Assembly (NCBI RefSeq): GCF_024521635.1
Contig: NW_026250413.1
Span: 1,116,001-1,180,000 of the forward strand
Source: Tricharina praecox
Lineage: Eukaryota
Reading direction: 5' to 3'
Length of the DNA stretch: 64,000 nt
Shown here: piece by piece, positions 1 to 64,000 of the stretch
Layout of the letters: every line of letters begins with the position of its first letter
How positions within the stretch are numbered: position 1 is the first letter of the stretch
Notes under the pieces: model-generated
Told to the model about the DNA's origin: nothing
The model's input: only the letters and a program-made list of their open reading frames with translations
The model's database searches: none
Position numbers and translations under genes: made by a program

Positions 1-2
1 CC

Positions 3-623
3 GGGCTCGCGCACGGACTAACGCACTACATCCCGCACCGCCTGATCGGCCCACCACACGCCCTCAGCTTCGGCGCAAGCTTTTCCGCGCTGATCACCGC
101 GTCCGGTGCGGAACTGCGCTCGCTCACGCTCGAGACCCCGCCCGCAACCGATGGTGCTGCGCGCTGGGTGCGCGTGCACCTGCCGCTGCTGGAAGCGCTA
201 CGCGCGCTCACCGTCGTGTCGCATGGCGCGCCGGACGCGGAGACGGCGGGGATGCTGGCTGCGGTTAGGGAATTCTTGGGGCCGCTGCGGGTTAAAGAGT
301 TGCGGCTGCATGTAAATGTTGAGGCCGAGGTGCTGGCGGAGGTACTGCGGGGTGTGCAGTTGGAGTGTTTGGAGGTTGTGGGGTTAGCGTTTAGGAATTG
401 CGGGAGTCTATGCGGGTTTTGTGCGGTGCTGGAGGGGATGCCGGGGCTGCGGGAGGTTAGGATTGGCGGGTGGAGGGGAGGGATCAAGGGGTTGGTGGGG
501 GAGGGGTGGGATGAGACACGGGATGTGGCGAGGAGCATGATTGGCGATGCCGTGCTGCAGGCTGTGCCGAGCGGGTGTAAAGTGTCGATTGATTTTCCAA
601 GGCGGTATGGTGGTGGTAACTAG
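3..623 (+). CDS. 3' part of a hypothetical protein with leucine-rich-repeat-like segments (possible F-box/LRR type); 5' end lies outside the window
   Basis: The frame is open from position 3 to TAG at 621-623. It contains LxxLxL-like segments (ELRSLTLE, ALRALTVV, VKELRLH, LECLEVV, GLREVRIG) and converges on the 3' end of the next gene. Confidence 0.5.
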   Translation, partial: GLAHGLTHYIPHRLIGPPHALSFGASFSALITASGAELRSLTLETPPATDGAARWVRVHLPLLEALRALTVVSHGAPDAETAGMLAAVREFLGPLRVKELRLHVNVEAEVLAEVLRGVQLECLEVVGLAFRNCGSLCGFCAVLEGMPGLREVRIGGWRGGIKGLVGEGWDETRDVARSMIGDAVLQAVPSGCKVSIDFPRRYGGGN

Positions 624-770
624 TGGTGGTAGTCATGGCCTCATACTCGGCAGCCAACACCATTCAGATTTCATACATTATCATCCGAAAGAAAAGGTAT
701 CTACAAAGTAAACAAGAACTCCAGCCATATAACCCACGACATCGCACATAACACATTCCACATAACGCAA

Positions 771-3700
771 TCAGCTGCCATCCCACTCGACGCCGACGCC
801 GACGGCCCACTCGCCCTCGACGCCCGCCCCCCAGTCCGCCACCTCCTCGTCCTCCAAGAACCGCAGCACCTCCTCCTCACTGACGATCCCCGCCTCGCCA
901 TCCCGCTCGAGTCTAAACACCTCACGCGCCACTCCCTTGACCTGTTCCAGCACCTCTGTCGCACCGCCCCACACACACCCCAGCGTTTTCAACGCCCCAA
1001 CGCCGAGTCGTATGCGCTCCTTTGCCAGGAATCCTTCATCGCCGCTCAATAGCCAGGAGCATGCCGAGAGGTGCACGATGCAGGCAAGGGTTACGATGCA
1101 AGTCAGGAAGGGTGTGTGTTTTATTAGTGGCGTGGGAAGGGTAACCAGCTTTGCGATCGTGTTGGCGCTGGCGATGGTGCGTGCCGTGTGCAACGCCATG
1201 GGCTTGGTCGAGGGTGTCCATGAGGGCTGCGGCGTCACGCTGGTGTCGTCGGGGATCAATGGGAAGGCAAGGTGTGATTTTGGCCGGTTGAGGTAGATTA
1301 TTGCGCTTGACAAGTGTCAGTGAGGAAGATGGATATGGGGTAAGCGGGACATACGCATTTATAACCATGTGCGCCTGAAACAACATCTCATCCACCCTTC
1401 TCTCACGGCCTTTGACGAGCTCTTTCTTGACCTCTGGCAGATGCAAGCCCCAATTGACCAAACTGGCATCGGCGGCATCAGCGCGCGTTTCATCCGGTGT
1501 GCCCATCATGCTAACACTCAGCACCTGTCCCAGGATCCTGACAGCCTCGACACGGTACGCAAAGCTGCTAAACACCGTATTCTCGGTAGCAAAGTATCGG
1601 TCGTCGAATTCCTGCAGCGAGTGCGGTTCCGGTATCCGTCCTGCCGCATAGTCCAGCTCTTCGCACGGGAGCGGGACAGTACACTCCACGCTCCAGAGTT
1701 TGAAGTTATCTCTCTGGTGCACACCGGCCATGAGGCCGTCGACGAAATAGAGCTCCCACCAGGTGCGCCGCCACGATTCTTCCAGCACCCGTCCCGGATC
1801 CCCACCGCCTACACCCCCGCCGGTCCCGTCGGAAAACTCCTTCTGGTTCATGCCGAGCTCGAGGGCTAGCTCGACGGCGAAATCCTTCACCTGTGCGGCA
1901 CGTGCATGGTCACCTTCGCTGTGCAGGCCGATGGTGAACAGCAGTAGTGCTTGGACGGTGAAGGCGTCCTTCGCAGGAGGATGGGCGCTGCCAAACAATG
2001 CCATCTCGGCCTCGCGACAGAAATCCATCGTCGATGCGGCTTTGGCGAAGAAACTGGCAATGTACCTCATCACCGGAAGGAGGACGGTGAGCTGGTGGAC
2101 GGGTGTTTTGATTAGGTATGCGGGAGGGAGACAGAATGGGTGCGAGGCGTGGAAGTAGGCGTAATATAGCTGCATCAGGTTTGCGGTTGCGGGCGGGTCA
2201 TTGGGGAGCTCTTGTTGTGATGGGAAAAAGGTGGAATACTTGTGTTGGTTGCGCAGGGTCTCGAGGGGGTTCGTATGGGGACCGCCATTGACGGCCGACG
2301 GACTGAAGCCGCCCGTTGGTATCGGAGGTGGGGGCGTGTGATTCTTTTTGGGCTTCGCGGGGGATTGTGGTTGTGGTGGTTGCGATTGTGGTGGTGGTGG
2401 TGGTGGTGGTGGTGGTGGTGCTAATGGACGAGTCCACCGGTTAGTATTCGATAACGTCCATGACATTGGCGGTCTGCGCTGCTTGGATTTCAAGACGGCG
2501 GTGCGTCCGAGCTTTGCTATAGGAGCGGGCATGCATGTGGATGTGGATGAGGGCTTCTGCGGTCTGATCTCCAGAGAGGGCATGATGGCCGGCGGCGATA
2601 TAAGAGACGAGACAGACGTTCGATATGCAGGGCAAGAAAAAGTAAAGCGGTTGCGGAGATGACGAGGTGAGGGAACGGTCGAGGTAGGTATATCAACAAG
2701 CACCAACTGAGGTAACGCAGACAATATACTGCATGCAATCCGGAAGTACAATGCCGTGCTCTTGCTTCTGGGTATTGGATTGCCTTGCGACATATACACA
2801 TCTTATTGTGCGAGAAATATGACGTGAGGAACGCAGTTTTTATGTAACTATTTGCAGGGAGGAAGGGGGAATCCGCACTTTTACCTCCCTGGCAGCGCCG
2901 GTGGAGAAAAGGTTGCGCGCACGTGGGAGTGGGGAGAGGGAGGGAGATCGATGAAGCGAAGCGACGGGATAGGCGACAGACGAGACGCTTGGACCACGTC
3001 CACGTTGCCCAAAGATCAAAAAAGAAACATCGGTCGCCGATGAGCGAGAGGAGGCGTTACACGTCTTTTCCGCGGAGATGAGGCACCGTTGGGTAAAAGG
3101 CACCTCAACCCGTCCATTCATCCACCATCTCACTTCGACAACCCACGATCACCGTTGTCGGCGACAATGCGAGAGAGAAAGCGGAAGAGAAAGACAGGCA
3201 TCCGCGAAGAATGCCCCAGAACGGCGAATGGCTCGTGGCGACAGCTTCGCTTGGATAGGCCGAAAGGAGGAGGAATAGAGGAAGAAAACGGAGGAAGGAG
3301 GGAGGGCCAGGGCATCGGCGTCTCAACGACGGCGACCGGCGCACGGCGGACGGCGGACGACGGACGGCTATGTTCTTCCGTGGAACCACGAGAAAGAGAA
3401 GGCAGACAAACACAACCAACGCAAGGCAAGGCAGGAAAGCGAGCAAAGCTCAAAGCGCAAAGCAGCACAAAAATAATAATCGGGGAGATGCGACGGAGAA
3501 AAAAAGCAGAAATAAAGTTTTCAACTTACCACTTGAGTATCCTCCATCCGGCCCTTCAGTATCGGTTCCGGACAGTAGCGTTGTTGACTGCTCCGTTGCA
3601 TCACCATTTTTGATCTCATCGCCCTCCACCCCACCCCCACCGCCACCGCCACCAGCCTTCGTCGTCGCTGCCGCCTGCTGCTGAACTTTCTTCCGTCTTG

Positions 3701-4268
3701 TACCCTTCCACCCCCGCCGCGACTTGACGTAATTACACTCCCGCTTGTCGGCGAGGCACCGAGTGCACGCCGGCGTTCCGGCATCGCACTTGAGATGTCT
3801 TGACCGACACTCCGTGCACGCCAGTGCCACCGGCGGCGGTCCCACGAACCTCGCTATCCGCTGGTACTGCTGCTGTACCGTCGCACTGAGCCCTCCTCCG
3901 TCACCACCGCCGCTACCACCCTGTCCAGCAACGGACGACACCCCCGAGCTCCCCGGCGCTTGCTGTATCGATGTAGTATTCGCGATTCCGTTGTAGAGTT
4001 GCGCGGGCGGCGACTGCGACGAGGCATTGTATCGACGCTGGGCGTAGGCGGGTGCGCCGCCCATTCGCTGCGAGGGCCGGTAGCCGAAATCGAAGCTGTT
4101 GCTGGCCGCGCTCGAGTAGCCCGCTTCGTGGTCCGAGTAGTCCGTCAGGTTGTTGCTGGTGCCCTCGATGTCGGACGAAGACGAGTAGCCAGATAGCTGG
4201 CTGTTGGGCTGATTGTATATTCCGTAGGATGTGCCGGCATTGCCGGGCGCGGGAGGAGCGTACGACAT
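771..4268 (-). CDS. Zn(II)2Cys6 transcription factor with fungal-specific TF domain (3 exons: 4268-3530, 2420-1355, 1305-771)
   Basis: Zinc cluster ACTECRSRHLKCDAGTPACTRCLADKRECNY and middle homology region (YYAYFHASHPF; EESWRRTWWELYFVD). Introns 3529-2421 (GTAAGT..CTAAC..TAG) and 1354-1306 (GTATGT..CTGAC..AAG) both join the exons in frame. Confidence 0.9.
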
Positions 4269-7126
4269 GATTATGGCTGCGTGCCAGTTCGTGCGGCGGG
4301 GGCGTGCGAGAGAGGGTGTGGACGATGGCCGAGGAGGGAAAGAAAGAAAGAAAGAAAAAAGCGGGAGCTGAGGGGAGAGCTGTTTGTTTGTTTGTGTCCG
4401 CGGTCGTCGCCCTCGGTTCCCACAATCCCAACGATACAAGGTCGCAGATAGGATGGGTATCAGGTATGACCGATCGTCTGCAGGTGGTTCCACGCGTGGG
4501 GATGCGCTTGCAAGAACTACTTCCGGGATGCGCAGGAATAGGGTAAGTAAGTAGTTCGGTAGAGTAGGTGGAAGGGCGATGAGCTCCAGAGAAAGGGAAG
4601 GGTCCTCCAACGAAACAACCGTCGAGATATGTGGTAATGAAATGTGATTAGGGGTGTAGTAGTGGTGAAATTCTTCTTGAGCTGATCTTCGAATATCCCT
4701 TGTGAAACAGAACAGCAAAAGCAACCTTTCCACGTCCAGTGAGTCTCACTGCGACCTCTGGATCTGGGGAAGTATCGGCTTGTTTTTGTTTTTGTTTTTT
4801 TGGCTTCCGTAATCCCCTTTTTCCCCCTACTGGCCGACTGATAATCCTCCGTTGGCTAGATGGAGAGAGGGGAGAGATAGATAGTGGAAGCAGTAACTAG
4901 CAGTGGTGGTGGTAGTGTCGGTGGGCCAACAGCAATAGCAGCAGAGTGGTTAGTGGGAGGTACCTGGAGTAGGCGGCCTGGTAGCACGATGAGCACACGA
5001 GACTCGTCAACGATAAGATCGTCTCGCCTCACGGGCCCGTTCCCTCTCTCGGGATGGCGTGGGGCCTGTCCGAGTGGTGATTTTGAGGCGGGCGGCTTGA
5101 ATGATTAACACGCCTCGACGAGTAACGAGTCGACGATCGATCGCGGCCGCCGTCGATATGATAGCCCGCACTCTCCCGTGCGTGCTTGCGTGGTAGCCGG
5201 CCGGGCTGGCTGTCCGGTTGATGCTGCACCACACTTGTCAATGACCATTACGAGATAAAAACCAACCGGGCCACACCACCGCGCCGCGCCGCGTCCAACG
5301 CTGCCGCCGTTCCGAGAAGCTCGGTCGTTGACAGCTGCAGGAGCGTGTCCCTGAAACCAGCCGCCCGGCGGACCTCTCGCCTGTTCAGGGACGGGGGGAG
5401 GGGCAGCGCGGCAAGCGTGTAAAGTGGTGGGGTATGTAATGCGGGCGATAGGGTGGGGAGTATGGAGTGGGTAAGAGAAAGCAGTAGTGGTAATAACAAG
5501 CAATAGCGGCAGTAGCAAAGCAGTGGTGATGAGTTACCGTAATTGGTAGTACCGGCGGGATGAAGGAGAAGATGACGATGACGATGCTGAAGGTTTAGAG
5601 TGCAATAATAACTAGTCCCCGATACCATGGGTCGGATAGGTGGATGGATGGATGGATGAATAGATGGATCGGTGATCAAAAAATTGCTACTCCTTCTTCG
5701 TCTTCTTCTTTCGCTTCTTCGGCTTCTTTCTGACTTCTTTCAGGCTTCTTCTTTTTCCTTCTTGCCCTTGTTCTTGCCTGTTGGTCTACAGTCGGCCTTA
5801 GTTACTCTCCTCTCCGCAAGCACGTGTGCGCGACGAGCGAAGCCGACCACGATAATGCTGCTGGGGCGGCGAAAGGCGTGGATGGACGGGGTGGGAACAC
5901 GGCAATGGGGAGAGACTCGGAAGAACAATTCACTTCCACTGGAACTCCAGAAACAAAGTCAGCACGCCCGGATTTTCTTTCAGCTCAGCTCTGTAGATAA
6001 TCTGCAGAGCTGCCTAACCTCCGACGTCAAGCAGAGCAGAGTAGAGCAGAGCAGATCGAGTCGAACCATCAGCGCCGTCATAGATTCGGAACGGACCTTT
6101 GTTTTCTACTTTTCGGGTTTCGCGGCTCGTGAAGCGAGAAGAAGGCTGGAAGCGACGCCACGAACCGGATGATCCGATTGGTATGTGGCCGGGACCTGTC
6201 TCGGGTTGCTGGGAATCTCGAGCGATGACGGCGGCTGGATGCGTAAGAAAACGTGACGAGCGTGTGTATAATGCGTGAGATGGTATGGGGGGAGGGGGGG
6301 ATTGGTGGTGGTGGCGGAGAAGGAGATATGTGCTCGAGGTCGGCGTCTTTCTAGGATGCAGTTCGGCGACTAAGAGAGACAAGTGGGACGAATCCGGGGG
6401 GTAGGGACGAATGCGGGGCGGAAGGGGGGGGGATGGTACTGGTTGTGGCAGAACGGAGAGGCGGAGAGAGAGCCACACGCACACGATGGAATGGACTGTG
6501 GTGAGGAAATTCGACGAGCAGAGAGGATGGCGGGTTCGTCAGGTCGCCGAGCACACCGTTCACAGACAGGATCAGGGGTTGTCGGCGAAGAAGGGAGTTG
6601 GGGGGTGGGTGATTGTTGAATGGGGCGGTGGCAGCAGTACTATACTATAGTGCTGCTGCTGATGCTGCTGGCGGAGGTTCGGTAGAGTAGGGGATTTGGG
6701 TGGTGTAGCTGGCCAATCCGGGTGGTGGGGAAGATATGCGAAGCCTTTTCACTGAGGACCGCTTTTGATTTCTTCTTTCTGCGGATGCATTTGGCCACGG
6801 TTTGCGCGGGGGATTGATTAGGGGGGCCTTGGGGATTTCTGGGGGAGGGTGGGCGTGTCTGCCAGGCTGTCCGTCTGCGGCGGGGGTTGTGTTGTGGGAA
6901 GGCAGGTGTCAGTGAGGGGGCGGGGGGTGGAGGGGCATTGGGGCACTGGGGCAATAGGTACTCTACCGGTATCTATCTCGGCGGAGGTGGGACGACACGG
7001 TTGTTCGTCTCATGGCACTGGGCGTAGATGCTGTCTGCTGTACCCGGCTAGCGAACAGAATCAACGTTCAATGCACACCATTGCAGCACAACCTCGGTGG
7101 TGATGGTGGTGGGCGGACGGACAGAC

Positions 7127-7295
7127 GATATCTTTGCTGCCGATTGCCTTCCCACCACCCCCCAATCAGATGCTGTCGATATCGCTGCTGCCGATTACCT
7201 CCCCCCCACCCCCAGCCAGATACCGTCGATTTCTCTGCTGGCGATTGTCTCCCCTCCCCCACCCCCACCCCCGGCCAGATGCCGTGGATATCGCC
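7127..7295. repeat. Degenerate tandem repeat, about 3.2 units of 50-59 bp
   Basis: Units start at 7127, 7178, 7228 and 7287. Each reads GAT(A/T)TC..TGCTG(C/G)CGATT, then a C-rich tract, then CAGAT(G/A)C(T/C)GT. Confidence 0.8.
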
Positions 7296-7480
7296 CTCCA
7301 TCTGCGTGTGGGTGGTGTGCTCCGAAAACACTGGCCGGATAATTGGTATAAACTCGTGGAAATGTCCGTACGGTGCGAGAACGTTCGCGATGGCCACTTG
7401 CCCGCCGAGACCGTCCGGCGTGACTGTGGAATCGGCACAGTTTCGCATCGACGCCGGGAATGCGAAATGGATGGGAGGGG

Positions 7481-7595
7481 TTGAGTTGAGTTGAGTTGAG
7501 TTGAGTTGAGTTGAGTTGAGTTGAGTTGAGTTGAGTTGAGTTGAGTTGAGTTGAGTTGAGTTGAGTTGAGTTGAGTTGAGTTGAATTGAATTGAC
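7481..7595. repeat. (TTGAG)20 pentanucleotide microsatellite with three degenerate units
   Basis: Perfect TTGAG repeats at 7481-7580, then TTGAA TTGAA TTGAC. Confidence 0.98.
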
Positions 7596-8100
7596 TCTTG
7601 AGGGCCAGCTAGGTCTTCTTCGAATGACGATCGGATGCGATGTGCGATAGCCACCGACCAACCGACCGACCGACCGGGACTCGAATCGAGTAGACAACTG
7701 GAAGACGCCCCCTCCAACCACACCGAGCACCGCAGCCCACCCATCCTCACCGTGGCCATGTCAGGACTCGAGACTCGAGGGTACGAAAGACACACCAGAC
7801 ATCGTCCCATCGCCCCAACGTCCCCGGCACGGAACTGCACCTGCGAAATTCCGACACTCGCTCAGGTACCTACATCATACCTCGTCTCGTCGGCCATTTT
7901 CCGTGCGCTGAGCGACTCGAGGCGACTGCGCATGCAGGGCTGATTTGACCCACGCGAATCACCGATATCAACCCCCCTCCACACTTCACACGACACACTG
8001 CAGTGCACACTTCACCCCCGCTCCTACTGCCGAACTGACAGACGCTCACCACCACCACCACCACCTGCCGCGACCAACGGATAAGAGCATCGTCATCCCG

Positions 8101-8190
8101 TCGAATTTCTTGGAGCCCCCCTCCCTTCGAATTTCCTGGAGCCCCCCTCCCTTCGAATTTCCTGGAGCCCCCCCCCCCCCCCCCCCCCCC
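8101..8190. repeat. 26-bp tandem repeat x3 ending in a poly-C tract
   Basis: TCGAATTTC(T/C)TGGAGCCCCCCTCCCT at 8101 and 8127, with a third copy at 8153 running into poly-C. Confidence 0.9.
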
Positions 8191-8479
8191 AATTGAATTT
8201 CCTCCTCCTCCTCCTCCTCCTCCGGAACAGAACAAAGGCGCCGCTCGTCTCTAACTCTCGTCCCCCCACCACGTGATTTTCGGAAGACCAAACGAACTCA
8301 AACGGAAGTAAAGGAGTAACTCGGAAGCGAGGGCGCTTCTGCCTTCTGGGGAGGGGGGCCGGGGGTGGCTAACTACTGCACAATGGCGGGCATTTGGCCG
8401 GCTTATCGCATTCGCTATCAGTGATTCAGTGGTCGAGCGAACGCACGACGGAAAAAGAAAGAAAAAGAAAGAAAGGAAA

Positions 8480-8516
<37 letters not shown>

Positions 8517-11299
8517 GAAAAAAAGAAAATACGATAATGACCCCCGCAGGGCGATATGTGGGGGGAACTGGAACTGAAACATTCGCTGCTCAGTGCTCAT
8601 CCCACGTTCTGCGAGTGGCGACAACAGGAACAGTGATGAGTGGTACTTAGAGTAGCAACCCTTCCTTCCCTTCTCCCCGTCGTGGCCCGCAAACGAGACC
8701 TCGGCGCGAGTCCTGTGGAGTACCGGTAGGACAGCACCCTCCCTTCCGTCTCGTGTTCACTGGCCTTGGCAAGAACACAAATGCAGACATCGATATCAAT
8801 ATCAGCGGATCATCTACCGTACTATACTCTCACACGGTTGCTATCGGCATCAATCCATCGTCTACATATCATACCTACCGTATCCCCCACGGCCACCGAT
8901 TTGCAATAACGATTGCGTTACCCCCATCCTGCGCACCCTAACATACTCTACCTACACCAAACCAACCAACCAACCAACCCACCCCGGCGGTGATCAGCGC
9001 GCGCCTTTGCCGGCGGCCGGCGGCCACTTTGGCCTTTGACGTTGGAATGATATTTTCCCTGGGGGTGGCCGGGCCAGCCGGCCTGCAGGCGAACCATAAC
9101 CACAACCTCGAATCCACTGGTAACGACCTAGGTAGATAACTGCGTCAAAGATACACGCAGGGGGCGGACGCCGGACCTGGCAACAGATCTGCTCCCCACC
9201 AGGCATGGGTAACTCCCAATCGTGTGTAGAGTAGAATACAAAAACGTGACTTGGTGATTTCGCCACTCGCCGTGGGCTGGACGCGTCCGAGCTGGTTATC
9301 GGTCGTGGGGTTCGTGGAGCTCGCTCGGTGAACACTGAACAGTGGACACGAAGCACGTGCACAATGTCAGGTGCCAAGTGCCAAGACTGAGGCCGAAAGC
9401 GGGTGATGAGCTGTGAACTACAAAGTCGGACAGCGCCGTTGGTGAGACTGCTTCAAACTCCAAACCCCCACCGTCTTCCCCTGATGTCTTGCTATCCTCG
9501 TGCACCGAAATCCGCCTGGAGCGGTGGGATCGATGTCGAAACTGCCACGACTCGCGGGCTTCTCCGACGCACCTGGGTAGCCAAGTCATCGAATCGAGAA
9601 TCGAGATCTCACCTGCCCACTCTAGTCTCCAGAGTAGACGCAGACGCAGACGCGTGAGTCCCATTCCATCCGACAGTCGACAGATCTTGCCATGCCATGG
9701 CCCATGGCTGAGTGCCAGTCAAGCAGCCGGGGCTGGGGCCGGTACCGACCGAGCGGTGCTCTGTACTTGGGTATGTGGCAGGATCGCGCGGCGGGAGATC
9801 TCCGCGCCTACTATGTAGAGTACCTAACAGTAGGGTGGCGATTCAAGCGCTCCGTGGGGGGAGTGGAGTGGGGGAGAGTGAGGAGTGGGGAGTGAGGAGT
9901 GGGGGGGGAGTGGGGTTCAACTTGCAGGTAGTACTCGCAGGTGTGTAACACTGGCAGTCCGTGTATGAAATGTCGCAACCGTTGATTCGGTTCGGTTCGG
10001 TGATCACGCCGACTACATACTGGGTTCTATCGCTGCCAACCAGAAGCGCCGACTAAAATGCAGCCGCGGTTCCCGTTCCCGTTGTTCGTTGTTCGTTGTT
10101 CGTCTGCCTACATAGCCTACCGGGATCGCCTGCGGCCTGCCTGGGTCTAGACTATGGACTACATACATGATCTTGTCAAAACATTTAACAGACCCCACCA
10201 CCTGCAGGCTGCAGCGCGTCATGAGATTCCAAAGCACACCGCCAGCTGGTCCATACCTACCTGGTATTCGGTCGAGAAACGATTGTAGGTGGGTTGGTAG
10301 GTAGGTACTTGGGTAGCTTGCGGATCGGGGCTTGCTGGATCGAGGCTACCATACAGACGGTCGTCTGGGCATCATATCATGGGGTATCACTCATATCACT
10401 CGATTTCTAGTCTGCTGTAATATCGAGTAGTTCGCTCCTTAGGCGTCCGTTCCTCGGTCGTTCGTTGCGTGGTCATGACGACGGCGGGAGCACCCTCATC
10501 CTCGACCACATGAATCAACGACTCTGGTGCATCGCATCACATCACATGTTCAAGTTTCAATGGCTCTCGATCCACCTATGTCACCTACCATCGTCTCCCC
10601 CGGCCCATCCGCTCGACACCAAACCGGGTGACGAAACCTCCGTCCAAGCAACACATTCTGGAGAATTGACGGTTGAGATCCACCGTGTTGTACCCACCTT
10701 CCGATACTCCTTACTGTCTGTTGCTGAGTTCAACAATCCACACTACATAATGTCATAACCCCCTTCGGAAGCGATAAGTCGCTCATAATCGACCCGAATC
10801 GAAGATCCTTTCTAACATAGTATACCTACCTAGTCTAGTCAAGTTCAGCAGAGAGCAAAGAGCTGTACTTAGATACAACTTCCATCCTTGATACTGCCGG
10901 TATAGAATCAACACGGAGGGTTTTGGTTTTGCTACTCGCTCCAGGCGCACACGCTTGGAATAGCTTGAATGAACAAGGCAGCTTGCGGCGTGACGAGTGC
11001 GAGCCATCGTATGTACGGTTACGACTTGGAAGCACTGCAGCGTTCGCCGTTCGCGCAACGATGGATGACTGCTGCAGGTGTGTATGCACATGGTCACTCG
11101 GTGGACGAGTATTGCGCTGTGATTGGGATCTTGGTATAGATTACCTACGCTCAGCGATTGACGATTAACGATCAATAATCACTTAGGAACAAACCAAGTT
11201 GCCAAAGCAAACTAGATCTCGATGGAGGATCCAATAATGCCATAATCCCAGAATCCACTATGTAGTAGCCTCTCTGTTTAATCCTTGAGGCCGCAATCA

Positions 11300-11890
11300 G
11301 CTTGCAATGAACTTGCAACCGGCTTCAATTGGCTTGCAGGCGGCTCGGCTTGCAATTGGCTTGCAATCAACTCAGCTCTGGGGCAGCTTCCAGCTCAACG
11401 CCCGGTCTCCCAATTTCCCGTACTCCCGAGCCGCCGTGCTCCCATACTCCCGGTCTCCCATACTCCCGGACTCCCGTGCTGAAGAAACAAAGAAACAAAG
11501 AAGCAAAGAAACAAAGAAACAAAGAAACAAGAAATAAAGAGATAAACAATTCGAGTGATCGAGTGATCGAGTGATCTAGTGAGTGAGTGATAAGCCGTGA
11601 TAAGCTTACCGCCCCGGCCCATACCGCTCCAGCGCTCCCCTCCTCTCCCCTCCGCTCCCCTCCTCTCTCTACTGTAAAGTCAACCTTTCACTCCCCACTC
11701 CAGCGACTTGCGAACCCCAAGCCCTATGGCTGCTGCAAACACCCATTCCCCCCACCATACGCACATGACCACTCCCATTGGAGAACCACCCATCACCAAC
11801 CACCAACCACCATTTACCCACCACCAACCATCAACCACCATTCACCCATCACCAACCACCAACCACCATTCACCCATCACCACCCGTGAC
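11300..11890. repeat. Cluster of consecutive short tandem repeats
   Basis: Adjacent blocks of GGCTTGCA-like, CTCCC-containing 9-mer, AAGAAACA, TCGAGTGA and ACCAACCACCATTCACCCATC-type units. Confidence 0.8.
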
Positions 11891-12000
11891 CAACCTCACC
11901 TCACCGTTGTCCTGCATGACCGTTCCCGCATGGCTGGCTAATGGCTGTCCATTGGCTGGTCAATGGATGCATTGGATGCATTGGCCCTTCATTTCATGTA

Positions 12001-12102
12001 CTGTATAGTGAAGGGGTGGGTAAAAAAATACGCTTTTTTCCGTATCGGTACGGTCAAAAGCGTATTTTTTACCCCCCACCCCCCCCCCCCTTCACTATAC
12101 AG
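12001..12102. mobile_element. 102-bp foldback element flanked by TA; MITE-like (Tc1/mariner-type target site)
   Basis: The left arm CTGTATAGTGAAGGGG..GGGTAAAAAAATACGCTTTT..CCGTA pairs with the right arm TACGG..AAAAGCGTATTTTTTACCC..CCCCTTCACTATACAG. TA lies on both sides (11999-12000 and 12103-12104). Confidence 0.65.
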
Positions 12103-12266
12103 TATGCAATCACTCGCCCAGGTCGCAACCACTCGCTTAGTCACCCATTCCAACCGCCGCGACTTACCACTCCCACCCACCGTAGCGCAGACCGTAGCAC
12201 CATGCAGCCTCACGACTCACGAGATCAACCACACGAGACCGATCACACAAAGCACAAAGCACAAAG

Positions 12267-12310
<44 letters not shown>

Positions 12311-12658
12311 AGAGAGAGAGCTCGTACGTAGAGTAGACATAAACGATATATTCCGTACACACATGAGCCACCTTTACGCTTCCCGTCCCCCTTCCCGCAA
12401 TCCTCGTCCCGCCATTCCTCCTCCCCATCCCACTACCCATCCCACCAAACTTCCCATCCCATCCCACCAATCCCACCAAACCGACCAACAAACCAACAAA
12501 CCAATCCTACAAGACCTCATAACCAAAACCTAGATGATAAATGACATGAATGCAAATCAACAACAAAAATCGCAATGTAAAATAAAACAACATGTAAAAA
12601 AAAAATAACAAACACCACCCACAAGCGCGCTGCCATGCTCCCCTACCTCGACGCGCAC

Positions 12659-14887
12659 TTAACCGACGCTAGTACCGCCATCAACGACAATCTCCTGACC
12701 GTTCGTCCACTTGGCCATCTCACTAGCAAGCCAGACGGCAGGTCCGACCACGTCGCCGGGGACACCCAGACGTCCGAAGGGGTTCTTCTTCTCGAGGCGT
12801 CCGCGGACTTCCATGTCCTCGACGACCTCCTTGACCATCTTCGTCTGGACCAACCCGGGCGAGAGGGTGTTGCAGCGGACTCCGTACTTGGCGAGCCCCT
12901 GCGCGCAGTTCCGCATCAACTCGCGGATACCCGCTGCGGTGGGCGAGAAGTGGGCCTGCTTTCCGCCCGAGTCGCCGACGGACGTGGCCGAAACACAGAT
13001 CACGCTGTAGTCGGGCCAGTCGGACTTGGGCGTGTCGACCGGGAGCTCGAGGAACTGGCGCTTGAACTGGCGCGCACAGGCTTGGACGAAGTAGAAGTTG
13101 CCGTTGAGGTTCACGTCGACGTGGCGGCGCAGGAGCTCAGGGGTCACATCGAGGAATTCACGGAGCCTGGTGGATCGTTAGTAAGAGTTGCCGATAAGGG
13201 GGGGTTCCATGCACGACTTACCAGCACATTCCCGCGTTACCGACAGCGATATCGAGGCGTCCATATGTCTCGACCGCGCGCCTCACAATGTTCTCACTCG
13301 TCCTGGGATCCGAGATGTCGCCAAAGACGATCGTACATCCCTGACCGAGCGAACGGATGTCGACACACAGCGAGACAATCTCCTCGTTGGCGGGATCGGA
13401 CTTGGTGCCCCAGTAGTGAGCGATGATGTGCGCACCCTCCTTCGCGAAGCCCAGGGCGATGGCACGCCCGATACCCCGCGACGCACCGGTGATGGCGCAG
13501 ACCTTGCCCTCGAGGAGGCGGGGCCGCAAGGGAGGCTCGCGGTTGGCGTCGGTCTCGGGTGGGGTAGGTGGTCGCACGGGTGACTCGGGTTTGTACAGGT
13601 CCATGCGATCCATCCGCTCGACGATGCCGCGGTTGTCGGGGGAGCCGTGGCGCAGCTCCAGTGCGCCGGGGGAGTTCGTGGGAGAGTTCAGTGGCGAGCC
13701 GTGGCGGTGCTCCATGTCACCCTGGCGAAGACCCTGGCCGAGACCCTGGCCAAGACCCCCGCCGAGACCCAGTCGTGGGTCGGCGTGGTCCATCCCGTGA
13801 TGTCCTCCCATCCGTGAACTCCCTTCCTGGTGGTCGGGAGTGGCTTCGATGACGTGGACCGGGTGGCGCGGAGGCGCCTCGATCTGCTGCCTGTGGGGTG
13901 GCCGTGTCGGGGATGCGCTCCTGCTGTCGGGGCCGGGAGAGGACTCGTGCTGCTTGGTCTTGCGCTTCCCCCGCTGCTTGTTCTCCGAGATGGAGAGCAC
14001 GATCTGACCGGTGCCGTGCTCGGCGTTGATCGAGATCTGGGTCTTTGTCTCCTGGAACTCGGAGACCGGCTCGTTCGGGGGTGTAGGTGCAGCCGGAGGA
14101 AGGTGCACTGCCGAGTGGGAGTGGGGGATCATGGCAGTGGGAGCGGTGGACTCTGTCTCGGAACCGGAATCGATGCTCTGGGGTGGCATGGAGTAGGATC
14201 GCGAGGGAGGACCGTGTCGGCGCGAGGCCCGGTCGTCGACTGCCCACCGGTCGATGAAGGCGTTCTTGAGGTGGTCGTAAGACATAGCGTCGGTTTTACC
14301 TGATGAGTTCTATTAGTGGGGGAGAACCTTTGACATGGGAGAAGCGGGGAACAAACAGTCATGGCAGTTGATATCGTCGCAGGCGGGGTTGTCTCTTATC
14401 CAGGCATCATCTACGGGATGTCAGAACATGTTGTATGCGGTGGAGCTGGAAGTACTTACTCAAATCAAGCAGCCATCGGTGAGGTGTGAACCTGTTTGGC
14501 CACGCATTGGGATCGTTGGAATCGATCGTTTTGACGAACAGCGACCTGAGAATGACTTGCGTCAGCAAGGCTGGTTGTACACATCACACATCTGCGAGGC
14601 TGCAACAAGCAGGCGGGCGGGCATGCGGGGAAAGCGGGCAGGCGGACAAGCCAGCCAACACTGGACCGTCCTCGTCACAGGTCCGACCTTGCGCAAAGCA
14701 CAGCCACACACCCCGCAAGCCCGCAACCACACCCGCACAGACGCAACGCACAAGAAACTCACCATTTGCCAGCATCTGTAGCTCTCGGGTATGCGACACC
14801 GCACAGACGCTCGAATTTTCGCAGATGCTTCCAGGCATCGGACCGCGGGGTGAACTTTAAGTTCTGGAGTTCGGTAGCCGCATCCAT
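12659..14887 (-). CDS. Fusion protein of ~598 aa: Gag-capsid-like N-terminal domain, disordered linker, and catalytically degenerate SDR related to fungal L-rhamnose-1-dehydrogenase (exons 14887-14763, 14545-14460, 14299-13222, 13166-12659)
   Basis: Three canonical introns (GTGAGT..CTGAC..CAG; GTAAGT..CTAAT..CAG; GTAAGT..CTAAC..CAG) join in one frame of 1797 nt. SDR motifs TGASRGIG, GDIS, NAG, VNLNG, GVRCNTLSPG and VDGG are present. The YxxxK motif reads FSPTA. Confidence refers to the gene model and SDR call; the Gag-like call is less certain. Confidence 0.85.
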
Positions 14888-15012
14888 GATGATGGCGGTG
14901 TGTGTATGTAGATGGATGGATGGAGATTGTGGTATATATATCGGTTGTGTTTGGCGGGTGATCACTCGTGCGACGTCACTTTTCTAGGGTTGGCGGGGAG
15001 GAGGAGGAGGTG

Positions 15013-15013
15013 G

Positions 15014-15079
<66 letters not shown>

Positions 15080-15080
15080 G
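15013..15080. repeat. (GT)n microsatellite just upstream of the Gag-like/SDR gene
   Basis: Long TG dinucleotide run read directly, about 130 bp upstream of the ATG at 14887. Confidence 0.95.
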
Positions 15081-16229
15081 ATATACGCTCGACGATCCGG
15101 AGAACGACGTCTATAAGGGCAGCGGAGGTGAGTAAGGGAGATCTAGTTTGGCGGATGGTAATGGGAATCTATAGTGGAGAGGATGGAAGAAGGGCAGGAG
15201 GAAACAAGCCACCCGAACTTTATAGGGAGTTCGCGGTAGTGGGAGGGGGTGAGGTGAGGTTAGGAGGAGACGGAGGAGCGGGAGAGCACCGGATGAGATG
15301 AGGGAGGGGGGGGGGTGGGAGGAAATTAAATAAGAGAAGAAAAAAAACTGCACAGCGACAGCGATGCGTGGTCACTGGCTGACAGGCAGAGTCACTCACC
15401 CCGAGGGCAAACGAATGAGTGGGCCAGAAGCTCCAACGAAACGCTGGCGGAGGGCGGTGTAGCGGGTCGGCGGCGGTGGTTGACGAGGGAGAGGTGGTGG
15501 TTGGTGATGTGTTGTTGCTATGGGAGAGATTCCGAGCCTTGCGGGGTAGTAGGGAGCAGTATCCTTGCTGCGGGTCGAAACCTGTTACATGCGAAATGGG
15601 GCCCGCTCTACTCTAGTGGGACCCTTCGGCCCATGTACTGGCTGGGTGGGTGCGGACAGCGATGGCAGCGCGCACTCGGTCTGGCCTCAGGTGAGATCAG
15701 GACGAGGCGGAGAAGAATTTTAGAAACAGTGGCGAAGCAGGAGAAGGGGGCGGAGAGGATGATGGCAATGACGGAGGAGGGGGAGGGGTGAGGGGGCGAG
15801 AGGAGAGCGGGACCGCACCACGCCATTAAAAGAGGAGGGAGAGGAGAGCCACGGGCAAATCGATCAAAGCAATATCGGTCATCCGTCGACGTCAACCGGC
15901 GTGCAAAGTGAGACAGCCAGTCCCGGCAGGCAAGACCAGCCAGCCATGGCCAGCAGAGTGAGGAGATTCCGATCAGCCCCCGCAGCAAAGCAGAGCTGCT
16001 GTTGCGGCGGCAGCAGCTCCAAAGCGGTCCAGAGTGGTTAGAGTAGGTGAGTAAGTCCGGTACTTACTGCTGCGGGCGGGGGGAAAAAGCTCACGGTTTC
16101 GACATTAACAGATCGAGCAGATTTTTCGATTCGCCGCAGCCGGGCGATATTCCGCAACGGAAAAAGTTGATTTTCCAGCAGCAATTGCGAATCGAGCAGC
16201 CAGTCAAGTCGGCCAGCCAGCGAGCAGCC

Positions 16230-16305
16230 AAGCAAGCAAGTAGAAGCAGCAAGCAAGCAGCAAGCAAGCAGCAAGCAAGCAGCAAGCAAGCAGCAAGCAA
16301 GCAGC
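16230..16305. repeat. AGCA/AGC compound microsatellite
   Basis: Repeated AAGCAGCAAGC-type units. Confidence 0.9.
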
Positions 16306-18367
16306 AGGAACGCAGCTAGCCGACTGGCGGTTAACACCTGCGACGTGTCAGTGGGGGACTAACTACGGTAGAGTGCGACCTGCATGGCCGGCGTTCCCTG
16401 TCGCGACCCACCCTCCGCCCACCCTCCGTTGGGAGTGGGCGTTGGGCTTCTCTTCCCGCCCAATTCCATCCCCAGCGGGAATCGTCTCGCCCTCGTCCAT
16501 CCGCAGCGCATCGCCATCTGTTGTAAGCGGTTTCGTCCGTCCGGCGGGCGGCTTCGGCGCAGCGCGAAGCGGTCGGTCAGTGTCTGTGACGCCGTTCGCA
16601 GCCCGCAGTCCGCCGCCTCCCCAGCCACGCCGTGACGACGACGACGGACGACGGGCGTCCAACGTTGCGGAAAGGGAGAATCGTTGGGTGAGGCCTTTAC
16701 TTTTTTCACTTTTGCTTTTGTTTTTGTTTTTGTGATTTCTATTTCTATTTGTGTTTTTTATTTTCTTCTTTTCCACCCACCTTCTCTTCCTTCTTCTCAT
16801 CTGTGGGCGCGCGATATGTAACCCAGAGTGTCGGGGCACATCGTGCAATGACGATTGTCGTTGGAGGAGGGGGGAGCTCCGCGAAAAGCTTTGGCAGCAG
16901 CGCCGCCGCACTCGTGGCCACTGGGCATGGGCTGGTCTGAAGACTGTTGCGGCGAGCACGCTGCATATGCGGAGCACTCTAGCTACCTCTCGCTCGAGAC
17001 ACCTTGGAAGTGTCGTGTGTAAGTCCCCAAGCAAGAGGCATGAAGAATCTAGATACCGGACGGCATTTGAAGATCTCTGCTGCCCTGCCGCCCTGGAAAT
17101 CATCACGTCCAGCGGCCAGCCAGACCTCCAGATACCAGGTAAGAAGTAGGTATCCGTCACGAAAGCCCGCTCTTCGGCAGACAGATAAAGGGCCCCCCCC
17201 TCCCTCCCTTCCTTCCTTCCCCTGTCCCTTTCCCTTTCCCGGCATCTTCCTACGGCCGCCAGCGCCGGCCCGTTCCCGATCAGGCTAGCCCCGGCAGGTT
17301 AGACCCGGCAGAGCCCCATCTCATCTCACATGCCCGACCAGGCCGACCTGCGACCACCAACCTGACCAGCCCAGCTAGTCTAGTCTGCACCCCTATCCCC
17401 GCGCCGCACCGCCGCTCATCTGACGAGCCCGCTCCACACCGCACTGCAGCGGATTACTCTCGACCGCAACCCGCCTCGTCCAGGCTGGACGGGCCAGGGC
17501 ATAAATGCAAACGCCGAAGTCGCCACCTATGCAGCCGATGGTTCCCACCATGCACCTATTCTATCCCCGCTCGTGACTGAGACGGCCGGCCGTCGTGTGC
17601 TTGCGTGCGTGCGTGCGTGCGCGTGATGCGGCCTGCACCGTGCAACCGCCCGGTCGCCTCTCCCCGCCGGCGACCATCGCCCGCCCCCGCCCCCGCCACT
17701 TCACGACTTCGCGACTTCGCGACTTCTTCCCGCCTCACAATCCTATGTGTATGTACGGCTGTCAATTCCGCATCCGAATCGTGTGAGCGTGAATGTGAGT
17801 GTGGGTGTAAATGTGATTGTGGCTGTGAGTGCACGTTCGGTAAGGCAAGGTAAGATGAGGTAAGGGCTTCCGCTGTCTAAATCCGGACCGGCCGCGAGCG
17901 AAGAAGTGGCTTATATGCATCGAACGGTGCGTGGAAGCTTCCATTGCGGATGGGGCTGCCCAGAGCTCTGTTCTGCTGCATGTGTGGCGCGAGCTCGAAG
18001 ATGCTTAACTATCGCCCGCGGACTACATATGGTAGACTCCCACACGACCACACGACCACCTCGTCGGAATAAGCTTCTCCGACAAGTCCAAGCGCAAGTT
18101 GACTTTGCACGCTCGGACTGGACGCAAAGCTATTGCTGAGCTTCCTCCGCCGGCTGGCCGCTTATGTACTATACATATAGTATACAGTCCGAGCTTTGGC
18201 AACGGTTTGGCAACAGTGTCTCTCCCTACTGCCCGCCTGCCTGCTACCGGTACTCTCAAGGTACTAGTAACGAGTCAATTCCACACCGTAGCTCATGGTG
18301 TTCAGATCACGGCAATCCGTATGTACGCTGTATGCCCTCTCCTCCCATGCCACCGCCTCCCTCCAAT

Positions 18368-19351
18368 TCACGTGCACCACTCCCCCTCCCCCACCGCCGC
18401 GTCCCCCATCAAGATCCTCTCAAACACCTCCACCCCCTCCCTCCCCAGCGCCGTCGCCACTCCCACCGCGCCCGCGCCCACCGTCAGCATCCTAACCATC
18501 CCGTCCCTATCCCCCACGCCTCCCACACCTATCACCACCACGCCCCCCAACCCCCTCTCATCCAGGCCCCTCCTAAGACTGTCCACATTCCCAACAGCAA
18601 GCCAATGAATCGCCTCCCCGGCCAGCCCTCCCACTCCGGTCCCGGCGGGTGACGACAGCGTGGGCTGCCAGATCCTTTTCCCGCCATCGACGCTGAGCGA
18701 CGGCGGCGCGGACAGGTGCAGCGCGCCGCCGAGCGAGTTCGTGGCGGTAATGAACGACAGCGCCGCCGGGTACCGCGCCACTACGTCGAGTACCGCGTCG
18801 AACTGCGCGGGGTATGTGAACGGCGGGAGCTTGATGCCCACTGGAACTCCCATCTGCTCCGGTAGTAGCTGCAGATACGACCCCAGCCCCTCGGCTGAGT
18901 ACGCGGGCGGCGGGGCGCCCGGGATGTTAGGGCAGGAGAGGTTTATCTCCGCGAACAAGCGCAGGTTGTGGGTAGCGGCGAACGTGGCGATCTCGTGGAC
19001 GCCGGCCGCTACCGCGTCTGCGCCGCCGGTGATAGAGACGATAAACGGCTTCGTCTGCGGTGCGCCAGTGCCGCGCACTATCTCGCGGATCCACGAGAGG
19101 TACGAGGTCAGTGGAGAGGGCGAGTAGCCGTATGTGTTCACGCTGCTGGTGGAGAAGAGGTGGTGCTGGTGGATTCGTGGGTCGTGCGGGAATGGTGTGG
19201 GGAGGAGGGAGGTGCGTGTTGTTACGCCGCCGGTGAAGGGCGAGAGGTAGAGGGAGAGAAGGTCCGCGGATGTGCTCGCCCAGGGGCTGGCGCTGTTTAG
19301 GAGGGCGGGCTGGAGGGTTATGCGCGGTGAGCGCGGCGGCGGTGAAGGCAT
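18368..19351 (-). CDS. Class-1A dihydroorotate dehydrogenase-like FMN enzyme (Ura1-like; possibly dihydrouracil oxidase), intronless
   Basis: Motifs LLNSASPW, VTTRTS, NTYGYS, PFIVSITG, EINLSCPN (active-site Cys loop), GIKLPP, TATNSLG, GGLAG, IGVGGV and GAGAVGVATAL. There is no N-terminal membrane or mitochondrial extension. Confidence 0.88.
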   Translation of the reverse strand: MPSPPPRSPRITLQPALLNSASPWASTSADLLSLYLSPFTGGVTTRTSLLPTPFPHDPRIHQHHLFSTSSVNTYGYSPSPLTSYLSWIREIVRGTGAPQTKPFIVSITGGADAVAAGVHEIATFAATHNLRLFAEINLSCPNIPGAPPPAYSAEGLGSYLQLLPEQMGVPVGIKLPPFTYPAQFDAVLDVVARYPAALSFITATNSLGGALHLSAPPSLSVDGGKRIWQPTLSSPAGTGVGGLAGEAIHWLAVGNVDSLRRGLDERGLGGVVVIGVGGVGDRDGMVRMLTVGAGAVGVATALGREGVEVFERILMGDAAVGEGEWCT

Positions 19352-20413
19352 GGGGGCTGCGTTTTCGTCGAGGTAGTGGGGATGTTTGCACGTGAAATCG
19401 TGAGGTCTAAGGTCGTGAGCTCCCTCGTTGTAAAATCAAAAACAGTGCGGGATACACGCCGGTTATAAACGATCTCGGATCAATCCAGCACAGCCCAAAA
19501 CGTTGCATCGAGCGGAGCGGAGCTTCACCCGGAGACGAGATCGCATCTCGACTGCATCTCGACTGCCTATCCCATCCCAGGCCAGGCCAGCTAGACATCT
19601 CATGATCATAAGGTGAGCGCGCCCAGCGTTGTAGGTATCTTGGACCTTGGATCTTGTATCCTGGAAACGAGAAGGAGAACGAGAAGGAGAAGGAGGAGGA
19701 GAAGGTGAGCGATCGCGATAACGTTTGGTCTTGGTCATTGCTATCTAGAGTAGTATCTACCGATAAACCGATAAGGCCTACACCGCCTCCACGCCGCCTC
19801 ATGTTTCATGACGTTGGCATTGGCATTCCACTGCCTGCGAAAAAAGCAAAGGATGTCTCACCGTGGATGATGATGATGACTGCCGGGAGGACGGTATGTA
19901 CCAGGGCAAAACTTGGATTGATGGGGGCGAAGTGTATGCGGGATGCCGATGTCGCACGGACGGGAGTTGTCGTCTGCCACCAGAGATGAGCACATGACAC
20001 ATGTGGGATAGATGGAGGATCAGATAAGATATGCTGGAGGAGGAGGGGCTATCCGGACTAGCCAGATTGAGTGACACCTCACGTTGCACGTTGGCAGCGG
20101 AGGAGAGTCATACCGTACTCAATGGCTCTCGGAAGTTGAATACAACCTCACCTTCTCCCTCATCCCTCATTCGCCGCTCCCTCCAAGGCTACATACGCCA
20201 CCATTGTCCAGCCACCAACGATGGGATAGTCAGGTACAGTCTTACAGGATTGCGTGCTCTGTCGTCTGGGTGGCCCCATCCCACCACTACCTAACAATTG
20301 TCGAACTGGGCGCTCGTTCGAGTCATACTGCCCGCGCTATCCCGGGACCGACCCTTACTCTATCTACATATAACCTCTCGGGCAGCGGCCGCCCACCTCC
20401 CTTATACTCAATC

Positions 20414-21574
20414 ATGTCTTCCCCGCCCCCCACCCCTCCCGCGCCTCCCCCACAGCACGCGGCCTTCACAACCTGGGCCCGTACCGCCGGCGTAACGACT
20501 CACTCCATCGTCCCGACCCTCATCCCTGGCGCCGGCCTGGGCATCACCTCCACCACCCCAATCCCGTCGGGCACGGTGATCGCATTCTGCCCGCGCTCCC
20601 TCCTGCTAAACATCTCGACCGTCCCCCTCTTCTCGCCCACGCTCCCTCCCTTCCCGCCAGGCACACGTACACACGCGATCCTTGCGGCCGCCATCGCGCT
20701 TAGCCACGCCGATCCCAAGAACCCGTGGGCCGCGTGGATCCCCACGTTCCCGAGTCGGGAGGATCTGCGCGGCCTGCCGTTGTTCTGGGACAAGGCGAGG
20801 CGGGCGAGGCTGCCGGCTTCGGCGAGACGGTTGCTCAGCGCGATGGAGAAGAGGATGGAGGCGGATGAGGCCGCGGTGAGAGCAGTGTGCGGGGTGGGGG
20901 TGGGAAGGGAGGTGTATCAGTGGGCGTGGGCCGTGGTTAATACGCGCACGCTGTTTTATCCTGGCGCTGGGGGAAAGCGCGAGGATAAGCTCACGCTGTG
21001 TCCGTTCGTTGACTACTTCAACCACACGTCGCGGGCGGGCGCGTGTAGTGCGGTGTATGGGCCGCGGGGGTACACCGTTACCACCACGCGGGATGTGGCG
21101 GCGGGAGAGGAGCTGTGTGTTACCTACGGCCCGCACTCGGGGGATTTCCTGCTGGTCGAGTATGGTTTCGTCCCCGAGGAGAATGAGGCCGATGCGCTGC
21201 TGCTGGATCCGTGGTTGGAGCGCCTGCAGGGGGTAAACGAGGTTAGGGAGCGCTTGGAACTGGAGGGCTACTGGGGGAATTGGGTGCTTGATGGGAGGGG
21301 GTGGTGTTATCGCACTGAGGTGGCCATAAGGCTGGTCGTGGGCGATGAGGGGAGGTGGTATGCGTTTCTTGGGGGGGATGAGGGAGGCGCGGTCGAGGCG
21401 GCGAGGGTTAAGGGCGTGTTGAGGGGGGTGCTGAAGGGCGTGCTGGAGGAGGCGGATGAAGTCGAGGCGATGGGGGCGGAGGAGGAGGATGTGGATGCGG
21501 AGATCGAGGAGACTATCAGGAGGAGGTGGCGGCAGATACGAAGGATTGTAGGCGAGGTGCTGGAGAAGACATAG
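20414..21574 (+). CDS. SET-domain protein lysine methyltransferase (Rubisco-LSMT/Rkm2-Set11-like)
   Basis: Motifs GAGLGI, WAWAVVNTR, LCPFVDYFNH and GEELCVTYGPHSGDFLLVEYGF. The likely ATG is at 20414; the ORF-track start at 20084 is a non-ATG extension. Confidence 0.9.
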   Translation: MSSPPPTPPAPPPQHAAFTTWARTAGVTTHSIVPTLIPGAGLGITSTTPIPSGTVIAFCPRSLLLNISTVPLFSPTLPPFPPGTRTHAILAAAIALSHADPKNPWAAWIPTFPSREDLRGLPLFWDKARRARLPASARRLLSAMEKRMEADEAAVRAVCGVGVGREVYQWAWAVVNTRTLFYPGAGGKREDKLTLCPFVDYFNHTSRAGACSAVYGPRGYTVTTTRDVAAGEELCVTYGPHSGDFLLVEYGFVPEENEADALLLDPWLERLQGVNEVRERLELEGYWGNWVLDGRGWCYRTEVAIRLVVGDEGRWYAFLGGDEGGAVEAARVKGVLRGVLKGVLEEADEVEAMGAEEEDVDAEIEETIRRRWRQIRRIVGEVLEKT

Positions 21575-22114
21575 ACATATCGAAAGCCAGTGTCATCGTG
21601 AGCAAGCATTCAACTTCAACATCGACGTGATGTATCGACACATTATATACTAGTAGTATAGTAGACTACATCCAACTGCAGAACTTTCTCTCTTCGCCCC
21701 ATTCACCCCCATTCCCCTTTCCCCTCCCCGTTCACCTGCATCTCCCCTTCTCGCTCCTCCTTAGATCCATTGTGTACCTCCCTCGACCCCAAAAGCAACA
21801 CGACCAGTCCAGTCCAAATCCCGCAAATGCGCCAAACTCCTACATACAAGAATACGTACATGAACAAACAACCCATCAATACAAGGAATGGATTAATCAA
21901 ACGGAATAGGAAGAGGAAGAGAGCTAGAGCTAGATACAAATTTACGGGTATGCTCGGGGGGTTGTGGGAGAGGGGCGTAGCAGTCGTCGGACCGGGAAAA
22001 CGGGGGCTGGCCATGTCGGGCCCTGGGCAGGGGGGGGGGGGGGGGGGGCAGCTCGACTAGCGAGGAGGGTGCAGCAAGAGCGGAACAATTGCGCCAGCTA
22101 CTGTCGGTGGTGGT

Positions 22115-23758
22115 TCAAAAGAACATATCCTGATAGCCCGGAGGATCGAGATAGAGGCTATGATGGTGATGATTCTGCTGCTGCTCCGGGGAGGGGTGTC
22201 TCCTGTCCCTCTGTTGCTGTCCATGCTGCTGTCTTGGTTGCTGCTGCAGCTGGTTTTGCAGCTGGTTGCCGACGCAATTCTTCCTGTGATGCCTAGCGGA
22301 ATGTTCCGTAGCGAAGAATCTCGGACAAGTCCTGCACGCATGTCCCTGTCCATGATGATCGGCCAGGTGGCGATCGAGCTTTGTCACGGCGCAGTCGCAG
22401 AAGTTGCAGTGCTCGCCGACGCCGTGCTCCTTGGCCATGTGCTTGCTTAGCGCGGTGAGCGTGCCGAAGGTGGTCGGGCAGTGGCCGCAGTGCCGGCCCA
22501 CGCCGTGCTTGGATGCCTTGTGCCGCTGAAGGCTGTATTGGTTCGACAGGCACGCGCTGCACTCGTCGCACTTGATGCCGCCGGCGTGGTGCGCTTGGAT
22601 GTGCGCTCTTGCAGCGGAGGGGTTAGTGGGGGATTTCTTGCTTGCAGACCACGACGACGGAGGGACTCACTTGAGGTCGCGCGGAAAGGGGAAGTGCCGG
22701 CTGCAGCTGTCGCAGGTTCGATCCTGCCCAGCCTGCGAGGAGGTCTCCGTTTCGTTGCCGTGCTCGGACGGTCCGGGTGCCCTGCTGCACGCATCACATC
22801 AGCTCGGTGTGGACCCGCTCCGGCACGGGGACGAAACGAACCTTGGCCCGCGGTTGCGGTCACCCCCGGCCTGCGACGACGTCTCCGTCTCGTTGATGGG
22901 CTCGGACGCGACCGTTTTCGTCCGCTTGCACTGTCTGTACCCGGGAGACTGCTGCGACAGCGACAGCGACGTGAACGACGACGGCGGGCCCATGTTCTTG
23001 CTGGTTGACGGCTCGATGGAGCGTGCATCCCCGGGTATGTATGGGTCGAAGTGTGTGCGGCTGGTGAGCTGCAGTTGCGGGTCAAGATTCGACTCGCTAT
23101 TGGAGTAGTCGGCAGCGCTGTCCAGGTCCTCGCCGGGATCCCTGAGCCTTCTCGTTCCCCGCCGGAACGACTGTCGCTCGCCCAGCGTGAGGTCGTTCCC
23201 CTGCCCGCTGCCCGCCGGCCGACTAGCTCCGTCGATCGTGCCGACAATGTCCGCCAGGTGGCGCTCCAGCAGCGCCGGGTGCGACCGCTCGTACGCCACT
23301 AGCGGCCGCGCATACCCCGACTGTCCGCCCGAGTACTGCGACACGTCGACGGTGCCGTCGAACGTGTTCCCCGTCAAGGCCATCTGTATGATCTCGACCT
23401 GCTCCCGCTGCAGTATGTGCGGGTTGATCGTGCCTGGATAGCACTCCCCATCCACGCCCATCGCCGTCGTCGTGGTCGCCGTGTGCTGCCTAGCAACCGA
23501 CTGTGCCAGCTGCGACTGCATGGCGGCCGGTCGCGCCAGCAGCTGCTCGTGGTACAGCTCGTCGGCCATGGCCTTCATGAGCTTGTACACCTCGCTCTTA
23601 TCGGCGCCGGTGATGTGCGCCACGCGGTTGCCGACGTTGACCAGGAGCCGGCGCAGGAGGGACTCGGGGCCTTGTGATTCCGAATGCTGGCGGTCATTGA
23701 AGCCCGAGTCACCGACGCTCCAGCTGGTGGACGGGAGTAGCGACGCCATCGAGGCCAT
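22115..23758 (-). CDS. C2H2 zinc-finger protein with about 5 fingers at the C-terminus (exons 23758-22842, 22781-22671, 22607-22115)
   Basis: After splicing introns 22841-22782 and 22670-22608 the frame reads CDSCSRHFPFPRDLKAHIQAHH, CDECSACLSNQYSLQRHKASKH, CGHCPTTFGTLTALSKHMAKEH, CNFCDCAVTKLDRHLADHH and CRTCPRFFATEHSARHHRKNC. Confidence 0.8.
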
Positions 23759-25514
23759 AACTATTCACGCGGCAGGCACGATCAGCAGGAACTGGCTATG
23801 GCTGGCTCCCGGAGTGGGTGCGGAGCGATCCGAGCTGGGGCTTTTCGGGGGCGCGGCGCGCGCGGATCACATACGAGGCTAGCCCCACGGGTAGTGGGGG
23901 AGGGTACTCAGTTACGTCGCCTCGGGCCGGGGGGAGTTACAGCGAGGAGCTAGGTGAAGCCAAAGAGCACGAACGGGCGGGGTGAGGAATGGTATTGCGG
24001 AGCTATATGCGTCGGGAGGGGGAGGGGGAGAGGTGATATATGACAGGAGATGCGTTGGGGGGAGGTGGGGGGTGAGAATGGCAGCCGGTAGTTACAGTTT
24101 AAGGTGTAAGCGATGAATTGAGGCTCGACGGAATGTCCACTTAGCAACCCTCGATGTGCGCACTCCCATCCAGAGACCGAGTAATTGTGCTCACTCATCG
24201 CTTGCAGAGCACATACGTGGCAGACAGCAGAGGAAGTGAGGGAGCGAGAGAAAGCGAGAGAGAAAGCGAGAGAGAGGGGCAATTGGGCATGCGATCCTCG
24301 TCCTCCTCCTTCATCCCCGATCGCGACGAAGGATTGGCCCCAGAAACCGTCACAAACGGAACGCGCTCCTCCTCATCCCCACCCTCCTCGTTGTTGGAGA
24401 GGTTTCGTCTCGCTTATCGCACAGCGCACGGCTCGGAATACCGGTGGGTAGGGTGGAGTGGCAGCCTGGTTATCGCTGGCCGGAAGGATTCCGCAGTGTT
24501 CTTCGTATTCCACAAGACTCGCAAGACGCGACTCGCAAGTCGCGGCTCGCATGTCGCGCGTGTCGACAGAGTACAATCGGGTGTTTCGCTGCGGAGTGGA
24601 GGAATGCTTGTCACGGGCTGTCCGCGTCGTGCTGCCCGGTTCGGACGCGCTGAGAGGGAAAGAGAGTGACTGCGGGGTAACTGGGCTAACTGGAAGCTAG
24701 AACCACGATGACGATGATGCAGGGTGACGAACATGGTCAGGGTGGCCATTCTACGTGACATCTACTCACCATACATAGCTCTGCGGTGGCAGAAGAAGTT
24801 TGATCTCGCTGGGGGTGGTATACCAGCACCCAACGATCTCTCTATGAGGAAGGTGGAGCCGTTCGCGATGTCTAGGTAACGCAGGAACATTCTCCAGCAG
24901 AGACAGATGCCACATACGCTTCGAATGCAGATGGCCCACGAGCCCGGTGACGCTCACGGAGTCGAAACCCCCGGTCGAACCATATGCGATATGCGATAAC
25001 CAGAGGCCATTTGCGAGACTGCGACGGCGACGGCATTGGCTGGCCGATGTGGATATTGGTTACAGCGAAGTCGACTGCCATGTGGGAGTCCAATCACCAA
25101 ACAAAGTTCTCGACGCACTCAGGTCGCATTCCGTCATCCGTTGACGAACTACCGCTTCGCTCGTGTTCGCAGTCCGCGCATAGCGCCTCCATCCCCTCAT
25201 CCCTCCCCCGAATCATCGGCCGTTCGCTCGCTTCTTTGGAGACCCCCCACATCCGCCAAGCTCCGTCCATCGGCACCACCACCGGCCAGTAACATACCAT
25301 GCGAGAATTAAACCGATTCATGCTACATGCGATGCCCTACATACGACGACCGAAACGAAACGAACGACCGAAACACCGCCCAATATACTAGCATGTATCA
25401 TGCCAGTACTTCCGACCAAACCGTCTCGAACATACACCCCCCCCCCCTCCCCACCCCCCACATACACCCCCCATATACACCCCCCCTCCAACCCCCAGCC
25501 CTCCCCGCGCGCTC

Positions 25515-26603
25515 CTAGTACTGCGGGTAGTATCCGCCCCTCGCTGCGCCCCGCATCCTCGCAAACGCCTGGAACATCCGAGTTACTTGGCCGGGCGTGA
25601 ATTCGTTCATGCATATATCGTCCGTCTTTGGGGATCATTAGCAACGCCGACTGATCGCTGTTCAGGAGGGTGGGCCTACATAGTCCATGAAATTATGAAT
25701 CGGATCAACGCCGGGGAACCTCGCGCCGGTGCAGGTGTCTGGATTAGTCTTTGGGCAGCCATACGTGGGTCCGCGCTCCGCCGGCGTGTCCTCGACGCGA
25801 TCGTTCGTCGCCGTGCACCCGCCCTGGAACGTGTGGTACAGCGAGTGCCAGTGGCCCAGCTCGTGCGTCAGCGTCCGCCCCAGGTTGTATGGCTTTATTC
25901 CGCCCGGCAGCGATTGCGATGCTACGACGCAGCCGTCGCGCGTGCGCATGTGCGCTGTCGGGTTCACTTCTGGGCTGGTGGGGGGTCAGTGGCGCTGCCT
26001 CGGAGGAGAGGGGGGAGAGGGGGAGGGGACGGACAATGTACACCAGCCCAGCACGCCACCCGATAGTCGCGCAAAATACACATTGATGTCCCGGTATGTG
26101 CCCCGTCGCAGCGACTTCTTCATGGCCATCTCCGCCGCGGACCCCATGGTCACCCCGTACCAAGCCGCGTTCACGGTCCGCGTGACGTTGCGAAGCGTGT
26201 ACTTTATGCCCGCCGGGGCGTAGTCTTTGTTGATGACATTCAGCTGTTCCACCACCACGACCACCGGTGTGAATCCTCCGATCACAAAGGAAGGGGCGGA
26301 GAAGAGGGGGCGGCAGCAGTGCAAACCAACCTGATTCATGAGTGTACCGTTCCCGAGATTCCCCTCCGCCACCGACGGCCCCGTGCTGATGACGTGGAAG
26401 TATATGTCCAGCTCGAGCGTCGCGTTGCTGGCGTTGACGCGGACCATGGGGTGCAGTCGGGCGTCCTCCGCCATGCGCTCCATCTCGGCGATGTTGGACT
26501 CCGAGGGGTCGTCCTGTGCGCAGCGGCCGCGGCGCGGGGACGTTACATGGCCCAGCGCGGTGGTGGCGAGGGCCAGAAGGAGCGTGCGTGTGCTGAATAA
26601 CAT
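25515..26603 (-). CDS. Secreted zinc metalloprotease, family M43 (pappalysin/MEP1-like); 4 exons
   Basis: Signal peptide [18 protein letters not shown], zinc motif [14 protein letters not shown], and Met-turn NFMDYTDD followed by FTPGQ. Introns 26330-26244, 26034-25975 and 25679-25626 keep the frame. Confidence 0.92.
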
Positions 26604-29600
26604 GTTTCAGCTACAGTGGGAGGTGGAGAGGGATAAAAAGGGAGGGAGGGAGGGAGAGGGAGGGAAAGAGGGACTGTGGGTCAATGAATGAATGAATGAA
26701 TGAATGAAAGAAGGTGGTGATGAGCGCCGTCAACGAACGCGGCGAGGAATGTTGTGGCTGCACTGGCTTATATACATACGGAAATACATGCCACACTCCC
26801 TTCATCCCTTTATCCCTCCCTCGCCTGCTCCATTCCCTTCTGCTCTCTTTCACCACCACCTCATTCCGTCCCTCGGCCATGGGCGCTGGGGTGGGCTGCT
26901 CGGGTTACAGGTACATATCATATGTCCCAGATGTACCAGATGTACCAGCTGTCCACCCACCTGCGCCTATCCGGAACCTGCTGTACAGTACAGTACATTT
27001 TGCGTCGTTAGGGGGGTAAAAAGAATCCAGTAGATAGCTGAATGAATTCCCGCGCTGCCCTTTGCCTACTTACATACTTTTTCCAAGTACCTATCCATAG
27101 TGCCAGTGAATGACTGACTGAATGACTGAATGAATGAATGAGTGAATGCCAAGGCCCCCTTGATAGCTCCCGAGCTCGCCTTGCTTAACGAGTTACGAGA
27201 AACGTGATTGGATGCTGCAAAAAGTAGAATGATCGGAGACTATATGCTACAAGATTCTCCGCACGATAGGAATGTAGGATAGTTAGTTGGGTAGGTGCTC
27301 TATTTAAGGCTTCAAGTCAGCAGTAGGTACCGCAGTTTGTCCCGAGGCATGGTTCGGAGTCTGGCCTGGTTCGGAGTTTGGGGTTCTGAACGCTTGCACC
27401 TTGAAGGGTAGGGTAGAGTGGTATGGTGCTCGTGAATCCTCGCGGACTGTATGTGGTACATACGCACCCTGGAATTCTGGATTCTGGATTCTGGACTCTG
27501 GATTCCAACCTGCTTCCGAGCGGTCGCCGTTGGGTGCTGGATGTTTAGGATGCTTGGGATGGGATGCTTGGGACGCTCTGGATAGAGACGGAGGAGTCCG
27601 GGAGTCGTGAGTCGGCCATGACTCCGTGCTGACGATTCGGAGGGATGTCCAACGGCGCCAGTAGGTAGTAGTTAGGTGGGTAGGTAGGTTCGTTTCGAAA
27701 ATCCCGTGCGATCCCTCCCGCTGTTATGCGTTCATTCCCACCCCGTCCTCTCCGGATCTTCAGTGCATAGCCCGCGGGCTATCCAGTACTTGATTGATTG
27801 ATTGACTGATTGATGATTGATTGACCGATTGACCGATTGATTGATTCGGGATCTGTATAGCTATGATATAGCTATCATTACGATATAGCTATCATTACGA
27901 TATAGTAGAGAGGGCCCAGCTTTCATTCACCTCCCAACAAGGTCCCTGGATGTATGATATCACTCGCGTGGCGTCTCCAACAAAACTTCCTTAATCGGTC
28001 GTACCCTGAGTGGCTGCTATGTAGATAGATATGATGATATTGTGATATGATCTGGGGATAGATACAGGTAGGCAGGTAGTTGGTATCTCTGCGATGGAAG
28101 TTGACATCCATCCATCCATCCATCCATCCCTCTATTATCTATCCACCATATCCATAATTGCCTCTTATGTGCCTATTTGCCATCCAGTTAGTTACCTACA
28201 TAGTACTCTGCATACAAACATAGACTCTTCCCTACCGTCGGTCATTTTAGTTTCAGATAAACATCTGCAGGGGGGGAAGTGGTATACTTAGGGCTTGACA
28301 CGAGACTTGGTGCGTTTCGACGGGTCAGGGCCCAGGGTGGGGAGACTCTGAAGACTGGAGATCGGGTACCTAGTAGAGACGCTGGCCGCTGGGATCTCTC
28401 TCTCTCCGGCAGTCGTTTTGGTTTGTCTGAGGTACCACTGGTCCTGAGTCTACAACGACCAAGGCAATTCCGGACCTAGGTATGAAAGTATGAGGTATGT
28501 TCATCGTTACCAAGCCCTACAGCCGAGACCACGAGACCACGAGATGAAGCCTTCCGCTATATGTACGCAAGTAAGAAGTACTTGGAAGTACTTCGTTATT
28601 CCGGAGTACCTACCCAGTTGCCGCGCCAACCCCCAATCAGCGCGCGGGATTCCAATTGAATTCAATGGCAGTTATAACTTGTGCTGCGTGTGCGCGTAGC
28701 CGAGTGGCAGCCGCACTCTTCGTCTTCGCGGACACTTTCTTTTCTTTTTTCTTTTTTCTTTTTTCTATCGATTTTTCGTCACTTAAATCGCCGAGCTCAC
28801 CGCTCAAAATACCAGGGGACGCCAGAGATCGCCGGGATTGCCACACGGGTGACGGTGACGGTTGTACCTTGTGCCTGACAGGATTCAGGATTTAGGATTC
28901 AAGATACGGTATTCTGTGATACCTACTGTGATACTAGGTGCTTATGGCGCATTGCACAATGATAACGGGCGGGTTGTTTCGTGCTACATACCGTACACAC
29001 ATACATAGGTACATCTTATATACACACATATCATACATACCGGTAGAGCACGTAGAGCACATAGAGGTGCTTGGGGAACTTACTACCTACCGGCTCTGGG
29101 AGTCTGCGCATGCAGTTAGGCGCCGCGATATGTCATCTGCTCTCTGGTTTCTGGTTTCTGCTCTTTACGATGGCCAGGAACACGGAAGATAGACGCATGG
29201 AAGATGGAAGGAGGAGGATAGATGCATGCATGCTTGCAGCACCACAGATAGTGGACAGACGTTGTTGTCTCAAATCTTATGTTGTGGGCATGAATACGGG
29301 AAAGAGGGGGGGGGGGGGGGGGGGGCTTCCAGCTTTGTGTGGGTTGCGATGAGGTACCCGGGGATTTACACTTTCATTTTCACTTGTGGAGGAATGCGTT
29401 TTTTTCTGGTCAGTGTTCTATATTTGAGCGTCTAGTATGTACATAATATGTACTATGTACTGATAACTACCGACACGATCCTGTCATTGCGACATTGCGA
29501 CATAGGTACGGGATATCCATGACACTGTACACATGTCCCGTACGGCGTAGGTAGGTGGTGTGTAGTACTCGACAGCTCCACCGAACGGCTAACGGTACCT

Positions 29601-30571
29601 AGCCGGCTCGCGAGGGCGGTCTCACTGTGCACTCTTCATCTCAATCTCCGCAAGAGTAGTTGTGGCAGGGGAATAATAAGGGAAATCCACATTCGAGTCA
29701 CTTCCTCCTGGTCCAACATACCGGGCTCGTTCGTCTTTTCCTCTTGTTTCTCTTTTTCCTCAGCAATTCTTCAGCTTCCTCTCGTACCTCTTCGGCGTCT
29801 TCTAAGACTGGGCTAAACTTTCATCCACAAACGACTCAGATATCTAAACCCAAACATATAGTTTCTTCGTCCACTCCCAACCTCTGCCTACAATCGTCTC
29901 TGCTGCGGCCAAAACACCCTGCAGTCCTCGGAGAGTCATTCACGAGCTTGTTTGGCGTCTCCTCGCTCGCACCACTATCATACCGAGGAAAATGACCAGT
30001 AACCACACCTGAGACCGTTTTGGCGAGTGATATTACATGATTGGAAGATGCTCCATAACGCTGCTCAAGAAGCCGACAGCACTGTCTCTACGCCTTCCGA
30101 CTGTCCCCTCACGCAGTTGGCGGAGTAGATCATTGCGCCGGAGCAAAAGACCGGGGGCTTGATCGGTGCGAAATACCATTTGACGGTCCCAGCTGGCCTG
30201 GACGGTGGAGGTGGGAATAGAGTTAGAGTTAGACTTCACCGGATCCCCCTGATCGGTGTGCGTCGTCACTGACATGGACATCTGGCTAGACCCCAACTGG
30301 ATGGATCCATCTTGCCATATAACTGTCTTTCGCCCTCGATGGCGCAACGCAACCACGAATCCATCCCCCGGGATGGATGGTAACTCTCCTTCGCTCTTAA
30401 TCCGACTAGGAGGCAGTGATGATTGCGCGTCCCAGGCCACAAAGCAAATGCAAAAGCAAACCTTGAGCTACCTGCACATCCGCCCAGTCCAGCCTGGGTC
30501 TATATAAACCCAGATCACCGTCTAAACGCACCGCTCTCCATCTGTATCCAACCCCCTAACCAGTCACAAAG

Positions 30572-31030
30572 ATGCACATCAACATATGCCAGCTCCTGGG
30601 GCTCGTCCTCGTATTTCTCAATCTGGTCCTCGCGCGGCCCATCCCCAGCCCGATCCCGGCCAGGAGCATCCACGACATCGACGCGGTGCTCGATCCGCGG
30701 CCTAGCAACGCATACGAGAGCAAAGTCAACAACAATCCCGGCAACATTGACCCAGCGCAGCGCGCGCGCGAGGAATTCCGCGAGCAGCATGCGCTCGAGC
30801 ACGGCGTGAAGCCGAAGGCCCAGGCGAAGGGCCGCCGCCCGCTCAGGGATATCACCAAGAAGCGCGTGCTCGAGGATAATAATAGGGCGAGGCATAAGCA
30901 GAACGATCGGTTGGCTACTATTGTCGAGGACGTTGAGGGCGAGAAAAAGGAGGAGGAGGAGGAGGAGGAGGACCTGTATCGGTGGGGGAGGCCGACGGTT
31001 GAGTTGGGGTTCGGTATGCTTTCCTTCTAA
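30572..31030 (+). CDS. Small secreted protein of 152 aa, Cys-free mature region; effector candidate
   Basis: Hydrophobic signal peptide MHINICQLLGLVLVFLNLVLA followed by RPIP. A TATATAAA box lies at ~30501. Codon usage is GC3-rich. The 3' end is uncertain because of a possible GTATGC donor near 31015. Confidence 0.7.
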   Translation: MHINICQLLGLVLVFLNLVLARPIPSPIPARSIHDIDAVLDPRPSNAYESKVNNNPGNIDPAQRAREEFREQHALEHGVKPKAQAKGRRPLRDITKKRVLEDNNRARHKQNDRLATIVEDVEGEKKEEEEEEEDLYRWGRPTVELGFGMLSF

Positions 31031-31560
31031 CACCCCGAGAGGATACCGTGTGCGTGCGCGGCTGCTGATGGGTGTGCGGCTGTAGGGTATAACAAGGGCT
31101 CGAAGTATGACAATCGCTATGGACATCTGAGGGCTTACGATCGAACCATCGATATCGAAAAATTGGAGGAGTTTGCTGCCGGGTTGGCAGAAGATAGCGT
31201 GTTGCCGGAGAACTGATGTATGTGCTTGTAACGGAGGACATCTGGGTAGGCATCGGATGGGCGGATAAGGGATAATAGTGACTACTATACATGGACTATC
31301 ACTCACTGGCATGGACTCACAGGAAACATTCCGAACTCGAAAGCAATTGCTAGGCGGTTTTTCAAGTGAAAGACTGTTCGATTACTATGGTTTTTTTCTG
31401 CTGTGGTGAAGGTTCATGAGAGCCGACAATGCAATCAAGTCTCCAGCCCACTACTCCACAGGCAGACGAAACCCAAAACCTACGCCTCCACTAAGTACAG
31501 TAGTTGGCAGGGCAATGATCAATGATACAATGTAGCACCGCTCCCATCCATCCCTTTCAC

Positions 31561-32508
31561 CTAAACCATATTTAAGCCATCCAGGACCGCACGAACCATC
31601 TGCATCTCGCTCTCAACCACTCCCTTCTCAAGCCACCTTCCCTTGTTTCCCAACCACTCCACGGCATCTTCACTCACCCTAATCGCCTCCTCGAGCGCCA
31701 GGACCAGAATCGGCGTGCTCTCGCCGTCGTGGCCGAGAGCAAAGTATGCATCGACACTCTTCCGGACGACCTCGTACTCGTCGCGGATAGCGGATGGCAG
31801 CACGGCCGGGAGCGAACTGAGCGAGATGTTGACATTGGGCGGAGGCGGCGGCGGAGGCGGCGGATCAGCGGCGCTAGCGCGAGGATTGCGCTTGCGCACC
31901 GGCTTGGGAGGCGCCGTTTCCGCGGTGTCCGTGGTGCTAGTGGTGGCGGCGGACTGTCGACTGGCGCGGAGATTGCGCAGGGATCTGCGGTGTAGCGTCG
32001 AGCTGGCTGGTTCCGAGGGGCGCGGGGGTGAGGGTACGGGTGTGGGTGCGCATGGGGGTGGGAGTGGAGGTGGGGGGGTCAGTGCCCGGGTGCTGGGTGG
32101 TACTTGAGCTTGCTCTTGCCATTGCTCGCCGTAGTCGACACCTGGGACGGCGGGAAATGTGGGATCGTAACTAGCGGTTAAATACCAAGGGGCTGCGGTG
32201 GTTGCAGCCCAGTCTTGAACACCAGCACCAGCGACGGGGGCGGTGGCTGCAGCGTGCTCTTGGTTTCCACCAGCGGCGGGAAAGGCCAAGGCTTCTGTTG
32301 GAGCGGTCACAAGATTAGTTCCGCAGCGAGGAGGCAAACACTTTCCACTATCCGGGGAATATTTACCTGAAGCTCCCCAAGCATGCTCATCCATGAGCGG
32401 ATCCACCGTCGCAGCGGCAAGCGACATGTCGTCGACTGGTGTCGCATTTTGGAGGGCCTGCGCTAGCCAGTTATCGTCGGGATTATTGAACGTCGGGAAA
32501 GAGTCCAT
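31561..32508 (-). CDS. Hypothetical Pro/Ala-rich protein with a basic NLS-like stretch and a helical C-terminus
   Basis: Long ORF with likely ATG at 32508 (MDSFPTFNN). It contains PKPVRKRNPR and an ordered-looking C-terminal ~80 aa. An in-frame intron is possible near 32366-32295. No family recognised. Confidence 0.55.
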   Translation of the reverse strand: MDSFPTFNNPDDNWLAQALQNATPVDDMSLAAATVDPLMDEHAWGASGKYSPDSGKCLPPRCGTNLVTAPTEALAFPAAGGNQEHAAATAPVAGAGVQDWAATTAAPWYLTASYDPTFPAVPGVDYGEQWQEQAQVPPSTRALTPPPPLPPPCAPTPVPSPPRPSEPASSTLHRRSLRNLRASRQSAATTSTTDTAETAPPKPVRKRNPRASAADPPPPPPPPPNVNISLSSLPAVLPSAIRDEYEVVRKSVDAYFALGHDGESTPILVLALEEAIRVSEDAVEWLGNKGRWLEKGVVESEMQMVRAVLDGLNMV

Positions 32509-33401
32509 GATGGTTAGTGCTGTGGTAGAGGGATGTAGGAGAAGGAAGCGGTGAAAGGAGGGATGACGAACGAGTGACCATGCGTGGATGCGTGTGGAAG
32601 TTGACAATTTTAAGGGTGAACACCGCCTACCATTCGTCTCGGCATTTTACTAGCCGATTGTATCCTACGGCGCATGAGTAGGAGATATCAAACCATTACA
32701 GGTGCATAGCGGCGCGGAGCCTGTTTGCTCGATCGAGCCACGGCGGGGGAGGCACGCACAAGTGCAATTCGATTGATGCCCCCTTCCACCCAATAGCGAG
32801 ATCGGACGTTCGTGATCGCGCTTATTCGCCCGTCTTTCGCCGTCATGCCCGTCAGTAGAAATGGTGCTCCATGCTCATATTCCTTGGGTTCATCCCATCT
32901 TTTTCTGCCATCGGATAGCCGCCACTTACAAGCTTAGCTTCAGGATTTGGCCATGCACAACGGCTGTCAAATATTCCGTGCAAGAACCTGGTTGTGGACC
33001 CCTTACAGTAAATCTACGATACTGGGTGAAGCCAGAAAACGTGTGCGAACACTCGCTGGACTTTTACGAACGCAGTACCTTTAAATGTCACGAGTGATCG
33101 ATCAAGATCCGTAGCTGGGTGAGCCTGATGAGACCACACACGAGCTGTTCTATCCAAGAACTCGCCAAAAGTCATTGACAGCAAAATTATCCCATGTGTT
33201 TCACTTGTGGGCCTTGTCGACTGGGAGGCGGGCGCTAGAATACTTAGTGGGTCGTGGTGAGCCAATGACAACGGTGCACAGATAATAAGAATAACCTGAA
33301 CGACTAACTAACTTCTAGCCTTAATAATAACAACCAATCTGGAACCAAAAACAAACAAATAGTAAAAGATGCCGTCCGACTACACAATTCCAAGTATCCA
33401 T

Positions 33402-35242
33402 TCAAAAGTCTTCAAACTTCACCTCGAACCGTCCTTTCCCACCTATCCACCCGCCCCACCCACCGTCCTGTCCCCTCTTGTTCGCACCCGTCCCAATAAC
33501 GGACTCGGCCTCCCCAATCTTCTCGATCTCCCACGCCTTCAAGTGCCAAAACTTCTCTGTGCCCTGGACCCACCGGCTCGTGGCAGCTTTCACCTCCTCA
33601 AGCTCTATCGCCGCAAAGCAGAAGCGAAAGTAATCGTCCGCCTTATCGCGGCACTTCTCGCCGCCGGTAAACATTCCTCCCGGACAGGGAAGCGCCAACT
33701 GTGTCACGGCATTCCACTCCCACAATTTGGTGAGCATGTCCGCCTTGCTGTTCCCCCGGGAAATGAATGCTTTGTATGCGGGGTGCGATGACACGTCCAT
33801 TCTGATCCATACGAACATGCCACCTTCGGGCTTGTTGAAGGAGTAGAGTTGTGTTCTCTCCACCACCTCAAGGTCGTCACGTGACGTGACGGTGATGATC
33901 TCCTTGCCCTCCTCCAGAATGGCGGTCATGGAGACCATACGCTCCTCGTAAACGTCGCGAAGCGACTCGAGCCACGCCACCCAGCCGTCCATCCCCCAAG
34001 CACGACACAGCAGCTCGGCAACCATACCCTGTACGAATCCAGACGGCTGTTGGGTGCTCGACTCCGTCGCCGCCACGATCGCAGCAATGATCGGCTTCTG
34101 TGCCGTGATCCATCCCATCCTGCAGCCTGGCGCGATGGTCTTCGAGAAGGTGTCCAGTCGGATCACGCGCCCGGACGTGTCGATGCTGAGGAAGCTGAGT
34201 TCCAGCGCGGCCAAGAATGGGTATTTCGTCTCCGTATCGCTGGGGAGATTGTGAGATTCCGGCGTGAACTGTAGATGCCAATACGGGTCGTCCTCGAGGA
34301 TGAGCACATCGAACCTATCGCACAGCTCATAGATCTCCTTCCGTCGCTGGCGCTTCAGCGTGATGCCGGTTGGGTTCTGTCCGATGGTGACCGTGTACAT
34401 CAAGTGTGGACGCCGCCCACTCTTCTCGACATTCCAGTTCTCGAGGACGTCCCTTAGTCCACCCGGGCCATCGACCATCATCCCGCCCTCGTCCATCCTG
34501 ACCGGCGCGGTACTGATTCCGAACGGCGCAGCGGTCTGCAGCGCATTAGGATACGTAAACTCCTCGACGAGCATGGAGTCGCCCGCGGTGCCGAAGCATT
34601 GCACAATCTTCGAGAACCCATCGGTCGAACCACACGTGAGCACGATATCCGCTTGGTCCTCGGCATACGCGAGTTGCCCCTGCATCATGTGGGCGAACGT
34701 GAACTCGCGCACAAAGTCCGCGAGCGCGGGCAGGCCCGTGGCGCGCCCGTACTGCAGCGTCGTGGCGACGTCGATGCGCTTCTCGGCAGGCTGCGACGGC
34801 TCGAATTTCGGGATCGAAATGTGAGACGTCTTTGGGTCCTTTTCGCGTCGGCGGCGCGAGAAGAAGCTGGAGCTCGCCTTAGCGGGCGTGAGCCCGTGGA
34901 AGGCGATGTCGAGGAGACGCTCGGGTGACGCGACATCGGCACGCAGGGTGTCGTAGGGGAAGAAGCCGGGGTACGGAAGACCTGAGACACGATCGGATCA
35001 GTATCCCTTTCAGATTCGGCGGCGCGGCGGGCAATGGGATTGGATTGGATGGACAAACCGCCGGCGATGTTGGACATTCCCGGCACCATAAAGTACTTGT
35101 AGAGGCCCTTCATGACGCTGGGCTTCCGCGCGCGTGTGCTGGCGTTGAAGTGATGGGTGAGGTCCGCAGGCTTTCGCCCGGAATCGGCGCTTGAGCCGGT
35201 GGCATGGCCGGTATTGCAGGTAATTCGTGGGTGCTGCGGCAT
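33402..35242 (-). CDS. ARO8: PLP-dependent aromatic amino acid/2-aminoadipate aminotransferase, Aro8 family (exons 35242-35059, 34981-33402)
   Basis: Motifs AGGLPYPGFFP, LQYG, GQNPTG, ILEDDPYW, DTFSKTIAPGCRMGW (PLP lysine), GGMFVW and YFRFCFA. Intron 35058-34982 keeps the frame. The symbol denotes the family; orthology was not tested. Confidence 0.9.
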
Positions 35243-38200
35243 CGTGATGGAATCGTGTGAACGCAAAAGGGCTGGTATTCGCAGGCGACCTTGTGGTATT
35301 TGACTGCTGGAGATAAGAGAGCTAGGTACCTATCGCGGAGTTCAACTGTCCACGGCCGGCCTCGGCGCCGCCCGTGCCCTTTAGAGCCGGATGACAAATT
35401 CATGGTCAACGCCTGCAGACTCCAGAGGTCAGATCAAGCCACCCGCTAACTTTCGATAAGCCAAACTAAAGAAAGGGGTGAATCACAGTCGCTCACCCAA
35501 GGCGTCGTCGTCGTGAGTCTTGAAGTCCAACTCGTTACTGTTTTCGGACGAAACTGATGTTTCATTCGGTGTTCGCGTGGTACTACACATATGGAAAGGC
35601 GCCTGCAGAGGTGGCGAACGAGATCGCGACGATTGCGGAATTAATTAGGCCGCGTTATTGAGGTATCCCGGCAAAGGAAACGGCGAAAATGAAGAATGAT
35701 GGAGAAGTTGAGGTTCTATGCAACTTCGAAGAGTCATCTTATGGCTCTCCTCTGCTGCTACAGACATGTACATACCTTTCGCCGCTCGGGGCCACCCGAT
35801 CAGGCTAGTCCGGCTATCACCACCATTCGGATCCACTCGATCCGACTGGCCACTTCTCCTATCTTATCTCGCCCATCGCTCATGCTCTCAACCCCAATTT
35901 GTTCTAGGTATATGAAAATGGCCCTGCAGAAAGTCCAATTATTCGGTTTCAACATGATTTTATATGGGATGCTTTTATTGTACAACACCTGATATCGCAT
36001 CCACGCGCATTCATTCAGTAGCATTACATCATCTGTTGTACACACATCTCATCACTGGCACCGGACACCCGTGATCTGTTGATATTGTACGTCTTATTGC
36101 CTGTTCCGGTGTCACTGCTATTTCTCTCTATACTCTGTCCCTTTGAATCATCGCATACGGCCTTGATAGCCTTCGTGGCTCCTTAGCATTGTCACTGGCT
36201 TTTCACCAGAATTTGCCTCTTTAGCTAAGCCTTCAAGCCCCCAGCCCGAGTCCGGCGACGGCTATCCTCGCATGCTCTGCTGAGGCCCGGCTTCGCCCAG
36301 TTGTTTTTACGAGCTCCGCTCCCTTTATAAGCAGTCTGCTTTCTCATCTTTCTCATCCTTTTCGTATCATTACATCAATCAAGTCAAGTTCTTCTCTCAG
36401 TTTCAACCTGATGTTTGAAATTGTGACTGGACAATGAAGTGTATGATTAAACGGGTAAAACAAAAAAAGGACAGTGAAGTGGAAACGTTTTGCATTGGCT
36501 AAAGGGGGAAGGCTGTAGCTTGGAGGGTGAACGAAAGGGATGAATATTCGTGCCTTCCACTCGAACAAGCAAGCGAGTTAGGTATTACAACAGACCCGTC
36601 ATCCTGGTGGAGTACAGAGATTGATGATGCTGTTGCGTAACCAGATACGATAAGATCTCTGATTGGGGACGATTTGACTGACGGAGAAAATTTAACGGTG
36701 AGGACTGTGATGGATGTAGAGTGGGAGAGCATGTCGATTGAAGCTGTAAATAATAGGTAGGCGTGCAACCTTCAAACAAAAGCTGAAGCGTGTAGGCTGT
36801 AGCTACTGTATAATCAAAAGGGCAGGATTTACGCTATCGATATAATATTAGAAACGGTCGCATACTTCTTGGAGGAATACTTGACACTAGATACTTCGGT
36901 GACGCCCTCACCATTGCGACAAAAACGCGTATCCACCACGTAACAACAATCCATCACGCATGGATACTATATCAATGGCCTAAATTCTACCCCCTTGCTA
37001 TCTAAAGTACTTGGTTGCATAAATAAAGTACGGCTGATAGCCCCTGATCACAGCTTTTACCACCTCGAGTAACGTGACGGCGTCATCTGTTGGCCGACTG
37101 TGTAGACAAAAGCCGCAAAACCTTGAGATGGTCTGTATGTCGCGATATTCATGTCGTAGTCCAAACATCAACTGCTAGGGTCCTGAGGCTTGAATTCTAT
37201 TGCCACCAATACAGGACTAGCTGGACCGTGACAGGTGAATTTTGGGTGTAGAAAATCTTTTTCCCCGCATGGATTATCACTTGCGCTTGCCGCTCTCCGG
37301 CCGGTCCATTTTTTTTATTTAAAAAAAGACCCACGACCAGCTTGCACATTATGAAGTCGAGTCAAAGCTCAGTTAAATAACGACCAGCTTGAAGAATCCA
37401 AATGAAACCAACAGAAATGTGATGAAGCTTGTTGATCGGTTGAATACCGTCTGCGATTTAATTAAGCTCGGTCGTGGAAGAAAAGAGAAGCGCAAAAACC
37501 AATCCATCCTCTCGTGCCGAAACTGCCTATACCAATATTATACCAATGTAACCTACATAGCTTGCACACATCATCTAGCCCTGCGTCGCCGGATTCGATT
37601 GCTGTCGACCATCCCAACCATACCGGCTGTACTCCCTCGTCAATTCAGCGAAACTCCACGGTCACCTGTCTCCTCTGCCCCGCCCTTCTCCACTTTTCCC
37701 TCGTTCTAGATCTCCAATGGAAGCCTGAGTTTGTCGCCTGTAAGCCATTCGTCGTTCCGCCAGCCCGCACAGGACCGGGAATAATCACATGATCCAAAAG
37801 AACCTTTCGCAAGCGCAAAATTACATATGTGTGAATTTCGCCCAAGAACTCCTCGCCGTGCTGTAGATTTTGAATCACAGGTTGGGTCTTCCTTCCGCGC
37901 CGTGCACAAATCTCTCGTGGTTCTTTTCGGTGGTGCCGCAGTAAATCGGCAAATCGACGTCGAGGCTGCGCGCAGATAGAAGCCCCGTGTAACACAATGG
38001 GTGTTCCACCTATACCGTGTATCGACTCCATTGGGGAGTCGTGTAGTCGTATTCAGCCCCGAGAATCATCTTTGTGACTGTTGCGCTAAGCGTAACTGCG
38101 GCCTACAGAGGAGTTCCCGGAGGCAAATTTGGTTGGTAGGTGATCATTAAGGCTGTTAAGGGTGGCTATTTCATTCAGTAGGAGTCGGCGGAGAGCCACA

Positions 38201-40039
38201 GAAATCTGGGTCGCGGATTCCGATGGTAATTTCCTAGCTATTTCCTAGCAATTTCTCAACTAGCCCGACGCAGCTCTCCGATTCGGCCGAAGTTGTCAAT
38301 TGAATCCCATCAATACTATCCGTCAAGAATGCGATAAAGCATGTCTTGCGCAAAACCCTCGGTCAAGCAACGTCTTCAACATCAGTAGTTGATCTTTGAT
38401 CTAGTGGTTTAGGCCATGCAATCGGCGGGGGGAGTGAAGGGAAAGTTGCGGGTTCAACCCGGATAAAAGACGTTTGCACTCGGCTCTTGGGGGCTTCCAA
38501 GCCAACCAACGGGGGCAGTGACGTTTTTTGGTTTTGGTTTTGGCATGACGGAGGGAGCACTGGTTAGTTAAATATCACTCGGTTTTATCACGTGACACGC
38601 CTTTCGCTGCCGGCCGGAGGCGAGAGTCTAATTCCTATCAAACGCCCGCCGAACCGGCTTCGCCCATATGAAAATTGCAGCCTGTGCGCTACGCAGATTT
38701 ACAAGCAGCCTGTAGAAGCCTGAATTACTACTGCAAATGCGTTGCACTTTTTGCTAATAGCCAGTTTAAATGCAGACTGGCATTACTTGAACGCGGCTTG
38801 CCGTATTCTTTGTAACCTATCGCCTATGTACTCATCTGGTGGTCGGTATTACCACCCGTTCTAAGCCCCTCCTGTTGATGTTTGCGCCCCGTGAAAGCGA
38901 TAGGCGGATGACATCCTCACGAGTCACGACCGGCGGCAGCAGCGGCGTAATTAAGCGACCATTGTATTCACCAGCGAGTCCACTACCATGGCCTTGATAC
39001 CAGGTCTTCCGGGCAATCATCAATCGGCATACCGGTAATCAGGTACATCCGAGATATTGAGCTCTGTGACCGCGCTCAGGCTTTCCCGGTGCAGTAGTTG
39101 TGCGGCGTATTCAAGGGGGGTGGGGGGTGAAGCCGGAACATCGGCTTCCCCCCTCGTGACCTAAGATCAATCGATTTTTTATCATCGCGCACACACCCGC
39201 GGTCTTTCGGGCGGTCTTCCGTGTCACCGCAGTAGCCTGCGCACGAATTAACGAGAAGCGAACGCCCCCACGCTTGCTAAGTGCTACTATAGAAAGCCGC
39301 GTTGATCCGTTTAATTGGCGCCGCACCACCAACGACCGCGCACAACACAAGTAAGCCTGGCCTTCTGCAGATTTCGGGAGAAGGACTCATTCTAACTATT
39401 GCTACCTTCCAGATATCAAGCTTCCACTCTTTGTCCACGCCATATCGGGTTCGTAAGGTTTCGAGGTTTTTGGGGAATCTGAGGCTGCGTCTGGATAAGG
39501 CTAGCCCCGTTCTGTTCCGCTTTCACCTCTCGCCGATTGTTGCTCTGTTGGAAACTGCACGGCGTACGTTCCAGAGTGACTCTACAAGTAGGTACAGAAG
39601 CGCTATAGCTTTAGCGTGTGAAGGAGGTAGGTAGGTATATATGTAGCCAAAGCACGCCCACACCGCTCAAATTACCTCTGGCTATCTAGAAACCACGCTA
39701 TGTATCCCCAGAACTAATTACCAATCGAGAGGAGTGGGGGTAGCGGCTGCCGGCCGCTGGAATATAGTTGAGGGCCGTGCAAGGGCGAAGGGCAGGGAAT
39801 ATGGAAAGTGCATAGGTAAGTAAGTACTCTAAGTACTTCCTATGTGGAATCGCTGGAACCGAGTCATGACGTTACATAGCATCAATCACGCTATTATCTG
39901 GATCGGCAAGTGGGAGCTATGCATTCAGCGGGAAGTTATGTCTTTTCTTCACTGCAGGATGCTTTGGATTGACCAGTGAAGTGTACATAAAACCAAAAAA
40001 TAAAACAAAATAAATAAATAAAGAAACTTGTATGGGGTT

Positions 40040-41609
40040 TAAGTGAATTAAATCCAAGCTCAGAAAAAGTCCTCATCGCCATCATCATCAACAGCACAAT
40101 CCTCCTCCGTCTCCAAGCTCAGAAAAAGTCCTCATCGCCATCATCATCAACAGCACAATCCTCCTCCGTCTCCAAGCTCGTATCCCGTCCATTGAGTACT
40201 TCGTTTGATTCCGACTCGCTCTCGAATGCGATAGGAGTGTGTTCGTCCCACTATTTTGTCATTAGCCGTAAGTTCACGTTCGTCGGAATTCCTGCAGCAG
40301 ATTGAGAGTACTAACGATGTCTAAGAGTGCGCCAAGGAAAAGTTTCGGAAGCTAGACGATGTCAGTGCCAACTGTATGGAATCTTAAATCAATCACATTG
40401 AGGGCGGACGGTGGTTCTTTACCTCACGATATTCCATTTATCGGCTGGCTCTTGCATCTTGTCGAGGCTTCCGCTGGCTGATGAAAGCTGGCGTTAACGA
40501 TTGATAGCCGAAACGATGCCGTTCTAATCATATGGAAACGGGAGGGAACGTACGCATGCAATCGATATATTCGCCCAGTTCCTTATCGTCGTCGAGATTT
40601 TTGAGGAGCTCTATTGCTTTCGTATCTGTCCCGATCATAGCGAATTGGTACGCCACAGCTATACTCATCGACGACAGTGGTCAGTCAGCACGTCAGGGTG
40701 ATCGAGGACGAAGCTTGCGGCTAACCTTGCGGTCCTTTGGGGCCATATTTTCCCCGTAGCTCCAGCGCCTTTTCCTTCATGACTTTGCGCAGAAGCCACT
40801 GTGGTTCGCCTTCGATCTGTAAGACCGTGCGCGACGGCATCAGCAGAGCCGTACCGACCACAGAGTTGTTAAGGAGAGGGTTAGTCTACCTCGCCGTCTG
40901 TCAGGATGATCACTAGCAGCAGCCTCTTCATTTCGCCCACGACGGCGTGGTTTCTCAGAACCTTGTCGCGTAATTCCGTTCCGATTTTCGTCAAACCTCG
41001 GAACTCGTTTTGGCGACGATTTCATCGACCTTTGTCGGTCCGACCTCTCTGAACGACAAGTTGGAGTTCAAAAACTTGACGGGGACTATCCTGCCGATCT
41101 GAGCGACCAGTCTGTACACCGAAGCGATGGACTTGAGAGTTTTCTTGAGCGTCTCAATCTGCTCGCCGTTGTCTTCAATCCGCATGCTGATAATATTGTC
41201 TGCAAAGCATCAGATAGATCCTGGAAAAAAACGGCATTTCCGCTGCGGCCAAGGGAAAGGCAAACGTACCGACCAACAGGACGACGTCGTACAGGGCCAG
41301 CAGCGACAACTGAATCGCAGTTTCCTTCATGCAACCATGTTGCATTATTTTCCCCACCATCTCAGCCGCTTTCACGGACGCCTCGGCGATTTTGGGATCT
41401 CCTTCGAGTTTGTCGGGGAAGAAGCGTGCGATTCCACTCTTTTCACCTTTCAAAAGGTCATCCCAACACTGTATGAGCATACCAGGTGTCAGAGGTTTCT
41501 GTCCCCCATCGGGCTTTTGCGAAGGCTTCACCGTCCCCGTCGCCGTTGCCGTTGTCTCTCACATCACCTTCGTGATTATTTCCTCCGGTGTGGGCAAAGA
41601 GAGAGGCAT
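40040..41609 (-). pseudogene. von Willebrand factor A (vWA) domain gene, disrupted
   Basis: Fungal vWA motifs LALYDVVLLVDNIISM, FRGLTKIGTELRDKVL, LLVIILTDGE and VAYQFAMIGTD. There is an in-frame TGA at 41561-41559, a 1-nt frameshift near 41010, and a 59-bp duplication at the 3' end. The 3' boundary is approximate. Confidence 0.75.
40053..40179. repeat. Perfect 59-bp tandem duplication (2.15 copies)
   Basis: TCCAAGCTCAGAAAAAGTCCTCATCGCC...CCTCCTCCGTC at 40053 and 40112, with a partial third copy at 40171. Confidence 0.97.
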
Positions 41610-42259
41610 TTCGAGGCTGTTCGCGTCAAGCGGGAGATGTCGGGGCACTGAATCGTCGGAAACACTCGTTTTTCTAGGGAATGATTGAGAGCAGCTCAGT
41701 TATAACAAGAGACGGTCCACCGACCGCGCGGAGTTCCTCCTCCGGAAAATGAAGTGTTGTCGACTTGTAGTTTGAATCCGCGGCCTTCCGTTGGTGAAGT
41801 GATTGAATTCGAGGTGCAAGGAGGGAGAAGGAATCCGTCGCCTTGAAACACTTGTCTGTTGTTCTTTGGGTGGGAACTCTGTTGACCCCGCACCAGCTCT
41901 GTGAAAAGAGGGGGTCTGGTGCTGCACATGCTCGGTGACGAACCAAAGGGTGCTCTCGATCCAATACGCCGGTCGTGGGCACTGCCTTGAATGGAGGTTC
42001 TCAATTGAAGTTCGACTAAAAGGGGAAACCTGATTGAGATGCGTAGGCTCAGCAGGCGCAGAGATAATCCACCTCGTATGCATACCGCGCACACCAACCC
42101 GAAGGAGGCCCTTGTGCTTCTGGAAGCACAATGCAAGCTAGTAGATTCATCACAGAACTACAGTGTGCCAGTTATATACGTATGTGGTGGATACAGAGGT
42201 TCATAGGCAAATTCCTACCTGCTCCCTGTTGACACTCAGTGGCTGACCTTTCACACAGA

Positions 42260-43486
42260 ACAAAACCGAAGAGCTTTCCCAAGCGGTCGAAGACCTAATT
42301 TTGGCCCAAAAGAAGCAGATGGGGGAGCTCAACGCGGAGTTGGCATCCCAGGGCAAGATGATGTCAATTTTCACCTACGTCACTTTGCTTTTCCTTCCAC
42401 TTTCATTTATGGCCGAGGTTTGTAGGCAGAACCTTTCCATTGGTTCATAGTAGTATCCACGCCACTGACCTCGGCACCTATTATTTTGCTTTACCATTTG
42501 CGCAACTGAAGGATATGGACGTGAAGATATTCTGGCTCATCACCGGCATTGTCACGGTCCTAATTGGATTCGTGGCTGGATACAGCGTCTTGTTGAGCCG
42601 ATACTAGTTCCGCGAGCTGGTGCGGGCTATTGAAGATATGCGTCGGCCGATGACCAGGCAAGATACGATTGCACTGCACCTCTATTCCAAGGGGCTTCCG
42701 AGGTACACGATCAGGGCGGTCGGCCGGGACGGCCAGGTTACTCCCTCCGCCTGCAACTATCTCAAGTGACCGGCCCTTGCGAAAGGAGTCCCAACAGAGT
42801 GGCACGTCGGCATCGAAAGCAACGCGCATCCCAAAAGTGCCGGTATATTTCGCTACGACCATGCTAGGGGCGTCCTTCTCCTCGATTACATCGACCCGTA
42901 CGGATACATGTACTACGCCCATGTCGAGTGGGATTACCCCGAGGATGCGAATCGACTCGTGTGGAAGAAAACGCGGCTCCCGGCGGAAAAGGCCAGATAC
43001 CGATACCAGACCCGCTTCGAAGTTACGAGTACGGACGAAAAAACGGAAAATCCACGCCTGCCGAAAAGGAAAAGGGAGTTTCTGGTCTGGAGGACGGCTT
43101 TAGCCCACAAGACGTGGCAAAGTCAACCACGGTGGGATATAGACCACGACAATACGGGAACCATGGAGACTTTCGAAATCTATGCCGGGGTCATGTCGAT
43201 AGAAGACAGATCGAAAAGCCCGGCGGCACTCATTGCGGTGACCACATCATTACAACCGCGGTTATCCACGAATGTGCTGGGAGAAGACGAGCCGAAAAGC
43301 CCAGTGGCTCAGCCACCACCAAGTGCAGCGATGACAAAGATAGCAGCACGGCTATCCGGGATGGTTGAAGGCATCCAATGGAGGCGACGAATGCACGAAC
43401 TGAAATTTCCGATAACACATGATCCAGCGAGTGCTGACGCACGAGAATACTTCAAATTGGAGTTACTGTCGGTGCGTGGGGGTTAA
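42260..43486 (+). pseudogene. Probable pseudogene: CorA-like two-TM segment fused to an unknown domain paralogous to 48551-49626
   Basis: The spliced frame reads MSIFTYVTLLFLPLSFMAE / DMDVKIFWLITGIVTVLIGFVAGYSVLLSRY*FRELVRAIEDMRRPMT. In-frame stops are TAG at 42605-42607 and TGA at 42767-42769. The 5' exons were not resolved. Confidence 0.65.
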
Positions 43487-46400
43487 GGCAGCAAGTACAT
43501 AACTATCTACCTAGTAGGGCTCAGGCAAGATCCTATTTCGTGTCGGAAAGGGTGCATCATTCGGCGATGGATGGCACCAAGAACCAACATAGGAAGGATG
43601 GCAGAGGTGAACCGTCAGGGATAACGCGTAACTAATGATATGCCATCAGCCTGGAGGGTGTTTGGAGGCGATATGGAAGGGGAATGTGTATCTGACTCAG
43701 ACTGAGGGGGGGGAAATTGTTGGAACGTTTCCTTGACCAATGGGTTTTTTTCCTGAGTAATCAATGACGTTGTCTTGTTGATTCTTTACTTGTGCTTTGT
43801 CTTTTCGAACGTTCGTGTTTCATTCATTCCATCATACCTCTCCCGCTCTAGTTGTTTCTCCTTCCTGCTACGGCTTGGCTAACACTACGTGTGGGTCGGG
43901 CTTTTTCCTGCGCAATATTTTCCTTCAGTTTCATATGCTTTTCATAGCGATGGTGGAGGTTGAGCGACGTTATTTCGGGAGGGACGAGTTGTAAAAGGAG
44001 GGGGTTCGGAGGGGCACCGGACACGCTTCCTGTGTCGCTTTCTGGCGCATTGGTTTGGCACGTCTTGTCTATTTTCTTTTGCATCATACACCGATCGCGT
44101 GCGACCCATCCAGATCATGGCAGTACAGCCGCGGGGGCAGACGAGTGAGAAACGACCGCAGTACAGTGAGGGGTGGTGAGGTGTGCTGACTCTGCGGTAA
44201 CCCGACGACGTGACTTCTTCCCCCCGACATGATTCCGCGGAGACCACCCGAATGGTTCGCTAGCCTGATCCTGCGGCCGGAAAGTTCTGGAAACTTTCAC
44301 ATGTCTGAGTTTGGGTGCACCGCAGTTTTTGTCAACGTCTTGGCACCAGCCATGCAGGTGTCGCTCAGAGTGTTATGGTCTGGTCGATCACAGATGACCG
44401 CATGTGAGCGCTGCGGTTGGTGTCACCGGCTCACGTGGGTACTGACCGCCGGCGGTGGCAGTCACTTGTTTCACTCGTCTGGAATGCCAAAGAACACTTG
44501 CTAGTTGTTTCCAGCTTCTCTCGAGTCTCGGCCATGACAAATTATTTTGGTACAGTGAGCGGTACATACCGGCATGTACCTACCATAATTGAGGCTCAGA
44601 GGAGCGCCCGGTTGAGCCTCGAAGATCGTGTACCTTGTATGGACGTGTTCCCCACAAGCGGAAATCGAAACTGTAGGCAACGATGTGTGCCGATTACGTT
44701 TTATTCGAAGTCTATGTAATTGTATGCAACAAGCTCGAGGACTAAAACCTTCGGCTCCTGCCGCTAAGTTAAAAAGGCTCACGTGCTAAAGTAGTTAAAC
44801 CTCAACCTTATCCCAGCCGTAGCTTCGCCACAATATCTCCTGCGTGGCTTGGGGCGCCGTGGCTGTGCGGCCCGGCGGCTAGCGCACTGCCCTGGAGTAG
44901 GCATATGCATGCTAGTCCGGCGATGGCCGGGCCCAGACGCGCCAATAAATGCAGACTTCATACTCTACATGCATAAGTTGTTCGACAGCTGAATGCAGGA
45001 CGGCTCATTGCCATCACGCCAGGTGTGATGGCGGTTCTGTATCTCCACGGGGACGCGTTCCAATTGACGAGGAGAATGGAAATCCGTGAGCGATGTGTGT
45101 GATGGCGAACAGGGAATATGGCTGGGACGGGGAGCGGAAACCTGGGCGTCGAGATATTGCCTACGGTACCGGTATGTACTTACCTAGGTCCACTACGTTG
45201 GGAATAAAGTGCTTATCTAGTATTTACCTACATATTTAAGAAAGAGATTATTGCCGCGCAGACTTCCAGAGTATCTTCGTAGACTACCGTATGAGGAGGA
45301 ATCATATCGGAACACAATCTACAGTCAATCACACGCGTGTTGGCAATGACCACAACGCTTGTGGCTGCAGATCGAGCGTGGTCAGCCCAGATCTGATGGA
45401 TCGCTAACGCAATGGCTTCGGTCCGTAGCGCCACGGAGGTCAGTGGACAATCAGTCGAAACTGACGACGATGACGAAGAGCCACCGGGCCACCCATGTTG
45501 AAGTTCAATTGTGATTGACCTGATCCGTCATTGGTCAATGAAGTTATTTCACTGAGGAAGCAGAAGAAGGAAGGAAGGCTTCATCGGACGCCCCTTCGAA
45601 TCACACCTTCACCCGACAACGTTCATCTGATATTTAGCCGGGGAGAATCGTGCCGTTGCAATCGGCAAGGGCGGCTGACGGCCAGCTTATACTATTAAGC
45701 TTGAGGGAACTGGATAAAAGCGTGCCAGGACGACAGGCCGCGAGTTCAGATGCCGGCGATGAATAGCGACTCCAAGTGATGGATAGAGACAAGTAGACAC
45801 CTGTGCGAGACAAGCTTTTAGCTCATGATTTGTTTTGACGCTGCGTCACTGAAGATACATATCGTGCCGATTCGGTGTGCGAACCCGAAACAATCCATGA
45901 TTTGCCACTTTGCGGCTGTGATGCGATGCGGGCACTGGGAGTCTGGGAGTAACGTCGCTTAGTACGCACGGTCTGGGTGTTGCTGTGGGGTAGATAAGTG
46001 GTTAGCGTTCGTTTCCCTGTTGGTGCCGACACCCTACACCGCCCGTGCGTAGACCATGTCCCTGCCCGTGCGTTCGCTAAGCCACTGCCCATGCGGCCCA
46101 TCCAGTCAGGGAACCATCGCGAGCGACCAGCCCCGCTTCACCATCCACACTCCACGCTTCCACCTCAATGGAAACGATACTGGTATTGTCCCTTCCGCTT
46201 TCGCTCTGTGTTTTCGAGCTCACCGTCTTCAGCTCGGAACACACCACTCAATTCGCTCGCTGCGCCCGCCGCGGGCTCTGAATATTCTTTGACGCCGTAA
46301 GCCACACCCCCCCTAATCGTCTCCGCGGGCAACCCGTTCCTCGCATACGTACTTACTTGCCCGAATTACCTATGCACTTCCGCGGCACACTTACCTCTCT

Positions 46401-48550
46401 CGGCGTCAGATTACATCCGTCTCTGCGTGCAATTGCCACTCACTGTTTCGGGGATGCCGTTGCCGGAGCCGTTTCGGGAAACGCTACTTGACGAATACCT
46501 TCCCACGGAGGCGACGACTCCCACTGCTTGGTCGCACGCGGTACACACGCACTTGGCATGGGTGGCCGAGGGCAGGGAATCTTCTGCATCGCTGGGCCTC
46601 GATTCATCGAACGTCACGATGTATACAAATAGTATCCCCAGTTATAGGGGAGCGAACAACAGAGCTTCCACGTGCTATGCAGCCAGGAGACACCCATCTT
46701 GGGCGAGCACCCATTCTCCCACTGCACGATGAAGTAGTGCACAGCGATGCTGCTGCAGAGGAAACTGCTGTATGCCCCTGCCTCCAGAGTATTCACCCCC
46801 CTGGGGGGCAGAGGAAGGGATGATGTGAGCTCATGAATGCACGGCCTGGCTCGTCCGGTGGTGGTGGTGGTAGTTATTATGTGGACAAGCAGAGGATCTA
46901 AGAAGCATGTACAATCCACAGCAAACCGCAGTCGGTCCCAAGGGGGACCTCCGTAAGGCCGAGGCTCCCACAACGAGTTCCCGAGCTGCTTTACGTTGAA
47001 ATGATCTTCAATATGCTGACGTGTGTTCATTTCAGCTACAGAAGACGTTCGCCCTTGATACGCTGTTTGCTTAGCTCCACTCATGGCTCAGCCTGACACT
47101 CCGTGCAACTCGGTTTGCTTCGAACATCTGCGCAATCTGTCATACCGACGCTTCGCCCAGGACAACGCACCTGTCGGTGTGCAAGTGACGAACAGGAGGG
47201 CGTTGCCTTCCTGCCGTGAAGGATACGTGTTAAGAAGCATTGGAGAAGAAGAAGCAATGACTGCTGGCAATACGTACTGCATACCTCCGGCGCCGTTTGC
47301 AAGCTCGGCAGGAGGATGATATTGTCACCGCAGTATAGGTTCCGGGAGTCTTTCACGCACTCTAAGCTCGGATGGGGCTGTCGATCGGTGGGCTCTCCCG
47401 TGAGGCTTACTTCAGAGGTTGATATTCTTTCTCCAACGATTGGTGGCCGGTATTTACGTACGTCTACGTTTTAAGATACACCACACTCTTCCCAACACCC
47501 TTGGATGCGCTGCGACGACTGGGGGAGTATTATGACGGGGGTCCTCTTTGTGAAAGATGAGGAGGAGGACGAGGGGGCGGTAGAGGCGCCGAGAGGATAG
47601 ATGAACCGGAGAGGTTGGACTTTTGACGTGCCTAACGGTCCACTTCCCTTCTACGTGGTATTCCGACTATGTATCTCGGCTGGGAGACGTTCTTTTAGGA
47701 CATCGCAAACACCCAACGCAACGTATATCTCTAATTTCGATATCACCTATAACACAGACAACTGATCGCGCAGCTTCGTTTCTTGGTGTGGTCGCTTTGT
47801 AGCCGGTGGTGAAGTTCGGACGAAGAAGGCAGTTTGATGGGCCACGTTGGTGGTAGAGGCCGAGTGGGAGAAGATGTCAGTTGAGTCTAGTAGAACAATG
47901 GGTGTGAAAATTTGAAGCACAAGCTGGGTGATTTTGGTTCGCCATTGCCGTAACAATGAATTCTATTTCCAAGAGCCACACACTGGCATCGATCCTATCA
48001 CATCGCGTAATGTGAGGGCGCGAACATTTGGCCAACTCAGTAGTTCCAGGCCTTGTTCCGAAGAGCCTGAGGTGTGGATGACCGTAGTACATACCGACTG
48101 AACCCGGCTGTGAGCCTCGACCACAAAATGAATCCATGGGCGCACATCTACCTGCGTCTACCAATGCGTTTTTAGTCTGTTTGCAGGAAAAAACTCAGGC
48201 GCATATCTACGAGGCTGGAGATCCTCTCCTGTTGTCCTCGCCCTTACCGCCCTGCCCCGCTAACACGTAGTTCGCATGGTCTGCGGTTGCCGTGTGGGTG
48301 GGTTGGCCAGGTTGGCCAGGTTCATCTGAGGTCTCGCCTTCAGACTCACGGCGAGGCTGCATCGAAACCCCGCGGAGACAGGACAAAGGAGGTATAGTCT
48401 TGCGTTGGAGGTTGGGCGGCGAGGCTAATTCATTGAGTGACAACACGCAGCAGCAGAGCTTTGACAGCCTCCAATACAGCTCGATGAGTGTTTAAAAAGG
48501 AACGCGGCTGGAAAATTCGCAAGTATTCACAATCAATCTAACACGCAACG

Positions 48551-49626
48551 ATGTCGGCCCATTCATCAATCGTCTCTTACTTTGAGCAAAACGTTGAGTT
48601 CACCTACGCGGCGAGGCCGCGTGCGAACGGCACGGATGCGGATCCAGACACAACCATCCTCTTTCCGAAGGACACGCTCGAATGTTCCATCTCCAAAGAT
48701 TCCTACCGTGGTTCTACATACGTGGAGGATAGAGAGAGATCTTCAATTTATTCCGCATGCAGCTTATCTAAACACGTGGATGAGGTATGTAGCAAGGAAC
48801 TCCTACCATCGGCACAAGAGCGAGCTTCGGCAGCTGACCTCCCATGCAGAAAAAAACAGCCGAGCAGCATACCGTCGCGGCCGGGGCTGGGGCCGTCGGG
48901 CTAAATTTCGCGCGCGAGCTGATCCGCGCTATGCGCCGACCAATGACCGGACCGGACACTACCACGCAGCGCCTGTATCTCGGCAGCCTCCGGCAGTGCC
49001 GGATCCAGGCGATCCAGACGACACCCGATCCGGCAGGCTCGATCCCCGACCCGCGAGAAGTATTTCTCGCGGGGCCGTCCGAGTTCGTCAGCGGAGTCCC
49101 CACCGATGACCGGCCCTTCTTCGAGCGACTTCGGAATCCCGAAAATGGCAGTATATTCCGCTACGACGACGCCCGCGGCCTGCTACTCCTCGACCACATT
49201 GACCCCTGCGGGTACTTGTACTACGCGTGCATCCCGCACGGCCATCGCACGCACACGGACCGGCTGCAGTGGAAGCACACACGGCTGCCGACCGAGACGA
49301 CCAAGCGCCACCAGGCCCGCTTCGACGTCGCGAGGATCGATGAAATCCCCCCCGGTCCGCACTCGGCGCGGGTGAATCGCGAGTACCTAGTGTGCAGGAC
49401 CGCCTCGGAGCGGAAGGAATCGCGAACACTGCCCCGCTGGATTGTAGATCGAGAGGATACCGGTACTGGACTCGTTCGGGCATACTTCGTCATTCACGCG
49501 GTGGATGGACATGTCTCGGTAGAAAGAATCCCGGCAGCCACGGATGCGACGGCGCTGCCGGGTGTACCGCCGGAGACACCAGTTGGCTCGGCATTATTCA
49601 GATTGCAGCTGCTTGCGGTATGTTGA
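48551..49626 (+). CDS. Hypothetical protein of unknown family (exons 48551-48784, 48850-49626; ~336 aa)
   Basis: Phase-0 intron GTATGT..CTGAC..CAG. It shares MRRPMT, GVPT, IFRYD.ARG.LLLD.IDP.GY.YYA, RL.WK.TRLP, RE.LV.RTA and F.L.LL.V with the copy at 42.6-43.5 kb. Confidence 0.75.
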
Positions 49627-50421
49627 GCTGAGGAAGGGGACGGGGACTTTTGGCCGTCAGGGATATGTGATTCACGTGGGAGGGATGAGGGACTGTGGGA
49701 TTTGGCTGTTGGTGATGGGTGGATGGAATGGGCTGGCACCAGGAGGAGGAGGAGGAAGTGCGGTGGAGCGGGGAACTTTGAAGCAAGTGGATTTGGCGCA
49801 TGGAAGCGCATCTGGGGGAATATGGGATCGGTGACGGAAGGTTGGGCTGCGATGGGTGGTCTTGACGAAAATCCGCGTGGCTCGAACAGCGAAGGCGAAA
49901 GGTGAGAGGCGAAATGTCGGTAGGGAGAGGTAGCATATGCCTCCGCCCAGTGGGGACTTTTTTTTTGCTAGAGGCGTTCGTCTCGATGCCCCGATTGGTT
50001 TTGTCTTTCCTTCCCTTTGTCTAGGCTAGGGTGTGTTCGTTTGTTTGAATTTACTGTCTGTATACCTTACTGCGCGGTTTTCCTGATTGTTTTCTTGGAG
50101 TTTATATACTGTTTGACGGAAATCTTGGAGGTTCGGCGACACCACACAGGGCGGGGCAGGGGGGCGGGGGATGCTAATTTTATTTTCTCTGTTCCGATTC
50201 CATCAAGGAAGCTGTATTGACCAGCGCCCTTGAGCATTATTATTTCTTTTTTCTTGTCTTATATACCTCTTTTCTTGGCCGGTTGTGCTTAGGAGATGCA
50301 TTGGGTTATGGGAATGTGTTTGTTGGAGTATAGGAATGATTCACTGCGCTTATCAGAGTATTTTTATGGAAAGAAACTATCAATCTATTTCAATTCCCAC
50401 AAGATGAATAATACGCAGAAA

Positions 50422-50638
50422 TGTCATAATCTCACGAACTTCCGCGTACCGCGTCACTTCCGCGGACTGAACTATGAACGATCACTCGCTATGTCGAGAA
50501 ACTTGCGTTATCCGTTCTCACGGAGGTGGCGAGCGGGGCCTCTATCCGAGGCTCCCCCGAGCCTTCCTGTATATATGCCTTTCCTTCCGTCGTGTCTGAT
50601 ATACTGTACACTATCTCGCGATACCACTTTTCTTGACA
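50422..50638. mobile_element. Solo LTR (217 bp) with 5-bp target-site duplication AGAAA
   Basis: Starts TGTCA and ends TGACA. AGAAA lies on both flanks (50417-50421 and 50639-50643). A close copy is at 54517. Confidence 0.92.
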
Positions 50639-50915
50639 AGAAAGCTGTTCACATCTGCGAGTGAGATATCATGCAACGCTGGTTAGTGGTGGCACATATC
50701 GATCACACGGTCCCTGTCCTACACCCACAAGGATCTGCAATTTTCGGGAGTCGAATGGCTGGTGGGAGGAAGCAGGAGGTAAGGAAAGAATGGGCGGTGA
50801 TATTTTCTTGGTGCGATTTGATTTGTTGTTTGCTGGCAGCGGCGCCACATCGTGCTAGATGGTAACGGGGTCCTAACCCCCGGCCGGCCAGAGTGGGCAG
50901 GAAAGGAATGTGACG

Positions 50916-51490
50916 GTTCGCCATAGTCAAGATAGGCTGCATACGAAATAAAACAGAAAGATCTCTCTCACTCTCTCGGGAGTCGAATAGTTTCTAGGAA
51001 CGACGGATGGGGGGAAGAAGGCTCCGCTAGACCTGGAGGAGGAGGATAAGGAGGAGGCAATCATCGCATCTGGGGCAGAGCAAGAGTGCCTAGCAGGGTA
51101 CTGGGTCTGCGGACGATCGAGGAAGTCGGAGAGGAGGATATGCAGTGATAGGTTGTGGAGCGGAAGCGGAAGACGGTGGAGAGGGGCGAGGGGGCAGTAG
51201 GAAACGGAGTTCGTGAGTTCGCCATAGTCTAGATAGGCTGCATGCGAAATAAAACATGAGATCTCTCTCTCTATAACAACCAGCAGTTCTAACCTACGAC
51301 AAACACGCGCCGAATGGTCCGAGGCGGATGGACAGGGGAAGTGAGGCGCCGCATCGGACTGGTCGGCACCGGGGCTTTCACCTTGACTGGCCAGGGCGTG
51401 CAGGAGACGGAGGTCGTGGGTTCGCCATATTCTAGGTAGGCTGCATGCGAAATAAAACAGGAAGATCTCTCTCTTCGGGAGTCGAAGAGC
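50916..51490. repeat. Three dispersed direct copies of a ~55-bp motif
   Basis: GTTCGCCATA..C.AG.TAGGCTGCAT.CGAAATAAAACA...GATCTCTCTC at 50916, 51217 and 51420. Confidence 0.9.
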
Positions 51491-51754
51491 TTTCTCTCTA
51501 CCTGGCGTAAACGACAGGAGAACAATCACGAAGGACGGCACGGTTTTTTACTTTTAAATGTTTTTTCTGGATTTCTATTAAAAAAAAAAAAGATGACAGA
51601 TATTACACCCTTCCATAGTCTCCTCGTCCCACCATTAAAAACCTGGATCCGCCGGTTACCAGGAAAAGGTATGGACTCGACCGCAACTACACTCGAGTCT
51701 AGAAAGTACTCGAGGCAGAGGGGAAGGGGGGGAAAGGAATTATCGAGGAAGCAA

Positions 51755-51833
51755 GCAGAAAGCAACGCAGAAAGCAACGCAGAAAGCAACGCAGAAAGCA
51801 ACGCAGAAAGCAACGCAGAAAGCAACGCAGAAA
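51755..51833. repeat. 12-bp tandem repeat (GCAGAAAGCAAC) x6.5
   Basis: Read directly, immediately downstream of the stop codon of the 677-aa ORF. Confidence 0.97.
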
Positions 51834-51855
51834 CACAGGAAATCGAGAACCTACC

Positions 51856-53889
51856 TTACAAGGAGGCCATATAGACCTCCTCCAGCCGCTGCCTGACCTC
51901 TTGCAGCCACACACGCCCCTCTTCCAGCGTTGCCAGCATGTACACCTCCGCCTGGTGTCGCAGTTTCTCCAGCTGCTGCCATCGCTGCTCGCAGAGCCGG
52001 ATGAAATTCACCCCGCCCAAACGAAGCAACTCAGGCTGCTGCTGAGCCTGCCAGACCAGCCTCTGGTACGTCTCCAGCAGGCTGGCCTCACTCTGTGTGC
52101 TGGCCACAGCTAGTACCTCTGACAGGTAGTCGTATTGAAAAGAGACAATACGCTCGTACTCACGCTCATGGAGCTGGTACTCCTGCAGAAGTTGCTGCCG
52201 CAGCGTCATTAGAGGGGCGCTGCTGGCTTCCGGCTGCTGCTGCGACTGCCGCTGCAGTTCTTCGTACCGTCGCAGCGCTTGGACCTGCCGCTCCTCGTAG
52301 ATCCTCAGACCCGTCGCGAACTGCTGCTGCTGCTCGAACTGCTGCTGCTGCTCGCACTGCTGCTGCTGCTCGGTCTGGGCAACGATCGTCGGAGGCGCGG
52401 ACAAGATCACTAGCCCCGGTACCGGCGACTGTTCCCTCTGAGATTCAGCCTTCGGCGGCTGTGGCTGGACGGGGGCAGAGGCTGGCCCGGAAGCAGAAGT
52501 AATCGGCGCAAATTGCACCGGAGTCTCAGCTTGGGCTTGCACCAAAGCCGAGACCTGGGCTGGAGCCTGGGCTTGGGCTTGCGCCTGAGCCTGGGCCAGA
52601 GCTTCGGCCTTCGCTTGCGCGATAGCCTCAGCTTTTGCCCGCTTCTTTGCTAGAAGCCGGGCCTTCTTCTGCTCCGCCTGGGCTCTGGCTTGCGCCTGAG
52701 CCAGAACGTCGGCATTTGCTTTCGCAATTGCCTCAGTTGTGGCGTTTGCCAGCCTCTGCTCGTTCGCATCACGGGCAGGTTCCCGTGCTTTGGCATCCGC
52801 TTCCGCTTGTGCTTGGGCCGAAGCCCTCACCTTCGCATCCGCTTCCGCCTGGGCTCGATCACGAGCCTCAGCTTCCGCCTGCGCCTGCTTCTGACGGGCC
52901 ACCTCCTCAGCCTGTGCGCGAGCACGAGCCTCAGTGGCCGCCTGAGCCTTGGCTGCCGCCTCTTTCTGGAAGTCCATTTCACGGGCCCATGCCCGAGCCT
53001 TGGCCTCTGCTTTTGCTTGGGTTTGGGCCACAGCCCTCGCCCGCGCTTCCGCTTCACGGGCCCGCGCCAGAGCCTGCGCTTCCGCTTCGGCTTGGGCCTG
53101 AGCAAAAGCCCGAGCCCGCGCCTCCGCTTCCGCCTGTGCCCTAGCACGATTGGCCTCAATTTCCGCCATTGCCTGACGCTGGAGCTCAGCATCACGGGCC
53201 CGCGCCTGAGCCTGGGCCTCCGTTTCCACCAGGACTTGGCCAAAAGGCCCCGCCCTCGCATCCGCTTCCGCCTGCTGACTAGCACGAGCCTCAGCATCCG
53301 CCCTGCCCATGATCTCCGCTTCCGCGAAGTTTCTTGGCCTGGGCCTTGGATTGATCTCCCAAGTCAGAATCTGCCGGAAGGCTCCGAGGACTTTCGTCTT
53401 CGTCGGCTTTGATAGATCCGTCCGCGTATCGGCCATCTTCTTCATCTGCCGAATCTCATCTGCTAGCCGTGCAACAGCCACAGTGTTCCCCTTCTTCCAG
53501 CAATCTTGGGCGGCCACCACGAGCTCTTCAGCCCGCTTGACCAGGCCCCTGTCGCGTAACTCGGTCAAGGCCGCGGGATATGGGGCAGGGGCAGGGGCAG
53601 GGGCAGGGGGAGGGGGAGGGGGAGGGGGAGGTGGGGCAAACCCAGAGACCGGCCGACGCGAACTATCAGCGTGCGGCAACTTAGCACCGTCTGGATCCTC
53701 GGTCGCCCGTCTCTTCGACCCGGTGCTAGCACCAGGGTGGACGGCGTGACCGGGTCCAGGAACGGACGCAGGTGCTGCTGGGGGGGCAGGAGGGGGAGGG
53801 GGAGGGGGAGGGGGTTGACTCCCCGTCCGGGACGTCCACTTTGCGGGTGGAGCCCCTTCAGGTTCGTCGATCGCAGTTCTTTTGACCAT
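51856..53889 (-). CDS. Intronless 677-aa Ala/Gln/Glu/Arg-rich repetitive coiled-coil protein, unknown function
   Basis: Uninterrupted ORF from ATG in good context (CACCATGG), with a TATAAAA box at ~54020 on the minus strand. It has two polyproline runs, ~250 aa of AQAQAEAEARARA-type repeats and a Gln-rich C-terminus. Confidence 0.7.
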   Translation of the reverse strand: MVKRTAIDEPEGAPPAKWTSRTGSQPPPPPPPPPAPPAAPASVPGPGHAVHPGASTGSKRRATEDPDGAKLPHADSSRRPVSGFAPPPPPPPPPPAPAPAPAPYPAALTELRDRGLVKRAEELVVAAQDCWKKGNTVAVARLADEIRQMKKMADTRTDLSKPTKTKVLGAFRQILTWEINPRPRPRNFAEAEIMGRADAEARASQQAEADARAGPFGQVLVETEAQAQARARDAELQRQAMAEIEANRARAQAEAEARARAFAQAQAEAEAQALARAREAEARARAVAQTQAKAEAKARAWAREMDFQKEAAAKAQAATEARARAQAEEVARQKQAQAEAEARDRAQAEADAKVRASAQAQAEADAKAREPARDANEQRLANATTEAIAKANADVLAQAQARAQAEQKKARLLAKKRAKAEAIAQAKAEALAQAQAQAQAQAPAQVSALVQAQAETPVQFAPITSASGPASAPVQPQPPKAESQREQSPVPGLVILSAPPTIVAQTEQQQQCEQQQQFEQQQQFATGLRIYEERQVQALRRYEELQRQSQQQPEASSAPLMTLRQQLLQEYQLHEREYERIVSFQYDYLSEVLAVASTQSEASLLETYQRLVWQAQQQPELLRLGGVNFIRLCEQRWQQLEKLRHQAEVYMLATLEEGRVWLQEVRQRLEEVYMASL

Positions 53890-54516
53890 GGTGGGGATGG
53901 GGAAAATGTAGGTGTGGAAAAGTGAAGATTGTAGATGGTGGTTATGGGGGGAAAGTGGTCAAAAGGGTGTGCGATGTAGAAAAAAAGAAGAAGAGAGGAG
54001 GGGTGGGGATGGGTTCTTTTATACTTGGATGCGCTATCGGCAAAAACCTGTTTTCGACCTCAACAGTCAACTAGCCGTTGCAGCCCTTCATGTTCTGTCA
54101 CTCGCCCTCGAAAAAAAATATTTCGCCGACAGTCAGATGACTGAGGCCGCGTCGGGCAAGATCTCCATACCCTAGACAGGCAGTAAACAATACACCAATC
54201 TTCACTCTGATGGCAGCAATATTCTCCTGCTATTTGCGGACAGTATCATGATCTTTTTTAGCTTTTTTAAATTATGAATTCTTTATAACTCATATTGATC
54301 ATGGCAGTATACACGCACCGTTGGTGTTTTGTCTCTGCTATCAAAATCGACCCCGCTTAGTTCGCAGCAGCTCTCTGCACGCATCCTTCACCCCCTCTCT
54401 CTGTATCCCGCGCTTGCCCTGGCCTTTACTGAAACTCTGGAGACCATACCAAGCAAAGAATGCAAGTAAAAAACCCCACGTATCATGATTACCAGAAGCT
54501 GAAAATCCGATAATCC

Positions 54517-54732
54517 TGTCATAATCTCACGAACTTCCGTGTACCGCGTCACTTCCGCGGACTGGGCCATGAACGATCACTCGCCATGTCGAGATACTTG
54601 CGTTATCCGTTCTCACGGAGGTGGCGAGAGGACCTCTATCCGAGGCACCCCCGAGCCTTTCTGTACATATGCCTTTCGCTCTGTCGTGTATGATACACTG
54701 TACACTATCTCACGATACCACTTTTCTTGACA
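54517..54732. mobile_element. Solo LTR (216 bp) with 5-bp target-site duplication AATCC
   Basis: TGTCA...TGACA termini with AATCC on both flanks (54512-54516 and 54733-54737). Same family and orientation as 50422-50638. Confidence 0.92.
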
Positions 54733-55507
54733 AATCCGAGAAGTATTTGCACGAGTGATTGGCCATGACACGCATCACTTTAAAGTTTCACCGAAAACGC
54801 CGCAAAGCACACATCGTCTCGCTCAAAGCAGGCGCCAGCGGCCGGCCCGGATTGAGCCGCTCCAAAGTGTTCGTGACTTTGCTGACAAGCAGCGGCATCT
54901 CATGCGGCGGTTTTAGAACGGAACGGAAGTTGGAACTGCTATTGGCGGATCGAACGGTCCGTCGTGGAGGTTACGAACTTACAAGTTACGAGCATTGGGA
55001 TGATCAGGAGAACAAAAAGACGTCCGGGAGAAGGATGCGTTCTTCGGAACGGAGTCCGGCCGGCTATGCCAACGCGCGGTGGGATAGGCTGGTAATGCGT
55101 GACCAGGGAATATTACAGTAGCACTACCTATATCGTTCGCGAGCTGATCTTCTGGTGCAGTTCCCAATCGATCTTACTATTACTACTACATACAAGGTTC
55201 CTAGGCGTAGATGCCGCCGCGACAGCTGGGCGTATGTACGAGCGTGACGGAACGACGTGTGGTTATCGATCTTGCCTCGTTCTTCGGAGCGGGGTCGAGC
55301 AGCCGTGCCTCGTGCCACGGCGAAACCAGAATTCCTGGTAAGGTTGGACCATGTGGTGCAGTCCTACTTCTCTACATGTCACTTGCAAGATGCATCCAGC
55401 GCCCCAGTCCGTACCAGAAAACAAACAATGATTCTTTTGCAGAAAACGCCATATTAATGAGACTATGAACATCTGCACACTCGATTGCTTCCTTCCTTCC
55501 CATCCGT

Positions 55508-56685
55508 TTACGTCGCCACCGGCCAGCCAGTGCTCCAGCTGAGCACATTCCAGCCGAAAGTCTTCTGGCCATCTGCGTATCCAACGTTCGTATTGACTGT
55601 AGTATCACACATATCAGCAACCGCCTACTTTCGCTATGGTGGGGGAGGGGGGTGGAGGGTGGGGGGGGGACGAACCGTAGTGGTAGTAGAGAACAGCGCC
55701 GAGCTTGGGATCAGCGTAAACACCCTGTCCGCCGGGCCCGTAGACGTTTCCACTCGAAGCGAGAACGGTGGTTCCTCCAGTGGTCTTGCACGAGCGGCCG
55801 GAGGCGTCAACGTACGGGCCGCCGACAGCAGTGGAGCGGCAGACGTTGATGCGGTACTCCTCGCCCTGGGCGGGGCGGGACGAGTCGAAGCCGCAGCAGA
55901 CGCCGGAGCTGAAGAAGAGGTAGTAGTAGCTGCCGCGGGCGTAGACGAAGCCACCCTCGACGGCGTGGCCGCCGGTGCTGTTGTATGCGACCTGGTAAGA
56001 GGTGGAGCCGGAACGGACTTTGGTCGGCGGGTCGGCCATCGCTACTTGGTACAGATCGTTCCACCAGCTGCCGAATGTCATGTAGTATCCGTCGGAAGTG
56101 CTCACGAGGTTGCCGTCGATGGCGTTGTAGGCACTGCCGGCCTTGGAGGAAATACCAGTGGCGCCGAGATCCTCCCAGGTGCCGACGTCCATGGTGGTTG
56201 AGCGGGCAACACCGATGGCGGAGACTTGGCTGCCGAACTGTGGAGGGAGTGTGAGTGGTGACCGATGATACGGGGAGTAGAGCTACATACGGTGCTGACG
56301 GAGTAGTATAGGTAGTAGTAGCCGCTGATGGGGCCGTAAATATCGGGAGCCCAGAGGTCTGTAGTCCTTAGTAACGGTTTTTCGATCGATATCTAGAGGA
56401 TCAGGACTGGAAAAACATACCATCCGAACCGGCGATGCCGATCTTGGAACCGGCCGTGATGGCAGCACCCTTCAAAGTCCAAGGTCCCTGAAGGGAGGAC
56501 GAGGTGGCAATGTTGATCTTGCCGGCGGTGCTGAAGCGGAAGTAGGTGCCGTCGCTGACACGGCGCATGATTGCAGGGTCATGGGAGTATCCCTGGCAAG
56601 TACCAGTGCAGGTACCAGGACTCACGGCGGCGACGAGGCCAGTGATGGAAAGGAGTGTCGTGACGACGAAAGAGAGTAACTTCAT
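55508..56685 (-). CDS. abnA: Secreted GH43 endo-1,5-alpha-L-arabinanase; 4 exons
   Basis: Signal peptide and motifs [59 protein letters not shown] and GWPVAT*. Three in-frame GT..AG introns. The symbol denotes the family. Confidence 0.93.
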
Positions 56686-59600
56686 CTTGGCGATTACTGG
56701 GTGGTACTGGTGTGTACTAGTGGTGGTGGTGATGGCGGAGTAGGTAGTGGCGGAAAGAAGCAGTCATCGGTGAGGACATGGAGACAGTCTTATATACGGA
56801 GGCAATATAACAGTGGCAAAGCAGCGGACATCGGGGTTTGTCCGAGTCAGTGTAAGGCTGTTTCACCCACAGACTCGGTGGCGTGCCCCCAGAAACGCGT
56901 TCCTGGAATCTACATAGCATCGAGGCCGGCCATTCTGTAACCTCCGGGTCAGTAACATGCATTAGGTGCATGGCGGTGTCATATGGGGGACGGGGGAGGG
57001 GGGCTAGAAGCTACAATCATCCGGCCTACATAGCCTACGATTAGCCAGCGTGCAGGAGGAAAAGCAACCTCGGAATGAGATCGCGCGCGGGGTGCAGATG
57101 CGCATATGCACCCCAGACATAACTAGAGAAGAGTGGAGTTTGACGTAGCCCGAGCAAAGCGCCAATGTTGGCATTTAGCCGCGTAGATTGGGATCTGGAC
57201 TGTGTGACCGAAGGCCGTGCAGTGGGTACCAGTAGCGAAGATACATATGCTCCTGCGTACAGTTGGCAGCTTGGATATCGTCAATTCTGGGGCTTGAGCA
57301 AAGTACACATGTGCATGATGCAACATATGGATCAAAGAAGACAGTGGCTGCTCAAATGTTTGCTGCCACTGCATGTCCGATAGGTGTCTGCAGTACAGTA
57401 GGCGTTTCTCTCTTACTCTTCTCCGATCCGTGCGGTGTGGTGAAGGAAGAAAGTTTACATATCCAGGTAGGAGGTATGTATCCCCGATCTCTGCATACGG
57501 CCCCACGGTCATCCGTCTGTCATTCGCAGGGGCGGATATGGAGAGGGTGTTTATCCCAGACCGCGCGCCCGCCTAGCAGTAACCATACAAAACATGACCC
57601 CTGCCACGCAGGTACACACTCTATACTACAGACCCCTACTGCAACGGTACTGCCAACCTGATAACCTGACAACCTGTCGGCTACATGGACAACCCCGCTT
57701 CCCGGTCATCCCGAAAACCCTTTTATTTCCCCCCCGTACGTCTGATCGTACCAGCCTGACATCGGCACCATTCCCACCGAGATGGGTCAATGCGGCGGAT
57801 GCGCGGAAACTTTTTCCTCGTCGCCGAGTCCGGCAGCCCTAGACGACGACGACTTGTGGGTGGCTTATTGTACTCTACTGTACGCATATAGTACATACTG
57901 GTAGGTATGCCGGCTCATTTTTGGAGGCTCGGAAGAATGGCGCGCGAGCTGCAAAATGTCGTCGCGGATGTACTCCGGAGGCAAGGTTATCGATCACGGG
58001 GGCGCGGGATTGGGGGTACGGTAAACGAGCCTGGCTTGGAAGTTATGTAAGTCCATTATGGATCCGAATGTGCTGCGGAACGAGCTCGACAGTCGGGTAA
58101 TGAGTGCACGCCATCAGGCTATGGCTGCGGTGATGGCATGTAACACGTACATAAATACGCCTCTCCGTCTCCAGAAGGCTTTCTTTTCGTGGTCACTTCT
58201 AGCGCGACCGGACACGATCGCATGCGGAAGCCGGTTGCTATTTACACGGACAATTCTTTTCGTTAATCACAACACCACGCGGGGGTCTGACGAGAATTAC
58301 TCCACTCATGTAGGTACCAGTGTGAAAGCGCTTACTTCCTTATTATCCAGTGGTGGTCAGAGCTGGGGTAAATTCCTAGGGCCGACCCAAACCTACGGTG
58401 AATTGCAGCTAGACACCTGACCCAACGAAACGAAATCTGGCAGGGCCAGGAGGATCCACTGGATCGTTCCGAGTCCAAGATCCGGCGCCGATATAGAGTG
58501 GAGTGGATTGTGTTATGGAAGCATCTGTTCAGTCTACATATGACTAGTCGGCATACCGAGTGAGATCAGATAAGATTCTGTCAAGTTTCATTGCCACCAC
58601 ATCGGATAGTATTGGGATCGGATCCGATTGCACAGGATTCAAATAAGAAGCTAATCCACTTTGATTGGATCAGATACACTGTGGCTGGATCAGGTGGTTC
58701 GGAATGCAACAAGAGTAGTTGGCACGGACTGGCAATTCAGGCACGCCAATTCCTTTCCGATTAGAGCAACAATCCGCACAAGCGCGAATGGCGGCAACAT
58801 ACTGACTCTCCCTAGTCCTGTCTGCAGTCCCGATAACGGCTCCGACGCAGCAACTCCGCCTTTCCCGATCTTCCGCCTAATTACGCAATACCTATGGTGT
58901 GTTTTTATCTTATTTTATGGAAGCAGTATTTGAAGATGGGCCGACAATGACAGGATTTTTATTGCAAGAGTGGTCTGTGCCTCATTCCATCGCCTCTTCC
59001 CAGCCGGTCCGGGAATTCGCCGACATCCCGGACCCGGTGCGTGCGTAGTTATCCGGATCCATGTCCTCGCTCGGGTTGGCCCAGCCATCCGCGATCCTGT
59101 TCCCGAGGGGAGGCCTCAGTCCACCGGCTGATTCCAGCTTTCGCAACCTCTCTATATCTCCCCACCCAGTCAGTATTGCGTATGTACGTCTGCAGTAGCT
59201 AGGACCGGGTTCATCGTGCCCTCCCCGTTCGGTGGATCGCTACCCGCATGACGACAACGGTGATGACGCCCGCCAAACTCTCGTCAACGGCTTTCCCGGT
59301 CTCTTGAAGGTGCGCACAATGCCGGATGTGCGGCCATATGCAGTGGCCCACTTCCAGGCGGATGCAGTACACTCATATGACATTCCTTTCCGGCACAGGA
59401 TTTCCCGCACTTCTATCCACGGAGTATGCGATATCTTCAACCTCAGCTCGGGAACTATCGGTCCACTGACTACCTGTCGGCGACGAGAGGGAGAGACTGA
59501 CGTCTAAAATTTTCTCTCTTGGAGTGCACGCCGACGTTTATTCCACTCTACCCTCTCGCATTAAACAACCCGATAGGCAGTCACGGTTTATCACTCTGCT

Positions 59601-60312
59601 TGGTATTTTTACTATCGGTGGAGTTCGACATCCTACGTATTCTTCGCACTCGGTGCCGGACGGACATCTTCACCTCTTTGACGTCAAACACGTCCCAACG
59701 CCGTTCAGGACAATGCGTTTACAGGCTGGGAAGCGCATCTCAACCGTCCGAGATGGCCTGAAATCAGTAGTTACCCCTATTACCGCAATCGAACCGTCGG
59801 GACAAATCTGCTCACAACCGGTAGAGCCGTCCGACTGCATTCTTCACGTGACCTGCCATACCTCCAGGTCGTAATCCCTCGACGGAAACGAGCCGCGCAA
59901 TTCTACGCGCACGTGAGGTGACCTAGGTAGGAACCACAGCAGTCAATGACGTTGTTGGAAGTAGAATTGTAGCGCCGGCACGATCCTGTAGCTCTTTTAA
60001 AGGCATGTGAGTGTTTCAAGGGGAAAAAGGGCTCCCGAGTTGTCGCCCGGCCTGGGTGGAGCGGGCTGGAATCGTGCGCATTACGTTCGATGTCATTGTG
60101 ATTGCGGCCGCTGTTGTCTCGCACCAGGCTTATTCCTGTCGTAAATTACTAGCACCGAGGGACGAGGTGCCAGTAACAACTTCAGTCATAAGTCTGGATT
60201 AAGTCCTTGCCCCAAAAAACTTTTTTTCGCGACACATCAAAAATGTTTTTCATGACAACCAAAAACAAAAATAACATCCGTCACGTGACCGCCCATCATC
60301 GACCCCATAATA

Positions 60313-60962
60313 GCGAATTCAGCAAAGATGCCTTGGAGCGAATCCAGTACAGAGCCCTGGGAGCGAATGTAGTGGAGAGGCCATGGCAGGGAAAGCAGTA
60401 GGGGCCCTGGGAGCGAATGAAGTAGAGAGGCTATGGCAACGAATCCAGTACCGAGCCATGGCAGCGAGTCCGGTCAAGCGCTCTGGGAATGAATCCAGTA
60501 GAAAGATCTGGCAGCGAATCCAGCAGAGAGGCCTTGGGAGCGAATCCAGTACAGAACCCTTGCAGCGAATCCAGCAGAGATGCCTTGCAGTGAATCCAGT
60601 ACAGAGGCAGAGAGGCCTTGGAGCGAATACAGTACAGCGCCATGGGGGCGAATGCAGTAGACAGGCCATGGCAGCGAATCCAGTACAGAGCCATGGCAGC
60701 GAATCCAGTACAGAGCTATGAGAGCGAATGCTGTAGAGCAGCTGGGAGCAAACTCAGCAGAGAGGCCATGGCAGCGAATCCAGCAGAGAGGCCATGGCCA
60801 GGAATGCAGTACAGAGCCCCGGGAGCGAATGCCATGGTGAGCTCTGGGAGCGAGTGCAGTGATGCAGCCCTGGGAGCTAATGCAGTGGTAAGGCCCTAGG
60901 AGCGACTCCAGGACTGAGCCGGGGGAGAGAAACCAGTACAGAGTAATGGTAGCGAATCCACC
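60313..60962. repeat. Minisatellite of about 26 degenerate 25-bp units
   Basis: Consensus GCGAATCCAGTACAGAGCCATGG(C/G)A with a 24-26 bp period. An isolated inverted unit lies at 61329-61351. Confidence 0.93.
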
Positions 60963-61704
60963 TGAGAGGACTGGGGATTCTTGGCAAGCATCTGTAGGTG
61001 ATTACAACGCCTGCCGACTATTGCCTGTTTCGCCGCGGAAAGTATGATAAATGTTTGGTAGCGTGGCCCATGAGTGTATACAGTCCACAGCCTGCCGGCG
61101 ATCACAGTTTTGCCACGCCAAATGACAACCGCGTTGTTGCGGAAGGAACGTCAGTGGCACAAGTTTCTTTGGTACCCAAATATCATTGCCAGCGACTCCA
61201 TGTGTCTTAATCCATCATGGCTAGCGAACGGCGAAGGTTCGTTGTTACCTGGGCCTCACGACGGCATCCGCCCCCAAGGCGTCAGTAGTGGATTCACCGC
61301 TAGGACTCTCTAATGGATGCGCTTTAACGCCTCTCTGCTGGATTCGCTCCCGGCTGCCACCCTATTTTGTTAATGTGAGATGTGAAAATATTGATAGTAT
61401 GGAAATGACAGTGTGTTATATGGACAGTGAAAACTTGGGTGCTGATGAAACTCGGCTCTTGTTGCGGAATGCACATCTTGGTTCTGCAATCGTCCCTCAC
61501 TCACAGCGCTCCACTGCCTATCACTCGGCCACCTGCGACGCCTCAAAGTTTTGATGTGGTGACATGTCACACCCCCATGGACTCTCCTGTAGTCACAGCC
61601 ACAGGAGTTCGTTCAGAAGGGATCGGAAAACGTCATTAAATAGTCATAGCAGAGAGACAAGTTACGCAGAAGTGAGCAAACGTAATCCAGAGTCTAGATG
61701 TAAC

Positions 61705-62214
61705 TGTCACGGCTCGCGACGGCACGTTCCAAGAAGAGTCGGAACAGGGATCGGAAGGCAGCGCCGGGACAGTGCAAGGGGCTGCGCGGGCGGCAATGCA
61801 AGAATGAGCCGGAGGGATTGGGGCTGTGTGTTGGTAGCAGGGGTAGCGCGGCAGTGCAGGCTGTGACTCACTGGAGCGGGGTATCGGCGAGGAGAATTTC
61901 TCAGGGTCTAACACATGCCCACGGTCATAGTCAGGTTGCGGGAAGAAGTGGAGGATTTCCTATATAAACGGGCCGGCGCCCCTCTGTAATTAGTTCTTCA
62001 CGCAACAACTTGTTAATTCAATCACTGTTACCTCTGTCCTTGCCTCGGCTGCCGTCTGCGCCGTAGTCCTTGTCCCTGTCTCTGTTCTCAGTTGCCGTCC
62101 GCACTGAGCCCTGCCTCACCTTGTCCTCTGAACCTGTCTTGTCTCTGCCGAACCTAGAACCCGATTCCGAGCCCGACTTCGCTACCTGGAGCCTTGCCCG
62201 ACCATGCCGTTACA
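61705..62214 (+). repeat. 5' LTR (510 bp) of the Ty3/gypsy element
   Basis: Inverted termini TGTCACGGC...GCCGTTACA and a TATATAAA box at 61961. The LTR ends 40 nt before the gag ATG. The partner LTR is outside the window. Confidence 0.8.
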
Positions 62215-62253
62215 CTTTGTTGCGCCGCCCATCTCTCCACCTAGCGAAGAACC

Positions 62254-63444
62254 ATGGCCACCAACACCCCAGCACCAGACCCTCCCCAGCAGGAGGAAGT
62301 ACCGGTGGCACCCCCCTACTATCGAGAAATTCCCGCCACCGTCTACGAGCAACTCGAGATCATCGTCAACCACGACTCACCCGCCGACAATGCGACACTG
62401 TTGGGGTTATATAACCAGTTCCAAATCATAGCCCGCGCAATCACCCAGTCCCCCACAGCAGCACCCACCTGGCGAGTAGACGACCTCGAAGAACAACTTG
62501 CCAACTCCCGTCGTATCGCCAACCTTCTCGCCACACTAGAAACCCAACCCCAGGGCCGCGCCGAGCGCGTCCCGGAGCCAGCCATGTTTGATGGCACTCG
62601 AGAGAAGCTTGAAGGGTTTGTTGCCCAGCTTCAACTCAAACTGTACAGCGACCCTACCCGTTTCCCGTCCCCAGCACTCACAATGGCCTACACCTTCAAC
62701 CGTCTCGAAGGCCGTGCCCAGGCCCAGATACTGCCGTACATCCAGAACAACGTGATCAGCTTGACCGGTGCCGATGCCATGGTCACCATCCTCGAAAAGG
62801 CCTTCGGCGATCCCGACCCAGCGGCCACCGCACGCGCCGAACTCCACCGTCTCAAGCAAGGGAACAAGGACTTTACGTCTTACTTTGCGGAGTTTCAAAG
62901 GCTTGTGTCCAAGCTGAACTGGGACGAGCATGCCAAACTCGATGCACTACGCGAAGGAGTCTCCATTTAGCTCCACCGACAACTGGTGGGCCGCACTCAG
63001 GGACTCACCTACAACCAGTTCGTGGCTCTCTGCCAGAGCCTCGACTCCGAGCTACGGGCCCTCCAACTCCGTGAAGGCCGCCGCAACCCCCCGCGACGAA
63101 ACAACAGCCCGCAACTCCCAGCTCCGCCCAGGAATCCGGCCCATAACAGTACACCACCAACAACCACTGCAACCGGAACAGCCCCAGGGGCTATGGACCT
63201 CAGCGCGAACAGTCGCAAGATCTCTGACCAAGAGCGAGCTGCACGTCTCCGCGAGGGACGTTGCCTGTACTGTGGAGGCAGTGGCCACATGGCCCGACAC
63301 TGCCCCAACAAGAATCGGAACCCTTTCCGTGCCGCAGCTGCACAGCTGACGTTTGAGCAACCCGGAACCCCGACCCCAGACCACCCGTACTACAATTGCA
63401 ACCAGAATTGTGGCGACAACCAACCGCAGTCGGGAAAAGCCTAG
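62254..63444 (+). pseudogene. gag: gag with one in-frame TAG at 62968-62970
   Basis: Capsid motifs PEPAMFDGTREKLEGF, RLEGRA and LKQGNKDFTSYFAEFQRL, then AMDLS and CLYCGGSGHMARHC. The frame is the same on both sides of the stop. Confidence 0.9.
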
Positions 63445-63477
63445 ACCAACAACCGCTTGATGGCACTGTTGTTGGTC
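63432..63477 (+). promoter_or_regulatory. -1 programmed ribosomal frameshift signal
   Basis: Slippery heptamer G GGA AAA (63432-63438) in gag phase, a 5-nt spacer, then a perfect 10-bp stem GACCAACAAC/GTTGTTGGTC. Confidence 0.85.
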
Positions 63478-64000
63478 GTACCCAGGATAAGTCTGTTTCT
63501 CCGTTTTCTACTCATTTTCGTTTGTCCAATTTGTCAGTGTCTGGGATGGTAGTGGAGGAATCATCAATGGAAGGGAAACATCTTGTTGTGCTATGTAACC
63601 TTTCGTTTGGTGACAAAACCATTGCCACACATACGCTGATCGATTGTGGAGCAACCGGAATCGCCTTTGTAGACAAAGACTTCACCCGCCATCACAACCT
63701 ACCCCTCGTACCCCTAGAATCCCCGCGCGCCCTTGAGGTCATCGACGGCCGCCCCATCGAGTCCGGCGACATCACACACGTTGCCACCACCACCCTGTCA
63801 ATCCAAGAGCACCAAGAAGAACTCCCCATGTTCGTCACCAAACTGGGGCACAACCCAATCGTACTCGGAATTCCCTGGATGGACCTACACGACGTGGCCA
63901 TCCGATTCAGCTCCCGCACCCTCACTTTTGGTTCCCAATATTGCACTGCAAACTGCAATACGGTACCTACAGTAGCTCACTGTATCACCACGAACCCACC
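63432..64000 (+). CDS. pol: pol, 5' part (aspartic protease), in the -1 frame relative to gag
   Basis: The frame is open from 63432 to the window end. It contains LIDCGATGIAFVD (catalytic Asp at 63642-63644) and IVLGIPWM. Confidence 0.92.

Follow-up and report, generated by a model that had tools for sequence, protein, structure and literature searches.

A capsid-like domain joined to a dehydrogenase with altered catalytic residues: a probable case of Gag domestication in Pezizales

The window analyzed here (64,000 nucleotides of Tricharina praecox DNA) carries on its minus strand a gene with five coding exons, encoding a protein of 616 amino acids; an SDR domain with an altered catalytic triad makes up the last 267 residues (350-616). 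The predicted product is identical to the annotated protein P0022 at 616/616 positions. Continuous RNA contigs from two studies run over all five coding exons of the fusion mRNA, and the linker and the start of the SDR both lie within one of them, coding exon 4. A sequence-only reading of this DNA had described an intact SDR frame. The exon at 13166-12659 (minus strand) agrees with that description, but the frame is open only once a 55-nt intron (13221-13167) is removed, and the SDR is not the whole gene. The 349 residues ahead of it, including the capsid-like domain, were missed in that reading. Three introns interrupt the capsid-like domain (14762-14546, 14459-14411, and 14356-14300), with positions and phases common to 7/7 modelled related loci. 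The gene is single-copy in the genome (exon 1 has one match), and it shows synteny with a dihydroorotate dehydrogenase-like gene.

Table 1. Features of the fusion gene, in positions of the window.
Feature	Position	Strand	Evidence
5' UTR intron, 289 nt	15111..15399	-	joint in RNA contigs X1, X2; GT..AG ends
Coding exon 1 (ATG at 14887; helices 1-3 of capsid-like domain)	14763..14887	-	RNA contigs; single genome match
Coding exon 2, 86 nt	14460..14545	-	RNA contigs; length equal in PCON_05476
Coding exon 3, 54 nt	14357..14410	-	RNA contigs; length equal in PCON_05476
Coding exon 4 (last helix of capsid-like domain, disordered linker, first half of SDR)	13222..14299	-	RNA contigs
Coding exon 5 (second half of SDR, altered triad; stop 12661-12659)	12659..13166	-	RNA contigs
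Residues 1-108, predicted five-helix capsid-CTD-like domain	14241..14887	-	predicted model, fold searches, Atlas
C-x4-C-x2-C loop, residues 81-89	14298..14381	-	Cys conservation
Residues 172-204, hairpin-like motif and Lys/Arg cluster	13953..14051	-	row comparison
Residues 350-616, LRA1-derived SDR domain	12659..13517	-	Pfam, NCBIfam, PDB matches
Residues 378-435, strand B to helix D	13260..13433	-	branch identity comparison
Altered catalytic positions Ala508, Phe521, Ala525	12935..12988	-	codons and alignment

The SDR has the marks of a classical member of its class, with TGxxxGIG, NAG, and Pfam adh_short_C2 scores over the cut-off of 27: exon 5 by itself reaches 95.6 bits, and P0003 reaches 146.9. 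The glycine-rich, GDIS, NAG, and VNLNG motifs reported earlier are all present. Its best PDB sequence match is the Azotobacter vinelandii L-rhamnose 1-dehydrogenase, 7B81 (E 4.6e-53; runner-up 1.6e-29), and its structure matches are 7B81 and 7DO5-7. The best NCBIfam hit, NF053807 (RhamDHLra1), reaches 227 bits, below the cut-off of 400, as does the genome's own intact-triad LRA1 paralogue at 364 bits. The catalytic tetrad of L-rhamnose 1-dehydrogenase is given as N-S-Y-K in PMC12028159. When aligned to 7B81 and to the genome's own LRA1, the domain keeps the Asn and reads Ala/Phe/Ala at the other three positions: Ala508 (GCC, 12988-12986), Phe521 (TTC, 12949-12947), and Ala525 (GCA, 12937-12935). 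This is the substitution that the sequence-only reading had claimed, and S-Y-K is indeed the normal state, being intact in 113/113 stand-alone LRA1-like comparators, so the altered pattern is not due to chance. In RNA contigs X1 and X2, which include all three codons, no alternative letter occurs there, and it also holds that editing could not restore them, given that A-to-G changes of GCC, TTC, and GCA never yield Ser, Tyr, or Lys codons.

Columns near the sugar site have changed as well. Where LRA1 has a near-fixed Phe, Asn, and Asp (in 110, 113, and 111 of 114 comparison rows), this domain has Leu, Val, and Val, and the position of these columns suggests a role in sugar binding; a Gln and a His column near the LRA1 sugar site are kept. 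Across the family, the sugar-site columns drift while the cofactor columns stay (S-R in 24/25 rows, H in 25/25, D in 25/25, and the NAG Asn in 24/25), in a table of 25 family and 114 comparison rows that leaves out P0090 and places P0093 among the LRA1 rows. The Geoglossum member has lost residues of the glycine-rich motif.

Loss of catalytic residues extends through the family to different degrees. Counting 35 family rows, P0090 and P0093 included, against 113 LRA1-like rows, the catalytic Lys is lost in 33/35 versus 0/113, and the whole triad is gone in 12/35. The Tyr position still holds Tyr in 18/35 rows, with Phe in 14/35; Peziza echinospora P0090 retains S-Y-K and P0093 retains Lys. The family is therefore not uniformly dead, and the idea that F-x3-A might be conserved across species does not survive the comparison: this motif is typical of a Pyronemataceae-like branch only. 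Nine different non-canonical triplets are seen at the three catalytic positions among the 35 rows, and loop length also varies, a pattern that resembles relaxation and not a new common active site. Conservation is inverted relative to LRA1. The catalytic segment, at 46% across branches, is the least conserved part, and the helices C-D segment (residues 378-435) is 87-90% identical across family branches, compared to 41-47% in divergence-matched LRA1 pairs; by its conservation, this segment is a candidate partner-binding face. The normal LRA1 paralogue that the earlier reading had proposed to look for is present elsewhere in the genome, as an S-Y-K copy in a rhamnose cluster beside L-rhamnonate dehydratase.

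Across Pezizales the family has passed down vertically as a single copy; Geoglossomycetes have relatives of it, and fused orthologues occur in many genera, among truffles, morels, Pyronemataceae, and earth tongues. In a 46-row tree, which is unrooted and includes one ascomycete LRA1, the family branch has support of 100/99 and its inner order resembles the host families; the tree is compatible with either a fungal or a bacterial LRA1 as the source of the SDR. Word-based and single-pass profile searches, which can miss eroded members such as P0077, found none in Orbiliomycetes or the large Leotiomyceta classes. In close pairs, to which dN/dS was limited because deep pairs are saturated, the ratio is 0.034 against L039 (600 codons) and 0.027-0.055 in three Tuber-like pairs. 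By domain, the comparison with L039 gives 0.007-0.018 for the SDR and 0.044 for the N-domain, whose full range is 0-0.044; the altered catalytic loop has 0 amino-acid changes and 11 silent changes.

Expression data come from the Pyronema orthologue, PCON_05476. In PMC3778014 (Table S2), its counts lie at 41,040-46,755 across six samples, with ratios of 0.96-0.99; beta-tubulin has 79,630-100,596 and the LRA3/LRA1 gene model has 3,021-4,583. Expression is constitutive, at about half the beta-tubulin counts; these are mRNA read counts from one species set against hand-picked comparison genes. The earlier conclusion that the losses are not random decay is borne out by the dN/dS values of 0.034 and 0.027-0.055, by splicing and expression, and by the loss of Lys in 33/35 orthologue rows. 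The broader reading of a selected pseudoenzyme thus stands in part: selection, Lys loss in orthologues, and a normal LRA1 paralogue support it, but F-x3-A is typical of one branch only and the NmrA comparison is no more than an analogy.

Residues 1-108 are predicted to adopt the helical fold of a capsid C-terminal domain (CA-CTD), in a model built on 9 sequences with pLDDT 86.7. The best match in a fold search is the Copia capsid (Z 10.1, rmsd 3.1, 86 residues), over chain range 96-186; the Copia capsid CTD comprises residues 91-186 (PMC11835246). Given that Z 10.1 is below the fold tool's caution line for helical bundles, about 13, the assignment rests on the enrichment of capsids: in a search of 48,161 chains, ranks 1-37 are all retroelement capsids with the whole domain covered, and the first unrelated row has Z 4.2. 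The top Foldseek rows are Copia and a fungal metavirus ORF1, at E-values of 0.46 and worse. Atlas, a language-model search independent of the structure model, returns Retrotrans_gag at 0.86 and 0.91 for two divergent members, with low shared-feature counts (96-113 of 256); these rows are a lead only.

Searches at the sequence level gave a different picture. No gag Pfam family (PF03732, PF14223, PF19259) appears in the 9 N-domain rows or in 15/18 further profile hits, and a PDB sequence search with the N-domain gave no match. Two family profiles, run against six-frame translations of 23 copia-gag and 20 gypsy-gag resident loci (23/23 copia-type and 20/109 gypsy-type matches), gave scores that did not exceed those of reversed or control loci; with a trimmed profile, several gypsy loci peak on the gag stretch, at scores that are still negative and were not counted. 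The model shows no tandem capsid NTD and CTD, having a single domain from Met1 and then low-confidence coil up to the SDR; in Kalaharituber and Peziza members, long low-complexity stretches precede the domain. Inserted ahead of the last helix is a C-x4-C-x2-C loop, a putative metal site. Its three Cys are invariant in 9/9 rows, and it is missing from Kalaharituber and Geoglossomycete members. A homodimer prediction of the N-domain with zinc, in which the alignment was not used, scored 0.00 and speaks neither for nor against a dimer.

About 240 mostly disordered residues separate the capsid-like domain from the SDR. Within them, residues 172-204 form a conserved beta-hairpin-like motif, modelled as low-confidence strands, and then a Lys/Arg cluster. 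The motif is found in 24/25 rows, each with 6-8 Lys or Arg in the next 20 residues, whereas 13% of linker 20-mers carry 6 or more; the cluster may be an NLS-like or nucleic-acid-binding stretch. The full-length model is poor (pLDDT 51) and has no domain contacts, and the Foldseek list from the full-length fold contains SDRs only.

We propose, with a probability of about 0.6, that a domesticated Gag capsid domain was fused to a pseudo-dehydrogenase and that the whole protein acts as a non-catalytic, multivalent scaffold. A lone capsid CTD, most likely from the Gag of an LTR retrotransposon, would have been joined via the linker to a duplicate of L-rhamnose 1-dehydrogenase, which then would have lost its catalytic and sugar-binding residues stepwise, with a working LRA1 retained elsewhere. 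The SDR part may oligomerise, probably still holding NAD(P)(H), and a conserved partner could dock on its newly fixed surface at helices C-D. Flexible arms would carry several capsid-like domains, which would bind one another or a host protein in the manner of SCAN, a capsid-derived domain found in transcription factors of vertebrates. We consider unlikely, but raise as a possibility, a constitutive structural network in the cells of cup fungi in which CTD dimer contacts between dead-dehydrogenase hubs build a lattice or condensate, its assembly perhaps tuned by NAD(P)(H) or metal, that predates the split of Pezizomycetes and Geoglossomycetes; if so, a metabolic enzyme and a piece of a retrotransposon capsid would together have given rise to a cell structure.

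Other explanations have to be weighed against this scaffold. NmrA and atypical SDR regulators use a Rossmann fold without catalytic Tyr and Lys for binding, and an NmrA-like nuclear regulator would be one particular form of the scaffold, with ligand sensing at its core: the SDR would respond to NAD(P)+/NAD(P)H and relay this to a transcription factor, with the capsid-like domain dimerising and the basic cluster directing import. We find this doubtful. The catalytic Lys of SDRs normally also binds the nicotinamide ribose, and this Lys is missing here; the Geoglossum member lacks residues of the glycine-rich motif; and mRNA near the tubulin level is high for a regulator. No NmrA family matched at E <= 0.1 in 6/6 proteins scanned, which leaves the NmrA comparison of the sequence-only reading as an analogy only. 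On the other hand, the cofactor columns are kept, with a Ser-Arg that matches an NADP-accepting bacterial enzyme described in PMC12028159, the basic cluster is present in 24/25 rows, and SCAN is a transcription-factor module derived from a capsid CTD according to PMC8321522. That the protein is still an enzyme, with altered chemistry or another substrate, strikes us as improbable; it might, for instance, pass hydride to an activated double bond with no Tyr acting as acid/base. Such an activity would explain why the cofactor site is retained along with the tetrad Asn and the His preceding the Tyr position, why the loop is fixed again in the branch of the window (0 amino-acid and 11 silent changes versus L039), and why P0090 keeps S-Y-K and P0093 keeps Lys, but not the relaxation-like variety of nine non-canonical triplets in 35 rows and variable loop length, nor a catalytic segment that is the least conserved across branches (46%).

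The origin of the N-domain is a separate matter, and a host helical bundle convergent on the capsid CTD, making this a pseudo-SDR with a novel domain, would be compatible with any of the proposed functions. Every gag sequence-profile test was negative, and middling Z values can arise by chance in small helical bundles, here with a model from 9 sequences; against this, 37 consecutive capsid rows out of 48,161 chains, covering the whole domain, precede the first unrelated one, and the structure-independent language-model search gives the same family for two divergent members. We judge convergence to be quite unlikely. A retrotransposon restriction factor, in which capsid CTDs carried on an SDR oligomer would disrupt particle assembly like Ty1 p22 or Drt2, is less likely still. 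Its anatomy of a lone CTD without an NTD is that of Drt2 and p18m (PMC13709905), Drt2 ranks 4 in the fold search at Z 7.2, the genome has many gag copies, and expression is constitutive. However, Drt2 is described as 91.5% identical to its target and subfamily-specific (PMC13709905), whereas there is no similarity here to 43 resident gag loci, and strong purifying selection (0-0.044) shows no sign of an arms race. We see next to no room for a decaying pseudogene, a private allele, or an annotation artefact merging two genes: although the annotations of P0089 (Tirmania) and P0090 (Peziza) describe SDR-only or partial proteins, RNA contigs are continuous across five exons, linker and SDR start share one exon, fused orthologues exist in many genera, and dN/dS is far below 1. 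At this locus, the RNA contigs and dN/dS refute a pseudogene or artefact.

The probable scaffold looks like a further capsid domestication event, invisible to sequence searches and kept in truffles, morels, Pyronemataceae, and earth tongues; our literature search found no published capsid-pseudoenzyme fusion. One orthologous family here presents graded catalytic loss, from S-Y-K through S/A-Y-A and A-F-A to fully eroded, and together with selection that shifts from the active site to another surface, this series allows the emergence of a pseudoenzyme to be tested directly. In Pyronema, PCON_05476 is an entry point for genetic work.

Among known systems, LRA1/RHA1/LraA (PDB 7B81, 7DO5-7; NF053807) is the best match to the SDR in sequence and fold, sharing the glycine-rich motif, GD, NAG, the tetrad Asn, and the His before Tyr. 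At about 42% identity, the SDR differs from it in the replaced Ser, Tyr, and Lys, the altered sugar-site columns, the 349 extra residues in front, the location outside the rhamnose cluster, and the inverted conservation profile. Unlike NmrA, it is a classical LRA1-type SDR with no NmrA Pfam match and with an added capsid-like domain and linker. Particle-forming Gag proteins (Arc, PEG10, PNMA2, Copia) have a tandem NTD and CTD, usually with a CCHC knuckle, whereas this protein has one domain only. The isolated five-helix CA-CTD of the yeast proteins Ty1 p22/p18m and Drt2 is closer in form (fold Z 7.2), and Drt2 is reported to be a domesticated host gene that evolves under purifying selection (PMC13709905). 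Drt2 differs in being young and unfused and in sharing 91.5% identity with its target; the domain here is old, intron-bearing, fused, and unlike the resident gags, lacking the near-identity to Gag of the Drt2/p22 type in all comparisons made (23/23 copia-type and 20/109 gypsy-type matches). Like the SCAN domain of vertebrates, described in PMC8321522 as a very old host-protein module, it is a lone Gag capsid CTD by resemblance; SCAN is joined to zinc fingers or KRAB and much duplicated, whereas this gene is single-copy and fungal with a pseudo-enzyme partner, and SCAN structures are absent from the best 50 rows of the fold search. The features by which the domesticated Crtg gags are recognized are all found here: presence in several host families, purifying selection, expression, and a fixed single copy. 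Crtg12-14 of Wang and Han (2021) are likewise fungal, single-copy, and under purifying selection (PMC8321522), with the gag origin resting on fold resemblance in our case. They come from Dothideomycetes and Tremellomycetes and were found via sequence similarity according to the same source, whereas we see no gag match at the sequence level, and the main text of that paper makes no mention of 'Pezizo', 'Tuber', or 'dehydrogenase'. Crtg14 shares with the gene here a fusion to a host gene, in its case PEX14, and an intron within the gag part (PMC8321522).

The short-chain dehydrogenase (SDR) domain forms the C-terminal part (residues 350-616) of a longer spliced product. The reading frame 5' of it stays open for a further 256 codons, with splice signals beyond, and joining five exons yields 616 amino acids without an internal stop, identical at 616/616 positions to the annotated protein P0022. 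Contigs from two studies (runs X1 and X2, presumed to be RNA; precisely the introns are missing from their contigs) join the exons at all four junctions and also reveal a UTR intron of 289 nt, and a single 2,191-nt contig covers all five exons. Two of the junctions recur in X3, a recorded RNA run; four of the six listed runs were compared with the gene. Exon 1 has a single match in the genome. The N-terminal domain has three introns at fixed positions, whereas the SDR intron (13222/13166 junction) differs in position between the three modelled branches (loci L043-L049); its position in L043 and L044 may be a modelling error.

Features of the fusion gene and of its surroundings in the window
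Feature	Position	Strand	Description
Coding exon 1	14887-14763	minus	spliced model
Coding exon 2	14545-14460	minus	spliced model
Coding exon 3	14410-14357	minus	spliced model
Coding exon 4	14299-13222	minus	spliced model
Coding exon 5	13166-12659	minus	spliced model
Altered triad position Ala508	12988-12986	minus	codon GCC in spliced product
Altered triad position Phe521	12949-12947	minus	codon TTC in spliced product
Altered triad position Ala525	12937-12935	minus	codon GCA in spliced product
Linker islands			Pro-rich stretch; hairpin-like motif then Lys/Arg cluster; short V-I-E-A strand
Transcription factor ORFs	1036-4745	minus	Zn2Cys6 cluster ORF and fungal transcription-factor-domain ORF
Dihydroorotate dehydrogenase-like ORF	18368-19435	minus	intron-less, Pfam DHO_dh
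Paired ORF	42770-43486	plus	no Pfam family
Paired ORF	48838-49626	plus	no Pfam family
Repetitive ORF	51856-53958	minus	700 codons, Ala/Gln/Glu/Arg-rich, no Pfam family
Retrotransposon gag ORF	62245-62970	plus	PF03732, DUF4939

The last exon encodes the region in which the sequence-only reading had seen the catalytic Ser-Tyr-Lys triad lost, and the spliced product bears this out. The three altered residues align onto Ser, Tyr and Lys of A. vinelandii L-rhamnose 1-dehydrogenase, the closest solved structure (7B81, 7DO5-7; E 4.6e-53, next-best 1.6e-29), and the top NCBIfam model for the domain is RhamDHLra1, at 227 bits, below its cut-off of 400. The available part of PMC12028159 gives N-S-Y-K as the catalytic tetrad of LRA enzymes. 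Among 35 family rows, which are sequences rather than independent events, with some near-duplicates and with P0089, P0090 and P0093 only putatively fused, the triplets at these positions are AFA (10), SYA (8), AYA (7), SFA (3), SYS (2) and, once each, GWA, SFQ, PAR, SNK and SYK. Lys is lost in 33 rows and all three residues in 12; the complete triad is retained by Peziza echinospora P0090, and SYK is found in 113/113 stand-alone LRA1-like rows. Read from these sequences, catalytic loss in the family is stepwise.

An L-rhamnose 1-dehydrogenase (LRA1) paralogue with an intact triad is present in the genome: locus L002, the second-best of 21 matches (E 8.7e-29), carries S-Y-K and the Thr motif and sits between genes for L-rhamnonate dehydratase (483 bits, above cut-off) and a DHDPS-like aldolase. 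The intact-triad LRA1 frame (L052:5942-8317 (-), G000 contig C28) has no in-frame ATG before the SDR domain, and the L-rhamnonate dehydratase gene that lies upstream has a stop codon overlapped by a GT donor; splicing from this donor to a nearby acceptor is predicted to give an in-frame LRA3-LRA1 fusion of ~716-719 aa. The annotation of Pyronema PCON_10247 likewise describes a 716-aa protein that combines an enolase fold with an SDR, so LRA1 may be produced only as a spliced fusion.

A private allele with dN/dS near 1, the outcome that the earlier reading had set against its own claim, is not what we observe. Gene models cover 7 loci out of the 12 judged truly related, and Nei-Gojobori dN/dS between the window gene and the related locus L039 is 0.034 overall (600 codons, dS 0.80), with 0.044 in the N-domain, 0.068 in the linker, and 0.007 and 0.018 in the SDR halves; the altered catalytic loop has 0 replacement and 11 silent changes. 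Three Tuber-like pairs give 0.027-0.055, and four deeper pairs are saturated. The interpretation given in the earlier reading is partly supported: purifying selection and the intact paralogue speak against decay, but the loss of the triad is uneven across the family.

Conservation has also shifted within the domain. When the Pyronemataceae-like branch is compared with the Tuber/Morchella-like one (56 pairs, 73% identical overall), identity is 87% in strand B-helix C, 90% in strand C-helix D and 46% in the catalytic segment; in LRA1 the same segments show 41%, 47% and 91% (759 of 6,328 pairs, matched for overall identity, from a mostly bacterial or unnamed set). Helices C and D face outward in SDR tetramers; if they do so here, selection would now maintain a partner-binding surface.

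Residues 1-112 are predicted as five helices (pLDDT 86.7, model from nine sequences). The best fold match among 48,161 solved chains is the Drosophila Copia capsid (86 residues aligned to chain positions 96-186 at rmsd 3.1), with a Z of 10.1 that lies below the threshold under which the tool urges caution for helical bundles; the Copia CTD is residues 91-186 in the accessible part of PMC11835246. PEG10 CTD (8.3), Arc C-lobe (7.4), Drt2 (7.2) and MLV CTD (7.1) follow. Retroelement capsids fill rows 1-37 without exception, and the best unrelated match comes at Z 4.2. Foldseek gives a ranking in agreement, though its matches fall short of significance: Copia has E 0.46 (probability 0.91) and a fungal metavirus ORF1 has E 0.51. 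An Atlas feature search returned Retrotrans_gag clusters at 0.86 for the window domain and 0.91 for the Kalaharituber domain (24/30 matches), with low shared-feature counts; the latter domain lacks the Cys loop. By sequence, the N-domain matched no Pfam gag family and nothing in the PDB, and its profile gave no signal against 43 resident gag loci. The domain very probably derives from a retroelement capsid (Copia or gypsy); convergence on the capsid CTD fold, a question separate from function, is unlikely. Three introns within it have identical place and phase in 7/7 modelled loci, so it has long been part of a host gene.

The window's own gag ORF is one of 109 genome matches and has no sequence similarity to the N-domain. 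By eye, the two paired ORFs look alike and share a YDxARGxLLLDxIDPxGYxYYA-like stretch; they lie in the right half of the window, where GC content is lower, and may be a diverged repeat or a pair of paralogues. The two transcription factor ORFs are probably exons of one gene.

Screening 1,050 candidates for longer relatives yielded 18 proteins of 462-661 aa; those with a named source come from Trichophaea, Pyronema, Geopyxis, Morchella, Tuber and Ascodesmis, and the cluster membership extends the list to Wilcoxina, Sphaerosporella, Choiromyces and Discina. The N-domain profile matched 19 of 1.84 billion representatives, including a fused protein of Kalaharituber, an N-part of Peziza, a Geoglossum protein in which the domain is joined to a strongly eroded SDR, and a partial sequence of Trichoglossum. 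The database protein P0080 has the family Cys loop and last helix, with different sequence downstream. A tree was built from 46 SDR domains: 20 family rows, the LRA1 of this genome, 3 basidiomycete rows, and 22 taken from the remaining 110 LRA1-like rows. A 100/99 branch separates the family from all the others, and Pezizaceae, Tuber/Morchella/Discina and Pyronemataceae/Ascodesmis form supported groups in it; the family proteins P0077 and P0093 are long branches of unsure placement. Taken with the triplet counts, this tree implies at least two Lys losses, or one loss plus a return.

Gene order with the dihydroorotate dehydrogenase-like neighbour is kept in related loci and in Pyronema, where the counterpart of that ORF is annotated as the fumarate-using class. 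Class 1A-like genes of this kind have a patchy distribution among fungi, where some of them encode dihydrouracil oxidases.

The linker is a low-confidence coil with short conserved islands; in 24/25 rows, Geoglossomycetes included, the hairpin-like motif is present and the 20 residues after it contain 6-8 Lys/Arg. Because Pyronema PCON_05476 has a 1,770-nt CDS, the same 54- and 86-nt exons and the same neighbour gene, we took it as the orthologue. Table S2 of PMC3778014, over its first 10,655 rows, gives this gene normalised counts of 41,040-46,755 across dark, sexual and vegetative samples, with ratios of 0.96-0.99, and no other of the 26 rows listed together reaches as high; beta-tubulin has 79,630-100,596, two septins 15,357-49,364 and the LRA3/LRA1 model 3,021-4,583. 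Expression of this kind is in keeping with a housekeeping or structural function and speaks against both a sugar-induced enzyme and a factor specific to development.

We favour a non-catalytic multivalent scaffold (probability about 0.6), in which the SDR would be an oligomer hub bearing a new binding face and the capsid-like domains would act as binding modules on flexible arms. An NmrA-like nuclear dinucleotide sensor is a doubtful but appreciable alternative: over 25 rows the cofactor side keeps the glycine-motif Ser-Arg (24), the next His (25), Asp (25) and the NAG Asn (24), and in the available part of PMC12028159 Arg at that position marks NADP acceptance and Thr the NAD-only fungal enzymes. 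The same retained columns could suit an enzyme with changed chemistry, which we consider quite unlikely. Loss of Tyr and Lys abolishes classical SDR catalysis. A retrotransposon restriction factor, to which the capsid-like fold might point, is improbable; lacking a capsid NTD, the protein should not form particles alone. Decay or artefact is scarcely credible beside the dN/dS values and the spliced transcripts.

The main result is an ancient fusion of a capsid-like domain and a pseudo-dehydrogenase, apparently undescribed before. Searchable full text, outside which most subscription papers lie, yielded nothing on a domesticated gag capsid in Pezizomycetes; it held nothing relevant on gag co-option with a short-chain dehydrogenase in fungi, only totivirus genes for fungal domesticated capsids by Foldseek, nothing on a fungal rhamnose SDR pseudoenzyme, and no mention of PCON_05476 or of five accessions searched. 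The main text of Wang and Han (PMC8321522) has three fungal gag co-options, none in these fungi. On membership tests, the window protein fell outside LRA1, NmrA, particle-forming Gag and, as far as the accessible part of PMC13709905 defines them, Drt2-type factors. SCAN and Crtg14 likewise join a capsid piece to a host protein, and the family protein would work in a manner like theirs and like that of atypical SDRs.
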